A stretch of 64,000 nucleotides of DNA from a phage. The stretch is taken from the sequence record PZ445527.1; one strand, given 5' to 3'. A model generated the notes under the pieces. That model ran no database searches. It saw nothing but the letters and a program-made list of their open reading frames with translations, and had not been told where the DNA came from. Each line of letters starts with the position of its first letter. Positions within the stretch are counted from its first letter, which is position 1. Positions 1 through 64,000 of this stretch are shown piece after piece. A program made the translations under genes and the position numbers.

Positions 1-37
1 TTCCTCGATTAATAATTCATTTACTTTCTCTCTCATA

Positions 38-241
38 TTAGATACTCTCACAACTAAGGTGGAAACATTCGTAAGCATCCCCAGTAAACTCTTTATCTTG
101 TAATAAACACTTAGCCTGGTCTTCCGGTACTCCAGCATCTAATAATTGTTGTTTACTTGGCTTTTCAGCAAATACCTTTACAAAATACTCGCCATCCTGA
201 TTATACTCATTTATATCTCTAGTAAGGACATATACTTGCAT
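38..241 (-). CDS. hypothetical protein (67 aa)
   Basis: ORF on the transcribed minus strand with an ATG start; no recognisable motif. Confidence 0.5.
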   Translation of the reverse strand: MQVYVLTRDINEYNQDGEYFVKVFAEKPSKQQLLDAGVPEDQAKCLLQDKEFTGDAYECFHLSCESI

Positions 242-258
242 TTAAAGTTCCTTGAAAA

Positions 259-290
259 CATAAAAGGCCAGAACAATTAAGTCCTGGCCT
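259..290 (-). terminator. rho-independent terminator
   Basis: Minus strand GGCCAG-12 nt-CTGGCC hairpin followed by TTTTAT, just after the stop of the 298.. ORF. Confidence 0.6.
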
Positions 291-297
291 CCTAAAA

Positions 298-669
298 TTA
301 ATGAAGTTGTTTACCACTTCTTAACATAGTGGCCGTTTCCATAAGACCTAGCGTAGCATCACGCTTATTGATCTGTTTACCAAGTTCATCAGTACGTTTA
401 CTGATGTAAGCATTAATAGCCATATTCATAGCTGTAGCGAGATCTTCTTTGGTTATCTCTTCATCGTCTAAAGCTAATTTAGCCAAAGAATCAAATGTGC
501 TAGAGAGTCCTATAAGATCTGAGGTTTCTCCAGCCAAAATAGGATTAATATTATCTACTGTTACTTCTAGCATGGAGTTGACAATATCTTCACCGTCTAT
601 TAGACCAGTTTCAATATTACTCTCCCACTCCTTCATCTGCTCCAATAATGGATTTTTCTTTTCTGTCAT
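298..669 (-). CDS. hypothetical protein (about 123 aa; the ORF is open to 735)
   Basis: Track ORF 298..735. The internal ATG at 669 (MTEKKNPLLEQ) reduces overlap with the upstream ORF. Acidic helical protein. Confidence 0.5.
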   Translation of the reverse strand: MTEKKNPLLEQMKEWESNIETGLIDGEDIVNSMLEVTVDNINPILAGETSDLIGLSSTFDSLAKLALDDEEITKEDLATAMNMAINAYISKRTDELGKQINKRDATLGLMETATMLRSGKQLH

Positions 670-1078
670 GGTAGAGGTTTCCTGTGTCAGTCGGTAAGAA
701 GGATGATTGCGTTTTAGGTGGATGTTGCTTAGCAATCCAGTTAAGAATCAGCACGCGACTAGGAACAATATCGGTGTTATACCAAAAATCGTGAACCCAT
801 TGACGAGCGTCTTCAAACTTACCAAATTTATATGCTTTCTTAAACAATTCAAATCCAAAACAATCTGGTGTAAAGTCTACTTCGCGATATTGAATTACTT
901 TAGAACCAGTTAGGTCTTGGATCGCTGCATTAATTTCTGTATGTGAGAATTTTGTTTCATGAAACTTATTAAAGAATCGGTAGTTGAAGCGTCCGTTCGT
1001 TTCGACAAACAACTGGATGAAAAGATCGTTAAATTGGTTATCAAACCAGTAATTCTGTAGTTGTTGTAGTGCTGTCAT
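617..1078 (-). CDS. hypothetical protein (153 aa)
   Basis: Minus-strand ORF with an ATGA-type junction to the upstream gene. The C-terminal tail overlaps the next ORF. Confidence 0.5.
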   Translation of the reverse strand: MTALQQLQNYWFDNQFNDLFIQLFVETNGRFNYRFFNKFHETKFSHTEINAAIQDLTGSKVIQYREVDFTPDCFGFELFKKAYKFGKFEDARQWVHDFWYNTDIVPSRVLILNWIAKQHPPKTQSSFLPTDTGNLYHDRKEKSIIGADEGVGE

Positions 1079-1275
1079 TTACGAACCCCGTTAATCGCCA
1101 TAATGATGCCTTCGTACATAAAAGGAAGTAGCCCAGAAGTATAGAATATACTTTCCGTTATTCCTAGATGTCGAAAAAGTACATTAAATAACGCTGTTAG
1201 AAATACAATCTGAGGCAATAATACAAAATACTCAGTTACAATCTTTGGTGCCTGATAAACAAGACGTTTTATCAT
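1075..1275 (-). CDS. small membrane protein (66 aa)
   Basis: Minus-strand ORF with two hydrophobic segments and AAGGAG upstream. Confidence 0.5.
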   Translation of the reverse strand: MIKRLVYQAPKIVTEYFVLLPQIVFLTALFNVLFRHLGITESIFYTSGLLPFMYEGIIMAINGVRK

Positions 1276-1378
1276 TGTTTTTAAGTCTCCTTATTACTTT
1301 GGCCTGCTCCACAATAATGAAAACTGCGAGCACTAATAGTGCTATTAGCCCCGCAGTAATTGGTACTAAATCAATCAT
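1232..1378 (-). CDS. possible small single-pass membrane protein (48 aa, not in the ORF track)
   Basis: ATGA overlap with the stop of ORF 1375..1719. Sequence MIDLVPITAGLIALLVLAVFIIVEQ is one TM helix. Confidence 0.3.
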   Translation of the reverse strand: MIDLVPITAGLIALLVLAVFIIVEQAKVIRRLKNNDKTSCLSGTKDCN

Positions 1379-1719
1379 GGGAGACGCCATACGTAATTAG
1401 CTGTCTGTAGGACCATAGGAGTACCATTATGGTGCATTACTACAGACGTTGGAGAGTAACTATTCGCCAGTTCTGTACGAACCATCTCACGTTCTTCTCC
1501 AGTTTCAATATTTTTAACAACCACCTTCATTTTGAGAGGTGTCAGTTCAGAGAGCGGTTTCCAAGAGTCCTCAATTTCAATTCCTACCTTTTTCTCAATT
1601 AACATGAGAACTTCTAGTGTATCATCTGGAATACTAATATTATTATTTACAAACTGTAACAGCTCATGCAAAGTATTTAATTCGTTGAAATTAAGTTTCA
1701 TCTTTAAGAATATCCTCAA
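1375..1719 (-). CDS. hypothetical protein (114 aa)
   Basis: Minus-strand ORF in a tightly packed gene chain. Confidence 0.55.
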   Translation of the reverse strand: MRIFLKMKLNFNELNTLHELLQFVNNNISIPDDTLEVLMLIEKKVGIEIEDSWKPLSELTPLKMKVVVKNIETGEEREMVRTELANSYSPTSVVMHHNGTPMVLQTANYVWRLP

Positions 1720-1936
1720 TCATATCACAGGACTGTTGCAATTCGTCAGCAATGCGCTTAACATCGGTCTTCGTCACTTTACCGATTAACATCACTAGTA
1801 GCATAGAAAATATAACAAGGGGAACTGGAATAACAAATAATGCTACCTTAACTACATTCTTTGGTGCCCATGTATGGTATTTAGTAACTAGAACTCCCAC
1901 CACGATTAGATAAAATGCTAGAATAAACATCATCAT
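1691..1936 (-). CDS. small membrane protein (81 aa)
   Basis: Minus-strand ORF with two predicted TM helices and an overlapping junction. Confidence 0.5.
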   Translation of the reverse strand: MMMFILAFYLIVVGVLVTKYHTWAPKNVVKVALFVIPVPLVIFSMLLVMLIGKVTKTDVKRIADELQQSCDMIEDILKDET

Positions 1937-2214
1937 TTTTTAATCTCCGTAATTATCTGTGCACGCATTACTTTATTAGGTAATTTTGTATTCCCAGCTA
2001 TTGCTTCAATATTATTTAGTTTTTCTTTAAGAATATCTGAGCGTCTTTGTGCTAATTCAATATCTTGCTCTTGCTCTAGTAACCGGTGGTGTAGCCCATC
2101 ATTAGTAATGAGCATACTTTCCATGTTTTTTCGTGCGTTTACAATCCCAATAACTCCACCAATCGCTACTAGCGTAGTAAGAACCAGTAACCCAATAAGA
2201 ATTTCAATCAACAT
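1933..2214 (-). CDS. membrane-anchored coiled-coil protein (93 aa)
   Basis: N-terminal TM helix (LIEILIGLLVLTTLVAIGGVIGI) followed by a helical domain. ATGA overlap with the downstream ORF. Confidence 0.55.
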   Translation of the reverse strand: MLIEILIGLLVLTTLVAIGGVIGIVNARKNMESMLITNDGLHHRLLEQEQDIELAQRRSDILKEKLNNIEAIAGNTKLPNKVMRAQIITEIKK

Positions 2215-2378
2215 TAAATGTCCTTACATTTTTCATTGTTTGGAACTAGTTTACACATCTCCACATTTAACTCGTGGATAGAATTGTCTAGTTCTTCTAA
2301 ACGTGTGTGAAGAAAAACTATACTATATATTAACACTCCTAAAAGGAGTGACAGCATAAAAATGGATAGTCTTTCCAT
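2214..2378 (-). CDS. small membrane protein (54 aa, not in the ORF track)
   Basis: TAATG junctions at both ends. Sequence MERLSIFMLSLLLGVLIYSIVFL is a TM helix. Confidence 0.4.
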   Translation of the reverse strand: MERLSIFMLSLLLGVLIYSIVFLHTRLEELDNSIHELNVEMCKLVPNNEKCKDI

Positions 2379-2656
2379 TATTTCTTACCTTTCAGTTGTT
2401 TAACTTCACGCTCAAAGCTAGCTGCACGGCGTTCTGCCACTGCTTGATGCTCCTTAGCAAAGCGTGCCTCTTGTTTTGCTAAGTTAAAGGCCATAGCGTT
2501 CTTGTTAAGAGAATCATACATCTTCTTCATCGCCGGAATAGACATTTTCATCAGTTGCCCCTCAAATCCTTGCATGTCGAGGAGAATTGCTAATACATTG
2601 GCCATTTCAGTCTTGGTAAGGTTAGAGGCGTCGAAGTCTTTAGTCATGTTTTCCAT
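2378..2656 (-). CDS. hypothetical protein (92 aa)
   Basis: Track ORF 2378..2674. The first ATG lies in the conserved promoter leader, so ATG 2656 after GAGAGAGGAAA is the likely start. Confidence 0.55.
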   Translation of the reverse strand: MENMTKDFDASNLTKTEMANVLAILLDMQGFEGQLMKMSIPAMKKMYDSLNKNAMAFNLAKQEARFAKEHQAVAERRAASFEREVKQLKGKK

Positions 2657-2688
2657 TAGAATTTCCTCTCTCATTAATTTATGAACTT

Positions 2689-2717
2689 ATTATACAGAAT
2701 TTTGAGGTTTAAAGCAA
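2689..2717 (-). promoter_or_regulatory. T5-type early sigma70 promoter (TTGCTT-17-TATAAT)
   Basis: Exact hexamers and 17-nt spacer read on the minus strand, followed by the conserved AT-rich leader and RBS. Confidence 0.75.
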
Positions 2718-2734
2718 CTGAATTTTTTAATTAC

Positions 2735-3166
2735 TTACCAATCGTTAACAACACCAGAGAACTCAGAAGCAAAAACTTTCTCAAATTTTTCTGCAATTTC
2801 AGGATGATCCTTACAGATCAACTCAATACATGCTTCTGGAGTCATTCCTTCGTCTTCAGGATCACCATAATACTTGTCCCAAAGATCGTCAGGGATGATG
2901 TGCTCTGCCAAATCTTGGAAAGAGATTAGCTGATAACGTTCTGCTTCCTCAGGGATAAGGATTTCACAAAGATCTTTATCTATATCACTACGGTAATCAG
3001 CAATTAGCAGGGCATTGCAAGCATGACACTCCCAAACCATCAAGCGTTCAGAAATAGAATTAGACTTATCCTGAATGTAGGACTGAAACAGGGTTCGAAA
3101 AGTAGCTTTAACTTGTTCAAACTTATCTGCTGCTGCAAAAACTAGAGCTTTATCAACTTTGTTCAT
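2735..3166 (-). CDS. hypothetical protein (143 aa)
   Basis: First ORF after promoter 3197..3225, with RBS GAGAAGGAAA. Confidence 0.6.
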   Translation of the reverse strand: MNKVDKALVFAAADKFEQVKATFRTLFQSYIQDKSNSISERLMVWECHACNALLIADYRSDIDKDLCEILIPEEAERYQLISFQDLAEHIIPDDLWDKYYGDPEDEGMTPEACIELICKDHPEIAEKFEKVFASEFSGVVNDW

Positions 3167-3196
3167 TTTGTTTCCTTCTCATCAATTTATAAAGTA

Positions 3197-3225
3197 ATTA
3201 TACAGAAACTTAGGCATTTTAGCAA
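3197..3225 (-). promoter_or_regulatory. T5-type early promoter (TTGCTA-17-TATAAT)
   Basis: Hexamers and spacer read directly; leader is TTATAAATTGATGAG. Confidence 0.75.
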
Positions 3226-3341
3226 ATAAAACTTTTAATTAAAATGCCTAATCCTGTACTAATAGCAATACAAATGATTATAAGTATTGCTACTGCTTGT
3301 ATGACTCGTTTAATGATAACCTCAGCTATATACTTAGACAT
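3219..3341 (-). CDS. possible small membrane protein (40 aa, not in the ORF track)
   Basis: MSKYIAEVIIKRVIQAVAILIIICIAISTGLGILIK has one TM helix. It overlaps the end of the phosphoesterase gene by 8 nt. Confidence 0.3.
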   Translation of the reverse strand: MSKYIAEVIIKRVIQAVAILIIICIAISTGLGILIKSFIC

Positions 3342-3855
3342 TTAACATCCAGCTAGTTTTATCATGGGAAGTATACTTACCACTCATGATGTCTTCCAGG
3401 CGTACTGGTGATTTTGCATACTCTACACAAACGTTAATATAACGAGGGTCTCCCATTAACTCAAAGTGAGTATGCCCATGTAAGTTCTTTTTACCCCTCA
3501 GCTCCTCTGGATGTACTGGAGCATGGGAAAGCCAAAAGTTTTTATACTTAACTAGGGATTGTACATTATCTACTACTCCTACTAAGTCTTTGAAAGATAA
3601 CCCTTCTCGTTCTAAGTCGTGGTTCCCCAAAACTAATATAGTTCTAACATTGCTAAAGAGTTTTTCGAACTTTTCCAAACCATTTCTAGATACAAATGCA
3701 TCTCCTAAAATATAAAATACTGTACGCTTATCTTTCATGGATGTAATAGTATCCATAATAAATTCATCATGCTCTTCCATAGTAGAGAAGATTGGTCTGA
3801 ATTTAGTAATATTTGCATGTCCTAAATGGAGATCACTCCAAAAGCAAACTTTCAT
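3334..3855 (-). CDS. calcineurin-like metallophosphoesterase (173 aa)
   Basis: Metallophosphatase motifs SDLHLGH, GDAF, GNHD and GHTH in the canonical order. Confidence 0.8.
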   Translation of the reverse strand: MKVCFWSDLHLGHANITKFRPIFSTMEEHDEFIMDTITSMKDKRTVFYILGDAFVSRNGLEKFEKLFSNVRTILVLGNHDLEREGLSFKDLVGVVDNVQSLVKYKNFWLSHAPVHPEELRGKKNLHGHTHFELMGDPRYINVCVEYAKSPVRLEDIMSGKYTSHDKTSWMLNV

Positions 3856-4730
3856 TAAAGGATCCTCTGTACACCACAGCTATTATTTTTGTCAGTGGTA
3901 AATGCTGTGATTTTGCCAGTTTCATCATTAACCTGCGCAACCGTCAACTGCCCGTTGAAAACACCGCCAGTATCAAGATAAACACGGTTTTTATAAAGAA
4001 GTGGGTAAGGTACTCCAGTATGCCCGTGAAACACGAAATCTATCCCTTTAACTTCTGGCACTTCCACCATATATTCTTCTTTAAATCCTGCATAACGCTG
4101 GAAATAGGGGTGTTCCTCAACATTTTTAGACAAGTGGAAGCCTATTTCTTGGATTACATCTCGATCCCATAAATATGGTTCAACATGGTATCCAGGAGGG
4201 TCATGTGGGTCTTCCTTAGCTGCTTCTACTTGTGCAATAAGGTTATCCCATACTGGGGTTTCAACTTCGTTACCACATTCTTTGTACATAAAAGGTACAC
4301 CACCATGAACAACACCATATTTCTTGCCACGATGTTTAACAGTTAGGAATACTGGCATTTTTTCAGCCATGTCTTCGGCAATATTTTTAATGGTATCTGC
4401 ATCTAGTTCATTCATAGCCCACATACCACCGTTATACATCCAGTTAGCCCAATCTCCTACAATCATAAACTGGTCATGATTTCCACGAACGCTACAGAAA
4501 CGTGGATTATACAGGAATTTGGCTAAAACTTGTAGGTTCTGCGTGCCTCGATCAATTAAATCTCCCACGCATACAACGCAATCTTTCTTGCCGTTATAGC
4601 CAGCTAATTGTAGTGCATCTTCTAGCAAATCGTTGCATCCATGAATATCACCAACAAAGAATAAGTTAACATCATCAGGTACTACTAGTGTTTTATGTAC
4701 ATTAAATTCTTTTTTCATAATTATTCCCAA
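3855..4730 (-). CDS. serine/threonine protein phosphatase (PPP / lambda-phosphatase family)
   Basis: Motifs GDIHG, GDLIDRG and GNHD. The start may be ATG 4718 rather than 4730. Confidence 0.8.
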   Translation of the reverse strand: MGIIMKKEFNVHKTLVVPDDVNLFFVGDIHGCNDLLEDALQLAGYNGKKDCVVCVGDLIDRGTQNLQVLAKFLYNPRFCSVRGNHDQFMIVGDWANWMYNGGMWAMNELDADTIKNIAEDMAEKMPVFLTVKHRGKKYGVVHGGVPFMYKECGNEVETPVWDNLIAQVEAAKEDPHDPPGYHVEPYLWDRDVIQEIGFHLSKNVEEHPYFQRYAGFKEEYMVEVPEVKGIDFVFHGHTGVPYPLLYKNRVYLDTGGVFNGQLTVAQVNDETGKITAFTTDKNNSCGVQRIL

Positions 4731-4966
4731 ATAACATTTAAAATAGTTGTACCATAGTTATTCGATAGTTTGAGAGTATAACCCTCTTTATTGAGGGCTT
4801 TTATAGCCTCATAACTAATTTCGTCACGATTAAGCTGTACAAAGGAACCTCCAATCTCGACAGAAGATACTATCCTCCGCTTAACCCATCTATACGTTTT
4901 CTTTCGGCTCTTAAGGAGTGCAGCTCTATTAACCCTAGCTAAATGTTTTGCTTGCTCTGCTAACAT
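4721..4966 (-). CDS. hypothetical protein (81 aa)
   Basis: First ORF after promoter 4994..5022, with RBS TAGGAGG. Confidence 0.6.
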   Translation of the reverse strand: MLAEQAKHLARVNRAALLKSRKKTYRWVKRRIVSSVEIGGSFVQLNRDEISYEAIKALNKEGYTLKLSNNYGTTILNVIWE

Positions 4967-4993
4967 TTAATCCTCCTATCAATCTATATAAAT

Positions 4994-5022
4994 ATTATAC
5001 CAAAATTTTTAGCAAAAAGCAA
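4994..5022 (-). promoter_or_regulatory. T5-type early promoter (TTGCTT-17-TATAAT)
   Basis: Hexamers and 17-nt spacer read directly. Confidence 0.7.
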
Positions 5023-5023
5023 G

Positions 5024-5057
5024 TAAAATAAAAGCCTGATCCGCTAAGATCAGGCTT
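5024..5057 (-). terminator. rho-independent terminator
   Basis: AAGCCTGATC-6 nt-GATCAGGCTT stem followed by TTTATTTT on the minus strand, after the thioredoxin-like gene. Confidence 0.75.
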
Positions 5058-5063
5058 GGTTTA

Positions 5064-5360
5064 TTAATCCTCTGGATTATCATCCAGGAAATTTTTAATA
5101 GCTTCGTGCATAGTTTCCTTACGAAGCTGACGTCCAATCAAAATATGGTTAGCTTCTACTCGACCATTAGGTAAGCGATCTGCCAGAACTACTACAGGTA
5201 CTTGACGTACACCAAATTTCTGCATTAATTCTGTATTATCAGTCTCTTTATGGACTTCCAAGTTATAGTCATTGACTACTTTATCAAATACTGGCTCGAA
5301 AAGAGCACAAGGACGACACGTGGAACCTTTTAATAAATAAATAATTTTGCTCATATACAC
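5064..5360 (-). CDS. thioredoxin/glutaredoxin-fold protein (98 aa)
   Basis: CxxC redox motif (CRPC) near the N-terminus, of thioredoxin-fold size. Confidence 0.6.
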   Translation of the reverse strand: MYMSKIIYLLKGSTCRPCALFEPVFDKVVNDYNLEVHKETDNTELMQKFGVRQVPVVVLADRLPNGRVEANHILIGRQLRKETMHEAIKNFLDDNPED

Positions 5361-5367
5361 TCCTATT

Positions 5368-5907
5368 TTACTTGTTAAGCTCTTCTAAATCTGGTATATA
5401 TCCAAGAAACTCCTCAATTAAAGCGTACTCCCCAGCAATCTCCTGTCTAGACTTATTCGCTAAGTCTACTGCCAGAGCTAAGTCTTCATAATTGAAGGTT
5501 CCTTTCATACGTTTTCGGCCTGTTTCATCCGTAATTTGAACTCTCCATTTCTGCCTATCTTTAGCCCACATAACATTTGCATATCCAGATTTGGACTTTC
5601 TATGCTTCTTATTACGACAATTTTGTGGTTTAGATGCAGAACGTAAGTTTTTCCATCGGTTATTTTGTGGATTTCTATCTATGTGATCCACAAATTCAGG
5701 TATATATCCTTCCATATATAGGAAGGCCCATCTATGGGCTCCCTGCCTCTCCCCTTCCACCATTATCATTATGTAATCATTGTTATATAGAGTTCCAGCT
5801 TCCATTCCCCTCTTTACATACTGATTATTACCATCTATCTTCCAGGTAAATATCCCGGTTTCTGGATTATATTCTAGTAATTCTTTTAGTCTTTCTTGAG
5901 TGATCAC
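5368..5907 (-). CDS. HNH homing endonuclease (MITQERLKEL family, copy 1)
   Basis: GTG start. HNH_3-like DHIDRNPQNNRWKNLR followed by an AP2-like DNA-binding half. Paralogous to 29152..29694 and 55085..55615. Confidence 0.8.
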   Translation of the reverse strand: MITQERLKELLEYNPETGIFTWKIDGNNQYVKRGMEAGTLYNNDYIMIMVEGERQGAHRWAFLYMEGYIPEFVDHIDRNPQNNRWKNLRSASKPQNCRNKKHRKSKSGYANVMWAKDRQKWRVQITDETGRKRMKGTFNYEDLALAVDLANKSRQEIAGEYALIEEFLGYIPDLEELNK

Positions 5908-6308
5908 AATTTATTAATGGCCTCTAAGAAGTTTTTCATGCACTTAACAGTTGCGGTGCTGAGGTCTAGAGTAGTTCCTAAACATTCTGTTAATGCTGCC
6001 TGGTAAGGCGCTTTTAAACGCCCTTCAGGGACTTCTACCTTTTTGTAGGTTTTATTCTTTACTTTATCTAGCATAGCTTCAAGAACATTGAGAGGCAACT
6101 TCGCACCCTCAATATTCACACCAAGCATTTCGGTCAGCATGTTATTAAGATCAATACGAGTAAGTTTCTTGCCTTTAGACATAGTAGTTCCTGCCTTCTT
6201 CTCAAGTTTTTTACGCTCTGGTGAATCGAGGTCACGTAATGCGATGTTCAACTCATATGGAGCCATGTTATAATGTTCCGCCATTTGAGTGTAGAAACGA
6301 TCAGACAT
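5904..6308 (-). CDS. hypothetical protein (134 aa)
   Basis: First ORF after promoter 6342..6370, with RBS AAGAGAGG. Confidence 0.6.
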   Translation of the reverse strand: MSDRFYTQMAEHYNMAPYELNIALRDLDSPERKKLEKKAGTTMSKGKKLTRIDLNNMLTEMLGVNIEGAKLPLNVLEAMLDKVKNKTYKKVEVPEGRLKAPYQAALTECLGTTLDLSTATVKCMKNFLEAINKL

Positions 6309-6341
6309 AGTATATACCTCTCTTAACTAATTTATGTATAT

Positions 6342-6370
6342 ATTATATAATAACTAGGGCTAAAAGTCAA
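6342..6370 (-). promoter_or_regulatory. T5-type early promoter (TTGACT-17-TATAAT)
   Basis: Hexamers and 17-nt spacer read directly. Confidence 0.7.
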
Positions 6371-6383
6371 CTACTTTTTTATC

Positions 6384-6800
6384 TTAATCTACTGCATGTA
6401 TAAATCTTTTCCTAACTAGATACATAGTTATTGGGTAAATTGAGTACATAAGTATAGGGGAGAAAAGGGTGAAATACGCTGTAACTCCCCCAGCTAACAT
6501 CAAAGGTATTAATGCTAGAGTAAGGGCCATAAGAATCATACCGAATGAAACAGCCAAAGCTATGGATATAGGATTCTCTAGTTCCATCCATAACCAACAA
6601 TATTTCGTATCTCTGTGGCAATTGCATTTACAAACGCCGAATAAACCCATAATTATATACTCTAGTCCGTGAATAACCTTTATTAATAAGCTATTTCGGG
6701 TAGTTAATGCAATGATAGTAAAGACTATCATTAAAACGAATACTACTAGACTTATTTTCCAAATACCTAGCAGCATCATAGTGAATAGTTCTGCAAACAT
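6384..6800 (-). CDS. multi-pass membrane protein (138 aa)
   Basis: Four hydrophobic segments. The competing overlapping ORFs are short and low in complexity. Confidence 0.55.
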   Translation of the reverse strand: MFAELFTMMLLGIWKISLVVFVLMIVFTIIALTTRNSLLIKVIHGLEYIIMGLFGVCKCNCHRDTKYCWLWMELENPISIALAVSFGMILMALTLALIPLMLAGGVTAYFTLFSPILMYSIYPITMYLVRKRFIHAVD

Positions 6801-6842
6801 GGCTTTCTCCTATCTTCAAAAGTTATTAAAGCCCCCTTTGCC

Positions 6843-6867
6843 TAAAAAGGCGGGAGTATTCCCGCCG
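6843..6867 (-). terminator. rho-independent terminator
   Basis: GGCGGGA-4 nt-TCCCGCC stem followed by TTTTT on the minus strand, after the endolysin gene. Confidence 0.8.
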
Positions 6868-6875
6868 TATCTTAC

Positions 6876-7289
6876 TTAAATCAATTCTATATGTGGGCCA
6901 TCAAAAGTACCACGTTGGATTTCATCCTTATAACTTCCGTTCTGGTTCCAATCACCACCCCATCTAATCTTTACCCCTAGCTCTTCTGCTGCCTTAAAGA
7001 AGGCATCTGCCACTAATTTGAATGATTCTAAATCATTCCAATCAATCTTCCCATTTTTAAGAGGAGCAAAGTCAACGGCCAGCCCTTGTACGTGTTTTGA
7101 CTTGCTCGGGTCTTTTAAAAACGAGGTTCCATTCTTAATATTTTGGGCGCTTTGTTCTAAGGAACGTAATCCTTCTGTAATTGTAAAATCATATGGGCTT
7201 AATTCTAAAGCTCTATGAGTTACTCTTACTAAATCTGGATGAACACCCTTTAATCTATCTAAACTTCTTTTACTAAATTTAAAACTCAT
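6876..7289 (-). CDS. lys: endolysin, L-alanyl-D-glutamate peptidase (M15 family; T5 Lys type)
   Basis: The 137-aa sequence MSFKFSKRSLDRLKGVHPDL...HVQGLAVDF...DGPHIELI is recognised as the T5 endolysin, with Zn ligands H..D..H. Confidence 0.92.
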   Translation of the reverse strand: MSFKFSKRSLDRLKGVHPDLVRVTHRALELSPYDFTITEGLRSLEQSAQNIKNGTSFLKDPSKSKHVQGLAVDFAPLKNGKIDWNDLESFKLVADAFFKAAEELGVKIRWGGDWNQNGSYKDEIQRGTFDGPHIELI

Positions 7290-7942
7290 ATTGACCTACC
7301 TAAAGACCTCTGTTGTGGGGAACAGAGCTTTGCTAAATATTCCTTGAACTGTTCAGAATCAGCTGTATCTACCGGATTATCTTTCCAAGCAATACCAATG
7401 TACCCAGCATAGATATTTTTTAGATTGAAGTATGGACAAGTGTATATGTAATTAAAAGTAATGTTTTTAAACGCAGGTATATTTAACCCCATATATTTAT
7501 TTACTCTTACACTTAAATCCGATGCGTAGTTAAAGCCCTCTAAATGACGTCTGTATAATTCAGACGTTTTATTTACCGCTTTATCGGCCAAGTCAGCCCT
7601 ATCTAATTGCGCATTACTTTCCCATGCAATAATATTGGAATAATCATTGATAGCATCTGGTTTATACTTGACTACAAAAACAGCATCTGCACCCGTCTGA
7701 GAGAAGAGAACCATGCTCTTTTCCCTCGCCACATTAGGGAAGTTATCTATCCTCTGGGTTTGTAAATCCTGTAAAACTGCAGACGTGGAAAAAGTCTTTA
7801 AGAATGACATCACTTCACTAGTATTACTAACGAATAAGAAAATAATGACAGCAACTAAGATAGTTAGCAGACGTTTAAGAAGCGATGCTGGGTCTTTCGC
7901 TTCTTGGAGCAGTACTGTTAATAATTGTAAGAACTTTTCCAA
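7286..7942 (-). CDS. hol: holin (218 aa from a TTG start)
   Basis: The track ORF runs to 7996 but would cover its own promoter. GGAGG plus 7 nt plus TTG at 7942 gives 218 aa with an N-terminal TM helix. ATGA overlap with lys. Confidence 0.75.
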   Translation of the reverse strand: MEKFLQLLTVLLQEAKDPASLLKRLLTILVAVIIFLFVSNTSEVMSFLKTFSTSAVLQDLQTQRIDNFPNVAREKSMVLFSQTGADAVFVVKYKPDAINDYSNIIAWESNAQLDRADLADKAVNKTSELYRRHLEGFNYASDLSVRVNKYMGLNIPAFKNITFNYIYTCPYFNLKNIYAGYIGIAWKDNPVDTADSEQFKEYLAKLCSPQQRSLGRSI

Positions 7943-7967
7943 TTTGTAACCTCCTCTAACCAGTACC

Positions 7968-7996
7968 ATTATACTAATTTTGGAGGAAAATTTCAA
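7968..7996 (-). promoter_or_regulatory. sigma70 promoter of the holin-endolysin operon (TTGAAA-17-TATAAT)
   Basis: Hexamers and 17-nt spacer read directly, immediately upstream of the GGAGG RBS. Confidence 0.7.
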
Positions 7997-8057
7997 TGGG
8001 TTTTTAAATGTTATACTTGGAGCACAAAATTATGTCGTTGTCAAGAAGAATTTTAGA

Positions 8058-8090
8058 TAAAAGAAAAGCCAGGGTACTTAACCCTGGCTT
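8058..8090 (-). terminator. rho-independent terminator
   Basis: AGCCAGGGT-5 nt-ACCCTGGCT stem followed by TTTTCTTTT on the minus strand. Confidence 0.8.
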
Positions 8091-8098
8091 AAAATTAC

Positions 8099-8698
8099 TT
8101 ACTCTTCGTTGCGCTCCTCGGATTGAGGTAACTGCGCTTTATTATATTGCTCAGATCGATATTTTGCCAAGATTTCAATACGTTTATGGATTTCCTTGCT
8201 ATCTAGATAGATATTTTTGTTGTCTTTTACCATCTCGTCGATTTCATCTATTGAGAAGAACGGATAGTAGACATCTAGCATCATATCTTCTACGAACTTG
8301 TTGTAAGATTCATAGGCTTTCTTGATTTCTTGACCTTTCTCACAGAACCCGCCAGAGAACGTGTGTCCCATTAGCGTAGCATGTGGATGTACTACCCATC
8401 CATGACAAGATAGGAAAATTGTGCAGTAAGCAGAAGCACTAGGACCAATCAGGTGTCCTATAACTGTTCCACGGCAATTAGCAATTAAGTTAGATAACTG
8501 TGCAGCGGTATCAACATAGCCACCAGGGCCATTAATCATCAGATTAATTTCATCGTCCTCATTTGCCTGCATAAGTACCATTGATAAATCACGGTATTCA
8601 TCCGGCGGACCAAGTTCTTCATCAAAGAAAAAGGTATACTCGTTAGATTGGCGAATAGAGTGGAACAGGTTAGTCTTTTCTTCTTTTTTATTAGTCAT
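8099..8698 (-). CDS. ClpP-like serine protease (199 aa)
   Basis: ClpP/crotonase-like block INLMINGPGGYVDTAAQLSNLI with downstream Ser and His segments. Confidence 0.6.
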   Translation of the reverse strand: MTNKKEEKTNLFHSIRQSNEYTFFFDEELGPPDEYRDLSMVLMQANEDDEINLMINGPGGYVDTAAQLSNLIANCRGTVIGHLIGPSASAYCTIFLSCHGWVVHPHATLMGHTFSGGFCEKGQEIKKAYESYNKFVEDMMLDVYYPFFSIDEIDEMVKDNKNIYLDSKEIHKRIEILAKYRSEQYNKAQLPQSEERNEE

Positions 8699-8710
8699 AG
8701 CGATCCTTGA

Positions 8711-9463
8711 TTATCCAACTAGTGGTTCTAGCTCTAAGTCACAGAAGTTATACACTTCTAGTTTAAGGTTATTGATACCATCGAATTTATTAACTAATTC
8801 ATGAGTAATATATTTTGCAGGAATACCACTTTCAGATGGATGATCTGATTTAATAGTGAACTTCTGCTCAGCGGGCACTACATTTACTAGTAAAGAATCC
8901 ATATCTAAATGGTTTGTTTCTCTGAGTAACTCTCCTTCATTGGGGAATCTCACATCTGTTATTACGGCGACATCTGGGTCGTCTTTAGCGATGGATTGCT
9001 CCAGAATTATGAGCCAAATGCGTTCATGTACTAGCTGCCTTCCTAGCTCTGTTCCTACGAGCTGTAACATTTTTCTCGGAGAAATAAATAAACTATAAAG
9101 TCCATCTTCTTTATTCTCTGAGATAAGTTGTTGAGGATTAAGATATTTTTCCTCAAAAATAGGCCAAACGTACGAGAAGTCCTCAAACTTATCGATACCA
9201 TATTTAAACCATACGTCTCTAGCTCGCTCCAATTGATATTGTGTGACCGTAAACCATTGGTCAATCTCTTTCCCCCTGCGCTCTCCTAGAAACTCTGGAG
9301 TTACCCCGAGGATTACGGATGCAAGCTCATAAACTGGTTTAGCAAAACTGTAACGACGTGGTAAACACGTTGGATACGTGTCATTACACCAATCGATAAT
9401 TAATTTTGCAACGGTATCTTTTCCTGCACCTGCCTCGCCATGTAAACCTACTAATACTGACAT
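8711..9463 (-). CDS. dnk: deoxynucleoside-5'-monophosphate kinase
   Basis: 250 aa with P-loop GEAGAGKDT. Size and position match the T5 dNMP kinase. Confidence 0.8.
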   Translation of the reverse strand: MSVLVGLHGEAGAGKDTVAKLIIDWCNDTYPTCLPRRYSFAKPVYELASVILGVTPEFLGERRGKEIDQWFTVTQYQLERARDVWFKYGIDKFEDFSYVWPIFEEKYLNPQQLISENKEDGLYSLFISPRKMLQLVGTELGRQLVHERIWLIILEQSIAKDDPDVAVITDVRFPNEGELLRETNHLDMDSLLVNVVPAEQKFTIKSDHPSESGIPAKYITHELVNKFDGINNLKLEVYNFCDLELEPLVG

Positions 9464-9816
9464 TAATCTTTCCTATTGTTAATGGGTGGATAGTAAATTA
9501 AGCAACGTTTTTCTTGTAAATCTTGGCGATAGAAGCAAACCATACTAGTCAATCGTGAGATATATGAATATTCTGCCTCCCGACATTTTGCTAACATATT
9601 CCAATCTTTATATGGTACAACAACTACTACACCATCTTCGCCATTTGTAGCTAATTTCTTTTCGAATTTGAAATCAAAGCTACAAGGCTGAAGTCCTTTA
9701 GGCCAATCTACATGAGCTGTTGGTAGCTCATGTGTAGGTTCTGGCTTTACTTCTTGTGCACAGCCTGTGATTGTGATTGCGGCTGTGAGCAGTATTCCAC
9801 ACTTCCAGTTAAACAT
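9463..9816 (-). CDS. outer-membrane lipoprotein, candidate o-spanin (117 aa)
   Basis: Signal peptide plus lipobox LLTAAITITG|C. The start is embedded in the 3' end of the upstream TM/coiled-coil ORF. Confidence 0.5.
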   Translation of the reverse strand: MFNWKCGILLTAAITITGCAQEVKPEPTHELPTAHVDWPKGLQPCSFDFKFEKKLATNGEDGVVVVVPYKDWNMLAKCREAEYSYISRLTSMVCFYRQDLQEKRCLIYYPPINNRKD

Positions 9817-10190
9817 GCTAATCTTTCCTCGAACTCCTTACTCTGCTTTTTAGCAATTAATGTAACCAATCCAGGCTTTGCAGCTATAATATCTTGACGA
9901 CTAAGTGCTTTATCAAGCTGGGAGATCTTCTTATCAAGATCTTGTTGGGAAATATTATGGAAAGTGAAATATTGATTCATACGTGTTTCACGTTGTTCAC
10001 TTTCAACTTTAATCTTGTTTAAGGAAGTTTCTAGAGTAGAGATCTTTTTAGTAGCTACTGCAAGATCACCTGATAGAGTCTCAACCTTATTAACTAAGTG
10101 ATAAGCACCGAATCCGATGCCTATCGCTAGACCTGCTCCCAGGATATACCATTTACCTTGCCATAGAGAACTAATAAAGTTTTTTATCAT
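9747..10190 (-). CDS. type II membrane coiled-coil protein, candidate i-spanin (147 aa)
   Basis: N-terminal TM helix (WYILGAGLAIGIGFGAYHLV) followed by a heptad-rich periplasmic domain. It overlaps the lipoprotein ORF by 70 nt. Confidence 0.5.
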   Translation of the reverse strand: MIKNFISSLWQGKWYILGAGLAIGIGFGAYHLVNKVETLSGDLAVATKKISTLETSLNKIKVESEQRETRMNQYFTFHNISQQDLDKKISQLDKALSRQDIIAAKPGLVTLIAKKQSKEFEERLACLTGSVEYCSQPQSQSQAVHKK

Positions 10191-10867
10191 CTTTTCATAT
10201 TCCTGAATGACGTAACCGTATCAAATCCATGTGCTGCTAGGCGGTCTTTATCAGAAGTGGTAATAATATCTGGTTCTCCTGTTCCAAGTACACCCCAAAT
10301 ATACTGCTCGATTCTTTGGTGCAGCCGATATAGGTTAGGTTCCACACTCTGCCACGGAATACCTGATAGGTGTAGACGCGGATTAGTTATAACCTTGAAG
10401 TATTTATTGTTATCTTTATCATTTGGAACTAATGAATCTAGAACTGCTAACGGTACTCTTAACTCAGTTAAGGCTTCTTCAGCTTTGGGGGTAACTTCTT
10501 CTTGCCATGCTAAGATAGACTCTTTTGGCTTCCCCCTATTTATGTCTAGCAAAGAAAACCCTGTTGACCATCCCTTCTCCTCCAAAATTTCTAACGCCTC
10601 GTCCAAACTGAAGGTTTTTACTTGGGTATCCAGTACATCAATGTGGTATAACCAGTAAATCTCCCCAGCTAGGAAGAAAGGCAAAATTTTAAAGTAGCCA
10701 ATCTTTCCCTCAATACGAGCAATCCTACGTTCTTGCATGATCATATAGTTGTCATCATCTGGGGCTTTTATTGTTAGCTCTTCAGTTTTACGTTCCCAAA
10801 CGCGATCGGGGTCGAACAAACTGTTCTGCAAATCATACACATCTACGAATTTAGAGATGATTCTCAT
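10187..10867 (-). CDS. hypothetical protein (226 aa)
   Basis: First ORF after promoter 10899..10927, with RBS AAGAGGA. Confidence 0.6.
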   Translation of the reverse strand: MRIISKFVDVYDLQNSLFDPDRVWERKTEELTIKAPDDDNYMIMQERRIARIEGKIGYFKILPFFLAGEIYWLYHIDVLDTQVKTFSLDEALEILEEKGWSTGFSLLDINRGKPKESILAWQEEVTPKAEEALTELRVPLAVLDSLVPNDKDNNKYFKVITNPRLHLSGIPWQSVEPNLYRLHQRIEQYIWGVLGTGEPDIITTSDKDRLAAHGFDTVTSFRNMKR

Positions 10868-10898
10868 ATTTAATCCTCTTGCCTCAATCTATGAATAT

Positions 10899-10927
10899 AT
10901 TATACAAAAGTTTGGGCATCTATGCAA
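10899..10927 (-). promoter_or_regulatory. T5-type early promoter (TTGCAT-17-TATAAT)
   Basis: Hexamers and 17-nt spacer read directly. Confidence 0.7.
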
Positions 10928-10941
10928 CTAAAATTTTATTA

Positions 10942-10978
10942 CAAAAATAGCCCAGTCGCAAAAGTGCAGGCTGGGCTT
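10942..10978 (-). terminator. rho-independent terminator
   Basis: AGCCCAG-15 nt-CTGGGCT stem followed by ATTTTTG on the minus strand. Confidence 0.65.
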
Positions 10979-11021
10979 TGTCATTATTTGCTTTTGCTAG
11001 TAAGTTGACTTAGTGTCAATC

Positions 11022-11366
11022 TTATGTAATATTAGTTTCTCTAGCTTTGCGTAGTACCCCTGCATTTCTCCATAACTTAATATCGTCTACTGTTTCTTTA
11101 TAAGGAGCTATGGTAAAACCTAGTGGGCCAGCACTAAATAATCCTAAGAATCCTATTGCACGCATATAGAATAAACATTCTTCGCCTGTCATTTCTTCAA
11201 CTGCTTTTCTTTGTTTTTCGTTTTCAAACTCGTGATCCTTGTTGTCTATACGAAGGTGTTTAATGAACCATTCAGCAGAATATTCATCTAAGTGTCTAAG
11301 TATGGCTACTGCATACCCAGCACCAATTAAAAACCAAGTGGTAACAAGAATTAATACTATAGTCAT
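11022..11366 (-). CDS. membrane protein (114 aa from ATG 11366; the ORF is open to 11402)
   Basis: GGAG plus 5 nt plus ATG at 11366. N-terminal TM helix IVLILVTTWFLIGAGYAVAIL. Confidence 0.55.
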   Translation of the reverse strand: MTIVLILVTTWFLIGAGYAVAILRHLDEYSAEWFIKHLRIDNKDHEFENEKQRKAVEEMTGEECLFYMRAIGFLGLFSAGPLGFTIAPYKETVDDIKLWRNAGVLRKARETNIT

Positions 11367-11476
11367 ATCATCTCCAGTTAAGGTCAGCGACCAACTCACC
11401 ACTTACCGCACTAAGGGGCACGACTCCCTTATCCGTAACAGTTGCAGGTGACGCAACTCGGTCCTACGCGAGTTCT

Positions 11477-11761
11477 TTAAGTATTCTGCATTTCTGCTTT
11501 AAATTTTCTCATATTACGGGTTTTTCGGTAATAGAAAAATACAGATGTTGGGCCTAAAAGAATGTCTATAATAAATATTGCAGATCTAGCACACCTGAGC
11601 AACGTTTTATCATCAAGAGGTGCTAGGTCTGATGGACGTGTTTTATGTACAACATATAAGATCACATCTTTATTCTTGGAGATGAATAAATCATCTATTA
11701 GACTATAAATAGCAACCACAGAGCCGATGACGAACCAAAGAGCAAATGGAGAAACAATCAT
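11477..11761 (-). CDS. membrane protein (94 aa)
   Basis: Two hydrophobic helices; ATGA overlap with the upstream ORF. Confidence 0.55.
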   Translation of the reverse strand: MIVSPFALWFVIGSVVAIYSLIDDLFISKNKDVILYVVHKTRPSDLAPLDDKTLLRCARSAIFIIDILLGPTSVFFYYRKTRNMRKFKAEMQNT

Positions 11762-12054
11762 TTCAGATCCTTTTCATTAATTAAAATATTTGTAAATAAT
11801 GGAGTATTTCCTAAACTCATAGTAGGTCCAAATGTTTTCATAGCTACCCATAACTGCATAGTAATCATGCCATCTTTAATTTCTGGATCTTTATACTCCT
11901 CGATACGTTTTTTAGCAAAGGCAACTACATCTGGAGTGCTGCCATTCTTTATAACATGATCATGCCAAAATTGTGCATCCTCACTACGCAGGAATGTTAA
12001 GATGTCCTTAGTTGCTGGAATCTGCACTGTGCTATTGATGTTTAGCTTTTTCAC
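11758..12054 (-). CDS. hypothetical protein (98 aa)
   Basis: Minus-strand ORF in an overlapping chain. Confidence 0.55.
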   Translation of the reverse strand: MKKLNINSTVQIPATKDILTFLRSEDAQFWHDHVIKNGSTPDVVAFAKKRIEEYKDPEIKDGMITMQLWVAMKTFGPTMSLGNTPLFTNILINEKDLK

Positions 12055-12451
12055 GTTCTTCTCTCCGACGTTTGCATTCTTTCATCATATGAGCTGCTAC
12101 TACTTCATGGTAGTAGTCATTAATGTTATCTTCTGGCAAGAAATGCTTAATAGTCTCTAGCTGACAAATAACTCGATGAAGATGATTATTTGGTAGACAC
12201 AATTTCATACCTGCAACAAATCCAGAGAAGCCTGGAACACTGAACATGGGTTGGGCTTCTACTCTACCTTCAGAGTTGATATTAAGCTCAATTGAGATAC
12301 CCATTTTCATGCTATAAAGCTGGCAGTATTCCCCATTACCAGATCTTGACCAAATAGTGAAGTCTTCATCAATTTGATCTTGGATTTCTGTAATTGCAAA
12401 TTTAATTCTAGGATCTAAATTATTCATCTTCACCTTCAAAGTCGCAATCAT
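12032..12451 (-). CDS. hypothetical protein (139 aa)
   Basis: Minus-strand ORF in an overlapping chain. Confidence 0.55.
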   Translation of the reverse strand: MIATLKVKMNNLDPRIKFAITEIQDQIDEDFTIWSRSGNGEYCQLYSMKMGISIELNINSEGRVEAQPMFSVPGFSGFVAGMKLCLPNNHLHRVICQLETIKHFLPEDNINDYYHEVVAAHMMKECKRRREEREKAKHQ

Positions 12452-12722
12452 AACGACAAGTAAAAGAACTAGAGCTATTAGTACGTTGAGTAGTTATCTC
12501 ACCGCGTTTGCTAATGGTAATAGCTGGTGTAGAGAAATTTTTGTTAGTGTATACCTCTACTTTACCATTACGTTCCCTAACATCACGAACTTTACCATAC
12601 TCGGTAATAATACCATTCTGTTGTACCCTAACATTCCCATTTTTCATAAAAACTTTGGTAGATGCTAGAGAACCGAAACTAACTGCTGAAACCATCAGTG
12701 CAATAATAAACTTATTCATCAT
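12420..12722 (-). CDS. secreted protein with signal peptide (about 100 aa)
   Basis: The track ORF extends to 12830 across the upstream gene. ATG 12722 gives MMNKFIIALMVSAVSFGSLAS, a signal peptide. Confidence 0.5.
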   Translation of the reverse strand: MMNKFIIALMVSAVSFGSLASTKVFMKNGNVRVQQNGIITEYGKVRDVRERNGKVEVYTNKNFSTPAITISKRGEITTQRTNSSSSFTCRYDCDFEGEDE

Positions 12723-12993
12723 GGTCTTCCTCATTGCAGTCACGGCATACATCATAATCATTGAAGGAATGTTCGTGGGCTTCACACCACCAAGAACAAG
12801 AATCACAGAGGAATATTTCGGTTTTCTCAAGTGCTTGGCCTAAAAGATCATCAGCTTCCTCAGCAGTAATCTTCAATCCACATACATCTGCCACACGTTC
12901 TTTAATTAAGCGACCTGCCTCATGGTAAGACATACAGGTTCCAACAACACTATGCTCGACAACGTGAATAGCACAGTCTAGACGAGTTTTCAT
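12712..12993 (-). CDS. Cys-rich putative zinc-binding protein (93 aa)
   Basis: First ORF after promoter 13024..13052. Cysteine pairs CDSCSWWC and CRDC. Confidence 0.55.
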   Translation of the reverse strand: MKTRLDCAIHVVEHSVVGTCMSYHEAGRLIKERVADVCGLKITAEEADDLLGQALEKTEIFLCDSCSWWCEAHEHSFNDYDVCRDCNEEDHDE

Positions 12994-13023
12994 TTCAAAC
13001 CTCTCTCATCAATTTATAAATAT

Positions 13024-13052
13024 ATTATAACAAGAAAAGAGAGGTTTAGCAA
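13024..13052 (-). promoter_or_regulatory. T5-type early promoter (TTGCTA-17-TATAAT)
   Basis: Hexamers and spacer read directly; leader ATATTTATAAATTGATGAGAGAGG. Confidence 0.8.
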
Positions 13053-13069
13053 ATGAATTATTTCAGAAA

Positions 13070-13417
13070 TTAGTCGTAGCACCACCATAACCCACGCTTA
13101 CGCATGTCATGATCGCGATTATAGTCGTAATTTTCTGGATCTTTCATCACGCGGTGGAGTTCTTGACGATTCCCTTGACGAACCATTTTATTAGAATGCC
13201 ACTTAACATTCTTACTAATGGAATTCCAGTTATAACCATCCTTTTTCTCATTACGAATGGTTGCTTCCTTCATTTCTTTTTTGATGTCGTCCCAGGATTT
13301 AGCATAAGTAACACGAATCCAGTAGCCATTTTCTTTTAGGAAAGAATATTCTTGAGAGAATTGTTCTTTAGACTTCCACCACTGATCACCAGATTGTTTA
13401 CGATAAGTACGGCTCAT
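13070..13417 (-). CDS. hypothetical basic protein (115 aa)
   Basis: Minus-strand ORF with RBS GGAGGT 6 nt upstream of the ATG. Confidence 0.55.
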   Translation of the reverse strand: MSRTYRKQSGDQWWKSKEQFSQEYSFLKENGYWIRVTYAKSWDDIKKEMKEATIRNEKKDGYNWNSISKNVKWHSNKMVRQGNRQELHRVMKDPENYDYNRDHDMRKRGLWWCYD

Positions 13418-13493
13418 ATTACCTCCATTAAGTCTTTTAAACTAACCTAATGTGGATGAATTTTGTTATACATATATTATGTACCTTTATACA

Positions 13494-13528
13494 GAAAAAC
13501 CCCAGACTACTTATTCAATAGCTGGGGT
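13494..13528 (-). terminator. rho-independent terminator
   Basis: CCCCAG-16 nt-CTGGGG stem followed by TTTTTC on the minus strand. Confidence 0.7.
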
Positions 13529-13538
13529 TTGTTATTAA

Positions 13539-13850
13539 TCACAGATCGGGGCGCTTATCTTCTAAACAGTCCGAGCTAATATCTTCTCCGAATCCTACGA
13601 AGCCATCAAATTCATTTGAAATATCCGTAATCATTGCTTCCATTTTCCTAATCTCCGAGGTTTTCATCCCTGCTTTACTATTCTTAAAGTGTTTGCGAGG
13701 ATTCCCGCACATCCAACAAGAACAGATACAAGGAGTAGTAGTGATAATACCTAACCGTTTAGGGCTTTCTTCATGCGGGAAGACTGTCCAATATTTCTTG
13801 CGGTTGTTCTTCACACGTTGCCGGTGATGACGTCTTAATGCTCGATCCAC
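13539..13850 (-). CDS. hypothetical basic Cys-rich protein (103 aa, GTG start)
   Basis: AGGAG plus 6 nt plus GTG. Arg/Lys-rich N-terminus with a CICSCWMC cluster. Confidence 0.5.
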   Translation of the reverse strand: MDRALRRHHRQRVKNNRKKYWTVFPHEESPKRLGIITTTPCICSCWMCGNPRKHFKNSKAGMKTSEIRKMEAMITDISNEFDGFVGFGEDISSDCLEDKRPDL

Positions 13851-13931
13851 ACATTTCTCCTAAAACTTGGGAGATAAATGGAGTTTGCTCGACTACCTTA
13901 CGTAGTTCGTAGAAACCGTATCCAAGCCCCA

Positions 13932-14300
13932 TTACATCGCCTGAGTAAATGTACGACTAATAACGTCGTTCTGCTGTTCACGCGTCAGTGCGTTAAAACG
14001 CACAGCATAACCAGAAACACGAATGGTTAGCTGAGGATATTTTTCAGGATGTTTCTGAGCATCCAAAAGCTGGTCACGACTTAACACATTGACATTTAGG
14101 TGTTGACCCCCTTCAATTTGAGGGGCGACTTCCACCTTGACTTCACGAAAGGATTCGGGGTCAAAGTGAGGTGTGATACCTTCTAGATCCTCAACTAGAA
14201 CTTTTTGTTTAAGTTCACCATCTTTAGAGTATAATTGAATAATCTGATTATTATGAACAATATTAATTACGCCAGATTTAAGATTTTGATATGCTTTCAT
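13932..14300 (-). CDS. grcA: autonomous glycyl-radical cofactor, GrcA/YfiD-like (122 aa)
   Basis: The C-terminal 60 aa ([57 protein letters not shown]) is near-identical to E. coli GrcA as recalled, including the RVSGYAV glycyl-radical motif. Confidence 0.85.
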
Positions 14301-14665
14301 TAGATCTCCCTGATGTTAGAATTTGGCTCAGCTTTTTGTTAACCCAGAAGCAAGATAAAAACTGGAAGGCAGGCTTGCTTTTCTCTTAACCACTAGGCTA
14401 CTTTTGGGTGCTAGCATTCCGGTGAGATTGATGGTCTCGGTTAAGAAGAAAAACACGGGACTTCTGTTTTAACGTCGTGCTCCCGGATTGATGCGACTAC
14501 GTGATTGCTCGCGCTAAGACAATGGCTATCTAAAGTCTTAGCTTCTACATTTATACTCCTGGATAGCATGGAGTTGCAGTCTACTTCCTGCTGTCACGCC
14601 CGGTCATTTATAGAATGTGGACTCTCTTCTCAGCAAGTTCTGGCACTATGGCCTGATCTTCTGTT

Positions 14666-14740
14666 TGGTAGTTAGTAGTGGAATCGAACCAGGTTCCACG
14701 GTTTACAAGACCGTTGCATCGCCAGCAATGCTTTAAGAGC
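14666..14740 (-). tRNA. aberrant tRNA-Thr(UGU)-like gene (probable chimera or pseudogene)
   Basis: Good D arm (GCAT/ATGC), anticodon arm (ACGGT-CTTGTAA-ACCGT) and GGTTCGATTCC box. The 3' T-stem and acceptor strands do not pair with the 5' half. Confidence 0.35.
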
Positions 14741-15132
14741 TATCGTTGTCTTGTTGAAACTCTATTTCTGGCCCTATGCGTAGAGGTCATAGAGTGGCAG
14801 TTAGGGCAGAGAATCTTTAGATTTTCTGGAGAACAGTTAGTTGCATCTCCATCTATATGATCTACCTCAGTTAAAACTGCTCCGTCAATTGGATGTTTCC
14901 CATCCCAACCACATACTTCACAAGCAGTACCACGAGTATCCCACAGCCACTTCCTAACAAAAGGTTTTAATTGTGCAGCTTTACCAGTATAACCAGGTTC
15001 TTCACCTGCCAGCCACTTTAATACTTTTTGCTTTGTCTGGTACTCCTGCTGACAAGCAGGACCACAATACTTACCTGCGGAACCTCTACTTTTAGGTTTT
15101 GTGATTCCGCAATTTAAACAAGTAAACTCCAT
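14740..15132 (-). CDS. HNH endonuclease (130 aa)
   Basis: C-terminal HNH motif VDHIDGDATNCSPENLKILCPNCH plus N-terminal Cys4 pairs. The stop codon abuts the tRNA-like gene. Confidence 0.8.
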   Translation of the reverse strand: MEFTCLNCGITKPKSRGSAGKYCGPACQQEYQTKQKVLKWLAGEEPGYTGKAAQLKPFVRKWLWDTRGTACEVCGWDGKHPIDGAVLTEVDHIDGDATNCSPENLKILCPNCHSMTSTHRARNRVSTRQR

Positions 15133-15145
15133 GTTGCTTCCTATT

Positions 15146-15304
15146 TCAACGGGATTTCTTTTTCAATAACAAGGGCTTATCAGTCATAACTGTCATTGCC
15201 ATTTGTTGTAGAAATTCAAAGGTGAAGGCTACACGTTCTTCACCAATCTCTACTTCTACACGTTTCTTTTGTTTGTCAACCTTTAATTTTAGGCTATCAG
15301 CCAT
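15146..15304 (-). CDS. hypothetical small protein (52 aa, not in the ORF track)
   Basis: ATGGCTGA overlap with the upstream stop. The frame is open down to the RBS of the HNH gene. Confidence 0.4.
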   Translation of the reverse strand: MADSLKLKVDKQKKRVEVEIGEERVAFTFEFLQQMAMTVMTDKPLLLKKKSR

Positions 15305-15518
15305 CTTCGGATTCTCGTTGCTCGGCTACTGCTAGCCAGTCTGGTAAAAGAAACTTAGTACGAAACTCTTCATACGTTTCTTCTGGATAAAAGCTAAAAC
15401 CCCCTTTCTCATCATTCAAGATAACAGAGCCGTCAGTTTGTTCATATGCTCGATATGTTTCTCCAATAATGATAACTCGCTTATCAGTACTTTTATTACG
15501 AAACTCAAAAACGTGCAT
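15297..15518 (-). CDS. hypothetical protein (73 aa)
   Basis: Minus-strand ORF directly downstream of tRNA-Gly. Confidence 0.5.
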   Translation of the reverse strand: MHVFEFRNKSTDKRVIIIGETYRAYEQTDGSVILNDEKGGFSFYPEETYEEFRTKFLLPDWLAVAEQRESEDG

Positions 15519-15534
15519 AACGTTTCCTTAAAGT

Positions 15535-15610
15535 TGGAGCGGCTAGAGGGAATCGAACCCTACTCAGCGAGGCTTGGAAGGCCTGCGACACAACCCGTGT
15601 GCTTAACCGC
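15535..15610 (-). tRNA. tRNA-Gly(UCC)
   Basis: Manual cloverleaf: acceptor GCGGTTA/TAGCCGC, anticodon loop CTTCCAA, T loop TTCGATT, encoded CCA. One T-stem mismatch and a short D loop. Confidence 0.7.
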
Positions 15611-15618
15611 TTATTGTT

Positions 15619-15692
15619 TGGCAGGGGATATTGGATTTGAACCAATGATCTCGACTTCAAAGGCCGTTGTGCTAACCGTTACACTACTCTCC
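15619..15692 (-). tRNA. tRNA-Gln(UUG)
   Basis: T arm CATTGG-TTCAAAT-CCAAT, anticodon loop CTTTGAA, encoded CCA. The acceptor stem has two A:C mismatches. Confidence 0.55.
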
Positions 15693-15699
15693 AATTGTT

Positions 15700-15775
15700 T
15701 GGCTGGAGTGCCTGATTCAATCCCAGGCACCTTCGGAGTCAGAGGCCGACGACTTGACAATTGATCTACACCTCA
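15700..15775 (-). tRNA. tRNA-Gln(CUG)-like
   Basis: 76 nt fits standard numbering: acceptor TGAGGTG/CACTCCA, anticodon loop CTCTGAC, encoded CCA. The T loop GATTGAA is atypical. Confidence 0.5.
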
Positions 15776-15784
15776 AGAATACTA

Positions 15785-16021
15785 TTAACTAGATGCTGGT
15801 TCTGCTGGCTGAGATACAGCAGGCTGTTCTAATGTATCTGGTGCTGATACAGAGAAAAGAGCTTGTAATGCTGCAATATCACGCTCGTAAGTTTCAATAC
15901 GAGTAGTAAGAGTATCTACCATCTGTTTATGATAGGCTAAGTTATTCTGAGATTCATCTCGAAGGGTTTGCAGTTCTGCAAGACGTGTTAACATAATTTC
16001 ACTAATTAAAGCATTACTCAT
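15785..16021 (-). CDS. hypothetical coiled-coil protein (78 aa)
   Basis: Minus-strand ORF overlapping the upstream ORF by 8 nt. Confidence 0.5.
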   Translation of the reverse strand: MSNALISEIMLTRLAELQTLRDESQNNLAYHKQMVDTLTTRIETYERDIAALQALFSVSAPDTLEQPAVSQPAEPASS

Positions 16022-16211
16022 TTGTTTCTCCTAAATTTTCCGGTTCTTCTAAACGTTTGCCTTCATGATCTACTCGAATAACTCCGCATCCTTCGCAAAT
16101 CACAACTGCACCATAACCTTCTTTGACTTCAGCTTCTGTAATCAAACCAGAAAGATCACCAGTATCTCTGCCCCACATATCAATGGAGCATTGTTTGCAG
16201 AAATCAGCCAT
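16014..16211 (-). CDS. zinc-ribbon protein (65 aa)
   Basis: CxxC...CxxC pairs (CKQC, CEGC). Confidence 0.5.
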   Translation of the reverse strand: MADFCKQCSIDMWGRDTGDLSGLITEAEVKEGYGAVVICEGCGVIRVDHEGKRLEEPENLGETNE

Positions 16212-16236
16212 ATTTTATTTCCTATTTAAGTTAATT

Positions 16237-16313
16237 TGGGGTGGCTAGTGGAACTCGAATCCACATAGGCCTGATTCACAATCAGGATCATTAACCAATT
16301 ATGATATAGCCAC
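16237..16313 (-). tRNA. tRNA-His(GUG)
   Basis: Clean cloverleaf: GTGGCTA/TAGCCAC, D stem TCAT/ATGA, CCTGA-TTGTGAA-TCAGG, GTGGA-TTCGAGT-TCCAC, encoded CCA. Confidence 0.9.
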
Positions 16314-16424
16314 AATTGAAAACTCGCAGGGTTAGCGAAACCATCCTCAATTAGCATGTTCTAGAATACTAATCAAGTTATCTCCTATTGCACGCAGCTC
16401 AAGACGAGTACGAATTTTCAATTG

Positions 16425-16531
16425 TGGCGGCTCTCAGAAACTCTTCTATTCTAGCCTCAGAAGCTTACCCCCGAACGCATGTCGGGAAAGTCTTTCCAAG
16501 CGCATCAAATAGCACCGTTACACTTTGAGCC
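16425..16531 (-). ncRNA. 107-nt structured RNA with a tRNA-like GGCTC/GAGCC terminal stem and encoded CCA
   Basis: No cloverleaf can be drawn. Internal hairpins GGAAA-GAC-TTTCC and CTTCT-11 nt-AGAAG. It sits in tRNA-gene spacing between tRNA-His and tRNA-Ser. Confidence 0.4.
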
Positions 16532-16679
16532 ATTGATGTATCAAGGAATAGAAGGACTTGAACCTTCATGAGTTAGACCATTTAACTCAACCGCTTTTTA
16601 GGGTATATTTCTAGGAGTGGATGTTCCTAGTAAACCTATTCGGCAGTCCCGTCTACCAATTCCGGCATATTCCAAGATT

Positions 16680-16774
16680 TGGAGGTAGGTAAGGGGATCG
16701 AACCATTACACCGTATCACTACGGTCAACCGATTTCAAGTCGGAGTCCATCGCCAGCCGTTGGATTGACCTACC
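16680..16774 (-). tRNA. tRNA-Ser(UGA), class II
   Basis: Acceptor GGTAGGT/ACCTACC, anticodon loop CTTGAAA, variable arm ACCGTA-GTGA-TACGGT, T loop TTCGATC, encoded CCA. Confidence 0.85.
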
Positions 16775-16786
16775 TTATAAATTGTT

Positions 16787-16871
16787 TGGTGGGTTAGGAG
16801 AGACTCGAACTCTCACGCACTTAAGCAAGGGCTTCTAAGACCCTCGTGGCTACCAATTACACCACTAACCC
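16787..16871 (-). tRNA. tRNA-Leu(UAG), class II
   Basis: Acceptor GGGTTAG/CTAACCC, 3-bp D stem, AGGGT-CTTAGAA-GCCCT, GAGAG-TTCGAGT-CTCTC, encoded CCA. Confidence 0.9.
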
Positions 16872-16877
16872 CTAATT

Positions 16878-16952
16878 TGGTGGACAGTAGGAGAGTCGAA
16901 CTCCTCACTCCTGAGTGCAAGTCAGGTATTTTCCCAGATAAACTAACCGCCC
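16878..16952 (-). tRNA. tRNA-Ala(UGC)
   Basis: Acceptor GGGCGGT/ACTGTCC (with G:U pairs), CCTGA-CTTGCAC-TCAGG, AGGAG-TTCGACT-CTCCT, encoded CCA. Confidence 0.9.
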
Positions 16953-17191
16953 AAATTCTTTAATTTACTAAGGCTATTAGCTCGGCGTAACTACAGCACC
17001 TTCGCTTCAAGCGGAAGGAACCGCGTCATCTCGCAAACCCAATACACTATTCAGTTGCCGCTGAATCTAGTGGACTAATCTAGAACTTCTCCCGAGTCGT
17101 AGGGATCGTGCTTTTTGGCAGCCAGTCCTAGGTCGAGCTAATACCTTAGTGAATTATGATGAGGATTTCTCCCATATCAATTTATATAAAT

Positions 17192-17220
17192 ATTATAACA
17201 AGAAATTAATCATCAAGCAA
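17192..17220 (-). promoter_or_regulatory. T5-type early promoter (TTGCTT-17-TATAAT) driving a leader RNA and the Ala-Leu-Ser tRNA cluster
   Basis: Hexamers and spacer read directly. No long ORF lies downstream, only a 9-codon mini-ORF and structured RNA. Confidence 0.75.
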
Positions 17221-17238
17221 TTGAGTTTTTCTTGAAAT

Positions 17239-17314
17239 TGGTAGCGGGTTCCAGTACTGCCCTGGACTTACTTAGCTTATGAGACTAAGAAGAACTCTAT
17301 GCCTTCCACCCGCA
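17239..17314 (-). tRNA. tRNA-Met/Ile2(CAU)
   Basis: 76 nt: acceptor (T)GCGGGT/ACCCGC(T), TTAGT-CTCATAA-GCTAA, T stem TCCAG/CTGGA with a non-canonical loop GGCAGTA, encoded CCA. Confidence 0.6.
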
Positions 17315-17320
17315 ATTGTT

Positions 17321-17445
17321 TGGTTATTCTAGACAGGATTCGAACCTGTTATCACTTGTGCGGACTTACGAGAACCATTCTTTCACTCGAATCGAACGAG
17401 CTTCTGCCCTAGCCAAGCTGGTTTCCCCATCAACCACGCTAGAAT
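17321..17445 (-). ncRNA. oversized (about 121-125 nt) tRNA-like gene with a nested extra T-arm
   Basis: Perfect acceptor ATTCTAG/CTAGAAT, D arm TGGT-10 nt-ACCA and T arm ACAGG-TTCGAAT-CCTGT enclose about 67 nt, including a second CTCG-TTCGATT-CGAG hairpin. Confidence 0.35.
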
Positions 17446-17567
17446 GTTTGATTGTTTTCAGTGCAAGAGTCCGAGTCTTGGACACGACCGTTTCGCAAGT
17501 ACATAGGCAGCTTATCATGAGTCAGCACTTCCGAATTGCTAGCCCCGTGTTCTGCACTGAAATTTTA

Positions 17568-17915
17568 TTAGTTTAACCGTAAAGTATTATCTAATTCACC
17601 ATTAATTGTTCGGCATTCCTCTGGAATTGCTGGTGTGGCCTTGTATTCCCACCACTCAGCACCATCATATTCCCCACGTTCTAGCCAAGTTCCGTCGGCA
17701 AACCATACATTACCATAAAGTAATTGTCCACCGTATCCAGAATCATACTCAAAGTCTAGGTTATCAAGAAAATCCTCAATATCTTCTTCTGTATAGCCTA
17801 AAGGTAATACCCAAACTTTTTTATCCCCATAATACCCGAATTCTATTTTAATACACTTAATTTTAGAATTGGTATTTTTTAAGGCAAGTAACAACTCTTC
17901 TTTAGCATTACGCAT
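17568..17915 (-). CDS. hypothetical protein (115 aa)
   Basis: Minus-strand ORF between tRNA genes; acidic and Trp/Tyr-rich. Confidence 0.55.
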   Translation of the reverse strand: MRNAKEELLLALKNTNSKIKCIKIEFGYYGDKKVWVLPLGYTEEDIEDFLDNLDFEYDSGYGGQLLYGNVWFADGTWLERGEYDGAEWWEYKATPAIPEECRTINGELDNTLRLN

Positions 17916-17940
17916 AGTATATTCTCATACTGAATTAATT

Positions 17941-18017
17941 TGGCGCGACTGATGGGATTTGAACCCACATTCCCTCCCGTGATAGGGGAGTACCATTACC
18001 AAGCCAGCCACGGTCGC
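17941..18017 (-). tRNA. tRNA-Asp-type with anticodon AUC (A34)
   Basis: Acceptor GCGACCG/CAGTCGC, CTCCC-CTATCAC-GGGAG, GTGGG-TTCAAAT-CCCAT, encoded CCA. The loop differs from the Asp CTGTCAC loop only at position 34. Confidence 0.7.
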
Positions 18018-18026
18018 ATAATTTAT

Positions 18027-18212
18027 TTACTCAGCTTTGAGTTTTTCAATAGCTGCATTAAGTTCTTTAAGAAACTCTTTTCGTACATTAAGACGATTGA
18101 GACTTACTAGTATATCATGTTTAAGTTCTTCGATGTATTTCTTCTCAACTTCAATATTGTTGATAGTGCTATCACGATGAACTTCTAGCTGCGCAATCAC
18201 ATTCTTGGACAT
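18027..18212 (-). CDS. hypothetical coiled-coil protein (61 aa)
   Basis: Minus-strand ORF between tRNA genes. Confidence 0.45.
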   Translation of the reverse strand: MSKNVIAQLEVHRDSTINNIEVEKKYIEELKHDILVSLNRLNVRKEFLKELNAAIEKLKAE

Positions 18213-18314
18213 GCTTGTTTCCTCAGTTATTAATGAAAATGGTATCTGTGGCTGAATTAGATGTCAGCAATGATAGCTGGTTGGCTACCGGTTTACTTAA
18301 CTCTACACAGAATT

Positions 18315-18397
18315 TGGCGGGCCGTGTAGGATTCGAACCTACGTTGTCTTTCGACACGGATTAACAATCCGCCGCCAAACCGCTTGGCTAACGACCC
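18315..18397 (-). tRNA. tRNA-Asn(GUU) with a long variable region (83 nt)
   Basis: Acceptor GGGTCGT/ACGGCCC, D arm GCCA-AGCGGTT-TGGC, GCGGA-TTGTTAA-TCCGT, 13-nt variable region GTCGAAAGACAAC, GTAGG-TTCGAAT-CCTAC, encoded CCA. Confidence 0.75.
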
Positions 18398-18552
18398 TAA
18401 AAAATTTATATTGCTGACTAGGGTTTTCACCTAGACGGAGTTAGCACCGTAGCGTGTAGCGGCATACCTCTCCAAACCGTGCCTCATCTTTCAATTACGG
18501 AGACAGTGTTCCTACGCGTGCCTGAATTGATTTAACAATTCTTTCAGCAAAT

Positions 18553-18628
18553 TGGACGACCGCATGAGGATTGAACTCACATAAAAAGGATTTGCAATCC
18601 TTCGCCTAAGCCATTCAGCCAACGGTCG
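18553..18628 (-). tRNA. tRNA-Cys(GCA)
   Basis: Acceptor CGACCGT/GCGGTCG, AAGGA-TTGCAAA-TCCTT, GTGAG-TTCAATC-CTCAT, encoded CCA. The 5' 14 nt overlap the end of ORF 18615..18806. Confidence 0.85.
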
Positions 18629-18806
18629 ATTTATCTTGTTTTTCGAGATCTTCAAACTCTAAATCATTGAAGTTCCCTAGAGTACGGGTATAGAACCCAT
18701 CCCCTGCGTCATAGCCTGATTTACCACAATCACACATTTTAAATTCGCGCAGGTGTGTGAAAACATGTTCAGAACCACAACACTTAAATCTAACTAATCG
18801 TTTCAT
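18615..18806 (-). CDS. zinc-finger protein (63 aa)
   Basis: First ORF after promoter 18835..18863, with CC...CDC cysteine pairs. The stop lies inside tRNA-Cys. Confidence 0.55.
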   Translation of the reverse strand: MKRLVRFKCCGSEHVFTHLREFKMCDCGKSGYDAGDGFYTRTLGNFNDLEFEDLEKQDKSTVG

Positions 18807-18834
18807 TAGCTTCTCCAGTTCAATTTATGTAATT

Positions 18835-18863
18835 ATTATATAGAACTTTTGGGAACTAAGCAA
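18835..18863 (-). promoter_or_regulatory. T5-type early promoter (TTGCTT-17-TATAAT)
   Basis: Hexamers and 17-nt spacer read directly. Confidence 0.75.
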
Positions 18864-19128
18864 CTACATTTTTTAAGAATTTGATGCCTTTCTTTTTCTT
18901 CTTATATTTCCACGTTAATGGATTCTGTCGATTATGAACGCTTGAGATCTTTGTCTCGTCAAAGTTCTTCAATATCATGTAATCACAAGATAATTGTTCT
19001 AGTGGAATGTGATCACCGTCAAAAGCGTATACATAAGGCTGTTGACTAGCACGATAATGATAGACTTTGTTAATTCTACGTTTCAGCGACTTATCCGCGC
19101 AGTAAATAAAGAAGTTTTAAGGGTGCAT
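18856..19128 (-). pseudogene. ORF interrupted by an in-frame TAA after codon 3
   Basis: AAGGAG-ATGCTG-ATG CAC CCT TAA, then 86 further sense codons open in the same frame (NFFIYCADKSLKRRINKVYHYRASQQPYVYAFDGDH...) before the terminal TAG. No alternative start follows the stop. Confidence 0.5.
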
Positions 19129-19145
19129 CAGCATCTCCTTCAATT

Positions 19146-19229
19146 TGGTGCATCGTGCTGGATTTGAACCACCAACCCCGAAGGGCACGGATTTACAGAC
19201 CGCTGCAATAGCCATTCTGCCAACGATGC
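19146..19229 (-). tRNA. tRNA-Tyr(GUA), class II
   Basis: Perfect acceptor GCATCGT/ACGATGC, anticodon loop CTGTAAA, variable arm CCC-TTCG-GGG, T loop TTCAAAT, encoded CCA. Confidence 0.85.
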
Positions 19230-19292
19230 ACATTTAAAAGTATTCAAATACTAGTTTAAACACTTTTAAATATGTTTCCAAATTAGATAACT

Positions 19293-19321
19293 ATTATACC
19301 AAGTTTTAAGGCACTGAGCAA
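19293..19321 (-). promoter_or_regulatory. T5-type early promoter (TTGCTC-17-TATAAT) upstream of tRNA-Tyr
   Basis: Hexamers and spacer read directly. The -35 box is embedded in the 3' arm of a 12-bp hairpin (GCACTGAGCAAG...). Confidence 0.65.
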
Positions 19322-19357
19322 GTCAGATTTTGAAGAACTTGCTCAGTGCTGTATTAG

Positions 19358-19642
19358 TTAGTCGAACTTAGGAGTGACAGATAAGGAGAACGGAAGTTCA
19401 AAAACTTCTTCACCCTCATTACTAACGGTAACTACACGACCTTTAAGTTCAGACATTAAAATATCAATATCAGCTTTTGCATCTGGAGCCATGCCAGCTT
19501 CAATACATTTAGCTTTAACTTCCGGTAAAAGCTCTACGTTATAGAGATAGAGCCACTCAATCTCACCTTCCCAGTCTTCCCAGTCTTCCCAGGATTTGCA
19601 GATTGCACTTTCAATACCAGTTGCTACAACACGATTTTGCAT
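19358..19642 (-). CDS. hypothetical acidic protein (94 aa)
   Basis: First ORF after promoter 19673..19702, with RBS GAAGGAG. Confidence 0.6.
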   Translation of the reverse strand: MQNRVVATGIESAICKSWEDWEDWEGEIEWLYLYNVELLPEVKAKCIEAGMAPDAKADIDILMSELKGRVVTVSNEGEEVFELPFSLSVTPKFD

Positions 19643-19672
19643 TCGTTAACTCCTTCATCAATTTATATAACT

Positions 19673-19702
19673 ATTATACCAGAAATTTAAAGCAAAAGGC
19701 AA
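19673..19702 (-). promoter_or_regulatory. T5-type early promoter (TTGCCT-18-TATAAT)
   Basis: Hexamers read directly; 18-nt spacer. Confidence 0.65.
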
Positions 19703-19732
19703 GTACATTTTTAAAAATTCTGTTTGGAGGAG

Positions 19733-19939
19733 CTAAACTCCAGATTCTTCTGCCAAGTCTAGACTAATAAGAGTTATAGCCATAATTGCTGCACCGTGTT
19801 CTTTTTCTCCGGTGTTTTTAGCAGAGTCTATAATATCCTTAATCTGTTCGTAATAACTTTTTACTTCTTGTTCAATGCCTGCCTCGGCTATCATGCCTTT
19901 AGTCATGAGTCGTTGCATGGTAATTTCAGTATTAGCCAT
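19733..19939 (-). CDS. hypothetical protein (68 aa)
   Basis: Minus-strand ORF with an ATGGCTAA overlap with the upstream small ORF. Confidence 0.5.
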   Translation of the reverse strand: MANTEITMQRLMTKGMIAEAGIEQEVKSYYEQIKDIIDSAKNTGEKEHGAAIMAITLISLDLAEESGV

Positions 19940-20099
19940 GTTGTTTCTCCAGTTTCATTTTTAATAGTTTACAAATGAAATCAACGTCTTCATCCGTGCC
20001 TAGATCTCTATCTTCAAGGGTTGCCTTGAAATTTTTTGTTAGTTCCATAAGAATAACTTCCCTGGAACGACGTGTTGGCGGGGGTGGATGTCTATACAT
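19932..20099 (-). CDS. hypothetical small protein (55 aa, not in the ORF track)
   Basis: AAGGAAATAAG-ATG directly downstream of tRNA-Met. The frame is open to the overlap with the next gene. Confidence 0.4.
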   Translation of the reverse strand: MYRHPPPPTRRSREVILMELTKNFKATLEDRDLGTDEDVDFICKLLKMKLEKQHG

Positions 20100-20114
20100 C
20101 TTATTTCCTTAATT

Positions 20115-20189
20115 TGGTGGGTCGGAGGAGAATCTAACTCCTACTCGTTAGCTTATGAGGCCACCGCTTTAACTTTAAGCTACCGACCC
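20115..20189 (-). tRNA. tRNA-Met(CAU)
   Basis: Acceptor GGGTCGG/CCGACCC, D arm GCTT/AAGC, anticodon loop CTCATAA, AGGAG-TTAGATT-CTCCT, encoded CCA. Confidence 0.75.
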
Positions 20190-20195
20190 TATGTT

Positions 20196-20284
20196 TGGCG
20201 GAAGAAGTGGGAATCGAACCCACAAGGCTATATTTCAAACCGACAGATTAGCAATCTGCTGCAATACCGTTATGCTATTCTTCC
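20196..20284 (-). tRNA. tRNA-Ser(GCU), class II
   Basis: Perfect acceptor GGAAGAA/TTCTTCC, GCAGA-TTGCTAA-TCTGT, long variable arm, GTGGG-TTCGATT-CCCAC, encoded CCA. Confidence 0.85.
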
Positions 20285-20298
20285 GAATTTATAAATAT

Positions 20299-20327
20299 AT
20301 TATATTAGAAATTTAGCTTCATAGCAA
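20299..20327 (-). promoter_or_regulatory. T5-type early promoter (TTGCTA-17-TATAAT) for the Ser/Met tRNA pair
   Basis: Hexamers read directly. The -35 box and part of the spacer lie inside the last codons of ORF 20305..20823. Confidence 0.7.
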
Positions 20328-20823
20328 GAAAATTTTTCAAGTTTTCGGTAGACATCTCATCCACATCTACAGGAGAAACAAATCCATTTAATTGTCTAGC
20401 AAATTTTTTACCAGCAGGATCATTATCCCCAACAGCTACCAATTTAAAAGGTAGTAATTTCAATTGCTTTAATAGCGCTTTTCCTGGAGAAGAACCCAAC
20501 ATTGCCAAGGCTGGATAACCAGCGTTATGTAACGCAACTGCCTTAAATACAGATTCAGCAATCAATACCACTTTTTCATCTCCATTGAGAGTTTCTAGTC
20601 CCCATACACACTGTGTAGTAGAATAAGTAAAATATCTAGCTTCAAAGGGGCACTTACCATGACCTTTTGGAGCAGAAGGATTATAAGTCTGATAGCCTCT
20701 CAACATCCCAGAGAAGTCATACAATGGGACTGTTAGCCATCCTTCCGGGCTTAACCAGCAATGATATTTATCTGTATCAAACCCTCTAGATAAGAGATGT
20801 TCTGTTAGTTCATCAACAGTCAT
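20305..20823 (-). CDS. Toprim-domain protein (172 aa)
   Basis: Toprim-like signature: conserved Glu (LIAESVFKA) and DxD (AVGDNDPAGKKFA). Confidence 0.6.
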   Translation of the reverse strand: MTVDELTEHLLSRGFDTDKYHCWLSPEGWLTVPLYDFSGMLRGYQTYNPSAPKGHGKCPFEARYFTYSTTQCVWGLETLNGDEKVVLIAESVFKAVALHNAGYPALAMLGSSPGKALLKQLKLLPFKLVAVGDNDPAGKKFARQLNGFVSPVDVDEMSTENLKNFLAMKLNF

Positions 20824-20859
20824 ATTTGATCCCCTAGTTAGTTGTATAAATACATTATA

Positions 20860-20896
20860 CAGAAAAGCCCTGCGCTCTCCAGTGAACGCAGGGCTT
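20860..20896 (-). terminator. rho-independent terminator
   Basis: AGCCCTGCG-12 nt-CGCAGGGCT stem followed by TTTTCTG, then a TATAAT -10 box. Confidence 0.8.
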
Positions 20897-20919
20897 ACTT
20901 CGAATATTACGTGTGGGTA

Positions 20920-21867
20920 TTACTTGTTACGCATATCCATAATCATTTGGCCATCGTAACCAGTGCCAACCACAGTCTGCGGTACACCACCTTGATACTT
21001 CTGAGCACGAATCATTTCAACTTCTAGTTGCTTCCAGCGAATCATCTCAGGAGTAATGGTACGTTGCAGAGCGGCGTTAGCTTCAGCTTCTTTCTTAGCT
21101 GCGTACAGTTTAGCATCTGCATCACGTTCGTTTGCAATAGCTTGGTTGTTACGAGCTTCACGATCTGCTTCTGCTTGTTTAACCTTCTGCTGTGCTTCTT
21201 GTTCAACACGAGCCAACTCAGCTTTCGCAGCATTAACTTGTTCTTCACGAACTTTGGTATTCTGTACCTGTTCCATGATTACAGGCGGCAAAGTAATATC
21301 CTGAAGGAACACTTGCTTAACTGTGTAACCATAAGGGCGTGCATACTCTTCAACTTCCTGTTGAATTGCAGTTTGCAATTGAGCCTGAATTTTAGCATCA
21401 AACAAATCTTGTGCTTTAGGTACAGACTTACCAAACTCACGAATAGTAGACAGTAATTTTTCAGTTACATACTTGTCTAGTGCCTGATCCTGAGTACCTG
21501 CATTAATACGGTTAATCGGTGCCTTAGAACCATCAAACTGCAACATAACAGTCAGGTCAACAGTGGATTTAAACTTATCCTGACTAGGAACCTGAAGTTT
21601 ATCTAATTTTACAGCAATATCTTTTGTACTGAAAGTATCGAAAGATGCAAACGGGTTTACAATATGGAAACCAGGTAATACTGGATTAGGGTCTACTTTA
21701 CCAAGAAATGTTTGGGTTTTAACCGTACCATCAGAAACAATAGTATATGAATTAAAAGCTAGGATTAAACCTGCTAAACCAACTACAGCACCAATACCCC
21801 AACGTTTAATAGTACGGATTACTTTCTGCTCAGAAGTCAGTTCTTTCATATTTTTAGTAGCAAACAT
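20920..21867 (-). CDS. SPFH/band-7 (prohibitin/HflC-like) membrane protein (315 aa)
   Basis: N-terminal TM helix, an SPFH-like core and a long Ala/Glu/Gln coiled coil. Strong E. coli-type codon bias. Confidence 0.7.
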   Translation of the reverse strand: MFATKNMKELTSEQKVIRTIKRWGIGAVVGLAGLILAFNSYTIVSDGTVKTQTFLGKVDPNPVLPGFHIVNPFASFDTFSTKDIAVKLDKLQVPSQDKFKSTVDLTVMLQFDGSKAPINRINAGTQDQALDKYVTEKLLSTIREFGKSVPKAQDLFDAKIQAQLQTAIQQEVEEYARPYGYTVKQVFLQDITLPPVIMEQVQNTKVREEQVNAAKAELARVEQEAQQKVKQAEADREARNNQAIANERDADAKLYAAKKEAEANAALQRTITPEMIRWKQLEVEMIRAQKYQGGVPQTVVGTGYDGQMIMDMRNK

Positions 21868-21901
21868 ATATTTCCTTTGTTTTAGTTACAGTTAATAAAA
21901 T

Positions 21902-21976
21902 TGGCCGAGGTGACAGGATTCGAACCTGCATAAAGGAATTTAGAAGACTCCTGCCTCTCCCTTAGACTACACCCCG
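21902..21976 (-). tRNA. tRNA-Arg(UCU)
   Basis: Acceptor CGGGGTG/CACCTCG, GGAGT-CTTCTAA-ATTCC, GCAGG-TTCGAAT-CCTGT, encoded CCA. Confidence 0.85.
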
Positions 21977-22626
21977 TTTAAGTATTTTTAAGAACTCTCG
22001 TAAAAACTCTTAAAAATACAGACGATACCGGGAGAGTCATAAGTCTCACTCATTAAGTATTTCAAGACAAAATACAGTAACGTCTATTATTTTCCAGTTT
22101 AAGTCAGGGTGACTTAGTGGTTATGTCCTGCGGTATATTGAGGACTCGGTTAGGCTTGGGGTCATGACTTCCCGCCTTTTGCTGCTACTCAACAGGAGTT
22201 ATCGCGAATTACCTGTGCTATTGTGCACCATTAGTGACATCTCTCATGCCAGCATTTCCCACTTTGTGGATAGCTTGAAAAACTACTCCGATACGGAGAA
22301 AGAACTTCACTATCCTAGAATACCTTCTAAAGTTCTTCTTTAGCCTGGACATAGTTAAATCGTAATAAAACTATTCAGCAGACCGGTTGGTTAGTCTGGA
22401 ACCAACTACCGCGTGGTTTAGGCAGTGCGCAACTAACCTCGGAAGCTTTTACGTTAAAAGCACCAGTTATCCAGTTCTTACCGACCGTAGGATTCGAACC
22501 TACATCTTCCACCAGTTACGGCTTGATAATACCAATTATACTAGGACGGCAGTGTTACTACATAAGTGATTTCCACACCCCACTATTTATAAATTAGAAA
22601 AGAATTACTCTCTAATTTATGAATAT

Positions 22627-22655
22627 ATTATACAGAATTTATAAGCATTTAGCAA
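22627..22655 (-). promoter_or_regulatory. T5-type early promoter (TTGCTA-17-TATAAT) driving a 640-nt non-coding transcript and tRNA-Arg
   Basis: Hexamers read directly. The leader has GAGAG but no ORF follows. Confidence 0.75.
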
Positions 22656-22663
22656 ATGAATTT

Positions 22664-23098
22664 TTAGAAAAACTCGCTAGCAATCAAGGCGGCTGTTTTA
22701 CCATCATAACGCCCTGTAAACTCTGCCTTAATAGTTTTCATTAAGAGAGCTTTGGTAATACCTGGGTTTAGCTTAACCAATTCTGCAAAGTATTTACGAA
22801 TTTCAGTTTCAGTTAACTGTTGCAGTGCATAATCATGCTCTAAACGCGCTAAAAGATCTAAGTATTCAGCATCAGGGGTATAGTCAACATTCGATTTTTC
22901 AGCAGCAATCCGTGTATTCTCAATTGCTTTGAATTGTGATTTCAACCAGTTAGTAAACTCCAGCTCAGTTACGCAATCTTTATCAATACGTTGCAGGTCT
23001 CCTAGAACCGTACTTAGATGCTTAACTGATACAGCGTCACCACTTTTGCGAGCAGCTTCAATCAACTCTCGCAGTACATAAAGCATATTCATGCCCAT
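22664..23098 (-). CDS. hypothetical protein (144 aa)
   Basis: TAATG junction with the upstream small ORF. Confidence 0.55.
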   Translation of the reverse strand: MGMNMLYVLRELIEAARKSGDAVSVKHLSTVLGDLQRIDKDCVTELEFTNWLKSQFKAIENTRIAAEKSNVDYTPDAEYLDLLARLEHDYALQQLTETEIRKYFAELVKLNPGITKALLMKTIKAEFTGRYDGKTAALIASEFF

Positions 23099-23268
23099 TA
23101 TTTCATCCCCAATGCTTGGTTGAAAGATTGTTCCGTCATAACTGCTGAGACTTTGGCGAAATCAAACTTTTTAGGGTTAGTAGTGATCTCAGCAACGTTG
23201 GAAGTTTTAACAGTTTTCGTAGTACGAATACCGCGAGTGTTAACACCAATGACGATCAAGTTTTTCAT
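23098..23268 (-). CDS. hypothetical small protein (56 aa, not in the ORF track)
   Basis: First ATG after promoter 23300..23328 and RBS GAGAGGAAG (MKNLIVIGVNTRGIRTT...). The plus-strand ORF 23120..23332 is its shadow. Confidence 0.55.
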   Translation of the reverse strand: MKNLIVIGVNTRGIRTTKTVKTSNVAEITTNPKKFDFAKVSAVMTEQSFNQALGMK

Positions 23269-23299
23269 ATTTCGCTTCCTCTCATTAATTTATGAAAGT

Positions 23300-23328
23300 A
23301 TTATACAGAAGTTTAAGTATTTAAGCAA
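23300..23328 (-). promoter_or_regulatory. T5-type early promoter (TTGCTT-17-TATAAT)
   Basis: Hexamers and spacer read directly. Confidence 0.75.
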
Positions 23329-23336
23329 ATAAATTT

Positions 23337-23786
23337 TTAAGTTTTAGTGACAACAGGCTTATAAAATGTATGTCCCTTAATCTTAGTTGTTTTCTTAAAC
23401 TTCTTTGTCCAGTACGGTTTATCTTTACCACTATGGAAGTATAAAGCTCCATGTGTAGGATCTTGTGGTAAATCAACGTAGTATATCACTCTAGCTAAAT
23501 TCTTGGCGGTTTTCCAAGCCTCATCGGTTTTATCAACTTTTGGTCTCTTAGATACCCAAGAGAACTGGTTAGACTGATATACTACTTTACAGTAGGAATC
23601 TGGGAATTTACCGGAGTTTACACGGTTTTTAGTAACATGTGCAATCGCCGTCATTCCCTTTATGCCCTCACCACGACTTTCGAAATAGATATTTTTAGCA
23701 ATGCAATCTATTTCTTTTGCATCGTGCGATGCCTGACTACTAAAGCTGAAGGTAAGGGCAGCTACTAAAAGCAAAGCTGCCTTCAT
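23337..23786 (-). CDS. SleB/CwlJ-type cell-wall hydrolase with signal peptide (149 aa)
   Basis: Signal peptide MKAALLLVAALTFSFSSQA, then a Hydrolase_2-like block CIAKNIYFESRGE...AIAHVTKNRV...VVYQSNQFSW. Confidence 0.75.
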   Translation of the reverse strand: MKAALLLVAALTFSFSSQASHDAKEIDCIAKNIYFESRGEGIKGMTAIAHVTKNRVNSGKFPDSYCKVVYQSNQFSWVSKRPKVDKTDEAWKTAKNLARVIYYVDLPQDPTHGALYFHSGKDKPYWTKKFKKTTKIKGHTFYKPVVTKT

Positions 23787-23798
23787 TCTTTTTACTCC

Positions 23799-24620
23799 TT
23801 AAAATAGATCATATTCTAATCTATTGGGATTTTCTCGGTATCCATAAGACGTAAGAGTACCCCTCATATACTCTGCGTCAACAGGATTAGATGTTACTAG
23901 AACCACTTTTAGTGGTCTTTGACCTAAAAATAGTATATGATCTAATAAGTCTTTTCCTTGTACCTCTGGATCTCCTAAATCTGAGTCCATAAATAAATAG
24001 GATCCTGTGAAACTAAATATATCTGATAGTTCCAGCGCACCTATAACTGTACGACAAATAATGGACATTTCAGGTAGATCTCTAACATCGTCTATTAGAA
24101 TATTGGTCTGCTTCCCAATTTCTGCATTACATAAACCATTTACTAGTTTTTCTCTTTCCCCTTTAGCTTGTTCGAAAGTGGTGAAGCCAGGAGATACGAA
24201 AAACTTTCCACCTAATGTAATGCTATACACAAAACCCTCTGGGAGTAGTTCTACACCTACGGTTTTATTAGTATTAATCCTATTTAACTTAAAATTTGTC
24301 TCTCTTAGATTAATAATTCTGTTATCCCACGGTATAGTATTTATATGGTCGATCATATAAGGCGGCTCTTCACCATAATGGAGCAACCACGCTATTCGGT
24401 GTCCATAAATAATTGTGGGTTTATTATCTAAGAGCAAACTAACTCTGATGTACCCATCAGAGTTCTTACTACATATTTCTCTCCCAGCATATAGGGTGTG
24501 CCAAGTTTTATTCTTGTATTTATTAGGCTTATAAAATAATTTACCGGTATAAGGATTATACTCTATAATTTCTCGAATATAATCTATATATGGTAGTATT
24601 TGTTTTTGTAATTTACCCAT
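23799..24620 (-). CDS. HNH homing endonuclease fused to a receiver-like C-terminal domain (273 aa)
   Basis: The N-terminal half has an HNH_3-type motif (IDHINTIPWDNRIINLR). The C-terminal 90 aa has a DxDLG-type block (LFMDSDLGDPEVQGKDLL). Confidence 0.65.
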   Translation of the reverse strand: MGKLQKQILPYIDYIREIIEYNPYTGKLFYKPNKYKNKTWHTLYAGREICSKNSDGYIRVSLLLDNKPTIIYGHRIAWLLHYGEEPPYMIDHINTIPWDNRIINLRETNFKLNRINTNKTVGVELLPEGFVYSITLGGKFFVSPGFTTFEQAKGEREKLVNGLCNAEIGKQTNILIDDVRDLPEMSIICRTVIGALELSDIFSFTGSYLFMDSDLGDPEVQGKDLLDHILFLGQRPLKVVLVTSNPVDAEYMRGTLTSYGYRENPNRLEYDLF

Positions 24621-24650
24621 AATAGCCTCGTTTCATCAATTTAAAAATAT

Positions 24651-24679
24651 ATTATACAGATAACTTAGTAAATTAGCAA
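24651..24679 (-). promoter_or_regulatory. T5-type early promoter (TTGCTA-17-TATAAT)
   Basis: Hexamers and spacer read directly. Confidence 0.75.
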
Positions 24680-25062
24680 ATACATTTTTAAATTGTGAAA
24701 CTAGTAAACCGATAAACAGCCTAGAGGCGCCACAGGCCATATCTTACGAGCCATGTACCTTTGATCTAGGGTTTGAATCATCAACGAATACTTTGCATCT
24801 TTTAGCTTTAGAAGTTTAGAAGTTTGAGTTCTTTAAACTTTTCAGCTTTCATACTTAAATGTTGATCTTTGAAGTTGTGTCGGTAATATCAACGACGCTT
24901 TGTTTTTACGTGTCAGATTAAGTGTCTGATGTAATAAACATAATCTCCAATAGATTATACTTTATAGTATGGTCAGCGGTCTTATTTAACCTCGTATTTC
25001 AACCGCTGCTGCGAGGTAAGATGCTTGGGCTTTCGTCTACCGATTTACTAGCTTTTAAATTA

Positions 25063-25701
25063 TTACTCTACTTCAATGAAGGTAGAGGCGTTAGACTCGG
25101 ACAGAACAAAGTCAACATTTGTTGCAAAGTCCTGATATTCCTCGTCATGCTGTTTAATCAGCTTCTCCAGCTCCAGCGGATCAATCAAGAATGGAGTATT
25201 CTTGAGTTCCAACAGGTTGAGCTGCATTTTAACTTCATCTTCGGAAGTTTTCTTATCGCGGGTAGCCATGCTATCCTGCAAACGCTCATATTTAGCATCA
25301 AACTGTGCTTTCTGCGTATTAAACTTAACTGTAGCGGCATGGAACTGCTTACGCATGTTAGCCAGCAGCTGAGCTTTAAGCTCCATAGAACGCTTAGCTT
25401 CAATTGCTTCCGCAACAGTCATCTTACGAGAGCCAATCTCAACGATTGTTTCCGCATTGCTTTTAATCAGAGCAGCTTTGATACGATCACGCTGGGACAT
25501 CATATCCAGCAGAGACTGGAAATCAGTCTTAATACGGGTAGACAGATCAGCTACTTCGATTGCAGCGCCAACTACAACCTGGTTTTTATCCTTACCTTCA
25601 CCAACAGCGATCAGAAGCTGTTGTTCAGTAGCTTTACGGATTTTAGCTTCCAGAGATTTGATGGTTGCCAGAGCACGAGTTTTAGAAATACGAGTAGTCA
25701 T
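25063..25701 (-). CDS. hypothetical coiled-coil protein (212 aa), codon-optimised
   Basis: The minus-strand ORF is preferred over the 270-aa plus-strand shadow ORF because its composition is protein-like and its codon use is biased. Confidence 0.65.
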   Translation of the reverse strand: MTTRISKTRALATIKSLEAKIRKATEQQLLIAVGEGKDKNQVVVGAAIEVADLSTRIKTDFQSLLDMMSQRDRIKAALIKSNAETIVEIGSRKMTVAEAIEAKRSMELKAQLLANMRKQFHAATVKFNTQKAQFDAKYERLQDSMATRDKKTSEDEVKMQLNLLELKNTPFLIDPLELEKLIKQHDEEYQDFATNVDFVLSESNASTFIEVE

Positions 25702-25754
25702 TATTTGCTTCCTTATATGAAGTTTGAGATTTGAATTTGTTTAAAGTTGGTCTA

Positions 25755-25937
25755 TTACAGACCAATTGCCAGCAGAGTGCGTAGAACAGTATCGTTACTG
25801 TTATCAATTTTAGGATTAGCACGATTTAGCAGATCAAAGATCTTCTGGACACCTGATTGACGTTCAGCCATACGACGGCTACCCAGATTACGAGTAGCTT
25901 TCTTACCATTTTTACGAACATTTTTAGATACTGGCAT
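25755..25937 (-). CDS. small basic protein (60 aa)
   Basis: First ORF after promoter 25978..26007, with RBS AAAGGAAAA. Confidence 0.55.
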   Translation of the reverse strand: MPVSKNVRKNGKKATRNLGSRRMAERQSGVQKIFDLLNRANPKIDNSNDTVLRTLLAIGL

Positions 25938-25977
25938 ATTTGTTTTCCTTTTATTGTTCTCTCAAATTTATGAATAT

Positions 25978-26007
25978 ATTATACAGAATTTTGGGGGCCG
26001 GAAGCAA
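25978..26007 (-). promoter_or_regulatory. T5-type early promoter (TTGCTT-18-TATAAT)
   Basis: Hexamers read directly; 18-nt spacer. Confidence 0.7.
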
Positions 26008-26008
26008 A

Positions 26009-26710
26009 TCAAATTTTCATTTTTTCGATCATAGCTGCAACACAATAGCTCTCAACTAAGGCATCGAATGCTGGGTCATGTTTAACTGGGTAGATCCCAT
26101 AACGAATGGTGTCCATCTTCTCCATTTTAGCTTTTGCCCAGCTAATCCCCTCTGCTTCTAGGTCTTTGTAGTTATAACCAGCCTGCATCCAGAGATTGCG
26201 GAGAGATCGAACATTACCCAAGTTCCAGAATTTCCACGGAACTATTTCTTCATTGGTTCCAGCATGGAAAGTGTTTGCAGAGTAGATAGTCATATCAAAC
26301 TCTGGGCCGTTGCCATAATACAAAGCATTCTCTCCTAGAGCCAACTCCATAATATTTTGAGCCATAGAGTAAGCAGCATAGTTAGAGCCGAGTTTATTAG
26401 TACAATGATGTTTACCGTTTTGGAATGCAATCAGCTTTGGATTACGTTCGTTCATAGCTTCCATAATGTGGAGAGCAGACGGACTATTTTTAGCTTGATC
26501 CATCCAGAATGCTAGAGTAGATGCTGTAACTTTAGCACCAGAATTAAACTGATCTTGCACATCCAAAGTAACAAATACTAGATCAGGATCTTTATCAATT
26601 CCGTGCATAGCCACAAAAGCGAAAGAAGGCATTGCGATATGAGTAGTACCACAATCTCCTGGAGTTCCTAGAGATTCAATATCTAGCATACCAAATGGTT
26701 TTACTTTCAT
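26009..26710 (-). CDS. DEDDh-type 3'-5' exonuclease (233 aa)
   Basis: Exo I motif MLDIESLG and a C-terminal H-x4-D (KHDPAFDAL), consistent with the DnaQ-like fold. Confidence 0.6.
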   Translation of the reverse strand: MKVKPFGMLDIESLGTPGDCGTTHIAMPSFAFVAMHGIDKDPDLVFVTLDVQDQFNSGAKVTASTLAFWMDQAKNSPSALHIMEAMNERNPKLIAFQNGKHHCTNKLGSNYAAYSMAQNIMELALGENALYYGNGPEFDMTIYSANTFHAGTNEEIVPWKFWNLGNVRSLRNLWMQAGYNYKDLEAEGISWAKAKMEKMDTIRYGIYPVKHDPAFDALVESYCVAAMIEKMKI

Positions 26711-26738
26711 AACTTATCCTTTATTGTGTAGAAAACTA

Positions 26739-26960
26739 TTAAAGAGCTGTCTCTTTAATAGACTCCCACTTCTTGGGGTCTTTAAAACCAGGAAGCATAC
26801 CCTCACTGACATCCCAGTTCTCCTCCACATAGAGGTCCTCTAAGTCTAACTCATCTACTGCTAGATCCATTACCTCATGACTAGAAAGTCGTGTATAATC
26901 CCTAGCTGACTTATGGGTACTAGCACGGTTAAAATCATTCTTTGCTACAAAATTACGCAT
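26739..26960 (-). CDS. hypothetical acidic protein (73 aa)
   Basis: Minus-strand ORF after terminator 26970..26993. Confidence 0.5.
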   Translation of the reverse strand: MRNFVAKNDFNRASTHKSARDYTRLSSHEVMDLAVDELDLEDLYVEENWDVSEGMLPGFKDPKKWESIKETAL

Positions 26961-26969
26961 AGTTTCTCC

Positions 26970-26993
26970 AAATAAGAGGGGCTTTCGCCCCCT
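26970..26993 (-). terminator. rho-independent terminator
   Basis: AGGGGC-GAAA-GCCCCT stem followed by CTTATTTGG on the minus strand. Confidence 0.6.
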
Positions 26994-27001
26994 GATTTAA
27001 A

Positions 27002-27217
27002 TCACTTGCCCAGCAGTTTAAGGATATTTTCCATAATAGTTTGGGCAGATTTTTCACTCTTGTTGGTTTCAGCCAACTTTAAAGCGAGTTCTTCCTGCTG
27101 TTTCTGAATATCCGCAGCAATTTTTTGATCAGCCTCAATACGAGCTTGAAGCTCATCAGTGATAGTGGTAAAGGAAGCAACGATTTCAGTAACAGAACGT
27201 GGTTTCTTAGAGAACAT
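27002..27217 (-). CDS. hypothetical coiled-coil protein (71 aa)
   Basis: Minus-strand ORF with helical heptad composition. Confidence 0.5.
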   Translation of the reverse strand: MFSKKPRSVTEIVASFTTITDELQARIEADQKIAADIQKQQEELALKLAETNKSEKSAQTIMENILKLLGK

Positions 27218-27280
27218 AAAAATATCCTTGATTAGTTAGAGAATTAGTAGATTCTAGGGGCAGAAGCCCCTATTTATCTA

Positions 27281-27796
27281 TTACTTCGCTTTACGTTTAC
27301 GAGCTGGTTTAGCAGATTTACGAGCAGAATCACCCGTGAACTTAATGCCTACACCGTAACACAGAGCACGAACATTATCTTTACTATACTCTACGCCAAA
27401 GATATTTGGCTTAACAGAACCAAACTGTCCACGAGTATCACGCAATACATCTGCCGTTGGTTTGCGTTTCTGGTTAACTGCTTTCTCGTAATCTTTCATG
27501 GCCATGCCATTACGAGGGAACAATTCTGCTCCAGCATTGAAACTCAGTGCTACGGGAACAGATTTGTGACCGTAACCCTGTACATAGGTCACAAGGCGGG
27601 TTACAGAACGAGTAGCATTCTTAGCCTTCGGCTTTTGACGAATCGGAGCCGGACGATTCAGTGCCTGTGCAGCTTGAGCATCAGTAGGGTGCTTGCGCAG
27701 GTGGCGTTCCAGACGAGCTTTGCGGTTAGCCTCAGTCTGAGGGAAAGTTTTAACTGTAGTAGCTGCTTGAGTTTTTGCGTTTTTCTGCTTAGCCAT
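27281..27796 (-). CDS. highly basic putative nucleic-acid-binding protein (171 aa)
   Basis: First ORF after promoter 27835..27863. Lys/Arg-rich termini and optimised codon use. Confidence 0.6.
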   Translation of the reverse strand: MAKQKNAKTQAATTVKTFPQTEANRKARLERHLRKHPTDAQAAQALNRPAPIRQKPKAKNATRSVTRLVTYVQGYGHKSVPVALSFNAGAELFPRNGMAMKDYEKAVNQKRKPTADVLRDTRGQFGSVKPNIFGVEYSKDNVRALCYGVGIKFTGDSARKSAKPARKRKAK

Positions 27797-27834
27797 TATT
27801 TGTTTTCCTTTTTGTTTATCAATTTATGAAGTAT

Positions 27835-27863
27835 ATTATACGGTAATTTGAAGCGTTTAGCAA
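27835..27863 (-). promoter_or_regulatory. T5-type early promoter (TTGCTA-17-TATAAT)
   Basis: Hexamers and spacer read directly. Confidence 0.75.
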
Positions 27864-27871
27864 ATGAATTT

Positions 27872-28321
27872 TTAATTTATTAACTGTAAGCTTCTTTTAA
27901 TTTCAGACCTTACCTGCATCAAAAGAACTCCTAAAGTATTGTCCCCGATGCCTCGGCAAACACCCCAATATGTATCTCCCCAGGTATTTCCTTCGATCAA
28001 AGTTGCATTTTTTGTTGCTAACAGTTTGTCCCTCAAATCAGGGATTGCAAACTTTAACCGTAAAAGCTCTAGCATTACGTCATCTTTTACCTTATCCCAG
28101 TCAGAGCGCAGAGTTAATTTACGTCCCCTACGTTTGGCAACTCCTGCATTTAGGGAGCGCAGTACATGAGCTACATCATCTTTTTGGTCGGATTTCATAG
28201 CCTGAAAAGCATGTTCTACAGTATCAGCATGCCATATCTCATTTAGATATTCGAAAGTAATTGGTGATAAATAAAAGTTAGATAAAAAACTATAAGTACC
28301 TTTAAATTCAGTAATCTTCAT
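27872..28321 (-). CDS. NADAR (YbiA/DUF1768) domain protein (149 aa)
   Basis: Family hallmarks YSFLSNFYLSP...VEHAFQAMK...GNTWGDTYWGV. Confidence 0.75.
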   Translation of the reverse strand: MKITEFKGTYSFLSNFYLSPITFEYLNEIWHADTVEHAFQAMKSDQKDDVAHVLRSLNAGVAKRRGRKLTLRSDWDKVKDDVMLELLRLKFAIPDLRDKLLATKNATLIEGNTWGDTYWGVCRGIGDNTLGVLLMQVRSEIKRSLQLIN

Positions 28322-28602
28322 TTTTTACGCCCCGCATCTTTAGCCTCCTCGGCTGTATAGATATACTGATAAGCCCCTTTGGAGTAGGCTGGAGCAGTAC
28401 ACATTTTCTTACGCTCAATCTCTTCTTGAGCTTTTCTTTCGCGTTCAGCTAATTCTTCATCCAGATAAACTAAACGTTGTTCTGGAGGAGGTGGAAGACG
28501 TGTTTCTGGCTCACCAATATTAGCCTTTCTTATTTGACGAGGTGATTGTGCACGTTTTCTCAACGGTTTAAATCCTAATGAATTTGAGTTATAAATTCGC
28601 AT
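28318..28602 (-). CDS. hypothetical basic protein (94 aa)
   Basis: First ORF after promoter 28630..28658, with RBS GAGGAGGG. Confidence 0.55.
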   Translation of the reverse strand: MRIYNSNSLGFKPLRKRAQSPRQIRKANIGEPETRLPPPPEQRLVYLDEELAERERKAQEEIERKKMCTAPAYSKGAYQYIYTAEEAKDAGRKK

Positions 28603-28629
28603 AAAGCCCTCCTCACTTTCAATACGAAT

Positions 28630-28658
28630 ATTATACTAAATTAGAGGGCTTTAAGCAA
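28630..28658 (-). promoter_or_regulatory. T5-type early promoter (TTGCTT-17-TATAAT)
   Basis: Hexamers and spacer read directly. Confidence 0.75.
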
Positions 28659-28678
28659 GAAGATTTTTAATTTATTTA

Positions 28679-29155
28679 TCACATCTCGGCAAGTTCTTGC
28701 TCAGTAATAACAGTATTACATAATGCGTCAACTTCTTCATTACCTCTAATACCTGAGTGCCCTTTAACCTTAATAAAGGTAGGGTTAGTATTATGAAAAT
28801 TAATATACTGTTGGGTTAGTTTAAATGCTTCTTGCCATAGTTCTAAATTGAGAGGAGCTTCACCATCTCCCTTCTTCCAGCCTTTCTTCTGCCAAGACCA
28901 CATCCAGCTTTCCATACCATTTTTACAGTATGCAGAATCAGTGTAGATTATAACTGGACGTTTATCATTCTTAGTAGCCCAGCGCAGAACTTCAACAATA
29001 GCTGTAAGTTCCATTTCATTGTTTGTGGTTTTTGGACTGAAACCCGACTTAGAACCCAAACGTTCGTCATTAGGATCATAAACTACGAAACCCCAAGCAC
29101 CTAAACCAGGATTACCTTTACAAGCCCCATCTGTATATATATGAAATGTACTCAT
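28679..29155 (-). CDS. rnh: ribonuclease H (RNase HI type, 158 aa)
   Basis: RNase HI motifs IYTDGACKGNPGLGAWG, NNEMEL, YTDS and a C-terminal GN..D. Confidence 0.85.
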   Translation of the reverse strand: MSTFHIYTDGACKGNPGLGAWGFVVYDPNDERLGSKSGFSPKTTNNEMELTAIVEVLRWATKNDKRPVIIYTDSAYCKNGMESWMWSWQKKGWKKGDGEAPLNLELWQEAFKLTQQYINFHNTNPTFIKVKGHSGIRGNEEVDALCNTVITEQELAEM

Positions 29156-29694
29156 TTATTAAGTTCCTCTAAAATAGGGGGTGGTTTTGTGGAATCAAAA
29201 GTTTCTATAACAGCGTTTTTACCGTGTAACTGTAGACGAAGTTCATTGGCACATTGAATGGCGGATTCTAGGTCTTTGTACTCAAAATAACCACCATATA
29301 CTGACTTTTTATCGGAGTCTCTAACATGTACTTGCCATTTCTGATTTTGCCTATTCCAGCTAATTCCTAGATAACCAGATTTACTTCTAGTGGTTTTATT
29401 TCTCTGATTCTCTTGGTAATTAGATTTCCTGAGATTAATCCATCTATTATCATCTCGTATGCGGTTTATGTGGTCTACCATTTCCGGTAGATAGCCTTCC
29501 ATATAGAGAAATGCTAGCTGATGCGCATAATATGGATTTTTATCCACGGATATAGTTATATATCCGTCTTTTCTTAGATGACCAGCAATACTTCCTATTT
29601 TTCCGTTTCTACCCCTGACTCCCGTCCTTCTAGTAAATATTCCGGTATCGGGGTTATAATCGAATAGTTCTTTTAATCTTTCTTGTGTGATCAT
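29152..29694 (-). CDS. HNH homing endonuclease (MITQERLKEL family, copy 2)
   Basis: Same N-terminus, HNH motif (VDHINRIRDDNRWINLR) and C-terminal ...EELNK as copies 1 and 3. ATGA overlaps on both sides. Confidence 0.8.
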   Translation of the reverse strand: MITQERLKELFDYNPDTGIFTRRTGVRGRNGKIGSIAGHLRKDGYITISVDKNPYYAHQLAFLYMEGYLPEMVDHINRIRDDNRWINLRKSNYQENQRNKTTRSKSGYLGISWNRQNQKWQVHVRDSDKKSVYGGYFEYKDLESAIQCANELRLQLHGKNAVIETFDSTKPPPILEELNK

Positions 29695-30074
29695 TCATCT
29701 AACCATCCTATGTCTATACTAAGTAATGCTTTTATTCCTGTAATACCTGTACCATAGGTATTATATCGAATAGCACTTCTGCTCTTTACTTCAAGTATAT
29801 TTTCATACTCTGTATTTTCTAGAATTTCTGTAGATATACCTAAATATCCTGATTGATCTTCCTCGTCCCAACCCATATCTTCTAGAAGATTTAGACGTAA
29901 TTCTACCTTCTCATCTCCATTGCCTACAGAGTAGTAGTCTTCTAAAGTCCTGAATTTAGAAGTGATAGAGTCTAGTATTAATAATATCTGTTCCTTAGTA
30001 ATAGTTTCTTTATCACCCTGTAAGTAATTGGAGTAATTCAGAAGGGCTTGTTCTAATTCAATTTCTTTACTCAT
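29691..30074 (-). CDS. hypothetical acidic protein (127 aa)
   Basis: First ORF after promoter 30116..30145. Confidence 0.55.
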   Translation of the reverse strand: MSKEIELEQALLNYSNYLQGDKETITKEQILLILDSITSKFRTLEDYYSVGNGDEKVELRLNLLEDMGWDEEDQSGYLGISTEILENTEYENILEVKSRSAIRYNTYGTGITGIKALLSIDIGWLDE

Positions 30075-30115
30075 TTTATTATCCTTTTGTACTTATTGAG
30101 TATATTATATTTAAA

Positions 30116-30145
30116 ATTATACCTAATAAGCAGGTACAATTTCAA
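30116..30145 (-). promoter_or_regulatory. sigma70 promoter (TTGAAA-18-TATAAT)
   Basis: Hexamers read directly; 18-nt spacer. Confidence 0.55.
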
Positions 30146-30149
30146 ATAT

Positions 30150-30170
30150 AATAGCCCCGAAAGGGCTATT
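30150..30170 (-). terminator. rho-independent terminator after thyA
   Basis: TAGCCC-TTTC-GGGGCTA stem followed by TTATATTT on the minus strand. Confidence 0.6.
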
Positions 30171-30174
30171 TGAG

Positions 30175-31014
30175 TTAAGAAGACATCTTAGCTTTAAGAG
30201 CTGGGTGAGGATCATACCCCTCCAAATGGAATGACCAAGCTGCCGTATTATTTTCTAGTAAGTCGTAAAGATCTACAAATTCTGGCATTACTAGAGTCGG
30301 TAAAGGACGAGGTTTACGTTTTACCTGTTCTTCTACCTGTTCCATGTGGTCATTATAGATATGAGTATCGCCGCCACTAAAGATAAGGTAGCGAGGTTTT
30401 AATCCTGTCAGTTTTGCTAATATATGCGTTAATAAAGCATAACTAGCAATGTTGAAAGGTAAACCGAGGAAACAATCCACAGAACGTTGTGTCCATTTAA
30501 GATCTAGGTATCCATCGTTACTTACATAGCACTGGAAGCCGTAGTGACAGGGTGGTAATGCCATTTTATCAAGTTCAGCTACGTTCCATGCAGATACTAG
30601 GTGTCTGCGACCATGTGGGTTATTTTTGAGTCCCTCAATAAGTTCTATAATCTGATCTCGTCCACCAAAGTTGCGCCATTGTTTACCATATACTGGCCCT
30701 AGATTACCTTTGTCATAACCCATACTTATGGCTTGGTCTTCGTAGTTTGGAGTCCATATAGTCCATTGCCCCTCATCACACCCAAAAGTGAATACACGTA
30801 GATCATGAAGATTTGTGGAACCAGACAAGAACCATAAAAGTTCTCCTACTACTGATTTCCAGGCCAGGCGTTTAGTAGTTACAGCCGGGAACCCTTCACG
30901 TAGATCGAACTTAGCATAGGAATCAAAAATTGAAACTGTGCCTGTTCCTGTACGGTCATTACGGGGTTCACCTAGTAAAATTACATCTGTCAAAATTTTT
31001 AAGTATTGTTGCAT
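30175..31014 (-). CDS. thyA: thymidylate synthase (279 aa)
   Basis: MQQYL...RNDRTGTGT...LPPCHYGFQCYV (catalytic Cys)...DTHIY motifs. Confidence 0.92.
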   Translation of the reverse strand: MQQYLKILTDVILLGEPRNDRTGTGTVSIFDSYAKFDLREGFPAVTTKRLAWKSVVGELLWFLSGSTNLHDLRVFTFGCDEGQWTIWTPNYEDQAISMGYDKGNLGPVYGKQWRNFGGRDQIIELIEGLKNNPHGRRHLVSAWNVAELDKMALPPCHYGFQCYVSNDGYLDLKWTQRSVDCFLGLPFNIASYALLTHILAKLTGLKPRYLIFSGGDTHIYNDHMEQVEEQVKRKPRPLPTLVMPEFVDLYDLLENNTAAWSFHLEGYDPHPALKAKMSS

Positions 31015-31547
31015 TAATAAGTAACCAATTCCTGTACAAATCGCAGGCTGTTATCACTGTTTGCGCCAACTGCATAGACTAATCGAGTGGATTCATAGTT
31101 ATAATCCAGTATCATACTATCTAGGTGTGTATCTGCCTCTAGCTTCTGTTCGCTAAAGATTGTAGATACAAAAGCACTTTCAATATGCCCATGTTGGTAC
31201 ATTTCTAGAAGAAGACTAGCTCCACCTAGAACTACTGTTTGCTGATCTTTTAGAAAGGTAGGTAATGTATCACCTATCATTGATATGGGAGTGTAAATAT
31301 CGTGTGTAATATCGTCTGGCAGTGGACGATCAGCACGAATAAATAGGTCAGAAGCTCCAATCATACGTTCCCTAACGGTATATGGAAGAGCTAAATAAGT
31401 ACCCGCACCAATGATGATATTATCGGGATTCAACACGTCCAGTTGGGAATAGAAAGCATTCAGCTCTTCCTTGAAGGAGCCCCAAGGAAGCTTACCCCGG
31501 AGGCCGAACTCCCCATTCGGCCCAACTGCATACATTGCTGTAATCAT
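31014..31547 (-). CDS. frd: dihydrofolate reductase (177 aa)
   Basis: N-terminal DHFR signature with GKLPW; sits between nrdB and thyA with overlapping junctions. Confidence 0.8.
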   Translation of the reverse strand: MITAMYAVGPNGEFGLRGKLPWGSFKEELNAFYSQLDVLNPDNIIIGAGTYLALPYTVRERMIGASDLFIRADRPLPDDITHDIYTPISMIGDTLPTFLKDQQTVVLGGASLLLEMYQHGHIESAFVSTIFSEQKLEADTHLDSMILDYNYESTRLVYAVGANSDNSLRFVQELVTY

Positions 31548-32689
31548 AGGAAATCTCCAAATTCATTACCCAAATCTTTCAGGGTATCCATAGACGTTTC
31601 TGTGACTTGACCTACACGGTAGGCTGCACCAATCTGGATTTCTTGTGGAGCAGGCTGTAGAGAGGTAGTATCCAACCAGTTCATGATCCACGGAATAGGG
31701 TTTTTGGTGATTACTGGTAAGTGACTAGGCCATTCTACACCAATGTGCATAAATGCATTACGCCCCACAAAGTACAGATATTCTTCTAGAAGTTCTGCAT
31801 TCAAACCAATCAGACTACGACCTTTGAAGATGAAATGACCCCATTCAATTTCAGTTTTCAGAGTTTTCAGGAGCTGTGCTGGTGCTTTAGCCACTGCTTC
31901 ATCTACCAGATCTTTGTCAAACTGCTGGAACATAATCTGGATGATTGTTTTAGACATCTGCGTGTGAAGGGCCTCATCCTTAGCAATCAACTGCAGATTT
32001 TTAGCAATACCTTGCAGAATATCGTTCTCTGCTAACGCAAAGGTACATGCAAAGGATGCGTAGAACTGCATTGCTTCCAGACCGTAGATTGCAAAATAAG
32101 CATCTAACAGTTTAGCCTGAGTTTCACGCTTAACTTCAGGGAACTCAGTTTCTGGGTATGTATTGTCACCACGATGATCACGTACTGCGATGAAATACTG
32201 ACCTAACTGGTACAGTTCATCAAATAGTTCAACAGAATCTGCGATACGTGCAAATGCTTCTTGGTTTTTAGTTACAGAATCAATAAATTCTGCCGGATCA
32301 GTCAACACATTACGAATAATATTGCTATAGGCACGACTATGCAGGTCTTCAAAGTAGCTCCACTGTTTTAGCATTCCTTCCAGTTCAGGGCGGCTTACAA
32401 GCGGCATAATAGCTGCTTCAGGTGCGCGACTAATGAAAGAATCTGTTTGGGTCTGCCATGCTAAGTTCAGGAGTGTAATTTCCTGAATTTCACGAGGGAG
32501 GTTAGGCCATTGTTTCTTATCAGCCTCTAAACTGATTTCTGTCTCAGTCCAAAATTGAGAGCGTTGCAGAAGTGCCAGACGCTCTAATTCTGGATGTGCT
32601 ACGCGTACATAATCTGCGATACCTAGAGAATCGCCCAGGAAAAGATCAGCGTTAGTATGATCCCAATTCAGGTTTAGTAAAGTAGTCAT
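31544..32689 (-). CDS. nrdB: ribonucleotide reductase class Ia beta subunit (381 aa)
   Basis: Di-iron ligand pattern (E..H in FEDLHSRAY and KDEALH) and an acidic C-terminal alpha-binding tail. Confidence 0.9.
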   Translation of the reverse strand: MTTLLNLNWDHTNADLFLGDSLGIADYVRVAHPELERLALLQRSQFWTETEISLEADKKQWPNLPREIQEITLLNLAWQTQTDSFISRAPEAAIMPLVSRPELEGMLKQWSYFEDLHSRAYSNIIRNVLTDPAEFIDSVTKNQEAFARIADSVELFDELYQLGQYFIAVRDHRGDNTYPETEFPEVKRETQAKLLDAYFAIYGLEAMQFYASFACTFALAENDILQGIAKNLQLIAKDEALHTQMSKTIIQIMFQQFDKDLVDEAVAKAPAQLLKTLKTEIEWGHFIFKGRSLIGLNAELLEEYLYFVGRNAFMHIGVEWPSHLPVITKNPIPWIMNWLDTTSLQPAPQEIQIGAAYRVGQVTETSMDTLKDLGNEFGDFL

Positions 32690-32720
32690 TGATTTTCCTC
32701 TTTCTCACTATTTCAGGAAT

Positions 32721-32749
32721 ATTATAGCAAATCAGATAGCGATTAGCAA
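32721..32749 (-). promoter_or_regulatory. T5-type early promoter (TTGCTA-17-TATAAT) for nrdB-frd-thyA
   Basis: Hexamers and spacer read directly. Confidence 0.75.
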
Positions 32750-32755
32750 GTAAAA

Positions 32756-33247
32756 TTATAAACTATCAAGCTCCAATAGTTTAGCATCACGCCATTCTAT
32801 AGCATCCTCTAATTCTTTAAATGTTTTTGTATATTTTACGCCTTTACGAGCTATCTGGACTTGATATGATCCACTAGCTTTTTGATGAATATTTTTAATA
32901 CCTAGCTTATTGTCTTTATGCGCCCCGACATTCTTTCCGTTACTGAATCTATCAGAAGCTACTAGGTTAATAGCTCTATTATCATGTCGTATTCTATTAT
33001 CGTGGTCTACTTCAGGTGGCAGATACCCATGAATTTTAGCAAAGATTACCCTATGGGCTAAGTAGGGGTATCCTTTAATATTTAATACTATATATCCTGT
33101 AGATTTATCTAAGGAGCCTGCTGGTTTTCCGGCATATTTGGTATTAAATGTTTTATTATCTCTAGGTCTATGAGTCAATATTCCAGTATATGGATCATAA
33201 TCAAATAATTTAGCTACCTCTAGATGATCTTCTAATGTTTTTGACAT
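32756..33247 (-). CDS. HNH homing endonuclease between nrdA and nrdB (about 163 aa)
   Basis: HNH_3 motif VDHDNRIRHDNRAINL plus an AP2-like C-terminal half. The track ORF starts at 33262, but MSKTLEDH at 33247 is more likely. Confidence 0.8.
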   Translation of the reverse strand: MSKTLEDHLEVAKLFDYDPYTGILTHRPRDNKTFNTKYAGKPAGSLDKSTGYIVLNIKGYPYLAHRVIFAKIHGYLPPEVDHDNRIRHDNRAINLVASDRFSNGKNVGAHKDNKLGIKNIHQKASGSYQVQIARKGVKYTKTFKELEDAIEWRDAKLLELDSL

Positions 33248-33311
33248 AATTATAATTTCCAACCAATTAGTATAAAAATAAGAGGGTTATAATTAACCCT
33301 CTTTACTAGTT

Positions 33312-36300
33312 TTATAAGGTGCAGCCACCTGAAGAACATCCTGTAGTTTCTCCAGCTCCTCCACCATTCGCAGTGTTAAAGTTAGCATAATACCAGGTTT
33401 TTATACCATACTTAACCGCAGTCATAAAGTCACGAACTACTACTGGGCCAGGGATGATTTCATTCTCGAATTTAGAGTAATCATAATACATCTGGAAACT
33501 TGATGACTGACTCAAGAATTTTTGGTAAACGGCGTTCCACTTGATCCACTCAATACGATCTACATCATAGGCCAGTTTATAGCTCATGAGAGTATCCCAA
33601 TCAGTTGCACCTGGGGCAATTGCAATTACTTTATTCACTGCACTACCCTTGATAGATACAATCTTACGAGGTGGTTCAATAGAGTTAGTAACGCCTAACA
33701 GAACAGAGGAACTTTCTCCCGGCATCTGCGCAGTCAGAACAGAGTTACGCATACCGTATTTCAGAATGTCTGCACGCAGAGATTCCCAATCCATTTCTAG
33801 ACCTACGGATACCAGCTCATCAACAGTTTTCTTATACGTGTCGATTACCAGAATTCCTTTGGATGGTTTAGTACGATTAAACCATTCACATGCACCTTGT
33901 TCTTTAGCCAGACGTACAGAGGCTTTATGTAGGAAGTAAGACAGTTTTTCAGCTTCACGATGAATCCAGTTACGTGCTTCAACGCCTTCATAAGCCAAAC
34001 CTTCCGCCGCCATTGCACCTGCTGCGTTCATCAGACCAATACCAACATTACGACGTTTCTTAGCCGTATATTCCATAGTTGGGAACGGATAATCCTGAAT
34101 TTCAATGATGGTATCAACGAATTTCAGGAGGATGTAGCAAGTTTTCTCCCACTCAGCCAGAGATTCCATGCGTCCTAGTACAACACCACCTAAGTTACAC
34201 AGAGATACTTCACCAATATCCTCTGGCTTCATTTGATCAAGCTGCTCTTTTGTCTTATACAGCTCTGTGATATGATGGAACGGGCGTGTAGGCTGAGTAA
34301 TTTCTACACAGTTACCCGCTAAAATGCCATTAAATACACCTAAGTTTAATTTAGGTTCTGTAAAGCAATAAGTATCACTAATACGACCAGTAAACTCAAC
34401 GTTAGTTACAGTTACAAAACGGGTTGCGTCTCTATTGGGGCGTGTTAGGTTTAAGAGTTTCTCTTTATCCAAAGAGAGTCCTAAATCTTTAAGTTTCCAG
34501 AAGCCACTACTCCCCACAATAAGCCTACTAGTCTCCTTGCAGTGGTATAGTTTACTAGTACCAGTACCATCTGGTAACTCGTGGTCACCTTCTTTGCGTC
34601 CTAAAATAATCTTGCTAGTAACCCCCAATTCTAGTAACAAATCCTTCACTTTACTTAGAAAATCAGGCTCTGCCGAAGCAACCACAATACTAGGAGTTGT
34701 GCCATTTTTCTGTATGCAGCCATCTGCATCTAAATATCCCTCTAACCATTTGATACGGCTATCAATAGTATACTCTGGGCCAGGTACAAAATACTTCGGC
34801 ATTAAATCAGACTTAACAATATAGCTCAGTCTACCTGTGCTGTCCAGTAATCCACTTCCCTGAATTTCTGCGTCAATTTTATCCACTAATGGTAGTTTGC
34901 CACCTTTTTCATAGAAGTACAGCTTAGGTTCTCCATGTCTTCCATAAGTTCCATCTCCAGTGAAGAAACCGTTAGTATAAGGAGATTTTAGTACCATATT
35001 TCCATGATCTACAATAGGATTACTAAATTTAGGCATTTTCATACCTACTTGCAAGTCTACTGCTCGTACCTCTTCTAGCCCCTGTTTGAAAGAGGTACGA
35101 CGATCCTCTCTGACATATTTGGGCTGGTGGTAGAACTTATGATAAAGAGTAGATTCAATAGTAGATCCATCAGAGAATGTGATTTTTATCAACTCCTGAG
35201 CTTCCCCAGTTTTAGTAGGGATAACTGTTGACCATTCTTGTCCGTTCCAAATCTCTACTTCTTTACCAACTAAATCAATAATCTCTATGTTACCATTTTT
35301 GGTTAAAATTTTTGTTTCTGGAGCTACACAAAGGTTTGTCATACGGATTGGATCAAGGAAGTTACCGTGACGATTAGATTCCCCGATGTGGTGCGCATAC
35401 ATACGTCCTGTTTCCATTCGGATACGTAGCCAAGTATCTAGGATTTCTTTTGCAGAGACTTTAGGAGCTGCTGGAACTGTTTTTCCTTCGTGGTCGATCT
35501 TTGTAAGAGATGCCACACGTTTCTCCGCTGCCACGTAGATTTCTTCAAATTTAGCCTCGTCATCACTATAAAACGCTTCATGAACTTCTGGAGCATAGAA
35601 GTATGACATTAGCGTAATATCTTCATTTTTCAGATAACGTTTTAACAAAAGATTGTTGAAGCTCAGAGAATAATCCATCTTATCAATTTTATTCTCGTCT
35701 GTAGCACGTTGTTGCTTAACCTGCATCAACTGAATGATTTCAGGGTCAAAGTATGGATAAGACACTGTAGCAGAACCACCACGAGTTTGCTGAGTATTGG
35801 CCTTTACTGAGCGATCAATGTGTCGATAATATGGCAGTTTTCCGGAATGCGGGAATGCCCCATTTCGCACCGGATCAGCAATTGATCTGCTTTCAAGATG
35901 ATACCCGATTCCCGCTCTGGCTGCAACCATTTTGAAGACGATGTGCTCGGCGGTGTCGATTGAATCCAACGTGTCAGTGGAATCCACGAGGCAGCAACTA
36001 GCAAATCCACGGTCACTAGAGCGCAGACCAACCAGTGGCGGCGTAGGAACGTTGATTTTGTGGAGCGACATTGCGTTGTAGAGGTCGATTGCATCTAGAA
36101 TTGTCCAGTTAGGTTGAGATAACATCGCCATTGCCATACCCATGTAGGCAAACTGCGGAGTTTCATAAATTTCACCAGTGGCTATGTTGCGGCGGGAATA
36201 CTTATCAAAGAACTGCTTCAGTCCACCACTAGTAAAAAGACGGTCACGATCATGGTCGATAACCTGATTCAGAGCTTCAAATTGCTCATCGGTAATCCAT

Positions 36301-36659
36301 GCACTCATGTCTTCCCATGCACCTACGCTAACCATGTGGTCATGGAAGAAGCGCAGAGAAGGTGGTTCGAAGGAATCATAAAGGCGTTTACGCATTTGCG
36401 CAAGACGTAATTCCTTTGCTGGCACATCGTATGCTGGGTTATCTTTGATAAGGCTTTCAGCAGCCTTAATTAATGCGTCCATCAGAGTGTCGGAATCTAC
36501 AACCCCTTTAGGCAGAGTTTTTTGAGCAGCCATAGTAATGGCTGACCAACTTACATCAACTGTTTTGCAACCATACTCTGCCCAACCATTGAGTTTTTCA
36601 GGAGCAAAGTCTTCTACAGTACCGTCACGTTTAATTACTTTTTCAATGCGATGGCTCAT
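33312..36659 (-). CDS. nrdA: ribonucleotide reductase class Ia alpha subunit precursor containing an intein (1115 aa; about 775 aa after splicing)
   Basis: ATP-cone (VIKRDGTVEDF), RNR barrel motifs and a C-terminal CSSGGC redox pair. Start at ATG 36659 after AAGGAAAA; the track ORF extends to 36764 across the promoter. Confidence 0.9.
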   Translation of the reverse strand: MSHRIEKVIKRDGTVEDFAPEKLNGWAEYGCKTVDVSWSAITMAAQKTLPKGVVDSDTLMDALIKAAESLIKDNPAYDVPAKELRLAQMRKRLYDSFEPPSLRFFHDHMVSVGAWEDMSAWITDEQFEALNQVIDHDRDRLFTSGGLKQFFDKYSRRNIATGEIYETPQFAYMGMAMAMLSQPNWTILDAIDLYNAMSLHKINVPTPPLVGLRSSDRGFASCCLVDSTDTLDSIDTAEHIVFKMVAARAGIGYHLESRSIADPVRNGAFPHSGKLPYYRHIDRSVKANTQQTRGGSATVSYPYFDPEIIQLMQVKQQRATDENKIDKMDYSLSFNNLLLKRYLKNEDITLMSYFYAPEVHEAFYSDDEAKFEEIYVAAEKRVASLTKIDHEGKTVPAAPKVSAKEILDTWLRIRMETGRMYAHHIGESNRHGNFLDPIRMTNLCVAPETKILTKNGNIEIIDLVGKEVEIWNGQEWSTVIPTKTGEAQELIKITFSDGSTIESTLYHKFYHQPKYVREDRRTSFKQGLEEVRAVDLQVGMKMPKFSNPIVDHGNMVLKSPYTNGFFTGDGTYGRHGEPKLYFYEKGGKLPLVDKIDAEIQGSGLLDSTGRLSYIVKSDLMPKYFVPGPEYTIDSRIKWLEGYLDADGCIQKNGTTPSIVVASAEPDFLSKVKDLLLELGVTSKIILGRKEGDHELPDGTGTSKLYHCKETSRLIVGSSGFWKLKDLGLSLDKEKLLNLTRPNRDATRFVTVTNVEFTGRISDTYCFTEPKLNLGVFNGILAGNCVEITQPTRPFHHITELYKTKEQLDQMKPEDIGEVSLCNLGGVVLGRMESLAEWEKTCYILLKFVDTIIEIQDYPFPTMEYTAKKRRNVGIGLMNAAGAMAAEGLAYEGVEARNWIHREAEKLSYFLHKASVRLAKEQGACEWFNRTKPSKGILVIDTYKKTVDELVSVGLEMDWESLRADILKYGMRNSVLTAQMPGESSSVLLGVTNSIEPPRKIVSIKGSAVNKVIAIAPGATDWDTLMSYKLAYDVDRIEWIKWNAVYQKFLSQSSSFQMYYDYSKFENEIIPGPVVVRDFMTAVKYGIKTWYYANFNTANGGGAGETTGCSSGGCTL
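34311..35330 (-). mobile_element. intein (340 aa) with a LAGLIDADG homing-endonuclease domain, inserted in the NrdA catalytic N-L-C-x-E loop
   Basis: N-terminus MTNL|CVAPETKILT, C-terminus GILAGN|CVEITQPT. Dodecapeptide motifs NGFFTGDGTYG and LEGYLDADGCIQ. Confidence 0.85.
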
Positions 36660-36697
36660 TTGGTTTTCCTTTTTATAGTTATCAGGATTTAAGGAAT

Positions 36698-36726
36698 ATT
36701 CTACATTATTATTGGTCATTAGGCAA
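36698..36726 (-). promoter_or_regulatory. sigma70 promoter of nrdA (TTGCCT-17-TAGAAT)
   Basis: Hexamers and spacer read directly, between the terminator and the nrdA RBS. Confidence 0.6.
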
Positions 36727-36742
36727 ATAAAATTTTCTGATA

Positions 36743-36774
36743 GAAAAGGCCCGAGTATTTTCATACCCAGGCCC
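36743..36774 (-). terminator. rho-independent terminator
   Basis: A 10-bp stem GGCCTGGGTA/TACTCGGGCC (two G:U pairs), loop TGAAAA, followed by TTTTCT. Confidence 0.7.
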
Positions 36775-36803
36775 TCTGTGTTGTCAGTCTAGTTTTTGGC
36801 CAC

Positions 36804-37001
36804 TTAAGTTCTCAGCAGAATATCTATCGAGGTACTTAGTTCACTATAATTGAAGGGCCGATTTGGATTTGAGGTTACAATTTTCCACGCTAGGGTAGTC
36901 TTAGGACTTTCTTCCCCTTCCTTACGTGTAATCATATTAGCAGCGCTCAGTGAAGTACGATGTATTTTAGTTTTTCGGTGTAGATGTACAACGTCTCCCA
37001 T
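36804..37001 (-). CDS. hypothetical small protein (65 aa)
   Basis: ATG 37001 lies 2 nt after the phoH stop, with AAGGTG as RBS. The track's 88-aa version overlaps phoH. Confidence 0.45.
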   Translation of the reverse strand: MGDVVHLHRKTKIHRTSLSAANMITRKEGEESPKTTLAWKIVTSNPNRPFNYSELSTSIDILLRT

Positions 37002-37002
37002 A

Positions 37003-37755
37003 TTACACCTTCCCCATGTCTTTAAAAATATCGTAGAATGCTTTAGACTCAGCAGAACGAACGTTATCAATTAATTCGATCATTGAGAATGGAGCATTTT
37101 CATATTTCTCATAAACTTCCATAAGAAGTGCTAGACCTGAGTCACCTTTAATGTCTTTCTGAGCTATATCCCCGCAGATAATCAAACGGCAGTCTTGTCC
37201 TACACGAGTTAGGAGACAAACCATTGCCTCAACGGAAATATTCTGAGCTTCATCGACAATTACATAGGAGTTGTTGAAAGTTCTGCCACGAGCATGTTCT
37301 ATAGCCAAAAATTTAATTTTCTGACGTTCGACATATCCCTTATAGGCATGATCACCGATGGCCCATTTCATACCATCAGCTATTGGCTCCAACCAAGGCT
37401 CTAGCTTTTCGGCTAGATCACCAGGAAGCATACCAAGAGACTTACCTAGAGGTTCATTAGGACGTACGAGAATCACTTGCTCAATATCTGAGTGAATGTC
37501 TACGAGTTCCTGAGCTGCAAGAACGGACGGAATAAAGGTTTTACCAGTACCTGGCTCACCGATACCCACAGTCACTGTGTTGTTCTTGATCATATTGATA
37601 TATGATTTTTGCTCGCGGTTTTTACCTACTAGGGATTTAGCAACTGGGTTAGCGTAATCATTAGAAAAATCAGCCTGAATTACGTTATTCTCATATTTGT
37701 TGCCACGCTTTCTTGAACCATTGCGGTTCTCTCTTTTTTGACGTGCTTTTCCCAT
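37003..37755 (-). CDS. phoH: PhoH-like ATPase (250 aa)
   Basis: Walker A GEPGTGKTF and Walker B VIVDEAQN. ATG 37755 is 8 nt after TAGGAG, whereas the GTG at 37764 abuts the RBS. Confidence 0.85.
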   Translation of the reverse strand: MGKARQKRENRNGSRKRGNKYENNVIQADFSNDYANPVAKSLVGKNREQKSYINMIKNNTVTVGIGEPGTGKTFIPSVLAAQELVDIHSDIEQVILVRPNEPLGKSLGMLPGDLAEKLEPWLEPIADGMKWAIGDHAYKGYVERQKIKFLAIEHARGRTFNNSYVIVDEAQNISVEAMVCLLTRVGQDCRLIICGDIAQKDIKGDSGLALLMEVYEKYENAPFSMIELIDNVRSAESKAFYDIFKDMGKV

Positions 37756-37830
37756 AAATAACACTCCTATAGTGTACTTCGCTTCTAACAGAGGATCAAC
37801 AAAAGATCTTGTTTATCAACTTACAAATAT

Positions 37831-37859
37831 ATTATACCAGTATATACAGTAAAAAGCAA
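37831..37859 (-). promoter_or_regulatory. T5-type early promoter (TTGCTT-17-TATAAT) for phoH, leftward arm of the divergent region
   Basis: Hexamers read directly; about 70-nt 5' UTR. Confidence 0.7.
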
Positions 37860-37904
37860 CTACAATTTTAAATAAGCCTATGATATTGCATTTAAATAAA
37901 AAAT

Positions 37905-37933
37905 TTGCTTGCTTATAGAGGTAGAAATATGAT
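37905..37933 (+). promoter_or_regulatory. sigma70 promoter (TTGCTT-17-TATGAT), rightward
   Basis: Hexamers and spacer read directly in the AT-rich divergent region. Confidence 0.5.
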
Positions 37934-38030
37934 ACTAGATAATCATTTATTTATATGTAAAAATACTATGCTGTATAGCATCAATAAAAATTGATAAAAA
38001 TCAAAAGTCAAATAGTATTAGAAAAATGTA

Positions 38031-38059
38031 GTTGACGTATGGGGTGGAATTATGTATAA
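38031..38059 (+). promoter_or_regulatory. sigma70 promoter (TTGACG-17-TATAAT), rightward
   Basis: Hexamers read directly, 22 nt upstream of the AAGGAG RBS of ORF 38082. Confidence 0.7.
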
Positions 38060-38081
38060 TATGTGAATTAAGGAGAATTTA

Positions 38082-38747
38082 ATGGTAAGAAAGAAAATAA
38101 CTACAGAAGATGTGAACTTAGCACTTGCTCCCAGAGGAATAATTATGCTAAGCACGTATATATCAGCTAAATCCAATGCTATATTTAAGTGCTCTAATGG
38201 GCATAGTTGGGAGGCTAGAGTAGATAATGTAAAAGGTGGGAGAGGTTGCCCTTATTGTGCTAGTCGTACTTTAGATCTTAAAGAGGTAAATGAATCCTTA
38301 GCTGCTCGTGGAATAAAGATGGAAGGTAAATACATCAATTCTAAGAGTAAAATTATGTTCAGCTGTGAGAATGATCATAGGTGGGAGTCTACCCTTGATA
38401 GTGTTAGAAATCATAATTCTGGTTGTCCTATATGTTTATTAGAGAAGGATAATTATCCTACTAACGTATATATTTTAGTAAGTAGTATGGGAACCAAAAT
38501 AGGGATGTCTAGCAGAACTAAAGATAGACTCAGAGATATTAAAACTTCTTCTAACATACATGATTTAAAAATATTTAAGGAATATAGCTTTTCAGATAGA
38601 TCAAAAGCTGTGCGTATTGAAAGAGAAGCCCATTTACAGTTTAAGGAATATAATTGTCAGTACAAAGATTTTGATGGTGCTACAGAATTTTTTAGTATTG
38701 AGCCAGAAGTAGTAGCAAGGTTTATTGAGGAAATAATTAATGAATAA
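38082..38747 (+). CDS. T5orf172 (GIY-YIG-related) domain protein with two N-terminal zinc ribbons (221 aa)
   Basis: Duplicated C..H...C..C modules (CSNGHSWE...CPYC, CENDHRWE...CPIC), then VYILVSSMGTKIGMS...RLRDI...GATEFF. Confidence 0.7.
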   Translation: MVRKKITTEDVNLALAPRGIIMLSTYISAKSNAIFKCSNGHSWEARVDNVKGGRGCPYCASRTLDLKEVNESLAARGIKMEGKYINSKSKIMFSCENDHRWESTLDSVRNHNSGCPICLLEKDNYPTNVYILVSSMGTKIGMSSRTKDRLRDIKTSSNIHDLKIFKEYSFSDRSKAVRIEREAHLQFKEYNCQYKDFDGATEFFSIEPEVVARFIEEIINE

Positions 38748-40587
38748 AGATGAATTGATTAGAAACTGCAAAGAAATTATTGAGGGTTCTGCTGATGAAG
38801 AGCTTCTCTTTAATAATGCGAATAAACCCTCTGAGCGTTTCCCTACACAAAGGGATATGCTTGCAGGGGAATTGAGTAAATATCTGATTCTAGAAGAAAT
38901 GCCAATTCAGATTCGAAATGCTCATATGATTGGAGATATTCATTTCCATGATGCTGACTATGCTGCATTAGGCATGACTAACTGTTGCCTAGTAGCCCTG
39001 GAAGATATGTTGAAAAATGGTATGAAAGTTGGTAATGCTGAAATTAGTACACCAAATTCTATTACTACTGCGGCGGCTATTACTGCTCAGATTATCACTC
39101 AGGTTAGCTCCCATCAGTATGGTGGTACTTCTGTAGATCGCCTTGATGAAGTATTAGCCCCTTATGTTCGTAAGTCCTATGATAAAAATCATGCGTTTGC
39201 AAAACGTTGGACTAAGGATGAAGCTAAAGCATCTGTAATGGCTACGGAGATGACTGAAAAAGAAGTCTATGACGCTTGCCAGGGTTTAGAATATGAAATC
39301 AATACCATGTTCAACTCTAACGGTCAGAGTCCATTTATTACCTTTGGTTTTGGTCTAGGAACTTCTTGGGAAGCACGTCTAGTACAGAAAGCAATACTGA
39401 AAGTACGCATGGATGGTTTAGGTATCAATAAACGTACAGCTATCTTCCCGAAACTGGTATTTGTACTTCGTGATGGCGTAAATATGAAACCAGGGGATGT
39501 TAATTATGACATCAAGAAGTTAGCTATGAAATGTACTGCTGAACGTATGTATCCAGATTATATCAGCTATGATAAGGTTGTGGAAGTTACTGGAGACTAT
39601 AAAGTTTCTATGGGCTGCCGTTCATTCCTAGCTGCTGCAGAAGATGGTGAAACTGCCGGTCGTAATAACTTAGGTGTTGTTTCTGTAAACTTGCCTAGAA
39701 TTGCTATCGAAGCTGAAGGAAATATTGACCTATTCTTTGATTTGCTTGAGCTACGTGTAGATACAGCATTAAAAGCGTTGGAGTGGAGAGTTGATCGCTT
39801 AAAATACATTCAAGCTAAAGCTGCACCCATCCTCTATATGTCAGGAGCCTTTGGATTACGCTTAGGGCCTGATGAATATGTATTCGATCATTTCTATAAC
39901 CGTGCTTCTGTATCTCTAGGGTATATTGGTTGCCATGAAATGCTACAGTTCATGTTTGGCAAAGATGTAGACACAATGTCCGAGACCTGCATCAAGTTTG
40001 TTCAGCGTGTATTGCAGTACATGCGGGATAGAGTCGATCAGAAGAAGGAAGAAACTAAGTTAGGTTATAGCCTGTATGCTACACCATCAGAGTCCCTATG
40101 TGATCGCTTTTGTCGTCTAGACCGTGAATATTTCCCGGAGCATGAAGATATTCTGTCCAAAGGATACTACACTAACTCTCACCACCTTGATGTGGAACGT
40201 AAAGTTGCCCCTAACGTGAAATTTGATTATGAATCTAACTTTACTCCGATTGCTTCTGGTGGGTGTATCTCTTATGTAGAACTACCAGATATGAAACGAT
40301 TCCCGGATGCACTGGAATGGGTTATTAATTATGCTGCTAGTAAGGTTCATTACTTCGGTATTAATACTCCAGTGGATTCCTGTGGTAAATGTGGATTCTT
40401 AGGTGAAACAGTAGCATCCGAAGATGGATTCAAGTGCCCTATCTGTGGTAATCATGACCCTGAAACTCTTGAAGTAACTCGTCGAGTTTGTGGGTATCTT
40501 GGAAATCCAGGTGCTCGTCCGTTTAACCCAGGAAAACAACATGAGGTTATGGGCAGGGTGAAACATCAGGATATTCGAGCTAAATAA
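38740..40587 (+). CDS. nrdD: anaerobic ribonucleoside-triphosphate reductase (class III, 615 aa)
   Basis: C-terminal Zn site CGKCG...CPICG and glycyl-radical motif RRVCGYLG. Confidence 0.9.
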   Translation: MNKDELIRNCKEIIEGSADEELLFNNANKPSERFPTQRDMLAGELSKYLILEEMPIQIRNAHMIGDIHFHDADYAALGMTNCCLVALEDMLKNGMKVGNAEISTPNSITTAAAITAQIITQVSSHQYGGTSVDRLDEVLAPYVRKSYDKNHAFAKRWTKDEAKASVMATEMTEKEVYDACQGLEYEINTMFNSNGQSPFITFGFGLGTSWEARLVQKAILKVRMDGLGINKRTAIFPKLVFVLRDGVNMKPGDVNYDIKKLAMKCTAERMYPDYISYDKVVEVTGDYKVSMGCRSFLAAAEDGETAGRNNLGVVSVNLPRIAIEAEGNIDLFFDLLELRVDTALKALEWRVDRLKYIQAKAAPILYMSGAFGLRLGPDEYVFDHFYNRASVSLGYIGCHEMLQFMFGKDVDTMSETCIKFVQRVLQYMRDRVDQKKEETKLGYSLYATPSESLCDRFCRLDREYFPEHEDILSKGYYTNSHHLDVERKVAPNVKFDYESNFTPIASGGCISYVELPDMKRFPDALEWVINYAASKVHYFGINTPVDSCGKCGFLGETVASEDGFKCPICGNHDPETLEVTRRVCGYLGNPGARPFNPGKQHEVMGRVKHQDIRAK

Positions 40588-40594
40588 GCTAATC

Positions 40595-40628
40595 AGCCAG
40601 GTTGCTAGTCGACCTGGCTTTTATTTTA
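40595..40628 (+). terminator. rho-independent terminator after nrdD
   Basis: AGCCAGGT-9 nt-ACCTGGCT stem followed by TTTTATTTTATTT. Confidence 0.8.
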
Positions 40629-40629
40629 T

Positions 40630-40658
40630 TTGCTTTCAGCTAAAAATATATGTATAAT
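40630..40658 (+). promoter_or_regulatory. T5-type early promoter (TTGCTT-17-TATAAT)
   Basis: Hexamers read directly; leader AGATTTATAAATTTGAGAGGAG. Confidence 0.8.
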
Positions 40659-40686
40659 AGATTTATAAATTTGAGAGGAGAAGACT

Positions 40687-41067
40687 ATGAAAGTAAAACC
40701 CTATATAGTTGAGTCTACGTGCGGGAGTTTCCATCTAGGAGTGGATGATATTGCAGAAGCTATCTTTGCTGCTACAGGTGATTACTCCCATATAGGGGGT
40801 GCTGCATACCCCACCGTTATTGGTGATTGGGCGGAAACAAATCTAGATGTATCACCATATAGCTCACATTGCTTGTTTGATGAAGACAGAGATGAGGTAA
40901 AATGTAATCTTGAATTTGTATACAATAGAGTACTAAAAGTCTATCAACACAGTGTTGAGGGATATGAAGATATTACTGGAAGTATTAAACAATATCTTAA
41001 AGATGTATACTCTAATTTTTCTGATGAAGACCTGGAAACAGTTGCAGTGGAGTTTAATAATGACTAA
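40687..41067 (+). CDS. hypothetical acidic protein (126 aa)
   Basis: First ORF after promoter 40630..40658. Confidence 0.6.
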   Translation: MKVKPYIVESTCGSFHLGVDDIAEAIFAATGDYSHIGGAAYPTVIGDWAETNLDVSPYSSHCLFDEDRDEVKCNLEFVYNRVLKVYQHSVEGYEDITGSIKQYLKDVYSNFSDEDLETVAVEFNND

Positions 41068-41293
41068 GAATGTGAAACACCTTAAATATCGCTTAATCTA
41101 TAACGGACGTATGGAAACTGAAGAGCTAGCTCAATTAGCTATTAACTCTAGTGAGGTTATGGTGCGTGCGCTAGCAATTGAAAAGTTGCGTGCTTCTTAT
41201 GAAAGCCGTATTATGCAACTGGAGGAAACCCTTTATGGGCTTCTTGAATCAGAAGCTAAAAGCAACCCAGAGGATAGACCTACTAAGCAATAA
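41060..41293 (+). CDS. hypothetical protein (77 aa)
   Basis: ATG 41060 overlaps the upstream stop (AATGACTAA). The track's 113-aa version overlaps the previous gene. Confidence 0.5.
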   Translation: MTKNVKHLKYRLIYNGRMETEELAQLAINSSEVMVRALAIEKLRASYESRIMQLEETLYGLLESEAKSNPEDRPTKQ

Positions 41294-41347
41294 AAGGTAT
41301 GCATATTATGGAATAATTTTACCCCAAAACATTATCGAAGGATTTAA

Positions 41348-42187
41348 GTGAGGAACTGTACAGTGCGTAGATTAATTATTATTAGCGGTGCAGGTTTGAG
41401 CGTTGAAAGTGGTGTACGAGCCTTCCGTACTGATACTGCTAGTGGTAAAGCATTGTGGGATGATTATGACTTAGAAGAGGTATGTAATATTCATGCCTTT
41501 CGTGGTAATTTTTATCATAAAACCCATATGTTTTACAACAAGCGTCGTGAAGAGCTAAAAACTATTGAACCCAATCTTGCGCATCTTCGTATTGGTGAGT
41601 GGTATAAACAATACCCAGGTCAAGTAGTAAACTTGACTACTAACGTCGATGACCTTATTGAGCGTGCTGGCGTTCCGCATAGTGACATTCTACATATTCA
41701 TGGGTATTTAAAAGAGGTTGTTGTAGCTGACAGCTACAATAGCAGTAATAAACGAGTTATTGATGTTGGGTATAGCTCTATTGACCCAGATGATTATAAA
41801 TGGGTTAAACCTAATGTAATCTTCTTTGGTGAGCATGCTCCAGCGTACGCAGAAATGTACAATATTTTTGATGGTATTACCAGTCAAGATATGATCGTTG
41901 TAGTTGGTTGCTCTAACCAAGTAATTAACTTCTACTGGGAATTATTCCCTGTTCTTAATTTGACTGCTGCCAAATTAATGGTAGTTAACTACTATGATAG
42001 TGCCCTAGCGACAGAGCCAGGCTATCAAGGTATGACTCGTAGTGAGATGTACCAGCTGGAAGAACGCGGTATCCCTTACTGGAGTAAAGGGGCTGTAGAT
42101 GCCTTCAGTGACCCTGATTTTATTACTCGTGTAGAAGCTCATCTAGAGGGTAGACCTTATATGCCGGGGAAACAAATATGTCCATAA
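41348..42187 (+). CDS. Sir2-family NAD-dependent deacylase / ADP-ribosyltransferase-like protein (279 aa)
   Basis: Sirtuin motifs ISGAGLSVESGVRAFR, TTNVDDL and a catalytic His in LHIHGYL. Start is GTG 41348 or GTG 41363. Confidence 0.75.
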   Translation: MRNCTVRRLIIISGAGLSVESGVRAFRTDTASGKALWDDYDLEEVCNIHAFRGNFYHKTHMFYNKRREELKTIEPNLAHLRIGEWYKQYPGQVVNLTTNVDDLIERAGVPHSDILHIHGYLKEVVVADSYNSSNKRVIDVGYSSIDPDDYKWVKPNVIFFGEHAPAYAEMYNIFDGITSQDMIVVVGCSNQVINFYWELFPVLNLTAAKLMVVNYYDSALATEPGYQGMTRSEMYQLEERGIPYWSKGAVDAFSDPDFITRVEAHLEGRPYMPGKQICP

Positions 42188-42360
42188 TTAAATCTGTGTA
42201 TACACACCCTGATGATATATTTGTATGGGCGGATGGTAGTTGGTGCTATCGCTGTGAGCTGTGGGAAATGGACTATAAATCCGATGACTATGGTGTCATA
42301 TATGTTGATACGGTTGAGTATGATACGTTCTTAGAAAGGGACAAAAGTGGAAATAAGTAA
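42178..42360 (+). CDS. hypothetical protein (60 aa)
   Basis: Overlapping junctions with both neighbours. Confidence 0.45.
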   Translation: MSIIKSVYTHPDDIFVWADGSWCYRCELWEMDYKSDDYGVIYVDTVEYDTFLERDKSGNK

Positions 42361-42854
42361 TACTCCGATTATTTTTCTAGACATTGATGGGGTGCTCAAT
42401 TCGAGCATCTCCCACCATCATGCACCTGATGATGAAAAGATTTTCTTTGGAAGTGACTGGGTTTTCAAACCGCTTCTCAAGGCTTTTCAGGACTTTATTC
42501 GTCCTTCTCCGATAATGATTGTTGGAGTATCCTCATGGTTCTCTGTCAGGAATGAGGTGGAGAACGTTCACATTATGACCGGATTAGGTCTTATCGATCG
42601 TTTTCTAGGTACAACGGATTTTACAGGGGGGTGGATTATCTAGGGGTAATTCTGTTCTTCGTTTCGTTGAAAAGCATAAGCTCAAACATTGGTGTGTGCT
42701 GGATGATGCTGGTGCTATGATGTATCAGTATCCAACAGTTATAGTCAATGGTAGGACTGGGATAAATCTTCAAGATTTAAAAGCTGTTAGCTATATGCTA
42801 GAATTTAGCCCAGATCTTGAAATGTGTAAATCCTTACAACAATTTAAGGTGTAA
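42347..42854 (+). pseudogene. HAD-superfamily phosphatase-like gene disrupted by a +1 frameshift in a G6 run
   Basis: Frame A (IIFLDIDGVLNS, HAD motif I) stops at 42641..42643. The next frame continues GGLSRGNSVLRFVEKHKLKHWCVLDDAG to 42854. Deleting one G at 42626..42631 restores one ORF. Confidence 0.7.
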
Positions 42855-42856
42855 AT

Positions 42857-43285
42857 ATGTTCAATAATGTATTCTCTAAAGAAGCTAACCCAATTTTGGT
42901 TAACTTTTGGCGTACTCTTCCAGCCAACCTATACAATGAGGCTATTAATGCTCTGAAAATATGGTGTGAGAATAATGAAATCTCCTTTGCTTTTAAAGGT
43001 GAGATTGAAGAGGCTCCGTGTATTGGTTTAATTGTGCAGGTGGAGGATGGTCTTGAAGAGATTGTCGGCTGGAAAGAGTTAGATGAAATGGGCTTGGTTT
43101 TTGCATTAAACTATAAGCTGTTTATGCCTAATAAACACCGTATTGTTGTTAATTATAAAACCAGTGAATCTCCTGGTTTTCAAGTTAATGAACGGTATGG
43201 TTGGTCTTACTCACCAGAAGAGGTAAATGATGGTATCCAAAAACTTCGCCGTTTTGGTTATCAAATTCCGGGTTTAACTGCCTAA
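42857..43285 (+). CDS. hypothetical protein (142 aa), paralog A
   Basis: Shares PCIG...W.EL..MGL..ALN..LF.P...Y.P......L.R.G...PGL with the next ORF. Confidence 0.6.
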   Translation: MFNNVFSKEANPILVNFWRTLPANLYNEAINALKIWCENNEISFAFKGEIEEAPCIGLIVQVEDGLEEIVGWKELDEMGLVFALNYKLFMPNKHRIVVNYKTSESPGFQVNERYGWSYSPEEVNDGIQKLRRFGYQIPGLTA

Positions 43286-43294
43286 GGAGGCACA

Positions 43295-43681
43295 ATGGAA
43301 CAAGTATATTGGCGTCAGATTGATCCTAGTTTAGTGAAGCGTGCAGAGAAGCTGCTACAACGTTGGTTGGGGGTAAGACAAGCCTCCTTCACTTTTCCGG
43401 AGCAGCAAACGGATGATCCCTGTATTGGTGTTTTCCTATCAGGCTACGCTAGGGAATTGGATTGGAATGAGTTGTCTGCTATGGGTTTAATTGTTGCACT
43501 AAATTTCTTTTTGTTCCATCCACGTGGTTTGGCCATATGTCGTGTGCCTGATGACGGTTGTTCGCCCCATCTTTTACAGGTGAAAGATGATACTTGGGAG
43601 TACACTCCAGATATTCTCAAAGAAGCCAAAGAACAATTGAATCGTGTTGGAATCTATGTTCCAGGCCTGAATGATGAATGA
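43295..43681 (+). CDS. hypothetical protein (128 aa), paralog B
   Basis: RBS AAGGAGG. Collinear similarity to ORF 42857..43285. Confidence 0.6.
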   Translation: MEQVYWRQIDPSLVKRAEKLLQRWLGVRQASFTFPEQQTDDPCIGVFLSGYARELDWNELSAMGLIVALNFFLFHPRGLAICRVPDDGCSPHLLQVKDDTWEYTPDILKEAKEQLNRVGIYVPGLNDE

Positions 43682-43704
43682 TTTTTATTAGCTGAACTCT
43701 AATT

Positions 43705-43732
43705 GCCGAGTCATTTTGGCTCGGTTTTCTCT
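43705..43732 (+). terminator. rho-independent terminator
   Basis: GCCGAG-9 nt-CTCGGT stem followed by TTTCTC. Confidence 0.6.
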
Positions 43733-43772
43733 ATGCTCAAAGACACTGGTAGCAGCCCCTGGAAAAATCTAC

Positions 43773-43801
43773 TTGCATGATGCTCAAAATCTTGATATAA
43801 T
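43773..43801 (+). promoter_or_regulatory. T5-type early promoter (TTGCAT-17-TATAAT)
   Basis: Hexamers read directly. The leader has GAGAGA but no ORF for about 600 nt. Confidence 0.75.
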
Positions 43802-44395
43802 ATTTATATTGAATTGAGAGACATTAGTAAAAATTGATTTTGCTAATTTTTCTTAGTGAAGCTGACAAGGGATTTACGGCGAGAGGAATCGATGACCCGT
43901 AAATAGCTGCATAAGGTACGTTGCTAGAGCTTTACGAAAAAGTTTTTTCTTGTTTACAATCCGCGATACGGAACAGTTAGGCTGCCCCATTAAGGGTTGT
44001 TTTAACTATTACTAGTGTTTATATTGCATTAGTTAATCTTCAATTAAGTGATCTGTGTACCCTGAATTCGGAAAGGTAAATCCAAACCGTGCATATTTAG
44101 CTCGTTATATAGGCAGAGTTTTATATGGGGGTGCGAACGAAAAGAGCAGCGAATGGCGGCACGTACAGTAGTCACCTACCAATAGGATAGTGAGGACAAA
44201 TAGAATCGGCTTAGCGGCCAATGACCTAGGTTCTATTCTGTATATGAGCGAAGAGAGCACAGCACTGAGATATGATAACTTATTCATATTGTTTGATGAT
44301 AATTGATGTTTACGTAAATAGTAGTAATAGTTGTTCTATTCTTTCTGAATAGTCCTAAAGAAAAGATTTCGATTAACCAACACAGGAGTATTATT
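43802..44395 (+). other. about 600-nt non-coding, repeat- and palindrome-rich region (long 5' UTR, ncRNA or candidate origin)
   Basis: No credible ORF on either strand. Contains the hairpin ATTTACGG/CCGTAAAT, CGTAAATAG twice, the palindrome TTTACGTAAA and TTCTATTCT-type repeats. Confidence 0.5.
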
Positions 44396-47185
44396 GTGTT
44401 TTCTATCCTCCAAGGTCACGCCGGGTTTTCTCGTGATTTAGCAACAGGTATTTGGCGAGAAATCAAAGCGGAAGATTATACCTTTGCCAAGCGATTCTCG
44501 AAAGAGCATCCAGAAGGTAAACCAGCTTCTATGCCCTTCAAATTTGATGTAATAGAAGAGCACGACCCACAAAGCCTTGCAGAAATGTTACCACTTATGA
44601 GACGTTTAACGTCTGACCCTCATATCGTTGCGGTACGAGGTCGATGTCTTGCACCTAAAAATAATGTGCGACGTAAGAAAGATAACTTTAATGTATCTAA
44701 TCCTAGTAATATTATTGCTATGGACGTGGATGGTATCCTAGATACCGGTGGGTACGACAAATTTAACCTTGTTGGTATGGCCCGCCACATTATTAAGATG
44801 TTGAATAGTATTAGTGAGGATATGTTTCCTCTTGATGCAGGCTTTATAGCTCATGCATCGTCTTCGGCTGGGCTAAAACCAGGTATCCGAATGCACTTAA
44901 TGCTAGAATCTAACGTCAAGGTAACTCAGGGTCAGCTAAAGTTCTTATTTACATCTATCAATGATAGTAGTAAGCAAAAATTTGGTTTTGATATTGCCGA
45001 CCTAGCTTATTATTCATCTGTCCAGCTCCACTATTTTGCCAACCCCTTATTTAGCGATGGTATTGTTGATCCGTTTAAAGCGGAGAGTAAGCCACGTCTG
45101 GTGTATGTTAAAGGTTCGAAAGTAAATTTGCCCAATAATCTGGTTGACTATGAAACAACTAGAGGGGAGTTTAAAGAGGAATTCTACTCTTTACTCGATC
45201 AAATTAAAGGCAAAAAGATTGCTTCCGATAAAGTAGAAGAAACCATTAGCGAGTTAGAAGAGGCTGATGATGGAGTGTACTTGCGTATTATCCCCAAACT
45301 ATACCATAGAGCATTAGAGGATGGTGTTGATTTTGAATGGCTAGAACGTGAGATTAAACCAGCTTTATCTGAATATATTGCAACTAAAGATAACAGCCGT
45401 AATATTCAAGATTACTTTAATAACGGTCGTAAGCAGGCTCTCAAAGCGTTTGTTAATAATTCTAAACGTGAGATTCCATTAAATCTGAAAGGTGTTCCAC
45501 TTAAGAAATTAGAAGTGGATTCTCCACCAGAAGTTCCATACCTGAAGATTAACATTGTGCCCCCAAAAGGCCATATAACATTTGTTAAGGCAAGTCTTGG
45601 TACTGGTAAAACTACGGCAGTAACTAAATGGCTGGACGCAGGTGTTCTTCCGGGCAACTTTTTAGCAGTTACAAATACTAGAGCACTGGTATCTTCAAAT
45701 GCTAAGAAATTTAGTGCAGGACAATATGATAAGTCTGTAGATATGCTTAATTTTAAACGTGGAGCTATTGATCGTATGTCCACAACTATTCACTCTTTAC
45801 ATAAGTTCAAAAGTTTTATTGGGCAAATAGACACCATTTTTATTGATGAATGTGACGCTGTAATGAATGACCTATTATTCGCCCCAGTTGTTAAGCAACG
45901 TCGCGAGTGTATTCAAGTTCTACGTGACATCCTCATGACAGCTAAGACTGTAATCTTATCCGATGGTGATATTAGTGCGGAAACAATTGAAGCATATGGT
46001 TCTTTGATTGAGTTCGATAAACCAGTTGCATTCTATAATCATCACCGTAAGATGCTGTCAAAAGCTCATGCTTATGAGTTCCCTGATGAATCTAGTATTT
46101 GGGTTGCACTTCAGACCTCTCTAGAGATGGGTGAGAAATCTATTCTGGTATCTGATTGTGGGCCGGATGAACTGAATGAGAAGGGCATGGCGTTGCGTCG
46201 TAATACGGGTGCGTTAGTTAAGGAAATCCACTCAAACTCTACGTCTGATGTAGATATTCGACGTATTCTGGATTACACAACTAATGAGTTAATTGACCAA
46301 CAAATTGATTGCTTATTATGTAGTCCATCCGTAACGAGTGGTGTTGACTTCAACTATTTTGATAACGTATTCGTTATTACTAGAACCTCAAACCAAGCGC
46401 CAAACATGCGTTTTCAAGCAATCAGGCGCGACCGTGGTGCTCAGAATATCTATTATTTTATTGATAAATCCACTAGTGGGTTCTCTGCAGGTTCTGAACA
46501 ATATAATATTGATGAAGGTTGGCTGGAGTTAGCACAGCAATTATACGCACGTCGCAGAGAGCTGGAATCTAGGAACTATACTAGTACTTTACGTTATTAT
46601 TTGCTTGATCAGGGTGCAACTATTGATATTTTCAGCGAAAGCTGGGGAACTATTGAAGGTGCTGGTAAAGAGTACACAGAAGAGCGAATCAAAGCTATTC
46701 TGCACTCAACTCCTGATTATTGTGCTCCACGTCATGCGGATGCGTATGAAGCTAAACTACTTCTTGTCCGCTATTATCATCTTGAGTCTATTAAAGATGT
46801 AACAGTTGAGCATGTTGAACAATATATCAAAGATAAGCCGAATGATCGAGCTGCATTCTTCCATAAGATGCACGAGATGTTCTGGGAAGATATTAAGAAG
46901 TGTTCAAATGTGACCATTAAACCATTCATAGAAGCTCTGAAGGGTAAGAAGAAGGACTTCTTCCTTAAAACAGGTCAGAGTGCTAACCCAAAATATGCTA
47001 GAATGTATCTTGGTATGATGGGTATTGGTAAGGATATGAACACTGAAAATATTGTAGACTGGTACAGAACCTATTGTAAAATCGAGTGTATGCCAATTCC
47101 TTTCAAATTCATGACAGAGGAAGAGAAGGCTATGGCAGAAGAAGTAATGTCAGAGCTAGGTGCTAGAAATGACAGTGAAGAATAA
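44396..47185 (+). CDS. large P-loop helicase, putative replication-initiation / origin-binding protein (929 aa, GTG start)
   Basis: AGGAG plus 7 nt plus GTG. Walker A ASLGTGKTT and Walker B IFIDECDA, with an N-terminal domain of unknown fold. Confidence 0.7.
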   Translation: MFSILQGHAGFSRDLATGIWREIKAEDYTFAKRFSKEHPEGKPASMPFKFDVIEEHDPQSLAEMLPLMRRLTSDPHIVAVRGRCLAPKNNVRRKKDNFNVSNPSNIIAMDVDGILDTGGYDKFNLVGMARHIIKMLNSISEDMFPLDAGFIAHASSSAGLKPGIRMHLMLESNVKVTQGQLKFLFTSINDSSKQKFGFDIADLAYYSSVQLHYFANPLFSDGIVDPFKAESKPRLVYVKGSKVNLPNNLVDYETTRGEFKEEFYSLLDQIKGKKIASDKVEETISELEEADDGVYLRIIPKLYHRALEDGVDFEWLEREIKPALSEYIATKDNSRNIQDYFNNGRKQALKAFVNNSKREIPLNLKGVPLKKLEVDSPPEVPYLKINIVPPKGHITFVKASLGTGKTTAVTKWLDAGVLPGNFLAVTNTRALVSSNAKKFSAGQYDKSVDMLNFKRGAIDRMSTTIHSLHKFKSFIGQIDTIFIDECDAVMNDLLFAPVVKQRRECIQVLRDILMTAKTVILSDGDISAETIEAYGSLIEFDKPVAFYNHHRKMLSKAHAYEFPDESSIWVALQTSLEMGEKSILVSDCGPDELNEKGMALRRNTGALVKEIHSNSTSDVDIRRILDYTTNELIDQQIDCLLCSPSVTSGVDFNYFDNVFVITRTSNQAPNMRFQAIRRDRGAQNIYYFIDKSTSGFSAGSEQYNIDEGWLELAQQLYARRRELESRNYTSTLRYYLLDQGATIDIFSESWGTIEGAGKEYTEERIKAILHSTPDYCAPRHADAYEAKLLLVRYYHLESIKDVTVEHVEQYIKDKPNDRAAFFHKMHEMFWEDIKKCSNVTIKPFIEALKGKKKDFFLKTGQSANPKYARMYLGMMGIGKDMNTENIVDWYRTYCKIECMPIPFKFMTEEEKAMAEEVMSELGARNDSEE

Positions 47186-47402
47186 AAAATGGGAAACAAG
47201 GAAGCTTCCAGTAAAAGAACGTAAAGTTCCTGTTTATGATACTTCGGAAAAGCTATGTAGGGTGGTTCCTGCTAGACTAGCTGGCATCCCTAACATATCC
47301 GAGTGGTTACTTAAACAACGGAGGACTAACGTATCTCTTCGCATAGGGTTTGAGTTAGATAAAGTATATGCTGAACTTTCTTCTTTGCTCAAGGAACAAT
47401 AA
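47169..47402 (+). CDS. hypothetical protein (77 aa)
   Basis: ATG overlapping the helicase 3' end; TAATG junction to the next gene. Confidence 0.45.
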   Translation: MTVKNKKWETRKLPVKERKVPVYDTSEKLCRVVPARLAGIPNISEWLLKQRRTNVSLRIGFELDKVYAELSSLLKEQ

Positions 47403-47974
47403 TGTTTATAAGAATTCCTAAATTTCCTGACTATGCAGTGAATGAAAATGGAGAGGTGTATTCTTTTCTCTCCTACAAGTTTCTTACTCCAGGTCAAAAT
47501 ACTGCTGGGTACTTACAAGTTAATTTAATGAAGGACGGTCCCCCTATAAATATGAGGGTGCATAGGTTAGTAGCCTATTGTTTTGGACTACTTCCTGGGT
47601 TAGAATCAGAATTGGTAGTAGACCATATAAATGATGATAAGTTAGATCCTAGACTATCTAACTTGCAGGTATTAACCTACAGAGCTAATGCAATAAAATT
47701 TCATAATAAAAATTGGAGAGAACATCCAGATTTCCTAGTAGAAATTAAGAAATTAGAAAGTATGGGCATAACTAAAGCAGCTGCATCCTATAGGCGCAAG
47801 GCTATGCTTAAATACATTGTGGCTGTTCCCTCTAGTGATACTCTAACCTTAGAATTAATAGAATCTACATATCAGAAAACCAATTCTTGGAGAAAAACTG
47901 CTAGAGTGCTTGGATTTAAAAGCGCCCCAGCTATTCTTTATAGATATAACAAGCTGAAAGCAGCTTCTTTATAA
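47402..47974 (+). CDS. HNH homing endonuclease (NUMOD4 plus HNH_3 type, 190 aa)
   Basis: N-terminal IPKFPDYAVNENGEVYS and HNH motif VDHINDDKLDPRLSNLQVLTYRANA. Confidence 0.8.
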   Translation: MFIRIPKFPDYAVNENGEVYSFLSYKFLTPGQNTAGYLQVNLMKDGPPINMRVHRLVAYCFGLLPGLESELVVDHINDDKLDPRLSNLQVLTYRANAIKFHNKNWREHPDFLVEIKKLESMGITKAAASYRRKAMLKYIVAVPSSDTLTLELIESTYQKTNSWRKTARVLGFKSAPAILYRYNKLKAASL

Positions 47975-47980
47975 ATTTAT

Positions 47981-48009
47981 TTGCATAGTTCAAAAAATTT
48001 CTGTATAAT
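47981..48009 (+). promoter_or_regulatory. T5-type early promoter (TTGCAT-17-TATAAT)
   Basis: Hexamers read directly; conserved leader and GAGAGAGGAG RBS. Confidence 0.8.
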
Positions 48010-48040
48010 AGATTCATAAATTTGAGAGAGGAGTTTAAAT

Positions 48041-48745
48041 ATGGCCGGTTCTCGCAGAAAGAAACATATCCATGAAATCCCGGATGAAGTCTTTAAAAAA
48101 GTTATAGAGCATCTGGAGAACGGTGGTACTAAGAAAGCAGCATGTGAAATGCTCGGCGTATCATCCAATCCGACTATGGAAAGGATGATAGAAGAGTGGC
48201 AAGATCGCCAAATTCAAGTTGCCGAGATGAAGAAAAAGAAACGTGGTACACTCATTGAAGGTATTGAGTTGGCCAACGTTATTGAACAGTATCTATCTGG
48301 TGATTCTTTTGAAGAGATTGCCGATCGTAATTACCGCTCTGTAGCAATGGTTAAATCCGTTCTGGAACGCTATGGTGCTCTGCTTCGTTTGAACGATATT
48401 GTAGATCCATTGAATCCACCAATTATTCCTGATGATGCTGTAGCAGAAGAATTTGAGGTAGGTGAGCTTGTTTGGGTTCCTGGATACCAGTGTATCGGTG
48501 AAATCAAAAAAGCAATGGATAACCCTGTTGGTTGTTACCGTGTATGGCTTCTATCAGAAGGCAAACAACAGAACGTTCATTATATGAATTATGAATTAGC
48601 TTCTGTAAAGCATTTGGAAAAGCTAGGGGTAGACGTAAAATCTCTGGGGTATAAATGGTCCCGGGAAGAAGTTATCACACTGATTAACGAAGCTGTTAAG
48701 GCCGCCTTGAAACTTGATAAAGAAAAAGGAAAACGCCGTGAGTAG
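48041..48745 (+). CDS. putative DNA-binding protein with N-terminal HTH (234 aa)
   Basis: HTH-like block GGTKKAACEMLGVSSNPTMERMIEEW. First ORF after the promoter. Confidence 0.55.
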   Translation: MAGSRRKKHIHEIPDEVFKKVIEHLENGGTKKAACEMLGVSSNPTMERMIEEWQDRQIQVAEMKKKKRGTLIEGIELANVIEQYLSGDSFEEIADRNYRSVAMVKSVLERYGALLRLNDIVDPLNPPIIPDDAVAEEFEVGELVWVPGYQCIGEIKKAMDNPVGCYRVWLLSEGKQQNVHYMNYELASVKHLEKLGVDVKSLGYKWSREEVITLINEAVKAALKLDKEKGKRRE

Positions 48746-48974
48746 ACTAACTGATTTACTTAAAGATGGAGATGTAAAATATCTCCAACGGGATAGCTGG
48801 GAAAATAATAAAGAGTATACTGTACTATTGAAGTTTGACGTAGACAGTAATACTGTACGCCAATACGTGTGGATGCCTTCAGACACTACTCTGCTGCCTA
48901 GTGATGAAGAGGTTGAATTAACACTAGATGAAGCTCTAGCGGATGATTGGGAGATTGTTGAGCTAGATGTGTAG
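48738..48974 (+). CDS. hypothetical acidic protein (78 aa, GTG start)
   Basis: GTGAGTAG overlap with the upstream stop and AAGGAAAA RBS. The track's ATG 48714 lies further inside the upstream gene. Confidence 0.5.
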   Translation: MSRLTDLLKDGDVKYLQRDSWENNKEYTVLLKFDVDSNTVRQYVWMPSDTTLLPSDEEVELTLDEALADDWEIVELDV

Positions 48975-48993
48975 CAATTACCGAAAAATTTCA

Positions 48994-49022
48994 GTTGCTT
49001 AATCCTACAATTCTTGATATAA
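48994..49022 (+). promoter_or_regulatory. T5-type early promoter (TTGCTT-17-TATAAT)
   Basis: Hexamers and spacer read directly. Confidence 0.75.
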
Positions 49023-49080
49023 TATTCTCATAGTTTGAAAGAACTATTCTGTTTAATTCTTAATTAAGGAAATATAAAAT

Positions 49081-49491
49081 ATGACTACTCCAACTCAGTG
49101 GACTGATGAACTGTTCGAAAAAATGTCTTCCGAATATGTTGCTCGTATGGAGCAATTCCCAGAGGATGAACGTCCGAGTGTTAGCATGGAAATTGTTAGC
49201 GAAATTGCCCAGGAAAATGGTGTAACTCCGAACGGTTTTCGTATGAAGCTGACTAAAGCAGGTTTGTATATCAAGAAAGCTGCTGGTTCTACTTCTAAAT
49301 CTAGCGCATCTACTGGAGAAAAAGCTTCCGGTGGTTCTCGTACCTCCAAAGCCCAGGCCCATGCCGACCTTCGTTCAGCATTCTCTGACGCTGGCTTAGC
49401 ACCAGATTTTCTGGATGACGCAATTATCGACAAACTGACCGGTAAAGCGGCCGCTCATCTGGCAGAAGCAATCCGAGCTATCACTAAGTAA
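49081..49491 (+). CDS. codon-optimised putative DNA-binding protein (136 aa)
   Basis: One copy of the W-T-D/E-E...helix motif also repeated in ORF 52766..53533, plus a Ser/Lys linker. The antisense ORFs are shadows. Confidence 0.6.
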   Translation: MTTPTQWTDELFEKMSSEYVARMEQFPEDERPSVSMEIVSEIAQENGVTPNGFRMKLTKAGLYIKKAAGSTSKSSASTGEKASGGSRTSKAQAHADLRSAFSDAGLAPDFLDDAIIDKLTGKAAAHLAEAIRAITK

Positions 49492-49505
49492 TAGGGAGAT
49501 TATAC

Positions 49506-49793
49506 ATGAACAAACAAGAAATTATCTCCGCATGTGAAGCCTATAATGAATTCTATCTCCATTATGAGAAACTACGCCAAAAAGGTACTACGTATCTTCA
49601 GGGTACTATGGATTTTTCTGATAAGTACCTAAGTAAACGTTTTGCCCAGGAGCGTATCCGTCAACCAAAAGATGACGAAATTCTAGTGTTTAGTCGCACT
49701 AATGACAGCTTCCGTTTTATTCCTGTAGCGAAAGTTCGTCGTGTGACTAGCCTCCAATCAGAGTTAGATCGTGCTTCTCCAGTAGGCCGATAA
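49506..49793 (+). CDS. hypothetical protein (95 aa)
   Basis: RBS GGGAGA 6 nt upstream of the ATG; followed by a terminator. Confidence 0.55.
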   Translation: MNKQEIISACEAYNEFYLHYEKLRQKGTTYLQGTMDFSDKYLSKRFAQERIRQPKDDEILVFSRTNDSFRFIPVAKVRRVTSLQSELDRASPVGR

Positions 49794-49803
49794 GAAAACA
49801 ATT

Positions 49804-49826
49804 AGCCCCTATATGGGGCTTTTTGT
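49804..49826 (+). terminator. rho-independent terminator
   Basis: AGCCCC-TATAT-GGGGCT stem followed by TTTTGTG. Confidence 0.8.
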
Positions 49827-49843
49827 GTATTTGGGATATGTAA

Positions 49844-50152
49844 ATGAGCGAACAGGTAAATCAAAACTATGAGGGACACGTTGATGACCAGTCCATCATA
49901 CTTTGGGAGAAGGAGGGGGAACAAGTAAGATTAACAGTATCTGAATTTCGTGGGAATCTATACATGGGTATTCGTTACTGGCTTCTTGATATTAATGATG
50001 AGTGGTTTCCAACGAAATCTGGCTTCTCTTTTCCTTACACCCTAGAAACAACATCACAGCTTTTCTATGCGTTTACACAGATTCTTAGCGAATCTGAGGT
50101 TTTACATGAAGTACAGAAACGAGCTGAAGAACTCAAAGCCAAGAATGCCTAG
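49844..50152 (+). CDS. PC4-like ssDNA-binding protein (102 aa)
   Basis: PC4/YdbC-type core VRLTVSEFRGNLYMGIRYW...WFPTKSGFSF. A PC4-like protein is known in T5. Confidence 0.7.
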   Translation: MSEQVNQNYEGHVDDQSIILWEKEGEQVRLTVSEFRGNLYMGIRYWLLDINDEWFPTKSGFSFPYTLETTSQLFYAFTQILSESEVLHEVQKRAEELKAKNA

Positions 50153-50168
50153 TTCTTGGCTTTTTCTT
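50137..50168 (+). terminator. rho-independent terminator overlapping the stop codon
   Basis: AGCCAAGAA-7 nt-TTCTTGGCT stem followed by TTTTCTTT. Confidence 0.8.
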
Positions 50169-50179
50169 TATAAATGTAT

Positions 50180-50208
50180 TTGCTTTCAACTCAGTTTTGT
50201 TATATAAT
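50180..50208 (+). promoter_or_regulatory. T5-type early promoter (TTGCTT-17-TATAAT)
   Basis: Hexamers and spacer read directly. Confidence 0.8.
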
Positions 50209-50239
50209 ATTTATATAAATTAATGAGAGATATAAATAA

Positions 50240-51211
50240 ATGACTAATGTAAAAGAATTTATTAAACGCTGTCAAGAAGCATATTATCAAGGCATGTCTT
50301 TAATCTCTGATGAAGAATATGATCGTCTGGTAAAACGCTTCCCGTTAGAGGAAGAGATCGGGCCTAAGGGTGATATTCCACACCTATATCGTATGTATTC
50401 TTTACAGAAAGTTTATTATAATCGTGGGGATAAACCACCATTCAATCCTTTAGGTCAGGTGGAAACCGATAAGTTAGATGGTTGTGCAATTTCTCTGCTA
50501 TATATTAACGGTGAATTTGTTCAAGCATTAACCCGTGGTAACGGTATTCTGGGGAATGATGTCACAAGCAACGTAAGATTGCTGAACATCCCTAAAAAGA
50601 TTTCCCAAAAAGTACCTACCCAAATCACTGGTGAAGTTCTAATTACAAAGGAAGTAGAAAATAAACGTAACTTTGCCTCTGGTGCTATTAACCTCAAAGA
50701 TAGCAATGATTTTGTACAACGCATTGGAGAAGGCGGTTTAATTTTTGTTGCTTATGGTATCCAATGTTCTGCTGAATCTGTAGGTATTACAGAAGCATAC
50801 TTAAAAGATATGCTTTGGCTAGAGAATGAGAACTTCTTAACAGTTGTTAATGTACGTTCCTTCTTTAAATGGATTCCAACCGACGGTAAAGTTGTTCGTA
50901 TTAATGATAATAATAAATTCTTCCGCGAAGGGTGGACTAATAAATTCCCTCGTGGAGCATTCGCTATTAAAGAGGATGAAGAAGGCGAGATTACAACTCT
51001 TACTAAAGTTGAATGGGCGACAGGAGCGTCTGGTAAAGTAACTCCAGTTGGTTATTTCGAACCGGTAATTATTGATGATGCAGTTATTACAAAAGCCACC
51101 CTTAATAATGTAGATTATATTAAATCACTAGATTTAGAGATCGGATGTCAGATTAGAGTAGTACGTGCAGGCGGTGTGATACCAAAGATTGTGGAAAGAG
51201 TTTATGAATAG
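50240..51211 (+). CDS. ligA: NAD-dependent DNA ligase, N-terminal part (adenylation plus OB fold, 323 aa)
   Basis: Ia-domain start, KxDG adenylation motif (ETDKLDGCAISLLY) and OB-fold end VRAGGVIPKI. Stops before the Zn finger. Confidence 0.85.
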   Translation: MTNVKEFIKRCQEAYYQGMSLISDEEYDRLVKRFPLEEEIGPKGDIPHLYRMYSLQKVYYNRGDKPPFNPLGQVETDKLDGCAISLLYINGEFVQALTRGNGILGNDVTSNVRLLNIPKKISQKVPTQITGEVLITKEVENKRNFASGAINLKDSNDFVQRIGEGGLIFVAYGIQCSAESVGITEAYLKDMLWLENENFLTVVNVRSFFKWIPTDGKVVRINDNNKFFREGWTNKFPRGAFAIKEDEEGEITTLTKVEWATGASGKVTPVGYFEPVIIDDAVITKATLNNVDYIKSLDLEIGCQIRVVRAGGVIPKIVERVYE

Positions 51212-51845
51212 CGGAGTTTATCCACTGATAGTAAAAGGATATAAATATGTTGGCTATTCCAGAAATATTGATAGAAGGTTTAAGGAGCATACATATACTT
51301 ATGTTACTAATCTAGGTCATATAGACTCCCATATCCCGAGAAACTTACTAGGTGTACAGGTACAGAAGTCAGATATAAGCATAGAAATTCTAGAGTATAT
51401 TTCTCCGGAAGAGAGTACTGATGTATTTTTAAGGGCAGAAGATTTGTGGATACAGAGGATTTGTCCAGAGCTAAATACAAACGTTCCTTTATCTAACTTA
51501 GTCGAAGCAGTAGAATATTGTATTTCAAACCCATCTGAAACGTATAAATCAGCGGCCTCAAAGTTCAACATTACACCTAAAATGTTAGAGCATGTTGCCT
51601 CTGGAGGATATAACTCCTTAGGATGCATTTTATCAAGAAGTACTTTAGAACTATTTCGTAGTAAGAAATATAAAGAACTAATATTAGTACACGAAAATGG
51701 GGCTAGGTTTGTAGCGACGTCTTACCTTGAATTACATAGATTATCTGGGCTAGATAGGCATAGAATATCTGACCTACATAAAGGCAAGTACCCCACCTTT
51801 AAAGGGTGGACCCTTTTAACCCCATCTACCATATCGGAATTATAA
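51204..51845 (+). CDS. GIY-YIG homing endonuclease inserted between the ligase halves (about 213 aa)
   Basis: GIY-YIG core GVYPLIV..YKYVGYSRNIDRRFKEH. ATGAATAG overlap with the ligase-A stop. Confidence 0.8.
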   Translation: MNSGVYPLIVKGYKYVGYSRNIDRRFKEHTYTYVTNLGHIDSHIPRNLLGVQVQKSDISIEILEYISPEESTDVFLRAEDLWIQRICPELNTNVPLSNLVEAVEYCISNPSETYKSAASKFNITPKMLEHVASGGYNSLGCILSRSTLELFRSKKYKELILVHENGARFVATSYLELHRLSGLDRHRISDLHKGKYPTFKGWTLLTPSTISEL

Positions 51846-51853
51846 AGTGGTTA

Positions 51854-51882
51854 TTGACATTTTCGCCGCTTAGGTATATACT
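51854..51882 (+). promoter_or_regulatory. sigma70 promoter (TTGACA-17-TATACT)
   Basis: Consensus -35 box and 17-nt spacer. Followed by an RBS and an 8-codon mini-ORF (MARVSKVN). Confidence 0.65.
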
Positions 51883-51946
51883 ATTATCATTCAGTTGAGG
51901 GATAGAAAGTTATGGCGAGGGTAAGCAAAGTTAATTAAAATTGTAG

Positions 51947-51975
51947 TTGCTAAATGCTTAAATACTTGCTATAAT
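51947..51975 (+). promoter_or_regulatory. T5-type early promoter (TTGCTA-17-TATAAT) for the ligase C-terminal part
   Basis: Hexamers read directly; conserved leader and AAGGAAG RBS. Confidence 0.8.
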
Positions 51976-52005
51976 ATTTATATAAATTGATAAGGAAGAA
52001 ATTTG

Positions 52006-52773
52006 ATGAAAATCGAAATTCCAACACAATGTCCCTCTTGTGGTTCTAAGCTAGATCTTGTCAACGGACAATTATTCTGTCGTAATAAGTCCAACTGTCC
52101 AGCGCAATCAAGTAAGTTAATTGAGAACTTCTGTACAAAAATGAAGTTAAAGGGCTTTGGCCCAAAAACTATTGAGAAGCTGGAGCTGACGAAGATTTCA
52201 GAACTATTTTACCTAACCGAAGAAGATTTGGTTAGAGCCGTGGGTAGCAAGGTTGCCGCTAAGTTAATTAGCGAATTAAATACTAAAGTTCGCGGAGACA
52301 TTGACTTTGGTTCAGTTCTCGGTTCTTTAGGAATCCCTCTGATTGGAGAGGTTGCAGCAAAGAAATTATCCCAAAATTGCACTAGCTTCCACGATGTGAA
52401 GGCTGACGGCAAGGCTGGAGAAAACTATAAAGCCTGGCTAAATTCCCCACAAGGCAAGGATGTAATCGAATTACCGTGGAAATTCTCAAAGGGTGTTAAA
52501 GCTGACATCATTACTGATGGTCTAGTAGCTCAACCAAATGGAATCGCGGTATGTATTACCGGATCTTTGCAAGATTTTGCAAATAGAACGGATGCAACAA
52601 ACTATTTAGAAAGTCTAGGGTATACGGTTAAGAAATCCGTTACTAAAGACGTCAAATACCTAATCTGTGAGGATGAATCAAAACGTTCTTCCTCATCTTA
52701 TAAGAAAGCCGAAACGAATGGGATAGAAATCCTGTCGATTAAAGAACTATTGGAGAAAAATAATAATGTCTAA
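52006..52773 (+). CDS. ligB: NAD-dependent DNA ligase, C-terminal part (Zn finger, HhH, BRCT; 255 aa)
   Basis: CPSCGSKL...CRNKSNCPAQ zinc finger, HhH-like GFGPKTIEKL/GIPLIGEVAAKKL and a BRCT-like ICITGSL...KYLI. Confidence 0.85.
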   Translation: MKIEIPTQCPSCGSKLDLVNGQLFCRNKSNCPAQSSKLIENFCTKMKLKGFGPKTIEKLELTKISELFYLTEEDLVRAVGSKVAAKLISELNTKVRGDIDFGSVLGSLGIPLIGEVAAKKLSQNCTSFHDVKADGKAGENYKAWLNSPQGKDVIELPWKFSKGVKADIITDGLVAQPNGIAVCITGSLQDFANRTDATNYLESLGYTVKKSVTKDVKYLICEDESKRSSSSYKKAETNGIEILSIKELLEKNNNV

Positions 52774-53533
52774 ACTGAACTGGAACGTAGAAGGTGTAAC
52801 CGAGTCTCTGAAAGCAAAAGCCACTGCTCTGGGTGTTGCTGTAATCTCTCAAGAACAAGTAGCTGCTATCGCTGCTGAACTGGCCGCTGAAACTGGTAAA
52901 GATGTTACCGCTCGCTCTGTTGGCTCTAAACTGCGTAAAGAAGGTTTTGAAGTACAAAAAGCTAACGAAGTACAGAAATCCCCGTGGACTCCTGAGCAGG
53001 AAGCTGAACTGGTTGATTTCCTGAACGCTCATGCTGGTCAGTATACCTATGCTGAAATCGCTGCTGCTGTAGCTGGTGGTCAGTTCGGTGCTAAGCAGGT
53101 ACAGGGTAAGATTCTGAGTCTGGAAATGACCGCTTCTGTTAAACCAACCGAAAAAGCTGCTGCTGTTCGTTCCTTCACTCCGGATGAAGAAACTGATTTT
53201 GTTAATCAGGTTGTTGCTGGTGCTACTATTGAAGCTATCGCTGCTCACTTCGGTCGTAATATCAAGCAGATCCGTGGTAAAGCTCTGAGCCTGCTTCGTG
53301 AAGGTCGTATCGCTGCTATGCCGGTACAGGAAACCTCAAGTGCTAAAACTCGTGAAGATCTGTTAGAAGGTCTGGATCTGGTTAACATGACTGTTGCTGA
53401 GATCGCTGAGAAAACTGGTAAGTCTGAGCGTGGTGTTAAATCTATGCTGTCTCGTCGTGGTCTGGTTGCTAAGGACTATGATGGTGCCGCTAAGCGTGCT
53501 AAACTGGATGCAAAAGCTGCGGCTGCTGAATAA
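52766..53533 (+). CDS. abundant Ala-rich DNA-binding protein with four helix-turn-helix-like repeats (255 aa; possibly the T5 D5 equivalent)
   Basis: Four internal repeats ending VGSKLRKEGF, VQGKILSLEM, IRGKALSLLREGRI and VKSMLSRRGLV. Extreme gct/ctg/ggt/cgt codon bias. Confidence 0.65.
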   Translation: MSKLNWNVEGVTESLKAKATALGVAVISQEQVAAIAAELAAETGKDVTARSVGSKLRKEGFEVQKANEVQKSPWTPEQEAELVDFLNAHAGQYTYAEIAAAVAGGQFGAKQVQGKILSLEMTASVKPTEKAAAVRSFTPDEETDFVNQVVAGATIEAIAAHFGRNIKQIRGKALSLLREGRIAAMPVQETSSAKTREDLLEGLDLVNMTVAEIAEKTGKSERGVKSMLSRRGLVAKDYDGAAKRAKLDAKAAAAE

Positions 53534-53551
53534 TCTGGTAAATTAAACCTA

Positions 53552-53585
53552 AGGGGTGGGGGCTATGCCTCTACCCCTTTTTGCA
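53552..53585 (+). terminator. rho-independent terminator
   Basis: An 11-bp stem AGGGGTGGGGG/CCTCTACCCCT followed by TTTTTG. It lies inside the N-terminal extension of track ORF 53556. Confidence 0.8.
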
Positions 53586-53615
53586 TTTAGAAGGCACGAA
53601 AGCGTGCAAAGGAGA

Positions 53616-55088
53616 ATGACCTTGTTTAACGTGCAAGCTGTAGTGTTGAAGATGCTTCTAGCTTCCGAACAGAAGCAAATAGCATTGGAAACATTCTCAA
53701 AACTGCATAAAGATCATTTTAATGACGCTTTCTCCTCAATTTACCAAGCCGTCCAGAATTATTATAAAAAATATAACGCAATGCCGTCCATTGACGCACT
53801 TATGCTTGAGGCCAATAGGAACGCCCGCCTTTCTCAAGCTCTAGTCGTCTTAGCTAACACTCAAATTCCAGAAGTTAGCATGGAACAGGCACTTGAAGTC
53901 CTAGAGGCCGAGTATACACAGGATTTATTCCTGAAGCTTCTAGAAACAGACGTGCTTCAAGATTTAACAATGCTGGATCAGGGAGAAATTCTTAACCGAG
54001 TTGCCTCCCTTCACTTAAAATTAGAAGAGAAAGTAACGAATACTGGAAAAGTATTCAACGCAGATAACATGCGTATTTTCCAGAGAGAAGAAGATACCAA
54101 ACTGAACTTAATCGCTCTTGGTATTTGTAATGAGTTCGACGCTCAAATTGGTTTAGCTCGCACAGAAACGTTACTGCTTGGTGGTTGGCGTGGTACTGGT
54201 AAATCCATTATCTGTTCAAACATACAGGTTCAGCAATATTTGAATGGAGATATTGCTCCATACTTCTCAATTGAGATGAAAGAACATGAAGTATTTAGAC
54301 GTAATCTAGCCATGTTAGCTGGTGTATCAGCACTAGCAATGCGTAATAATACTCTAGAAGGCGCAGCTCTGTTGAGATTAGCCAGAACTAGAGCTAGGAT
54401 GTTTAATGGTGGTGAAGAGCTTTTCGATAACTTCGTTAAACAGTACACAATGGCTAAGATGAGTGATTTCTACGATATGGAAAGTAAGCTAATAGAAGGA
54501 TATGAGCTACATACTCCTATGATTATTGTTTATGATCCTGAGCTGTCTATTACAACAGTTGACGTAGAATTAAATAAATTAGTTGCTAGATATGGGGATA
54601 AAGTTACAGTAGCTTTACTGGACTATATTAACCAAACCCGACTTCCAGACTCTAAAACCATTGATATGTATGACTGGAAAGAACAGATGGTTGTTAGCTC
54701 GTCTTTCAAATCTATCTGCCAGAAACATAACGTGGCTGGTGTAGCCCCTTACCAGATTGATCAAGATGGTAGAACACGTATGTCAAAGGGGATTCTTGAT
54801 TCCGCAGACATGGCTGCTAATCTTAATGCTGCAAAAGCTGATAATGGTCAAGGTGCTATTATGTTTGACTTCGTTAAGACTCGTTCTTCTGATAGCGTGA
54901 AGTTTATGCCTAAAATGAACTGGGAAACCCTACGGATGGATAACACTACCAACCTAGCAATGGAAGATATATCTCAAATGGAAGCTGAGTTCGTTATCCC
55001 TATTGAGAAGGATAAGCCGGCTCAATCTAAACGTGCTAAGAAAGACAAAGCTGAAAATTCAACAGGTGAACAGGCCAGCGATATATGA
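53616..55088 (+). CDS. DnaB-like replicative DNA helicase (about 490 aa)
   Basis: Walker A GGWRGTGKS and a RecA-like core. The start is after the terminator: ATG 53616 or in-frame TTG 53622, 7 nt after GGAG. Confidence 0.75.
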   Translation: MTLFNVQAVVLKMLLASEQKQIALETFSKLHKDHFNDAFSSIYQAVQNYYKKYNAMPSIDALMLEANRNARLSQALVVLANTQIPEVSMEQALEVLEAEYTQDLFLKLLETDVLQDLTMLDQGEILNRVASLHLKLEEKVTNTGKVFNADNMRIFQREEDTKLNLIALGICNEFDAQIGLARTETLLLGGWRGTGKSIICSNIQVQQYLNGDIAPYFSIEMKEHEVFRRNLAMLAGVSALAMRNNTLEGAALLRLARTRARMFNGGEELFDNFVKQYTMAKMSDFYDMESKLIEGYELHTPMIIVYDPELSITTVDVELNKLVARYGDKVTVALLDYINQTRLPDSKTIDMYDWKEQMVVSSSFKSICQKHNVAGVAPYQIDQDGRTRMSKGILDSADMAANLNAAKADNGQGAIMFDFVKTRSSDSVKFMPKMNWETLRMDNTTNLAMEDISQMEAEFVIPIEKDKPAQSKRAKKDKAENSTGEQASDI

Positions 55089-55615
55089 TAACACAGGAAC
55101 GACTAAAAGAACTGTTTGACTACTCCCCAGAGACTGGGGAGTTTACTAGAAAAGTATCTAGAGGCAATCAGAAAGCTGGTAGTATTGCGGGTACTCTAGA
55201 TAGTGGATACATACGGATAAGGGTAGATAGAAAATTATACTTTGCACACCAACTAGCCTTCCTATACATGGAAGGATATATGCCAGAGGAAGTAGACCAT
55301 ATTAATCGAATTACTTGGGATAATAGATGGATTAATATTAGGCCATCCACCCGGCAAGAAAATAGCAGAAATAAAACAGCTAGAAGTAAATCTGGATACT
55401 TGGGAGTTTTCTGGTTTAAGCGGGATCACAAATGGCATGTAAGAGTAGTAAATTCTATGGGAGAAAAAGTTCACGGTGGGCTCTTTAATTACGCAGATCT
55501 AAAGCTTGCAGTCACTAAAGCCAATGAACTACGTCTACAATTACATGGAGAAAATGCTGTTCAAGAGATCTTTGATCCAACTAAGTATCCTTCACTGGAG
55601 GAGTTAAATTCATGA
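55085..55615 (+). CDS. HNH homing endonuclease (MITQERLKEL family, copy 3) between helicase and primase
   Basis: Same architecture as copies 1 and 2 (VDHINRITWDNRWINIR ...EELNS). ATGA overlaps on both sides. Confidence 0.8.
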   Translation: MITQERLKELFDYSPETGEFTRKVSRGNQKAGSIAGTLDSGYIRIRVDRKLYFAHQLAFLYMEGYMPEEVDHINRITWDNRWINIRPSTRQENSRNKTARSKSGYLGVFWFKRDHKWHVRVVNSMGEKVHGGLFNYADLKLAVTKANELRLQLHGENAVQEIFDPTKYPSLEELNS

Positions 55616-56502
55616 GTAGAATAACAGAATTACTTGATCTTAAGGGAATTGAGTATAAAGATACTGGTGGAGATATTTTAATCTGTTGCTTAAATCCAGA
55701 TCATGACGATAAACACCCAAGTTTGCGTATTGACCCTGAAACAGGTATTATGCACTGCTTGAGTTGTGGCTTCGGTAAAGGTATACCGAGCATTTACCAT
55801 TATTTTAATGAGACTCAGTACCGACAGTCCCCAAGACTATCGCAAGTACGTAAAAAGATTTCAGAGATTAGGAATGGATCAACGAATCTTGCAATTCCTG
55901 AATCTGCTTACCTTTTCGAAGGTGATTTCCGAGGTATAAGTTCTAAGACCTTGAAGAAATATTTTGCTTTCCAACACCAAGCAGACTGGGAAGGCAGAAT
56001 TGTATTCCCAATCACAGATGCTGTTGGACGCAATATCCTATTTTTGGGTCGTTCTATAAACAGTTCTGCCCCTCCTAAATACTTAGTAAAACCAAAACAA
56101 GTTTCACCCCCAATTTTTCCTGTACGATATAATACTCCAGTTCTTATTCTAGTTGAAGGCATCTTTGATATGCTGAACCTAGAGGATAATGGTATAGACT
56201 ATGCTTCTTGCTGCTTTGGTACACATCAGTTTACTTCGGATAACATTGCAGATAAGTTCAGTCCTTATATTATTGCCGGTGTAAAAGTTGTTGTTATCTT
56301 ACTAGATAATGATGCTTCTGGTAATAAAGCCGCACAAGCATTGGCCAAGCTAATTCGTACAAAAACACGTTTAACACCTGTAGTTGCTAACTTCTTACTT
56401 CCAGAGGGTAAGGATCCTGGTGATTTAAATAAAGAAGAAGTCGATACGTTAGCAAAACGTATTGAAATTTTAGTTGCTGAATCGCTTAAAGATTTGGTAT
56501 AA
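55612..56502 (+). CDS. DNA primase (DnaG-like; CHC2 zinc finger plus Toprim, 296 aa)
   Basis: Zn finger CCLNPDHDDKHPSL...HCLSCG. Toprim residues VEGIFDML and LLDNDASGNKAA. Confidence 0.85.
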   Translation: MSRITELLDLKGIEYKDTGGDILICCLNPDHDDKHPSLRIDPETGIMHCLSCGFGKGIPSIYHYFNETQYRQSPRLSQVRKKISEIRNGSTNLAIPESAYLFEGDFRGISSKTLKKYFAFQHQADWEGRIVFPITDAVGRNILFLGRSINSSAPPKYLVKPKQVSPPIFPVRYNTPVLILVEGIFDMLNLEDNGIDYASCCFGTHQFTSDNIADKFSPYIIAGVKVVVILLDNDASGNKAAQALAKLIRTKTRLTPVVANFLLPEGKDPGDLNKEEVDTLAKRIEILVAESLKDLV

Positions 56503-56503
56503 T
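56474..56503 (+). promoter_or_regulatory. sigma70 promoter (TTGCTG-18-TATAAT) inside the primase 3' end
   Basis: Hexamers read directly. The -10 box overlaps the primase stop codon. Confidence 0.55.
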
Positions 56504-56564
56504 ATATTGGTAAGTTAGAGAAGAAACATTGAAGTTATACTTACTTACCAAGAGGAGATTAAAT

Positions 56565-59132
56565 TTGAAAATCGCAGTAGTTGATAAAGCTCTAAACAAC
56601 ACTCGTTATGATAAACATTTCCAGCTATACGGCGAGGAAGTTGATGTATTCCATATGTGTAATGAGAAGTTGTCCGGTCGTTTGCTCAAAAAGCATATTA
56701 CTATCGGGACTCCAGAAAACCCATTTGACCCGAATGATTATGATTTTGTTATACTGGTAGGTGCCGAACCTTTTCTGTACTTTGCAGGTAAGAAAGGTAT
56801 TGGTGATTATACCGGTAAACGTGTAGAGTATAATGGATATGCTAACTGGATTGCTAGTATCAGCCCAGCCCAGTTACACTTTAAACCTGAAATGAAACCA
56901 GTTTTTGATGCAACAGTAGAGAATATCCACGATATTATCAATGGTCGTGAGAAGATTGCAAAAGCTGGTGATTACCGTCCTATTACTGGTCCTGACGAGG
57001 CAGAAGAATATATCAAGATGGTATATAATATGGTTATCGGACCTGTCGCATTCGACTCCGAAACCTCAGCACTATACTGTCGAGATGGTTATCTGCTTGG
57101 TGTTTCTATATCTCACCAAGAGTATCAGGGTGTATATATTGATTCTGATTGTCTCACAGAGGTTGCAGTATATTATCTCCAGAAAATTCTGGATAGTGAA
57201 AACCACACTATTGTTTTTCACAACTTGAAGTTTGATATGCACTTTTATAAGTACCACCTGGGACTTACTTTTGATAAAGCACATAAAGAACGCAGGCTCC
57301 ATGATACCATGTTGCAGCACTATGTTCTAGATGAACGTCGTGGTACTCATGGCTTGAAATCTCTAGCAATGAAGTATACCGATATGGGTGACTATGACTT
57401 CGAACTAGATAAGTTCAAAGATGATTACTGCAAAGCACATAAAATCAAGAAAGAAGATTTCACCTATGATTTAATTCCGTTTGATATTATGTGGCCTTAC
57501 GCTGCGAAAGATACAGATGCCACCATACGTTTGCACAACTTCTTCTTACCAAAGATTGAGAAGAATGAAAAACTTTGCAGTCTGTATTACGATGTTTTGA
57601 TGCCTGGTTGCGTATTCTTGCAGCGTGTTGAAGATCGTGGTGTACCTATTTCTATCGATCGTTTAAAAGAAGCTCAGTATCAGTTAACCCATAATCTGAA
57701 TAAAGCCCGTGAGAAACTGTACACTTATCCGGAAGTTAAACAGCTAGAACAAGATCAGAATGAAGCGTTTAACCCGAACTCTGTTAAGCAACTTCGTGTT
57801 CTTCTGTTCGATTATGTTGGTTTGACTCCAACTGGTAAGTTAACAGATACTGGGGCAGATTCTACGGATGCAGAAGCTCTGAATGAACTGGCTACGCAGC
57901 ATCCAATTGCTAAAACTCTACTAGAGATTCGTAAGCTGACTAAGCTGATCTCTACTTATGTTGAGAAGATTCTACTGAGTATTGATGCAGATGGTTGCAT
58001 TCGTACTGGTTTCCATGAACATATGACTACTTCTGGTCGTCTGAGTTCTTCTGGTAAACTGAACCTGCAACAGTTGCCCCGCGATGAATCTATTATCAAG
58101 GGTTGTGTAGTAGCTCCTCCAGGATATCGTGTAATCGCATGGGACTTAACAACTGCGGAAGTTTATTATGCTGCTGTTCTATCTGGGGATAGAAATATGC
58201 AACAGGTATTTATCAACATGAGAAATGAACCTGATAAATACCCAGACTTCCACTCTAACATCGCACACATGGTATTTAAGCTCCAATGCGAACCTCGTGA
58301 TGTTAAAAAGTTATTTCCAGCTCTGCGTCAAGCAGCTAAAGCAATCACCTTTGGTATTCTGTATGGTTCTGGCCCAGCTAAAGTAGCTCATTCTGTTAAC
58401 GAAGCTCTTCTGGAGCAGGCTGCTAAGACAGGCGAACCGTTTGTAGAGTGTACTGTTGCAGATGCTAAAGAGTACATTGAAACTTACTTCGGTCAGTTCC
58501 CGCAGCTTAAGCGTTGGATTGATAAGTGCCACGATCAGATAAAGAATCATGGATTTATCTACAGTCACTTTGGTCGTAAACGTCGTCTGCATAATATCCA
58601 CTCCGAAGACCGTGGTGTTCAGGGTGAAGAAATCCGTTCTGGATTTAACGCAATCATTCAGTCTGCTTCTTCTGATAGTCTCCTTTTAGGTGCTGTAGAT
58701 GCAGATAATGAGATCATTTCTCTTGGCCTAGAACAAGAGATGAAGATTGTTATGCTGGTTCATGACTCCGTAGTTGCTATTGTTCGTGAAGACTTGATCG
58801 ACCAATACAATGAAATCCTGATTCGTAATATTCAGAAAGACCGTGGTATCAGTATTCCTGGCTGTCCGATTGGTATTGATTCAGATTCTGAAGCTGGAGG
58901 TTCTCGTGACTACTCTTGTGGTAAGATGAAGAAACAGCACCCATCAATCGCTTGTATTGATGATGATGAATATACTCGTTATGTCAAGGGTGTATTACTT
59001 GATGCAGAGTTCGAGTATAAGAAACTAGCTGCAATGGATAAAGAGCATCCAGATCATAGCAAGTACAAGGATGATAAGTTTATTGCTGTATGTAAAGATT
59101 TGGATAACGTGAAAAGGATTCTCGGTGCTTAA
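56565..59132 (+). CDS. DNA polymerase, family A with 3'-5' exonuclease (855 aa, TTG start)
   Basis: AGGAG plus 7 nt plus TTG gives MKIAVVDKALNNTRYDKHF, recognised as the T5 polymerase N-terminus with 855 aa. Exo motif FDSET and Pol A motifs are present. Confidence 0.92.
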   Translation: MKIAVVDKALNNTRYDKHFQLYGEEVDVFHMCNEKLSGRLLKKHITIGTPENPFDPNDYDFVILVGAEPFLYFAGKKGIGDYTGKRVEYNGYANWIASISPAQLHFKPEMKPVFDATVENIHDIINGREKIAKAGDYRPITGPDEAEEYIKMVYNMVIGPVAFDSETSALYCRDGYLLGVSISHQEYQGVYIDSDCLTEVAVYYLQKILDSENHTIVFHNLKFDMHFYKYHLGLTFDKAHKERRLHDTMLQHYVLDERRGTHGLKSLAMKYTDMGDYDFELDKFKDDYCKAHKIKKEDFTYDLIPFDIMWPYAAKDTDATIRLHNFFLPKIEKNEKLCSLYYDVLMPGCVFLQRVEDRGVPISIDRLKEAQYQLTHNLNKAREKLYTYPEVKQLEQDQNEAFNPNSVKQLRVLLFDYVGLTPTGKLTDTGADSTDAEALNELATQHPIAKTLLEIRKLTKLISTYVEKILLSIDADGCIRTGFHEHMTTSGRLSSSGKLNLQQLPRDESIIKGCVVAPPGYRVIAWDLTTAEVYYAAVLSGDRNMQQVFINMRNEPDKYPDFHSNIAHMVFKLQCEPRDVKKLFPALRQAAKAITFGILYGSGPAKVAHSVNEALLEQAAKTGEPFVECTVADAKEYIETYFGQFPQLKRWIDKCHDQIKNHGFIYSHFGRKRRLHNIHSEDRGVQGEEIRSGFNAIIQSASSDSLLLGAVDADNEIISLGLEQEMKIVMLVHDSVVAIVREDLIDQYNEILIRNIQKDRGISIPGCPIGIDSDSEAGGSRDYSCGKMKKQHPSIACIDDDEYTRYVKGVLLDAEFEYKKLAAMDKEHPDHSKYKDDKFIAVCKDLDNVKRILGA

Positions 59133-59622
59133 TTTCAAATTGCCCGTCTATGCGTTACGGGCATTTGTATCAATTGAGCAAGAAGGTGATTATTCCGTAA
59201 TTACAACAAGATATAATAAATATGTCCTAGATAACAGGAAGTTGCCTGGCACTTTTTCTCAACGTAGACTTATTCTATTTGAGAAACGGAAAGAATTACC
59301 ATACAAGCTCTATCCTATTAGAGGTAGAATATCAATGTTGTCTCAATTAGTTGGGTCAAAGCGTAACCAATTTATAGATTCTGATGGAAATCTTATTAAT
59401 TGGAAGAAAACTACGTTCTACGATGTTGTCACCTCTAAAGTTTTGCATTCAGCTAGAATTTATAATGGAAAATACCAATGCTATGTGGCTAAAGTCCCTT
59501 ATCCATTTGTATTATCCTATGTTCCAGCTTATATAAGCTATATTCTGGTAAATAATAGCCCTGTTATTTATCAAGTCCATCAAGAGGAGCCTGAAATTCC
59601 TAGACTTAGAATAAAATTATGA
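59125..59622 (+). CDS. hypothetical protein (165 aa, GTG start)
   Basis: GTG overlapping the polymerase stop, with AAGGA RBS. ATGA overlap to the helicase gene. Confidence 0.5.
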   Translation: MLNFKLPVYALRAFVSIEQEGDYSVITTRYNKYVLDNRKLPGTFSQRRLILFEKRKELPYKLYPIRGRISMLSQLVGSKRNQFIDSDGNLINWKKTTFYDVVTSKVLHSARIYNGKYQCYVAKVPYPFVLSYVPAYISYILVNNSPVIYQVHQEEPEIPRLRIKL

Positions 59623-60971
59623 AGGTTGTTATATCTAATAAAGCCTATTTCAAGCCCGATGATGAACTTTGGGATTATTGTAGTAAGCAAACCACTTATC
59701 ACATAGAGACAATGACTAGTAAATACCCTATTATGTATAAGAATAGTGGTGTTGTTGCCAAAGAGATTAAGTGGATTCCTATTACGCGTCTGGACTTATT
59801 AGATGCTAAAGGAATAAAATACGAATTAGTCGATAAACGCACATTAGCTCCGGTAGATATACCAAAACCGTCGTTTAAACTGCGTGAAGAAGATCAGCTT
59901 CCAATATACGAAGAATGCGATGATACCTGTATTATTAATGGTAAGCCTGGGTTTGGTAAAACTATCCTAGCACTTGCACTTGCGTATAAATTTAGTCAGA
60001 AAACTTTGGTAATCTGTACAAATACATCCATTCGTGAAATGTGGGCGGCAGAAGTTCGTAAATGGTTTGGGTTTGAACCAGGCATCATAGGTTCTGGAAA
60101 GTACAATATTGATCCACCCATTGTGGTTAGTAATATTCAAACAGTGAATAAACATGCGAATAATCTTTCTAAAGTATTCGGTACTGTTATAGTTGATGAA
60201 GTTCACCATTGTGTGGCTACAACTTTCACTAACTTCCTAGAAATATCATGTGCTCGCTATAAAATTGGACTATCCGGTACACTAAAACGAAAAGATGGTC
60301 TACAAGTTATGTTCAAAGATTTCTTTGGATATAAGATATTTAGCCCACCGGTTAATAATACTGTTGCACCTACAATCCATAGGTACTCCGTGCCTGTTGA
60401 GCTATCAGGAAACCAAAACGTACCGTGGGCATTACGTGCTAACGATGTGTATAACCATCCTGAATACCGAGAGACTATTATAAACCTAGCACATCTATAT
60501 GTGAATATGGGGCATAAAGTACTCATTGTAAGTGATAGAACAGAGTTAATCCAAACAGTACTAGAAGCACTATCTCAGCGAGGCGTCACAACCTATGAGA
60601 TTATTGGCGCAACCCCCCTTGATGATCGATTAAAAATTCAGGAAGATATAGCAAAAGGTGGCCCTTGTGTACTTGCAGCAGCTCAAAGTATCTTCTCTGA
60701 AGGTATTTCCCTTAATGAGCTATCTTGTTTAATAATGGGAAGCCTCATTAATAATGAATCTCTCATTGAACAGCTTGCAGGCCGTGTTCAACGTATTGTC
60801 GATGGTAAACTCGACCCTATTGTTGTAGATCTAATTATGAAAGGTGGCACTGGACTAAGACAGGCTTCTGGGCGTATGGCAGTATATCGTAACAACGGGT
60901 GGAAAACTATTACTATGACTCCGGAGAAAGCAGTTCAATTAGCTAAAATTGCATTTGGCAACAGCTTATAA
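59619..60971 (+). CDS. D10: SF2 DNA helicase, T5 D10 type (450 aa)
   Basis: Motif I GKPGFGKT, motif II VIVDEVHH and motif VI QLAGRVQR. Confidence 0.8.
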   Translation: MKVVISNKAYFKPDDELWDYCSKQTTYHIETMTSKYPIMYKNSGVVAKEIKWIPITRLDLLDAKGIKYELVDKRTLAPVDIPKPSFKLREEDQLPIYEECDDTCIINGKPGFGKTILALALAYKFSQKTLVICTNTSIREMWAAEVRKWFGFEPGIIGSGKYNIDPPIVVSNIQTVNKHANNLSKVFGTVIVDEVHHCVATTFTNFLEISCARYKIGLSGTLKRKDGLQVMFKDFFGYKIFSPPVNNTVAPTIHRYSVPVELSGNQNVPWALRANDVYNHPEYRETIINLAHLYVNMGHKVLIVSDRTELIQTVLEALSQRGVTTYEIIGATPLDDRLKIQEDIAKGGPCVLAAAQSIFSEGISLNELSCLIMGSLINNESLIEQLAGRVQRIVDGKLDPIVVDLIMKGGTGLRQASGRMAVYRNNGWKTITMTPEKAVQLAKIAFGNSL

Positions 60972-60983
60972 ATGATGTATAAT
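60955..60983 (+). promoter_or_regulatory. sigma70 promoter (TTGGCA-17-TATAAT) with an orphan leader
   Basis: Hexamers read directly. The conserved leader and GAGAGAGAAAG are followed only by the hairpin TTCGGA-12 nt-TCCGAA, with no ORF. Confidence 0.6.
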
Positions 60984-61054
60984 ATATACATAAATTTGAG
61001 AGAGAAAGTTTCGGATTGATAAGAAAGTCCGAAGCAGAAAAATAAAAATTTTAG

Positions 61055-61084
61055 TTGCTAAATTCTCTCGAAATCTAGTATAAT
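61055..61084 (+). promoter_or_regulatory. T5-type early promoter (TTGCTA-18-TATAAT)
   Basis: Hexamers read directly; leader ATATACATAAATTCGAGGAG. Confidence 0.7.
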
Positions 61085-61191
61085 ATATACATAAATTCGA
61101 GGAGAAAACAAAAATTAAATTCTTCGATTATGAAAAGCTATACTTACTAGCTAGAGGAAATTCCGACTTAATTATTAGGCTATTCAAAAGA

Positions 61192-61476
61192 ATGCTTACA
61201 GAGCCTGATGCTCACCAATTATTGGTCGGTTCCTCATTCATTTTGAATGAATCAACAATAGTTGATAATCCAAATAAATTGTCTAATAGACAACTGGCAG
61301 AATATCTAGGAATTTTAAGTCTACGAAATTATGCCGAATACAAGTTTACAAACGATCCTAGTTTGGACATACAATATGTTCCAGTATGGATACCACGTTT
61401 AGTAATCGACACTAACCCACTAATCGCAATTAACAAATCGAAATTAATCTTTAAAGAGGAAATAAAATATGGCTAA
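61192..61476 (+). CDS. hypothetical protein (94 aa from ATG; the frame is open upstream to an ATT at 61114)
   Basis: The track ORF starts at ATG 61192. The same frame is open from the GAGGAG RBS and contains only an ATT (61114) at RBS distance. Confidence 0.5.
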   Translation: MLTEPDAHQLLVGSSFILNESTIVDNPNKLSNRQLAEYLGILSLRNYAEYKFTNDPSLDIQYVPVWIPRLVIDTNPLIAINKSKLIFKEEIKYG

Positions 61477-62242
61477 GTCTTGGGGCGAAACTACTGGCGG
61501 TTCTAACGATAAAATCGAATTCCTGAAGTTCAACAACGGTATCACTCGTGTTCGTATCGTTTCTGGTGTTCTTCCACGTTATGTCTACTGGCTGACTAAT
61601 AAAGAAGGTAGCGTAGCTCCTTTTGAATGTCTCCGTTTTAACCGCGACAAAGAGAGCTTTGTTCGTGGTAAAGCTGATCCAGTTCATGAGATGGGCTTCT
61701 TTGAGAAAGAGCTGGATAAAGATGGTAATCGAGTTCCGCTGAAACCGAAGAAAAACTATATCGCTTTTGTTATCGACCGTTCTGATAACAAACTGAAAGT
61801 AATGGAAGTCAAAGCTACTATTCTGAAAGGCATCCAGTCTATCATGAAGCAGTTGAATCTGGCAACTCCGTTTGATATTGATATTTCTATCGAGAAAAAA
61901 GGCAAAGGTTTCGATACTGAGTATGATGTACAGCAGATTGCTGCTATGCAGTTCCAGATTAAGCTGCAAGATCCTAACAGTGCAGAGTCTAAGCAATATG
62001 CTGCGGATGTAGATCTGATCGGTGAAGCTATGTGTGATGAAGATGGCGACATCATTAAGTTCGAGAAAGTTCCTTCTCTGGAACAAACCTATCCGGTCCC
62101 TACCTATGAAGAGCAGAAAGAAGCAATTCAAGCCTTCATGGAAGGTCGTGAGAATAAAGATGATGATGCCAAATCTGGTAACAGCAATGCTGGTTCCCAG
62201 AAAGGTATTGACCAAGAAGCTGCAAGCGATCTGGATGACTAA
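61469..62242 (+). CDS. putative ssDNA-binding protein with an acidic C-terminal tail (257 aa), codon-optimised
   Basis: Position between the D10-type and D12-type genes, acidic tail ...EAASDLDD, strong codon bias. The 275-aa antisense ORF is a shadow. Confidence 0.55.
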   Translation: MAKSWGETTGGSNDKIEFLKFNNGITRVRIVSGVLPRYVYWLTNKEGSVAPFECLRFNRDKESFVRGKADPVHEMGFFEKELDKDGNRVPLKPKKNYIAFVIDRSDNKLKVMEVKATILKGIQSIMKQLNLATPFDIDISIEKKGKGFDTEYDVQQIAAMQFQIKLQDPNSAESKQYAADVDLIGEAMCDEDGDIIKFEKVPSLEQTYPVPTYEEQKEAIQAFMEGRENKDDDAKSGNSNAGSQKGIDQEAASDLDD

Positions 62243-62249
62243 TAAATAG

Positions 62250-62273
62250 AGGGGCTTCGGCCCCTTTCTTTTT
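62250..62273 (+). terminator. rho-independent terminator
   Basis: AGGGGC-TTCG-GCCCCT stem followed by TTCTTTTT. Confidence 0.85.
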
Positions 62274-62278
62274 AACAT

Positions 62279-63256
62279 ATGAGAATATTATTTAGTGCTG
62301 ATCATCATATTAAGCTGGGCCAAGATAAGATACCCAAAGAATGGCAGAAGCGTCGCTTCCTGATGCTAGGAGAACGGTTAAATGATATATTCCATAATCA
62401 TAACTGTGATCTTCATATTATTGGTGGTGATTTATTTGATCATTCCGACCCGTCGTCGGAAGAAGTAGAACTTCTAGAAAAATTTATGTCTAGGCTAGAT
62501 CATATAGGAATGGTATTTACAGGTAATCATGAATTAATAACTAAAACTATTTCATGTCTGTACCATTATGCGGGAGTTATTAATAAAGTAACTAGTGGGA
62601 AGTGGGAAGTAATTACCAAACCATATCGTTCCCTTGAATTTGATATTGTCCCATATGATGAGATTCATAAACCCAAGTGGAAACCTGCTGAATCAAAACT
62701 ATGTTTCACGCATGTTCGTGGTGAAATCCCTCCACATGTAAAACCAGAAATTGATCTAACTAAGTACAACTGTTATGATACTGTAATTGCTGGAGATTTA
62801 CATTCTTATACTAATAGCCAGACTATCGGATCTACTAGACTTCTCTACCCAGGGTCTCCATTAACTACATCGTTCCATAGAGAACGCACAAAAGGTACAA
62901 ATGGTTGCTTTATCATTGATACCGATACATTAAAAGTAGAATGGATTGAACTAGGTGATTTACCACAACTGATTCGTAAAACAATCGGAGCAGGTGAAGA
63001 AATGGAACCTAGTGATTATGATCGTGTAGTCTACGAAGTTACTGGTGACGTTGTTCAATTAAAGTCTATCAAAGACTCTGATTTATTAGATAAGAAGATT
63101 AACCATCGAGTTACTAAAGACGCTAAGTTAAATCTTGTTGATCTTGATATGTTGGGCGAACTTGAACTTTACTTCCGTGAAGTCGAGAAGCTATCTCAAG
63201 GCGACATTGATAGAATCTTGGCTAGAGCTGCGAAATATGTCAAAGATTACAATTAA
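62279..63256 (+). CDS. D12: SbcD/Mre11-like nuclease subunit (T5 D12 type, 325 aa)
   Basis: Metallophosphoesterase motifs SADHH, GGDLFD, TGNHE and GDLH. Confidence 0.75.
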   Translation: MRILFSADHHIKLGQDKIPKEWQKRRFLMLGERLNDIFHNHNCDLHIIGGDLFDHSDPSSEEVELLEKFMSRLDHIGMVFTGNHELITKTISCLYHYAGVINKVTSGKWEVITKPYRSLEFDIVPYDEIHKPKWKPAESKLCFTHVRGEIPPHVKPEIDLTKYNCYDTVIAGDLHSYTNSQTIGSTRLLYPGSPLTTSFHRERTKGTNGCFIIDTDTLKVEWIELGDLPQLIRKTIGAGEEMEPSDYDRVVYEVTGDVVQLKSIKDSDLLDKKINHRVTKDAKLNLVDLDMLGELELYFREVEKLSQGDIDRILARAAKYVKDYN

Positions 63257-64000
63257 GACACTAAAATTTAGTAACGTTATGTCTTACGGTAAGGACATCG
63301 TAATTCATTTCGATAAGAATCCAGTTACTCAACTAATTGGTGGCAATGGGCTAGGGAAATCCACCATCGCTACTGTTATCGAGGAATTGTTTTATAACAA
63401 GAACTCTCGAGGTATCAAGAAGGATGCTCTATTCTCTTGGAATGCCCCTAAGAAAGAATATGATATGCACGCTTATTTCTCGAAAGATGATGATGAGTAT
63501 GAATTGCATAAAGTAGTTAAATCAACTGCTAAGGTTACACTCATTAAGAATGGAGAAGATATTAGTGGGCATACGGCAACCCAAACATATAAGATGATTG
63601 AAGAAATTATGGGTGGTGACTTTCAAACGTTCACCAAACTGATTTATCAATCAGTGGGTTCCAACCTAGATTTTCTAAAAGCAACAGATGCAACACGTAA
63701 GGCTTTTCTTGTCAACTTGTTTAATCAAGAACAATACAAAGAAATGTCGGAAACTATTAAGGCTGACCGTAAAGAAATAGCAAATACCTTAAATAATTTG
63801 CAGGGCCAAATGGCTGTAATTACGAAAATCCTTAATGGAAAAAATAATCTAGGAACTTTGCAGGAACCTGTAGAAGTACCGGAGTTTGATGAAGAGCCAT
63901 TAGCACAAGAACTTACTGAATCGAAAATTAAGGCGGCATTAGCCAAGTCTCAAGAGGCTAATATTACTAAGTTGCGTAATTTGGACAAAGCTGTACAAGT
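63237..64000 (+). CDS. D13: SbcC/Rad50-like ATPase (T5 D13 type), 5' partial, runs off the window
   Basis: ATG 63237 overlaps the D12-type 3' end. P-loop GGNGLGKST. The frame is open to position 64000. Absent from the ORF track because it has no stop. Confidence 0.75.
   Translation, partial: MSKITIKTLKFSNVMSYGKDIVIHFDKNPVTQLIGGNGLGKSTIATVIEELFYNKNSRGIKKDALFSWNAPKKEYDMHAYFSKDDDEYELHKVVKSTAKVTLIKNGEDISGHTATQTYKMIEEIMGGDFQTFTKLIYQSVGSNLDFLKATDATRKAFLVNLFNQEQYKEMSETIKADRKEIANTLNNLQGQMAVITKILNGKNNLGTLQEPVEVPEFDEEPLAQELTESKIKAALAKSQEANITKLRNLDKAVQ

Follow-up and report, generated by a model that had tools for sequence, protein, structure and literature searches.

A predicted AdfN-type NADAR protein and a zinc-less sirtuin are probably independent early genes of a T5-like phage

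The closest described counterpart of the NADAR-domain protein analyzed here is AdfN^Bas32, which was named by Johannesman, Awasthi, Carlson and LeRoux (Nat Commun 2025; PMC11825919) and found in the phages Bas32 and Bas33. They showed that in E. coli AdfN^Bas32 needs no phage factor to neutralize the toxicity of DarT1. It lets RB69, T5, and Bas25 plate again on hosts carrying DarTG1, and the thymine-directed DarTG2 defense is unaffected by it. According to the sections of the paper drawn on here, T5 is DarTG1-sensitive, the rV5-like phages Bas60-62 carry a NADAR, AdfN^T4 (gp30.3) needs another phage factor whereas the Bas32-type protein does not, and the tests of AdfN^Bas32 were by ectopic expression, the in vitro assay being that of the T4 protein. 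E. coli YbiA hydrolyzes guanine-ADP-ribose in vitro and yet gives no DarT1 protection in cells, and other NADAR activities comprise removal of ADP-ribose from cytidine and cleavage of riboflavin intermediates, so that DarT1 may not be the sole natural target. The ADP-ribose contacts in the solved Phytophthora NADAR (PnNADAR) are E43, K50, K75, R79, W89, R93, E125, D130, and W133 (Schuller et al. 2023).

For the phage sirtuins, Iyer, Burroughs, Anantharaman and Aravind (Viruses 2022; PMC9503650) described the same gene contexts that we report below and predicted from them that these sirtuins are KptA/Tpt1-like enzymes in RNA repair; the SP15-type phages of that work have a sirtuin and Swiss-army-knife HAD neighborhood like the Sir2 operon studied here. 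The Sir2 genes of T5-family genomes have been annotated as 'Sir2-like' for years, and a full-text literature search for experimental work on T5-type phage sirtuins found none.

We analyzed a 64,000-nucleotide stretch of phage DNA (sequence record PZ445527.1), hereafter the window. The 16-kb stretch around the NADAR and Sir2 genes matches hundreds of Tequintavirus or T5-like genomes at 91-94% identity and has the gene order of the T5 early region, and the source of the window is a T5-like phage (Tequintavirus). The first-pass annotation had placed the two genes on separate arms and read them as one NAD/ADP-ribose toolkit, used for counter-defense or for rewiring host NAD metabolism, with neither gene next to an obvious partner; this interpretation is partly supported. 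Both ORFs are present at their annotated positions, all of the quoted motifs were found, and the Pfam matches lie above their cut-offs. The two-arm layout likewise holds, with NADAR within a minus-strand early arm (RNase H, thyA, frd, nrdB, nrdA, phoH) and Sir2 on a divergent plus-strand arm that begins at nrdD and includes the origin-binding protein, helicase, split NAD-dependent ligase, primase, and polymerase. Among the large ORFs in the left part of the window we found no NARP3-type NadR/PnuC NAD-salvage genes. The union of the two genes into one toolkit did not survive: they are 13 kb apart on opposite strands, lie in divergent operons, and have unlike phyletic patterns. We therefore read NADAR and Sir2 as two independent early genes and not one system, and give this reading, taken jointly with the AdfN and Sir2 roles set out below, a probability of about 0.85. 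The NADAR half of the pair is already known, and the Sir2 half has been annotated and predicted, with a putative role that comes from gene context.

Table 1. Window coordinates of the NADAR locus, the Sir2 operon, and associated features
Feature	Coordinates	Strand	Remarks
DUF7022 gene	27281..27796		driven by the P-H207-equivalent promoter
Sigma-70-like promoter TTGCTA-17-TATAAT	27835..27863	-	just 3' of the NADAR stop; corresponds to T5 P-H207
NADAR-domain ADP-ribosylglycohydrolase, predicted AdfN orphan anti-DarT1 factor	27872..28321	-	149 aa; from Pfam NADAR and identity to Bas33
Accessory cassette relative to T5, 490 bp (0.49 kb)	27874..28363	.	NADAR gene; replaces the 3' end of the T5.090 homolog
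T5.090 homolog, PHROG 4593, 94 aa	28318..28602	-	in T5 without NADAR
Terminator-like hairpin after nrdD	40595..40619	+	upstream edge of the Sir2 operon; T5 equivalent annotated (terminator and promoter)
First ORF of the Sir2 operon	40687..41067		
T5.102-type Sir2, zinc-less class-III-like phage sirtuin	41363..42187	+	274 aa from the likely start, GTG 41363
Small ORF, 60 aa, PHROG 5116	42178..42360	+	between Sir2 and HAD; in Bas32 and T5 (T5.104), not in Lindwurm
HAD_SAK_2 'Swiss-army-knife' phosphatase gene, T5.105 homolog	42347..42854	+	split by a frameshift
Two paralogous DUF7415 genes, T5.106 and T5.107 homologs	42857..43285, 43295..43681	+	last genes of the Sir2 operon
Terminator-like hairpin closing the Sir2-HAD-DUF7415 operon	43705..43725	+	T5 equivalent terminator annotated
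Split NAD-dependent DNA ligase	50240..51211, 52003..52773		

The NADAR ORF matches Pfam NADAR (PF08719; E = 6.3e-22, 79 bits, cut-off 35.1) over positions 9-163 of the 163-position profile, and its product carries the motifs SFLSNFY, EHAFQAMK, and EGNTWGDTYWG. By tblastn the protein is identical at 149/149 residues to that of Escherichia phage HildyBeyeler (MZ501074), which is BASEL Bas33, and it is identical at 147/149 residues (98.7%) to bas32_0066 of IrisVonRoten, which is Bas32; the two differences from the deposited Bas32 protein, T9A and K104E, both lie outside the catalytic residues. We mapped the ADP-ribose contacts through HMMER alignments to 8BAU and 2B3W, setting the E/K pair by motif register (E-x6-K in both proteins), and observed that PnNADAR E43, K50, K75, R79, and W89 correspond to E36, K43, K63, R67, and W75 of the window protein, and that R93, E125, D130, and W133 correspond to K79 (an Arg to Lys change), E110, D116, and W119. 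The gene occupies the same locus as in Bas32 and Bas33, between the T5.090 and T5.089 homologs, and represents another isolate with the same allele, for which no functional difference from those proteins is expected. From identity and conserved residues, the window NADAR is thus predicted to be AdfN, and the earlier suggestion that it serves counter-defense by removing ADP-ribose from DNA guanine is borne out by the published experiments on the same protein (AdfN^Bas32, PMC11825919) combined with the sequence identity.

With AdfN^T4 and the DarG1-type antitoxins the window protein has in common its superfamily, guanine-ADP-ribose hydrolysis chemistry, and an orphan-antitoxin logic, but it falls in another NADAR clade and has a YbiA-type Glu (E110, at the position of PnNADAR E125) in place of the phage-type His or the DarG1-type Asp. 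DarG1 antitoxins have an N-terminal extension, whereas the 149-aa window protein is a bare domain, and no DarT or ART toxin gene was found among its neighbors (the T5.090 homolog, DUF7022, RNase H, and an HNH gene). PADLOC returned a weak match only (PDC-M42C, 6e-7). In the proposed mechanism, AdfN would be made early in infection and would cut the N-glycosidic bond that joins ADP-ribose to guanine-N2, the adduct having been placed by host DarT1 on single-stranded phage DNA; replication would then go on in DarTG1-carrying hosts, and DarT2 thymine adducts would not be acted on. The presence of the gene predicts that the window phage, unlike T5, plates on DarTG1-carrying hosts, which would be useful in the choice of therapeutic or biocontrol phages, although the gene is a further copy of an experimentally characterized anti-DarTG1 factor and matters little alone. 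As a side observation, the AdfN paper describes the Bas32 and Bas33 proteins as identical (PMC11825919), and in their GenBank records they are two residues apart.

The NADAR gene sits in a small accessory cassette. In a BLASTN comparison with T5, homology ends at window position 27873 (T5 locus 8051) and restarts at 28364 (T5 locus 8098), T5 having only 46 bp at this site compared to the 490 bp of the window; T5.089 and T5.090 are adjacent there, with promoter P-H207 between them. Across the T5-like records of the deposited phage collection we counted 96 filled NADAR sites and 331 contiguous T5-type empty junctions, from which it follows that roughly one record in five (~22%) carries the gene. 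The absence of NADAR from the DarTG1-sensitive T5 fits the AdfN function. The stop of the T5.090 homolog overlaps the NADAR start by 4 nt, which argues that this neighbor provides transcriptional and translational context and is not a specific partner.

On the other arm, the longest Sir2 ORF (41348..42187, plus strand, 279 aa) opens at a start that we rejected in favor of GTG 41363, which has a GAGGAA Shine-Dalgarno sequence 7 nt upstream and lines up with the ATG start codons annotated in T5, Bas32, and Lindwurm; the GTG is the likely start. The protein matches Pfam SIR2 (PF02146; E = 2e-24, 87 bits, cut-off 24) and PHROG 2162 'Sir2' (E = 1e-119), carries GAGLSVESGVRAFR and a catalytic His (HIHG, H118), and is 93-96% identical to the Sir2 proteins of T5, Bas32, and Lindwurm (93% to T5.102). 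By tblastn its clade occurs in 998 phage records that span T5-likes, Epseptimavirus, Klebsiella T5-likes, rV5-like and phAPEC8-like myoviruses, and jumbo phages, and a search of 5.8 billion proteins gave 173 matches on contigs that are typically 110-150 kb, a phage-sized length. Sequence comparison assigns the T5.102 Sir2 to a phage-only, CobB/SIRT5-like clade. Throughout 40 phage homologs, down to ~55% identity, we observed invariant GAGxS, FR cofactor loop, Y-x-x-R, TTNVD, catalytic HG, KPxVxFFGE, GxS, and VVN Asn elements, a pattern indicating that selection maintains NAD+ binding and use in this enzyme.

The best PDB sequence match of the Sir2 is E. coli CobB (1.6e-17; ~25% identity), and with an AF2 model (pLDDT 89.7) Foldseek again ranked CobB best (1.1e-17, TMt 0.85), with Sir2Af1 and SIRT5 next. 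The residues for NAD binding and catalysis are conserved between the window protein, CobB, and human SIRT5, as is the Y-x-x-R acyl pocket: FYNKRR aligns with CobB FYNARR, and Y63/R66, a pair invariant in the clade, correspond to CobB Y92/R95, a register that we checked against the residues named in the mutant titles of 6RXM and 6RXS. Unlike CobB and SIRT5, the clade is phage-only and lacks the Cys4 zinc site, with no Cys at the positions of the CobB zinc cysteines and C41 as the sole invariant Cys. The motif GTSxxVxP, to our knowledge near-universal in deacylase sirtuins, reads GCSNQVIN, with the proline replaced. Scores against the NCBIfam CobB equivalogs (NF040867, NF001753, and related models) are 88-100 bits, below cut-offs of 243-320, and no match at E <= 0.01 was found to the PADLOC Sir2 models (ThsA, DSR, SIR2-HerA, SIR2-Ago).

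Contrary to the first-pass view that the Sir2 lacks an obvious partner, the gene is sited in a conserved operon with an HAD_SAK_2 phosphatase, an arrangement noted by Iyer et al. (2022). The window operon consists of a T5.100 homolog, small ORFs, Sir2, the 60-aa ORF, HAD_SAK_2, and the two DUF7415 paralogs; around T5.102 the order is the same (nrdD, small ORFs, Sir2, small ORF, HAD, two DUF7415 genes, terminator), except that T5.103 is missing from the window and the window HAD is frameshifted. We searched 55 related IMG/VR Sir2 loci, with 10-kb flanks, using profiles for NADAR, HAD, cREC, RNA ligase, kinase, metallophosphoesterase, and DUF7415. HAD_SAK_2 lies within 2.5 kb of Sir2 in 29 of the 55, and a further 12 have a PNK-like kinase, which in 11 is joined by a T4-Rnl1-type RNA ligase and a metallophosphoesterase and in 8 by cREC; the RNA-repair genes of these 12 loci are immediately upstream of Sir2 on the same strand. 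An RNA-repair-type neighborhood (HAD_SAK, or else ligase, kinase, cREC, and phosphoesterase) was thus present at 41/55 loci, many of which are close relatives (23 are near-identical T5-likes), so that the counts overstate independence. The remaining 14 are without HAD, kinase, ligase, or cREC, two having DUF7415 only and three only a nearby metallophosphoesterase. DUF7415 genes follow Sir2 at 30 of the 55 loci, all of them nrdD-linked and T5-like.

Individual phages illustrate these arrangements. Salmonella phage S132, whose Sir2 is 50% identical, has Sir2 followed by HAD_SAK_2 and two DUF7415 genes; Erwinia phage KEY has HAD_SAK_2 upstream of Sir2; and a Klebsiella T5-like phage has the two DUF7415 genes only, without HAD. 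In rV5-like phages the Sir2 ortholog has an RNA ligase, a kinase, and cREC for neighbors. The Sir2 of Vequintavirus JeffSchatz comes after a T4-Rnl1-type RNA ligase and cREC, with a PNK-like kinase and metallophosphoesterase divergent, and in phage muut (Justusliebigvirus) the Sir2 neighborhood showed neither NADAR nor informative domains. The association of Sir2 with RNA-end genes recurs in several lineages and with two different gene sets, and in T5-like phages the RNA ligase is not beside Sir2.

We propose that the Sir2 consumes NAD+, that structurally it belongs with CobB and SIRT5 and has lost the zinc module, that it may work with the adjoining HAD phosphatase as a dispensable module, and that its most likely role would be the repair of nucleic-acid (RNA) ends, for instance by an NAD-dependent ADP-ribosyl transfer that takes off a 2'-phosphate. 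Gene context and the literature prediction bring an RNA-end repair role of the T5/rV5 sirtuin to even odds at best, and we hold it tentatively; the case that sequence and fold make for a protein deacylase is as strong as the one that context makes for RNA repair. A CobB/SIRT5-like lysine deacylase (deacetylase/desuccinylase) resetting host or phage protein acylation, with the HAD unrelated, would account for CobB, Sir2Af1, and SIRT5 being the best sequence and fold matches and for the retention of the catalytic His, Asn, and Asp, the FGE substrate loop, and the class-III Y63/R66 pair. We nevertheless consider it somewhat unlikely, given that the Cys4 site of canonical deacylase sirtuins is missing from the whole clade, that the GTSxxVxP proline is replaced, that scores such as 100 versus 243 bits are far under every NCBIfam CobB cut-off, and that RNA-end-processing genes accompany this sirtuin gene in two distinct layouts. 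Among zinc-less prokaryotic Sir2 domains many, including ThsA, DSR, and SIR2-HerA, are NADases, and the phage Sir2 might be one too, or might degrade small-molecule signals, either shutting down the host or destroying NAD-derived immune signals. This is improbable: no PADLOC Sir2 model was matched, deacylase sirtuins have the most similar fold, the clade keeps the class-III Y-x-x-R pocket and the FGE loop that bind substrate in those enzymes, and depletion of NAD+ would be an unattractive role in a phage whose own split DNA ligase needs the same cofactor. Returning to RNA end repair, a more specific form of the proposal would make the zinc-less T5.102 clade a nucleic-acid-directed, NAD+-dependent Tpt1/KptA analog with a sirtuin fold, removing RNA 2'-phosphates, its Tyr/Arg pocket holding a phosphate and not a succinyl carboxylate, and acting with HAD, cREC, kinase, and ligase to mend tRNAs cut by host anticodon nucleases; we regard this form as possible though rather doubtful. 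If true, the sirtuin fold would have a new catalytic use and phages a new form of counter-defense, although the prediction has been in print since 2022 and only a demonstration would be new. To show a sirtuin fold at work on RNA ends would be a genuine step forward on a question that has already been posed and concerns the whole T5/rV5 group, in which the Sir2-HAD module is widespread and its catalytic residues strongly conserved.

The same evidence bears on whether NADAR and Sir2 form a coordinated NAD/ADP-ribose counter-defense toolkit, in which, for example, Sir2 would oppose NAD-depleting or ADP-ribosylating defenses and NADAR would clear adducts. Both are NAD/ADP-ribose enzymes from the early regions of one genome, and within the rV5-like groups some phages have a NADAR (Bas60-62) and some have a Sir2 of this clade. 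We judge the toolkit very improbable. The genes have no physical linkage, NADAR occurs in a minority of T5-like loci while Sir2 is near-universal, and none of the 55 related IMG/VR loci has NADAR within 10 kb of Sir2 by profile search; the T5-like NADAR site lies ~13 kb off, beyond that flank, so for T5-likes independence rests on the presence/absence counts. Moreover, AdfN^Bas32 acts alone in E. coli (PMC11825919), no defense-type Sir2 model is matched, and a phage with an NAD-dependent DNA ligase gains nothing obvious from NAD+ consumption. We found no evidence for the counter-defense or NAD-rewiring role that the first-pass annotation had given the Sir2, and its conserved neighbors are RNA-end-processing genes. 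For the NADAR itself, the alternative to AdfN is a housekeeping N-glycosidase of the YbiA type, serving to detoxify intermediates of the riboflavin pathway, as many GenBank labels imply ('swarming motility protein' YbiA, 'GTP cyclohydrolase II', 'riboflavin biosynthesis protein', 'N-glycosidase'). Among solved structures, E. coli YbiA (PDB 2B3W) gives the best sequence match (2.8e-15), both proteins have the E...K and E/D/W motifs and the YbiA-type Glu, and TIGR02464 is matched at 66.8 bits. That score is, however, under the 73.7-bit equivalog-domain cut-off, the near-identical AdfN^Bas32 neutralizes DarT1 in vivo as E. coli YbiA does not, and a sporadic accessory gene of lytic phages fits defense evasion better than riboflavin housekeeping; we therefore treat the GenBank labels as annotation noise and hold the housekeeping role to be extremely unlikely.

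The HAD gene of the window differs from its T5 counterpart by a +1 frameshift in the G-run ACAGGGGGGTGG (about 42624-42632), which separates a 98-aa N-terminal part with the DIDG motif (42347..42643) from a C-terminal part in the next frame that runs to 42854. The match to Pfam HAD_SAK_2 (9.8e-11) accordingly covers profile positions 1-78 of 139 only. In all close relatives the gene is one base shorter here, with 513 nt aligned to the 514 nt of the query in every top megablast match, and the frameshift could be either a homopolymer sequencing error or a recent real loss. Exact-match scans of IMG/VR for this site found neither the G6 nor the G5 version, a result explained by the relatives differing at the adjoining base. 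In DT57C, a viable T5-like phage, a chimeric remnant joins Sir2 residues ~172-216 to the HAD C-terminus; this deletion inactivates Sir2 and HAD together, indicating that the module is dispensable in the laboratory.

The nrdA product, at 1150 aa, exceeds the 776-811 aa found in Lindwurm and T5. Its gene contains an in-frame insertion of 1016 bp at about 34311-35325 (T5 as reference), and a LAGLIDADG_3 domain lies within the insertion at residues 672-758 of the window ORF. The large subunit of ribonucleotide reductase has probably acquired an intein that bears a homing endonuclease. The divergent promoter region between phoH and nrdD, which spans just about 220 bp in T5, is interrupted in the window by a zinc finger ORF that is probably a homing endonuclease. 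Several free-standing HNH_3 ORFs were also observed; some of the window HNH_3 ORFs are placed differently from the T5 heg genes, and one between RNase H and thyA is absent from T5, a mosaicism typical of the T5-like group.

Features of the window outside the NADAR and Sir2 genes
Feature	Position	Strand	Detail
HNH_3 homing-endonuclease ORF, free-standing	5368..5907	-	
HNH_3 endonuclease domain + C-terminal cREC_REC (cyclic-phosphate-processing receiver) ORF	23799..24620	-	273 aa
T5.087 homologue	26009..26710	-	Rv2179c-like 3'-5' exoribonuclease domain match, 3e-8
HNH_3 homing-endonuclease ORF, free-standing	29152..29694	-	
HNH_3 homing-endonuclease ORF, free-standing	32756..33262	-	
nrdA	33312..36764	-	1150 aa
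Treble-clef zinc finger + T5orf172/MUG113 (GIY-YIG-like) domain ORF	38082..38747	+	221 aa
HAD_SAK_2 phosphatase gene, T5.105 homologue	42347..42854	+	+1 frameshift
HNH_3 homing-endonuclease ORF, free-standing	47402..47974	+	
NAD-dependent DNA ligase, LigA part (adenylation + OB)	50240..51211	+	
GIY-YIG ORF between LigA and LigB	51189..51845	+	
NAD-dependent DNA ligase, LigB part (HhH + BRCT)	52003..52773	+	

A further HNH_3 domain is joined to a cREC_REC domain at a site where T5 encodes only a 105-aa ORF (T5.084). Given that cREC adjoins Sir2 in rV5-like phages, T5-like phages thus hold this RNA repair-associated domain elsewhere in the genome. In the tRNA region of the window (15619..21976, minus strand) we detected only 12 tRNA genes, compared to about 27 annotated in the compared part of the Bas32 genome. 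The T5.087-type gene is labelled variably among relatives, as either 'exonuclease' or 'metallopeptidase'.

T5.105 (19589-20095 of the T5 locus), a HAD gene, carries the RefSeq label 'Sir2 (NAD-dependent deacetylase)', which looks like a propagating mis-annotation. The label appears to stem from PHROG 18062, which matches a Sir2 segment as well as a HAD segment, a two-part make-up shared with the 'defective sir2' ORF of DT57C (2480-2752 of its locus), itself a Sir2-HAD deletion chimera. The window copy of this HAD_SAK_2 gene is shifted by +1 within a G6 run (about 42624-42632) that is one base shorter in all closest relatives; the frameshift either stems from an error in sequencing or marks a newly arisen pseudogene.

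The split NAD-dependent DNA ligase, missing from the first-pass annotation, is a third NAD+-using enzyme of this phage. The division into LigA and LigB is common to T5 and the window, with the window additionally carrying a GIY-YIG ORF between the two parts. Additionally, the Bas32 NADAR as deposited (MZ501075, 21642-22091) differs from the Bas33 and window protein at two residues (T9A and K104E), which is at odds with the published account (Johannesman et al., Nat Commun 2025, PMC11825919), according to which Bas32 and Bas33 encode one and the same protein.

Follow-up and report, generated by a model that had tools for sequence, protein, structure and literature searches.

The rnh-thyA-frd-nrdB-nrdA-phoH-nrdD block of the T5-like phage PZ445527.1 occupies positions 28679-40587 of the window, the 64-kb stretch of DNA that was analysed, and holds four selfish homing-type elements, the coordinates of which have been verified. 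The host genes rnh (28679-29155, minus strand; RNase_H, E 1e-30), thyA for thymidylate synthase (30175-31014), nrdB for the RNR small chain (31544-32689), nrdA for the RNR large chain (33312-36659, minus strand; Ribonuc_red_lgC/lgN) and phoH (37003-37764) are recognized by Pfam; frd (31014-31547) has no Pfam match and is assigned by the PHROG for dihydrofolate reductase, and nrdD is located at 38740-40587 on the plus strand. The open reading frame of nrdA extends to 36764, and its start is likely at 36659 (MSHRIEKV). The elements are an HNH gene overlapping rnh (HNH-1, 29152-29694, minus strand; Pfam HNH_3, E 1.3e-11), a second HNH gene between nrdA and nrdB (HNH-2, 32756-33262, minus strand; HNH_3, E 8.2e-9), a LAGLIDADG intein inside nrdA (34311-35330, minus strand; LAGLIDADG_3, E 1.2e-12), and a T5orf172/GIY-YIG gene with two zinc ribbons overlapping the nrdD start (38082-38747, plus strand; T5orf172/MUG113, E ~1e-11). 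The initial annotation had placed four such elements here, in a T5-like background, and the significant domain matches and intact motifs bear it out. HNH-1 and HNH-2 belong to one Pfam family (37% amino acid identity), and the elements therefore represent three nuclease families, HNH_3 (twice), LAGLIDADG and T5orf172/GIY-YIG, not four different ones as had been claimed. The nuclease motifs and folds of the four elements are preserved: the HNH DH/N/N residues are invariant across six paralogs, and the structure models of the nuclease domains are confident. No group I introns were found in the block (no Rfam match, uninterrupted open reading frames), which distinguishes it from the T4 frd-td-nrdA-nrdB module with its I-TevI and I-TevIII.

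The intein is 340 residues long, from Cys1 to Asn340, and is followed by a +1 cysteine. Its LAGLIDADG_3 domain splits the NrdA barrel domain, leaving exteins at 33312-34310 and 35331-36659. The insertion point (..MTNL|CVEI..) is directly before the cysteine of the conserved NLC(V)EI motif of NrdA, which we take to be the thiyl-radical cysteine of class Ia RNRs. Across 11 relatives, blocks A, B, F and G of the intein are conserved, as are both LAGLIDADG aspartates; little or no variation is seen in C1, T61xxH64, GDG125-127, D201xDG204 and DTYCFTE, and the C-terminal junction reads ...GN|C. The penultimate residue is not the canonical histidine but a glycine, which is common to all the relatives. 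The same element, ~98% identical in nucleotide sequence, is present in SP3, Kenya-K36/K42 and SelmaRatti (MZ501103); the last has it annotated as an intein and shares the NL|C point, the HINT and LAGLIDADG architecture and the penultimate glycine. These three features also recur in the NrdA intein of ICP1 (gp203) at 40% amino acid identity, although in ICP1 and the majority of metagenomic relatives the last residue is glutamine, whereas it is asparagine in the window intein. The intein is found in 5 of ~440 Markadamsvirinae records, and 22 of the 25 genomes compared at its site precisely lack it. At a second intein site (35785-35787), where SP3 carries a 304-residue intein (NTQQ|TRGG), the window reads an unoccupied NTQQTRGG.

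HNH-1 is a free-standing homing-endonuclease gene (HEG) whose 180-residue product combines an I-HmuI-like HNH domain with a C-terminal AP2-like DNA-binding domain. I-HmuI itself, an HNH nicking endonuclease of the Bacillus phage SPO1 (PDB 1u3e), is 20% identical to it and, unlike HNH-1, is intron-encoded. The HNH-1 stop overlaps the rnh start by 4 nt (ATGA), confirming the overlap described earlier. The adjacent orf127 (29691-30074, minus strand) encodes an acidic 127-residue protein (pI 4.2; phrog_26840, annotated as of unknown function) with no Pfam match. The two genes make up an insertion cassette at 29147-30100: homology to T5, phC17 and VAH1 ends at 29146 and restarts at 30101, and the cassette takes the place of the rnh 5' UTR and first 3 codons. 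The rnh-thyA gap is only 136 bp in T5 and phC17; the bare gap of this length is seen in 2 of 26 genomes, and the HNH/orf127 cassette is missing from 16 of them. All 10 comparison genomes with an HNH gene at this site also have orf127, and none of the 16 without it does. Both are covered at >=80% in 37 records, orf127 by itself in none among the matches listed. Thus orf127 is probably the hitch-hiking cargo of a two-gene cassette. In T5, rnh is driven by a promoter that lies upstream of the point where the cassette is inserted here. A promoter-like site, TTGAAA-18-TATAAT (30116-30145, minus strand; 11/12 in a consensus scan), recurs in T5 after the thyA terminator, where the T5 annotation puts a promoter, and in the window it would drive orf127-HNH-1-rnh. 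The 5' half of rnh is a divergent allele, with 28901-29146 at 77-81% identity to most genomes and the sequence upstream of rnh at 93-99%; in ECO111 5-P, which also has HNH-1, rnh is 98% identical over its full length. This HNH-1 allele occurs in 5 of the ~440 Markadamsvirinae records, and a paralog within the window (55085-55615) is 67% identical to it.

HNH-2 (PHROG 99, E 1.2e-47) is likewise a free-standing HNH HEG, located in the nrdA|nrdB gap as proposed. Its start is likely the ATG at 33247 (163 residues), matching the phC17 annotation. The insertion cassette (32758-33347), flanked by the terminator of nrdA and the promoter of nrdB (terminator at 33280-33303, promoter-like site at 32721-32749), includes the last 36 nt of nrdA. 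Whether HNH-2 is expressed is uncertain, since a terminator-like hairpin precedes it and a consensus scan gave it no convincing promoter. HNH-2 occupies the same site in phC17, H8 and S124 (95-99% amino acid identity), and the Eps7 counterpart, annotated 'H-N-H endonuclease F-TflVI', is 78% identical; at >=90% identity it is found in 4 of ~440 Markadamsvirinae records. The gap is empty, 175-181 bp long, in 15 of 25 comparison genomes, and elsewhere it is taken by other HNH lineages, at least four in number: those of T5 hegH/SA001 (35% amino acid identity to HNH-2), phiLLS (46%) and AKFV33 (43%), and the 519-nt gene of IrmaTschudi/1-19. The T5 heg genes (hegH/P-TflVIII, BF23 hegE, F-TflI/II/IV) are of the same HNH_3 family and use the same two insertion sites, hegH/P-TflVIII being between nrdA and nrdB in T5, and hegE, also accompanied by orf127, beside rnh in BF23. 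The alleles are not orthologous, however, with HNH-2 35% identical to hegH and HNH-1 62% identical to hegE.

Next to HNH-2, the 3'-terminal tract of nrdA (33348-33550, minus strand), which encodes the NrdA C-terminal tail, is dimorphic and linked to the endonuclease gene. It differs at 1-6 of 204 nt in phC17, H8 and S124 (all with HNH-2), SelmaRatti and Salten, and by 40-47 nt and 9-11 residues in the other genomes of the first panel; the adjoining 560 bp are uniformly ~92-93% identical. Nine genomes chosen blind to the elements show 80-83% identity (VEc33 90%) in the 400-bp bin covering the tract. The tract may have been co-converted with HNH-2, or it may be a target-site-immune allele. In T4, the free-standing HNH gene mobE sits in the same gap, and MobE nicks T2 nrdB and takes neighbours along (Wilson & Edgell 2009, PMC2790892), a parallel to orf127 travelling with HNH-1. 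T4 mobE is promoterless, which recalls the lack of a convincing promoter for HNH-2, and both have a linked polymorphic tract in the adjacent RNR gene, but MobE nicks the nrdB 5' region, whereas the tract here is at the nrdA 3' end. MobE has no detectable similarity to HNH-2 or HNH-1 (BLASTP E 24 and 0.64, respectively), so that the gap was invaded independently here, by a different HNH lineage.

The fourth element encodes a 221-residue protein of the GIY-YIG superfamily, in which two treble-clef zinc ribbons (DUF4379 twice, in agreement with the duplication noted earlier) and a CapR-like domain precede the T5orf172/MUG113 nuclease; the GIY-YIG catalytic residues were mapped by motif inspection only. 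Its stop overlaps the nrdD start (38740) by 8 nt. The insertion cassette extends over 37956-38754: homology to T5, BF23 and Eps7 ends at ~37949-37955 and restarts at 38755. With this replacement nrdD has lost its own promoter and RBS as well as its 14 initial codons (MNRNEELKYKEMQA -> MNKDE); by sequence comparison, the nrdD promoter present in BF23 and T5 is missing. Therefore nrdD is apparently expressed from the HEG promoter, and the promoter-like site TTGACG-17-TATAAT upstream (38032-38060, plus strand; 11/12 in a consensus scan) would drive both overlapping genes. The phoH|nrdD site lacks an endonuclease gene in 14 of 25 genomes (empty sites, 385-467 bp), the T5orf172 gene occurs in 21 of ~440 Markadamsvirinae records, and phC17 has a degenerate 64-residue remnant, which fits a cycle of invasion, decay and loss. 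The nrdD gene belongs to one of the genus's two allelic lineages, with 88-97% nucleotide identity to T5, BF23, NG_A1, Eps7 and others and just 62-70% to SP3, SelmaRatti, phC17, H8, S124, KenyaK36 and VAH1.

The comparisons covered 26 T5-like genomes overall, with indel boundaries determined against 8 genomes and occupancy in 17-18 genomes plus the 9 element-blind ones. All four elements are cleanly bounded insertions, missing or swapped for another endonuclease in related genomes, and each site is occupied by non-orthologous endonucleases in some others. The elements are therefore mobile and not conserved core genes; universal conservation at identical positions was not observed. For each of them GenBank contains a copy of >=95% identity, and the occurrence of 95-98%-identical copies in two phage genera and on several continents is consistent with recent spread. 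The expectation that recombination breakpoints cluster at the endonucleases holds clearly for HNH-1 and T5orf172, at whose junctions allele switches coincide, and locally for HNH-2, with its ~200-bp linked tract; it fails for the intein, whose junction shows no allele discordance whatever in the genome comparison. The statistics vary with panel and flank size: the clustering P is 0.001-0.05 for all genomes, 0.02-0.19 for the element-blind sample and 0.1-0.46 for the seven closest relatives. One HEG-free junction, frd|thyA, also reaches the 94th percentile, and free-standing HEGs are in any case placed between genes, where modules naturally have their borders. Since these phages share 85-95% identity along their whole length, the HEG-bracketed segment differs only modestly in identity from the remaining genome.

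By combining these observations, it is possible to describe the four as independent homing-type selfish elements in the early region of a T5-like (Markadamsvirinae) phage, a reading to which we assign a probability of roughly 85%. During co-infection, each nuclease would nick or cut the element-free allele of a related phage, at putative target sites in or beside the neighbouring conserved gene. Recombinational repair off the element-bearing genome would then copy the element and some flanking sequence. The intein would leave NrdA by protein splicing and thus impose little cost on its host. The free-standing HEGs may be wired into host transcription, orf127, HNH-1 and rnh using the former rnh promoter in common and having overlapping stop and start codons.

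It is unlikely that at least one free-standing gene is instead a domesticated nuclease or DNA-binding protein that no longer homes and serves the phage, possibly as a regulator of nrdD or rnh in the manner of the PLE protein CapR, as an anti-phage or anti-satellite weapon, or in making T5-type site-specific nicks. The T5orf172 gene appears to have taken over nrdD expression by way of a common promoter and overlapping stop and start codons, its product has a CapR-homology domain, HEG-derived domains have been recruited into phage-satellite conflicts (Barth et al. 2023, PMC10448857), and T5 HNH relatives are reported as site-specific endonucleases (Akulenko 2004). However, each of the three free-standing genes is missing from the majority of related genomes, and these still function, unrelated endonucleases take their sites, phC17 has a decayed remnant, and the nuclease motifs are kept, which CapR-type domestication would not require. 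Still less probable is that the elements are decaying, inactive leftovers of past invasions, kept only because deletion would damage overlapping essential genes: the rnh and nrdD start-codon overlaps hinder clean loss, HNH-2 lacks a clear promoter and the defunct HEG I-TevIII persists in T4 (PMC2790892), but no reading frame is shortened and every catalytic and zinc-binding residue is intact, near-identical copies are widespread and the nuclease models are confident.

The set of elements is ordinary, already described biology of T5-like and other phages, here with an unusually high load. HEGs have been named as what chiefly distinguishes T5-like genomes from one another (PMC10644984). HEG islands have been described in ICP1 and in T5-like phages, and in the latter T5orf172 HEGs are reported to be abundant, often near RNR genes and beside HEGs of other classes (Barth, Dunham & Seed 2023, PMC10448857). 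The block resembles those islands in having a T5orf172 nuclease whose DNA-binding modules are repeated Zn-fingers (DUF4379/CapR-type), in the clustering of other-class HEGs at an RNR locus, in the homologous, non-homologous or different-class HEGs at the same site among relatives, and in the HEGs at borders of exchanged segments; there is no qualitative difference. Together with T5 hegH, this removes the novelty that the initial annotation had implied; its observation is confirmed, and its reading as a whole is partly supported. The window contains at least 10 HEG-like open reading frames (7 HNH_3, 1 borderline GIY-YIG, 1 T5orf172 and 1 intein), 4 of the 10 within 11.9 of 64 kb, so that the proposed bias towards the RNR block amounts to a ~2-fold density over the rest of the window that is not significant (binomial P 0.098). 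The block is also not saturated, as had been stated, since two further known sites are vacant, the second nrdA intein site of SP3 and the nrdA|phoH site of S124. Four elements in one 12-kb module are nevertheless the top load among the 26 genomes compared.

The initial annotation described the block at 28679-40587, which encodes rnh, thyA, frd, nrdB, nrdA, phoH and nrdD, as saturated with four selfish elements of four endonuclease families. All the genes it named and all four elements are borne out by Pfam matches, with frd recognised through a dihydrofolate reductase PHROG instead. More than 400 records of T5-like phages (Demerecviridae: Markadamsvirinae) match this stretch of about 12 kb at 80-95% identity, and the largest fraction covered by any one record is 87%, the uncovered gaps being exactly the four elements. 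The first HNH gene (HNH-1, 29152-29694, minus strand; Pfam HNH_3, E 1.3e-11) overlaps the start of rnh by 4 nt. The second (HNH-2, 32756-33262, minus strand; HNH_3, E 8.2e-9) has a probable ATG at 33247. A 340-aa intein (34311-35330, minus strand) with a LAGLIDADG_3 domain (Pfam E 1.2e-12) interrupts the NrdA barrel. The fourth element (38082-38747, plus strand) encodes a pair of zinc ribbons (DUF4379) together with a CapR-like domain and a T5orf172/MUG113 domain, and 8 nt at its stop are shared with the start of nrdD. The core reading of the block is upheld, with four details corrected. HNH-1 and HNH-2 belong to one family (37% identical), and therefore three nuclease families are present, not four. 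The block is not saturated: a second intein site in nrdA, used in phage SP3, and a site between nrdA and phoH, used in S124, are both vacant in the window. Group I introns of the kind found in T4 td, nrdB and nrdD can be dismissed, as 27000-42000 contains no Rfam match and thyA, nrdB and nrdD are uninterrupted.

The four elements are sporadic in their distribution. Compared with about 440 Markadamsvirinae records in the collection, the HNH-1 allele at 95% identity or more occurs in 5 records, HNH-2 at 90% or more in 4, the intein in 5 and the T5orf172 gene at 90% or more in 21. By these counts and the occupancy of the sites in 26 T5-like genomes, universal conservation at identical positions, which would have counted against the initial annotation, does not hold. 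Nine of the genomes were sampled at even steps down the phoH ranking with their elements disregarded; this element-blind sample carries zero to two endonuclease genes per genome in the block (mean 0.67), and the intein and the T5orf172 gene are found in none of the nine. The four elements of the window are the maximum among the 26 genomes, and three each are present in SA001, phiLLS, H8, S124, SP3 and SelmaRatti (for some of these by the depositors' annotations).

In both HNH proteins an HNH_3 nuclease domain that retains its catalytic His and Asn residues is joined to a separate sequence-specific DNA-binding module; the DH...N...N...N motif is invariant in six HNH paralogs of the window. Local BLAST against eight genomes places the sharp boundaries of the insertion between rnh and thyA at 29147-30100. 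This cassette consists of HNH-1 and a 127-aa gene, orf127 (29691-30074, minus strand), and is immediately preceded by the promoter found ahead of rnh in T5. In rnh, the 5' UTR and the first three codons have given way to the cassette, and in consequence orf127, HNH-1 and rnh are joined in a single string of overlapping genes. T5 and phC17 have nothing but a 136-bp gap at this site, ten genomes have an HNH gene with orf127 there, and the others contain unrelated small ORFs; 16 of the 26 genomes lack the two-gene cassette. The orf127 product (phrog_26840) is strongly acidic (pI 4.2; 26 Asp and Glu compared with 11 Lys and Arg), has no Pfam match and no known domain, and was seen only alongside an HNH gene at this site. 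Its aa identity stays at 75-98%, compared with 61-63% for the more variable HNH partner. HNH-1 is 62% identical in amino acid sequence to BF23 hegE and 67% to a paralog at 55085-55615 of the same genome. The adjacent thyA gene (30175-31014) is dimorphic, as is nrdD: at the DNA level it matches SP3, SelmaRatti, KenyaK36, AKFV33, ABTNLsp4 and the Epseptimaviruses little or not at all. In SelmaRatti and KenyaK36 the alternative thyA is abutted by a 257-aa gene, annotated in SelmaRatti as a putative homing endonuclease.

The HNH-2 insertion, bounded at 32758-33347 by the same local BLAST comparison with eight genomes, is bordered by a terminator-like hairpin that follows nrdA and, on the other side, by the promoter-like site of nrdB. 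In 15 of 25 genomes this gap measures 175-181 bp and has no insert. Three genomes have HNH-2 there (95-99% aa identity), Eps7 has a 78% relative, and at least three other HNH lineages are found in the gap elsewhere, represented by T5 hegH (35% aa identity), phiLLS (46%) and AKFV33 (43%). The last ~200 bp of nrdA are sharply dimorphic, and the neighbouring 560 bp are uniform. The common allele of this tail reads ..WVATMQKFFSQSISTN.. and the HNH-2-linked allele reads ..WNAVYQKFLSQSSSFQ..; over 204 nt, the three HNH-2-bearing genomes and two others show 1-6 differences, compared with 40-47 nt and 9-11 aa differences in all other members of the first panel. T4 mobE occupies the same gap between nrdA and nrdB (PMC2790892). 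Homology to MobE was rejected (BLASTP E 24 for HNH-2 and 0.64 for HNH-1), and the relationship between HNH-2 and MobE is best regarded as an analogy of position only.

The intein reads CVAPETKIL...ILAGN|C and is placed at MTNL|CVEI in NrdA. The 1020-nt insertion is in frame, and its removal restores the host reading frame. BLAST gives the boundaries as 34311-35325; a 5-nt overlap of the flanking alignments makes this end fall 5 nt before the true one at 35330. The intein is precisely absent from 22 of 25 genomes; the three carriers were all fetched because their intein matched. The residues for splicing are present (C1, T61 and H64, all invariant, and the terminal N340 followed by C+1), as are both LAGLIDADG motifs, with GDG125-127 and D201xDG204 invariant. 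C1, TxxH, block F and the Asp residues of both LAGLIDADG motifs are kept when the intein is aligned with that of ICP1 and nine relatives from metagenomes. The canonical penultimate His of block G is replaced by Gly (..ILAGN), and it is also missing in all nine aligned relatives whose C-terminus is present (..TGQ/..TKQ). The lack of this His is not known to bar splicing. As judged from these alignments, the non-His penultimate residue is a non-canonical trait of this intein lineage. SelmaRatti, a viable isolate, carries an intein 98% identical to that of the window and annotated as such (PMC8594841); therefore, either its NrdA is functional or the loss of NrdA is tolerated. ICP1 has a NrdA intein at this NL|C site too, with 40% identity to that of the window. 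Full-length relatives were also found inside metagenomic RNR small-subunit (NrdB) proteins (P0012-P0014, 34-38% aa identity, and P0023), which suggests that the lineage has moved between genes of both RNR subunits. In SP3, nrdA (6260-10528 of record L003) contains a second intein of ~304 aa (CYSADTEVL...VCGN) at NTQQ|TRGG beside the shared one; the corresponding position in the window is 35785-35787.

The T5orf172 domain of the fourth element has a GIY-YIG fold. The motifs VYIL, KIG, R..R and G.TEFF, which by sequence alone are candidate equivalents of the catalytic Tyr, Arg and Glu, are kept in the T5orf172-bearing homologs, and the two C..H..C..C tetrads of the DUF4379 zinc ribbons are invariant in eight sequences. 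The search for homologous proteins yielded only seven relatives, and the alignment behind the model of this protein is therefore shallow. Sequence searches of PDB chains found no meaningful match to the intein, HNH-1 or the T5orf172 protein. The insertion spans about 37956-38754 (local BLAST, the same eight genomes). An endonuclease gene is missing from this site between phoH and nrdD in 14 of 25 genomes; the window's T5orf172 allele is present in four, a T5orf172 allele of 45-46% aa identity in five and an opposite-strand HNH gene in two. In phC17, one of the 14, a 64-aa ORF upstream of nrdD (5022-5216 of record L005) is 62% identical to the C-terminus of the T5orf172 protein and is apparently a decayed remnant of a homing endonuclease gene (HEG) at the same site.

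The cassette has replaced the promoter, RBS and first 14 codons of nrdD (MNRNEELKYKEMQA becomes MNKDE) and brings with it a strong promoter-like site at 38032-38060, so that nrdD now appears to be expressed from the promoter of the T5orf172 HEG, with overlapping stop and start codons. Two nrdD lineages, 62-70% identical in nucleotide sequence, exist within Tequintavirus genomes that are otherwise 90-95% identical. The window type is present in T5, BF23, NG_A1 and Eps7, and the alternative in SP3, SelmaRatti, phC17, H8, S124, KenyaK36 and VAH1. The divergent segment (window 38740-40700) begins at the HEG site and ends near 40700-41066. A 301-aa T5orf172 allele accompanies the alternative nrdD in four of four genomes, and the 221-223-aa allele accompanies the window-type nrdD in four of five, window included, the exception being the recombinant VAH1. 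Relative to the window and to every other genome in the comparison, the nrdD of the T5 reference lacks ~150 bp (50 codons), at 39891-40033 of the window.

A test proposed in the initial annotation was whether recombination breakpoints are concentrated beside each endonuclease gene. The discordance statistic used here measures the genome-specific identity change across each point, with the elements removed and flanks of 200, 300 or 500 bp; the first panel was partly chosen for sharing elements, and the test was re-run on subsets. Clustering is clear for HNH-1 and the T5orf172 gene, local for HNH-2 and absent for the intein. Beside HNH-1, the 5' half of rnh falls to 77-81% identity compared with 93-99% upstream, and this junction lies at the 98th percentile in the full and element-blind panels and at the 72nd-80th in the seven closest relatives. 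The T5orf172 junction reaches the 96th-99th percentile with all genomes and the 12th-63rd in the element-blind sample, as its signal depends on the minority nrdD lineage, which that sample lacks; VAH1 carries the window's T5orf172 gene at 97-99%, yet within ~200 bp of the junction its sequence changes to that of the other nrdD lineage. The HNH-2 junction ranges from the 52nd to the 96th percentile and is highest with 200-bp flanks. Around the intein the statistic gave no signal of co-conversion in any of the three panels (0th-17th percentile in the full and element-blind panels, at most the 43rd in the seven-genome subset). The HEG-free junction between frd and thyA is also high (94th percentile), and the joint permutation P varies from 0.001 to 0.46 with panel and flank size. 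Breakpoint clustering as a general statistical rule is not established by these data.

Classical homing is the probable mechanism: the nuclease would cleave or nick the element-free allele during co-infection, and repair would then copy the element together with flanking DNA; the intein would be removed by protein splicing. Divergent flanking alleles are linked to the HNH HEGs at the nrdA tail and the rnh 5' half. It is conceivable, though rather unlikely, that the free-standing HEGs go beyond parasitism and are structural parts of the host module, moving host alleles as units. The T5orf172 allele classes that track the two nrdD lineages (~65% nt identity) would fit such a role, and because the T5orf172 cassette has replaced the promoter and N-terminus of nrdD, expression of that gene would depend on the HEG. 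On the same reading orf127, the passenger of HNH-1, might be cargo that itself acts in phage-phage competition or counter-defence. If this were true, HEGs would drive whole-gene replacement of nrdD and thyA, and the segment from HNH-1 to the T5orf172 gene would be one HEG island.

The accumulation of such elements around RNR genes is already known. The T5 annotation has hegH between nrdA and nrdB, that of BF23 has hegE beside rnh, and VAH1 annotates the window's T5orf172 gene as 'T5orf172 domain protein'. A homing endonuclease between nrdA and nrdB was described in AKFV33 (PMC3326045), and most differences among T5-like genomes have been attributed to homing endonucleases (PMC10644984). Barth, Dunham and Seed (2023) found T5orf172 HEGs to be abundant in T5-like phages, RNR genes in a third of T5orf172 neighbourhoods, nrdA inteins to be recurrent, and HEGs of other classes to lie nearby; the occupants of their 'HEG islands' turn over among homologous, non-homologous and different-class HEGs, which is exactly the pattern of the window (PMC10448857). 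The significance of the block is limited: it is one more well-resolved example of an established picture, in which phage genomes gather homing endonucleases and inteins at the genes for ribonucleotide reductase and thymidylate synthase, and in which these elements delimit the segments that are exchanged. Mildly interesting are the record load in one module, the pairing of HNH-1 with orf127 in a two-gene cassette, the way in which the T5orf172 cassette appears to have captured nrdD expression, and the fact that HEG alleles go together with deeply diverged alleles of nrdD and of the NrdA tail. Annotation gains from the boundaries of the nrdA intein, from the corrected gene starts and from the recognition of the two-gene HNH cassette. 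With four elements of three nuclease families within 12 kb, and with the element-free relatives T5, BF23 and VEc33 in culture collections, the block is a natural test bed in which collaborative homing and HEG-driven allele replacement are testable.

HEG-like ORFs are frequent throughout the 64-kb window, which has at least ten: seven HNH_3, one borderline GIY-YIG, one T5orf172 and one intein. Their enrichment in the block relative to the rest of the window is not significant (four of ten in 18.6% of the window, P = 0.098). Outside the block, HNH_3 ORFs lie at 5368-5907, 14740-15132 and 23799-24620 on the minus strand and at 47402-47974 and 55085-55615 on the plus strand; the borderline GIY-YIG ORF is at 51189-51845 (plus strand; E 1.3e-4, at the Pfam cutoff). 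The ORF at 23799-24620 has an additional C-terminal domain (phrog_1479), and that at 55085-55615 is separated from the DNA polymerase gene downstream of it by a single 296-aa ORF. The window also contains a cluster of 12 tRNA genes (15619-21976), in which ARAGORN called a tRNA-Asp at 17941-18017 (minus strand) with the unusual anticodon ATC. A 172-aa ORF at 20305-20823 (minus strand) bears a Toprim_2 domain and may be the counterpart of the T5 TOPRIM protein (ORF071, 'Rad'), an anti-retron factor according to the BF23 paper (PMC10644984).

Follow-up and report, generated by a model that had tools for sequence, protein, structure and literature searches.

A LAGLIDADG intein predicted at the catalytic cysteine of the class Ia ribonucleotide reductase of a T5-like phage

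Within the 64,000 nucleotides of phage sequence record PZ445527.1 analysed here (hereafter the window), the gene encoding the alpha subunit of the class Ia ribonucleotide reductase (RNR), nrdA, is interrupted by a 340-codon block that is very probably (probability of about 0.85) a class 1 intein with a LAGLIDADG homing endonuclease, located in the finger loop N-L-↓-C-V-E (arrows mark the insertion site throughout). The insertion is clean and in frame, lies at the catalytic residues, has the domains and the fold of an intein, and keeps all the splicing nucleophiles as well as the endonuclease aspartates. Judging from sequence comparison, the intein is already known, being annotated in the sister phage SelmaRatti and belonging to a long-known family.

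The interrupted nrdA gene and its RNR context

The nrdA precursor, intein included, corresponds to the longest ORF (33312..36764, minus strand; 1150 aa). Three ATG codons are candidate starts (36764, 36719 and 36659), the last having the best Shine-Dalgarno sequence (AAGGA). In profile searches, the interrupted NrdA matched TIGR02506 (NrdE_NrdA) with 569.7 bits (cutoff 341) and Ribonuc_red_lgC with an E-value of 3e-112; the class-1a-specific model NF006578 scored 528, under its cutoff of 813, and the ATP-cone match was sub-threshold. The intein-less orthologue from phage Bf23 aligned to Escherichia coli R1 (E=8e-145), including the equivalents of N437, C439 and E441. Membership in NrdA is thus indicated by the family profile, the catalytic Asn/Cys/Glu loop and the adjacent nrdB (31544..32689, minus strand), which encodes the partner beta subunit and lies, uninterrupted, downstream of nrdA.

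The order of the nrd genes is that of the annotated SelmaRatti and Bf23 loci, but the genomic surroundings differ from those in SelmaRatti by the presence of an HNH endonuclease gene between nrdA and nrdB. T5orf172 and HNH endonuclease genes adjoin the nrd genes, and a class III RNR, NrdD, is also encoded in the window (38740..40587). The host encodes RNRs of its own. None of the three start variants of the window NrdA had an exact match in a collection of 15 billion proteins, and the closest genome match to the window showed 92-94% identity over 81-85% of 24 kb.

Position and size of the insertion

The original prediction described an intein-like block of 340 codons in the nrdA frame without giving its strand, which is the minus strand: read in that direction, 34311..35330 comprises exactly 340 stop-free codons (CVAPETKILT...GVFNGILAGN), while the plus strand is full of stops. 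The predicted bounds, PIRMTNL followed by CVAPETKILT and GVFNGILAGN followed by CVEITQPT, were likewise read in the translation, where the residues ahead of the block are ...FLDPIRMTNL and those behind it CVEITQPTRP. Based on alignment to R1 and to intein-less orthologues, the N-extein (35331..36764, minus strand) ends in ...PIRMTNL and the C-extein (33312..34310, minus strand) starts with CVEITQ. Between them lies the intein of 340 aa and 37.9 kDa, as supported by translation, profiles, fold and the SelmaRatti annotation.

Removal of the block yields MTNL↓CVEITQ, as had been proposed, which is the uninterrupted sequence of the Bf23, T5_ev219 and phC17 NrdA proteins. The comparison set of intein-less T5-like phages comprised these three and eight more, and the ungapped RMTNL↓CVEITQ junction was found in all 11, leaving the block as a clean 340-aa insertion. 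The predicted spliced junction peptide is ...IRMTNLCVEITQPTR..., and the insertion site in intein-less T5/Bf23 nrdA reads ...ATGACAAACCTT↓TGTGTTGAAATT... at the DNA level. In the R1 alignment, the insertion falls between the equivalents of L438 (35331..35333, minus strand) and C439 (34308..34310, minus strand), flanked by those of N437 (35334..35336, minus strand) and E441 (34302..34304, minus strand). Residue +1 therefore corresponds to C439, which bears the thiyl radical in the N437-x-C439-x-E441 loop, in agreement with the earlier claim that the catalytic cysteine itself would be the +1 nucleophile. The masses anticipated for the products were about 88 kDa for the spliced protein, for which the computed values are 87.6, 90.0 or 91.7 kDa (depending on which of the three ATGs is the start), and about 39 kDa for the intein, computed here as 37.9 kDa.

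The exteins of the intein-bearing NrdA are 98-99% identical to intein-less NrdA. The GC content of the intein is 0.386 compared to 0.43 in the exteins, and its GC3 is 0.30 compared to 0.36-0.39. A foreign composition as a sign of origin was considered and dropped, since the window average (0.387) is practically that of the intein and GC is thus uninformative on origin.

Intein motifs, domains and fold

Profile and fold assign intein residues ~1-110 and ~301-340 to a Hint splicing domain, within which a LAGLIDADG homing-endonuclease domain (residues ~111-300) is lodged; all the features below are on the minus strand. Block A, CVAPETKILTKNG (35292..35330), contains C1, V2 and T6, which are invariant in the family alignment, and starts with the codon of Cys1 (35328..35330), the nucleophile of splicing step 1. 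Block B, GSTIESTLYHKFY (35130..35168), contains Thr61 and His64, a T-x-x-H pair that is invariant in 14 relatives and assists the N-S acyl shift (PMC4031507). At the other end, block F, DTYCFTEPKLNLG (34338..34376), has Cys322 at position F:4 and Asn329 where most relatives have His, and block G, VFNGILAGN (34311..34337), has Gly339 in place of the usual penultimate His and ends with the codon of Asn340 (34311..34313), the cyclising residue of step 3.

Two dodecapeptide motifs had been reported in the centre of the block, and both are present with their catalytic aspartates. The first LAGLIDADG motif, YTNGFFTGDGTYG (34941..34979), carries Asp126 and coincides with a predicted helix (residues 117-126); the NGFFTGDGTYG dodecapeptide lies within residues 118-130 with FFTGDG as its core, and its GDG is kept in the relatives with the exception of the degenerate P0044. 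The second, WLEGYLDADGCIQ (34710..34748), carries Asp203 in a predicted helix (residues 189-203), and the corresponding dodecapeptide, LEGYLDADGCIQ, lies within residues 195-207 with YLDADG as its core.

The profile searches suggested at the outset gave the expected result: intein_Nterm (TIGR01445) matched the block with 35.2 bits (cutoff 24.5) and Pfam LAGLIDADG_3 matched residues 194-280 (E=7.7e-14), scores at which the intein signature is not a chance one. The match to Pfam PT-HINT was sub-threshold, and no PHROGs family matched the insert. As a sequence search of the PDB gave no significant match to the insert, a fold comparison was needed. The AlphaFold model of the block (pLDDT 87.4, pTM 0.86) had the TliVMA intein 7qsu (1.3e-15), PhoVMA, PI-SceI and PI-PfuI as its best Foldseek matches, and matched the full-length inteins 7qsu, 7qst, 1vde and 1dq3 with E-values from 1e-15 to 3e-11; its central domain matched I-DmoI and I-Tsp061I (E ~1e-5). 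The LAGLIDADG core is modelled with high confidence, each of the helices 117-126 and 189-203 being followed by beta hairpins, in keeping with the pseudo-dimeric alpha-beta-beta-alpha-beta-beta-alpha fold.

Overall, the block combines the features of a class 1 intein, namely a clean in-frame insertion, Cys1, the block B T-x-x-H, Asn340 followed by Cys+1, and a Hint profile and fold. Conservation across relatives extends to C1, the block B T/H pair, both LAGLIDADG aspartates, the T-C-E in block F, and Cys+1. The penultimate His (G:6) is absent here and in all 80 relatives inspected at this position (G in 67, S in 12, K in 1), which is no bar to intein membership since functional inteins without it are documented (PMC4031507).

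Occurrence in T5-like phages

The original prediction took inteins not to be known in the NrdA of T5-type phages. However, the same intein is annotated in Escherichia phage SelmaRatti (Bas34; MZ501103) as a mat_peptide 'intein' (56317..57339) and is present in the Salmonella phages SP3, Kenya-K36 and Kenya-K42. These copies share the gene, the TNL↓CVE site, the termini and the motifs of the window intein; their amino-acid identity to it is 96.8-97.9% (7-11 substitutions) and the DNA of the block is 95-100% identical along its whole length. The SelmaRatti intein has one extra Ser (341 aa instead of 340). In total, 5 of the 529 nrdA-matching phage records carry the intein, and a literature search returned no dedicated description of the SelmaRatti intein or of any intein of a T5-like phage.

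Annotation of interrupted nrdA genes varies among records: the gene is left uncalled in the record of Proteus phage PM135, and several others label it merely as reductase or hypothetical protein. The NrdA of SP3 also contains a second intein-like insert elsewhere in the protein, which matched intein_Nterm below threshold (14.3 bits).

Relatives in other viruses and in NrdB

The window intein is 43% identical end to end (E=4e-83) to the CIV RIR1 intein (Invertebrate iridescent virus 6 ORF 085L, NP_149548), which is reported to splice (PMC4031507; PMC549080) and whose source was established through an exact protein match. Both have an SNL↓C-x-E type of site, Cys1, Cys+1, a penultimate Gly, a Cys at F:4 and a LAGLIDADG domain. 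They differ in their hosts, a eukaryotic virus RNR for the CIV intein and a phage class Ia NrdA for that of the window, and in that the CIV intein ends in Gln with a block F His (INHAG), whereas the window intein ends in Asn with a block F Asn (KLNLG). In the accounts given by PMC549080 and PMC4031507, the CIV element is the 'glutamine-type' viral RNR intein of Pietrokovski 1998 and Amitai et al. 2004. By site and full-length homology, the window intein is a member of the CIV RIR1-type family, although its terminal Asn sets it apart from the glutamine type. Of 80 relatives from IMG/VR, Gln is the last residue in 63 and Asn in 17, and the terminal residue was associated with the one in block F (Fisher p = 1.7e-4, uncorrected for kinship between sequences).

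Relatives were detected by tblastn in 341 phage records, including 92 of Vibrio and 115 of Rheinheimera phages. The six phage relatives that were inspected all have NL↓C-x-E as their insertion site, and in the relatives inspected for it the last residue is N or Q and the next one C; these inteins from other phages are ~41-44% identical to that of the window and most end in Gln. Barth et al. 2023 (PMC10448857) described LAGLIDADG inteins in NrdA from Vibrio phage ICP1 (gp203) and from further lineages of phages; going by this description, the ICP1 intein is an element of the same kind in the same gene.

Inteins at the NL↓C site group as a clade (84% bootstrap), with the NrdB-resident inteins as sister group. 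Phage and metagenomic NrdB inteins (P0005-P0007, P0044) share 33-37% identity with the window intein and are inserted after a His (...xxH↓SETY) with Ser+1, unlike the Cys+1 in NrdA. A further LAGLIDADG intein, in the NrdB of Aquifex aeolicus, separates catalytic residues of RNR and splices in E. coli (PMC8772380); going by its description it is a comparable element, in a different subunit and at a different site.

Age, selection and mobility

A recent, lineage-specific acquisition, as was initially suggested, is not supported. Compared with its counterpart in Proteus phage PM135, which belongs to another Demerecviridae genus, the intein is 55.7% identical and the exteins 53.8% and 62.8%, and the two inteins pair with 100% bootstrap. 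With divergence at the same level in intein and exteins, the intein looks old and long resident in the Demerecviridae, although this equality is compatible with mobility just as with vertical inheritance. Across the four copies from Tequintavirus, dN/dS ranged from 0.07 to 0.27 overall and from 0.05 to 0.23 in the endonuclease part (few substitutions), values that indicate purifying selection on the intein.

No co-conversion tract distinguished the 4 intein-bearing from the 11 intein-less alleles. An apparent linkage of the silent sites +57, +66 and +69 to the intein, seen with 4 bearing and 3 intein-less alleles, was dropped because the same haplotype occurs in the intein-less FGS029, slur09, AZ23 and EH7. 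An A at +6 (Val+2 codon GTA) was found in 3 of 4 intein-bearing and 0 of 11 intein-less alleles, a difference too weak to use. Intein-less phages show hardly any change in the presumed target site, and a prevalence of 5/529 despite this argues against frequent homing. The sporadic spread over these records is compatible with mobility without proving it.

Proposed splicing and homing

We infer that this copy splices, that its endonuclease is active and that it homes. Modelled on the standard four-step class 1 mechanism, NrdA would be made as a 125-130 kDa precursor unable to form its active site. Cys1, aided by Thr61 and His64, would turn the Leu(-1)-Cys1 peptide bond into a thioester, which Cys+1, the future thiyl-radical cysteine, would attack to give a branched intermediate. 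Cyclisation of Asn340 would then free the 37.9-kDa intein, and an S-N shift would yield the native ...TNL-CVE... loop and an active alpha subunit of ~88-92 kDa. The freed intein should act as a site-specific endonuclease cutting the intein-less nrdA of co-infecting T5-like phages at AACCTT↓TGTGT(T/A)GA, and recombinational repair of the cut allele would copy the intein in. The initial proposal that the RNR activity of the phage depends on splicing would hold for the class Ia enzyme, but not for the phage as a whole, since the class III NrdD is also encoded.

Neither of the histidines that commonly aid the cyclisation of Asn is present in the window intein (Gly339 and Asn329 stand in their places), so that step 3 could be slow. 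In the Tequintavirus/Novosibvirus branch, a Gly at G:6 is combined with Asn329 for the block F His and with a terminal Asn instead of the usual Gln, and the Cys at F:4 is invariant. A different catalytic arrangement for step 3, or a redox-sensitive disulfide among Cys1, Cys322 and Cys+1 that gates splicing, is improbable; if real, it would make RNR maturation in the phage a conditional and not a constitutive process.

The same missing histidines, together with the second RNR encoded nearby, could be taken to mean that the insert no longer splices and that nrdA is dead, the phage relying on the host RNR or on its own NrdD. This is very unlikely, as the three nucleophiles and the T/H pair of block B are all kept, the 1150-codon frame is open and the exteins have stayed 98-99% identical to orthologues that look functional; moreover, no family relative has the penultimate His, the CIV intein included, which nevertheless is reported to splice, and other functional inteins also do without it (PMC4031507). 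Least probable, to the point of being negligible, is that the block acts at the RNA level, as a group I intron whose endonuclease ORF is in frame with nrdA, or is a domain permanently inserted in NrdA. Introns and free-standing endonuclease genes are frequent interruptions of RNR genes in phages (PMC3653736), and HNH and T5orf172 genes indeed lie beside the nrd genes of the window; yet the frame is continuous, Hint blocks A, B, F and G lie exactly at the boundaries, the Hint fold match spans the full length of the block, and 340 aa directly before the finger-loop radical cysteine would, from R1 structures, be incompatible with the active site.

A less remote alternative, though still an unlikely one, is an intein that splices but whose endonuclease is inactive, or barely active, and which is a vertically inherited passenger of a minority Demerecviridae lineage. 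Its ~1% prevalence among T5-like records in spite of a conserved target site, the co-conversion tract not found with 4 and 11 alleles, its divergence from PM135 in step with the exteins and the clearly degenerate LAGLIDADG motifs of some family members, such as P0044, are all in line with this. On the other hand, both motifs and both catalytic aspartates are intact in the window intein, its endonuclease-domain dN/dS (0.05-0.23) is not near 1, albeit with few substitutions, and the model of its LAGLIDADG core is a confident one. A splicing intein with an active LAGLIDADG endonuclease is thus the preferred reading.

Significance

The value of the finding lies mainly in annotation, the 3.4-kb ORF being best annotated as a NrdA precursor that contains an intein and gives two mature products, and it makes no open question newly testable. 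It adds one more case to the well-known pattern of inteins placed at the most conserved catalytic residues of RNRs. As a mildly useful evolutionary addition, the intein and the host gene have diverged to the same extent from their Proteus-phage counterparts, a sign of probable long residence in the Demerecviridae and not of a recent jump.

Insertion of a 340-residue intein at the catalytic cysteine of NrdA

The nrdA precursor is encoded by an ORF of 1150 codons without interruption (33312..36764, minus strand), within which a block of 340 residues (34311..35330, minus strand) extends from CVAPETKILT to GVFNGILAGN, preceded by ...FLDPIRMTNL and followed by CVEITQPTRP.... All the strings quoted in the original prediction were found by translation, and its coordinates and sequence were right, although it left the strand unstated; only the minus strand is open across the block. 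The same-strand neighbours of nrdA include nrdB (31544..32689, minus strand) and the genes for dihydrofolate reductase and thymidylate synthase, and the class III nrdD (38740..40587) lies on the opposite (plus) strand. Three in-frame ATGs (36764, 36719 and 36659, minus strand) could start nrdA, and GenBank records differ in their choice. ATG 36659 has the clearest Shine-Dalgarno (AAGGA), coincides with the start of the E. coli R1 alignment, and corresponds to a computed spliced product of 87.6 kDa.

In a megablast search of the nrdA ORF against 50,697 phage records, 529 had a match, with at least 80% query coverage in five; each of the other 35 records among the matches listed matched 70-71% of the query, in two pieces. 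At the protein level, the NrdA of the T5-like phage Bf23 was continuous through ...RMTNL-CVEITQ..., leaving a gap of exactly 340 residues, and the block was present in NrdA of Escherichia phage SelmaRatti (MZ501103) and Salmonella phage SP3. The ungapped junction was also found in ten more intein-less Tequintavirus/Epseptimavirus alleles, bearing out the predicted clean insertion, and exteins of intein-bearing and intein-less proteins were 98-99% identical. An intein-less orthologue aligned with E. coli R1 (E = 8e-145), placing ...ldpirmtNlCvEitqptrp... opposite ...iapvrqsNlClEialptkp.... This pairs the loop with N437, C439 and E441 (counted from the printed chain numbering), so that the insertion falls between the equivalents of L438 and C439 and the +1 residue is the thiyl-radical cysteine, as anticipated. 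Given the known role of this loop, such an insert would keep the precursor inactive.

Domains, fold and departures from canonical inteins

Profile searches, proposed as a check in the original prediction, matched the block to LAGLIDADG_3 (E = 7.7e-14) and to the N-terminal splicing model TIGR01445 (35.2 bits; cutoff 24.5), with a sub-threshold match to the Hint-type Pfam PT-HINT. No relative was found when the PDB was searched by sequence with the block. The structure predicted from the block aligned with 15 relatives (pLDDT 87.4, pTM 0.86) had full-length endonuclease-bearing inteins as its top Foldseek PDB matches, namely TliVMA (7qsu, 1.3e-15), PhoVMA, PI-SceI (1vde) and PI-PfuI (1dq3), followed by the free LAGLIDADG enzymes I-Tsp061I and I-DmoI, which matched the central domain. 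The motif map comprised Cys1; Thr61 and His64 of block B; Asp126 and Asp203 as the aspartates of the two predicted LAGLIDADG motifs, both present; Cys322 of block F at position F:4; and Gly339, Asn340 and Cys+1. Across 14 aligned family members C1, V2, T6, the block B T and H and the block F T-C-E were invariant, and the LAGLIDADG motifs were kept in all but the degenerate metagenomic relative P0044.

The block differs from the textbook intein in two respects: Gly takes the place of the penultimate His, and Asn329 occupies a block F position that is mostly His in relatives. Among 80 IMG/VR relatives (L022-L101), the penultimate residue was G in 67, S in 12 and K in one, and never His; functional inteins with non-His G:6 residues exist, and Cys ranks second in frequency at F:4 (PMC4031507). 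The terminal residue of these relatives was Gln in 63 and Asn in 17, and a His seven residues past Cys F:4 accompanied 44 of the 63 Gln-type and 3 of the 17 Asn-type inteins (Fisher p = 1.7e-4, uncorrected for relatedness); the window intein is Asn/Asn at the terminal and block F positions. Over the four Tequintavirus intein copies, dN/dS was 0.07-0.27 overall and 0.05-0.23 in the endonuclease part, values that are supportive but not strong because each pair differs by only ~14-22 substitutions.

Relatives, history and mobility

The original prediction, otherwise confirmed as an observation and supported in its reading, had suggested that the intein might be new to T5-type NrdA, possibly a lineage-specific acquisition. 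This suggestion is not supported: the same intein (96.8-97.9% amino acid identity) occurs in SelmaRatti and in Salmonella phages SP3, Kenya-K36 and Kenya-K42, and SelmaRatti carries the annotation 'intein-containing ribonucleoside diphosphate reductase alpha subunit precursor', with reductase and intein as separate mat_peptide features. By tblastn, relatives with 40-54% identity were detected in 341 phage records, including Proteus, Acinetobacter, Staphylococcus, Vibrio, Aeromonas, Rheinheimera and Caulobacter phages, and all six phage relatives inspected were inserted at (S/T)NL↓C-x-E. The IMG/VR scan gave 176 relatives, a part of them in giant-virus MAGs; 77 of the 80 retained loci had the SN(L/M)↓C-x-E site, two the equivalent cysteine of a class II-like NP↓CGE, and one was shifted by one residue. 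DTYCFTEP is universal in this set as an ascertainment effect, since it was one of the search patterns. Three loci (L086, L088 and L091) carried the same intein family at the catalytic Cys of N-P-C-G-E type loops (STVNP↓C...GQ↓CGEILL), L091 with the apparent shift (TNPC↓C...GQ↓SEI, Ser+1).

An exact sequence match identified the product of locus L024, carried on a contig of 212,482 bp, as 085L, the large RNR subunit of Invertebrate iridescent virus 6 (CIV; NP_149548). The intein of this protein is 43% identical to the window intein end to end (E = 4e-83). It is the classical 'glutamine-type' CIV RNR intein (PMC549080) and is reported to splice, more efficiently when it ends in its native Gln than in Asn (PMC4031507). 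Barth et al. 2023 (PMC10448857) found a LAGLIDADG intein in the NrdA of phage ICP1 too, and of the 20 LAGLIDADG genes in their phage data set at least 8 lie in nrdA as inteins. In view of the SelmaRatti annotation and the CIV and ICP1 inteins, both this intein and its kind were known before: it has been annotated, its family has long been described, and such sites are familiar. The best deposited genome match to the window phage was 92-94% identical over 81-85% of 24 kb, and the exact window NrdA was absent from the protein collection searched; the intein is thus a new allele, not a new feature.

Neighbour joining grouped the NL↓C-site inteins in one clade (84% bootstrap), with NrdB-resident relatives outside it and those at a second NrdA site and in a non-RNR host further out. 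The non-allelic relatives (~30-37% identity to the window intein) comprised metagenomic NrdB proteins P0005, P0006, P0007 and P0044, with insertion after His in ...xxH↓SETY (Ser+1), P0013 at a second RNR-alpha site (NTHR↓CAIAPT), and P0023 inside an unrelated protein. The window intein paired at 100% support with the one in Proteus phage PM135 (Demerecviridae, Novosibvirus). Identity between these two phages is 55.7% in the intein, 53.8% in the N-extein and 62.8% in the C-extein. This similar divergence of intein and exteins fits an intein that has long resided in nrdA of the phage family, and was later lost from most Tequintaviruses or failed to spread in them, better than a recent lineage-specific acquisition. 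A linked haplotype, considered as a homing footprint, was seen against three intein-less alleles and gone with 11. The presumed target DNA is almost unaltered in intein-less phages, yet the intein occurs in 5/529 records; without a footprint, present-day homing is therefore uncertain.

In SP3 NrdA (L002, MG387042), a further 304 aa are inserted in frame (protein alignment columns 327-630; ...KANTQQ↓C...VCGN↓SRGG...), with Cys1, terminal Gly-Asn, Ser+1, an LQADGS motif and a sub-threshold intein_Nterm match (14.3 bits). This insert, not annotated as an intein, is probably another one in the same protein, unrelated to the first. In PM135 (L021, MG030347), the 1125-codon intein-containing nrdA ORF (1159..4533) is missing from the GenBank annotation, where the NrdA label stands only on a 207-nt CDS upstream, a gap probably caused by the intein.

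Other elements of the nrd cluster

Between nrdA and nrdB lies a free-standing gene for an HNH endonuclease (168 aa; 32756..33262, minus strand; Pfam HNH_3 8e-09, phrog_99 1e-47). SelmaRatti, SP3, Kenya-K36, Bf23 and the T5-like T5_ev219 lack it at this position; Salmonella phage phC17 has it, labelled 'homing endonuclease'. In the adjoining nrdA 3' end, a sharply mosaic block (33347..33537, minus strand) shares 92-100% identity with SelmaRatti, T5_ev219 and phC17 but only 71-82% with SP3, Kenya-K36 and Bf23, the remainder of nrdA being mostly 86-100% identical to all six; its protein forms are NAVYQKFLSQSSSFQ versus the VATMQKFFSQSISTN variant. It could be a footprint of recombination or an endonuclease target, unrelated to the intein. 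Directly upstream of nrdD, and overlapping its start at 38740, is a gene for an endonuclease of T5orf172/MUG113 type (221 aa; 38082..38747, plus strand; phrog_681 7e-49) that contains treble-clef zinc-finger repeats. In SelmaRatti a 'putative homing endonuclease' occupies this position; Bf23 has none. With the intein, the nrd cluster therefore holds three separate selfish nuclease elements. The 88-aa ORF upstream of nrdA (36804..37070, minus strand; Pfam DUF7430 1e-36) is the counterpart of the conserved 'hypothetical protein' that T5-like phages encode between phoH and nrdA.

Predicted splicing and ribonucleotide reduction

Standard class 1 protein splicing is the best explanation for the block. 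It would proceed through Cys1, Cys+1 (the C439 equivalent) and Asn340, yielding an alpha subunit of 87.6-91.7 kDa and an intein-endonuclease of 37.9 kDa (computed masses), and the endonuclease may home into empty alleles on co-infection. The original expectation that RNR activity depends on splicing holds, as a prediction, only for the phage class Ia enzyme, since the phage also has a class III NrdD gene close by.
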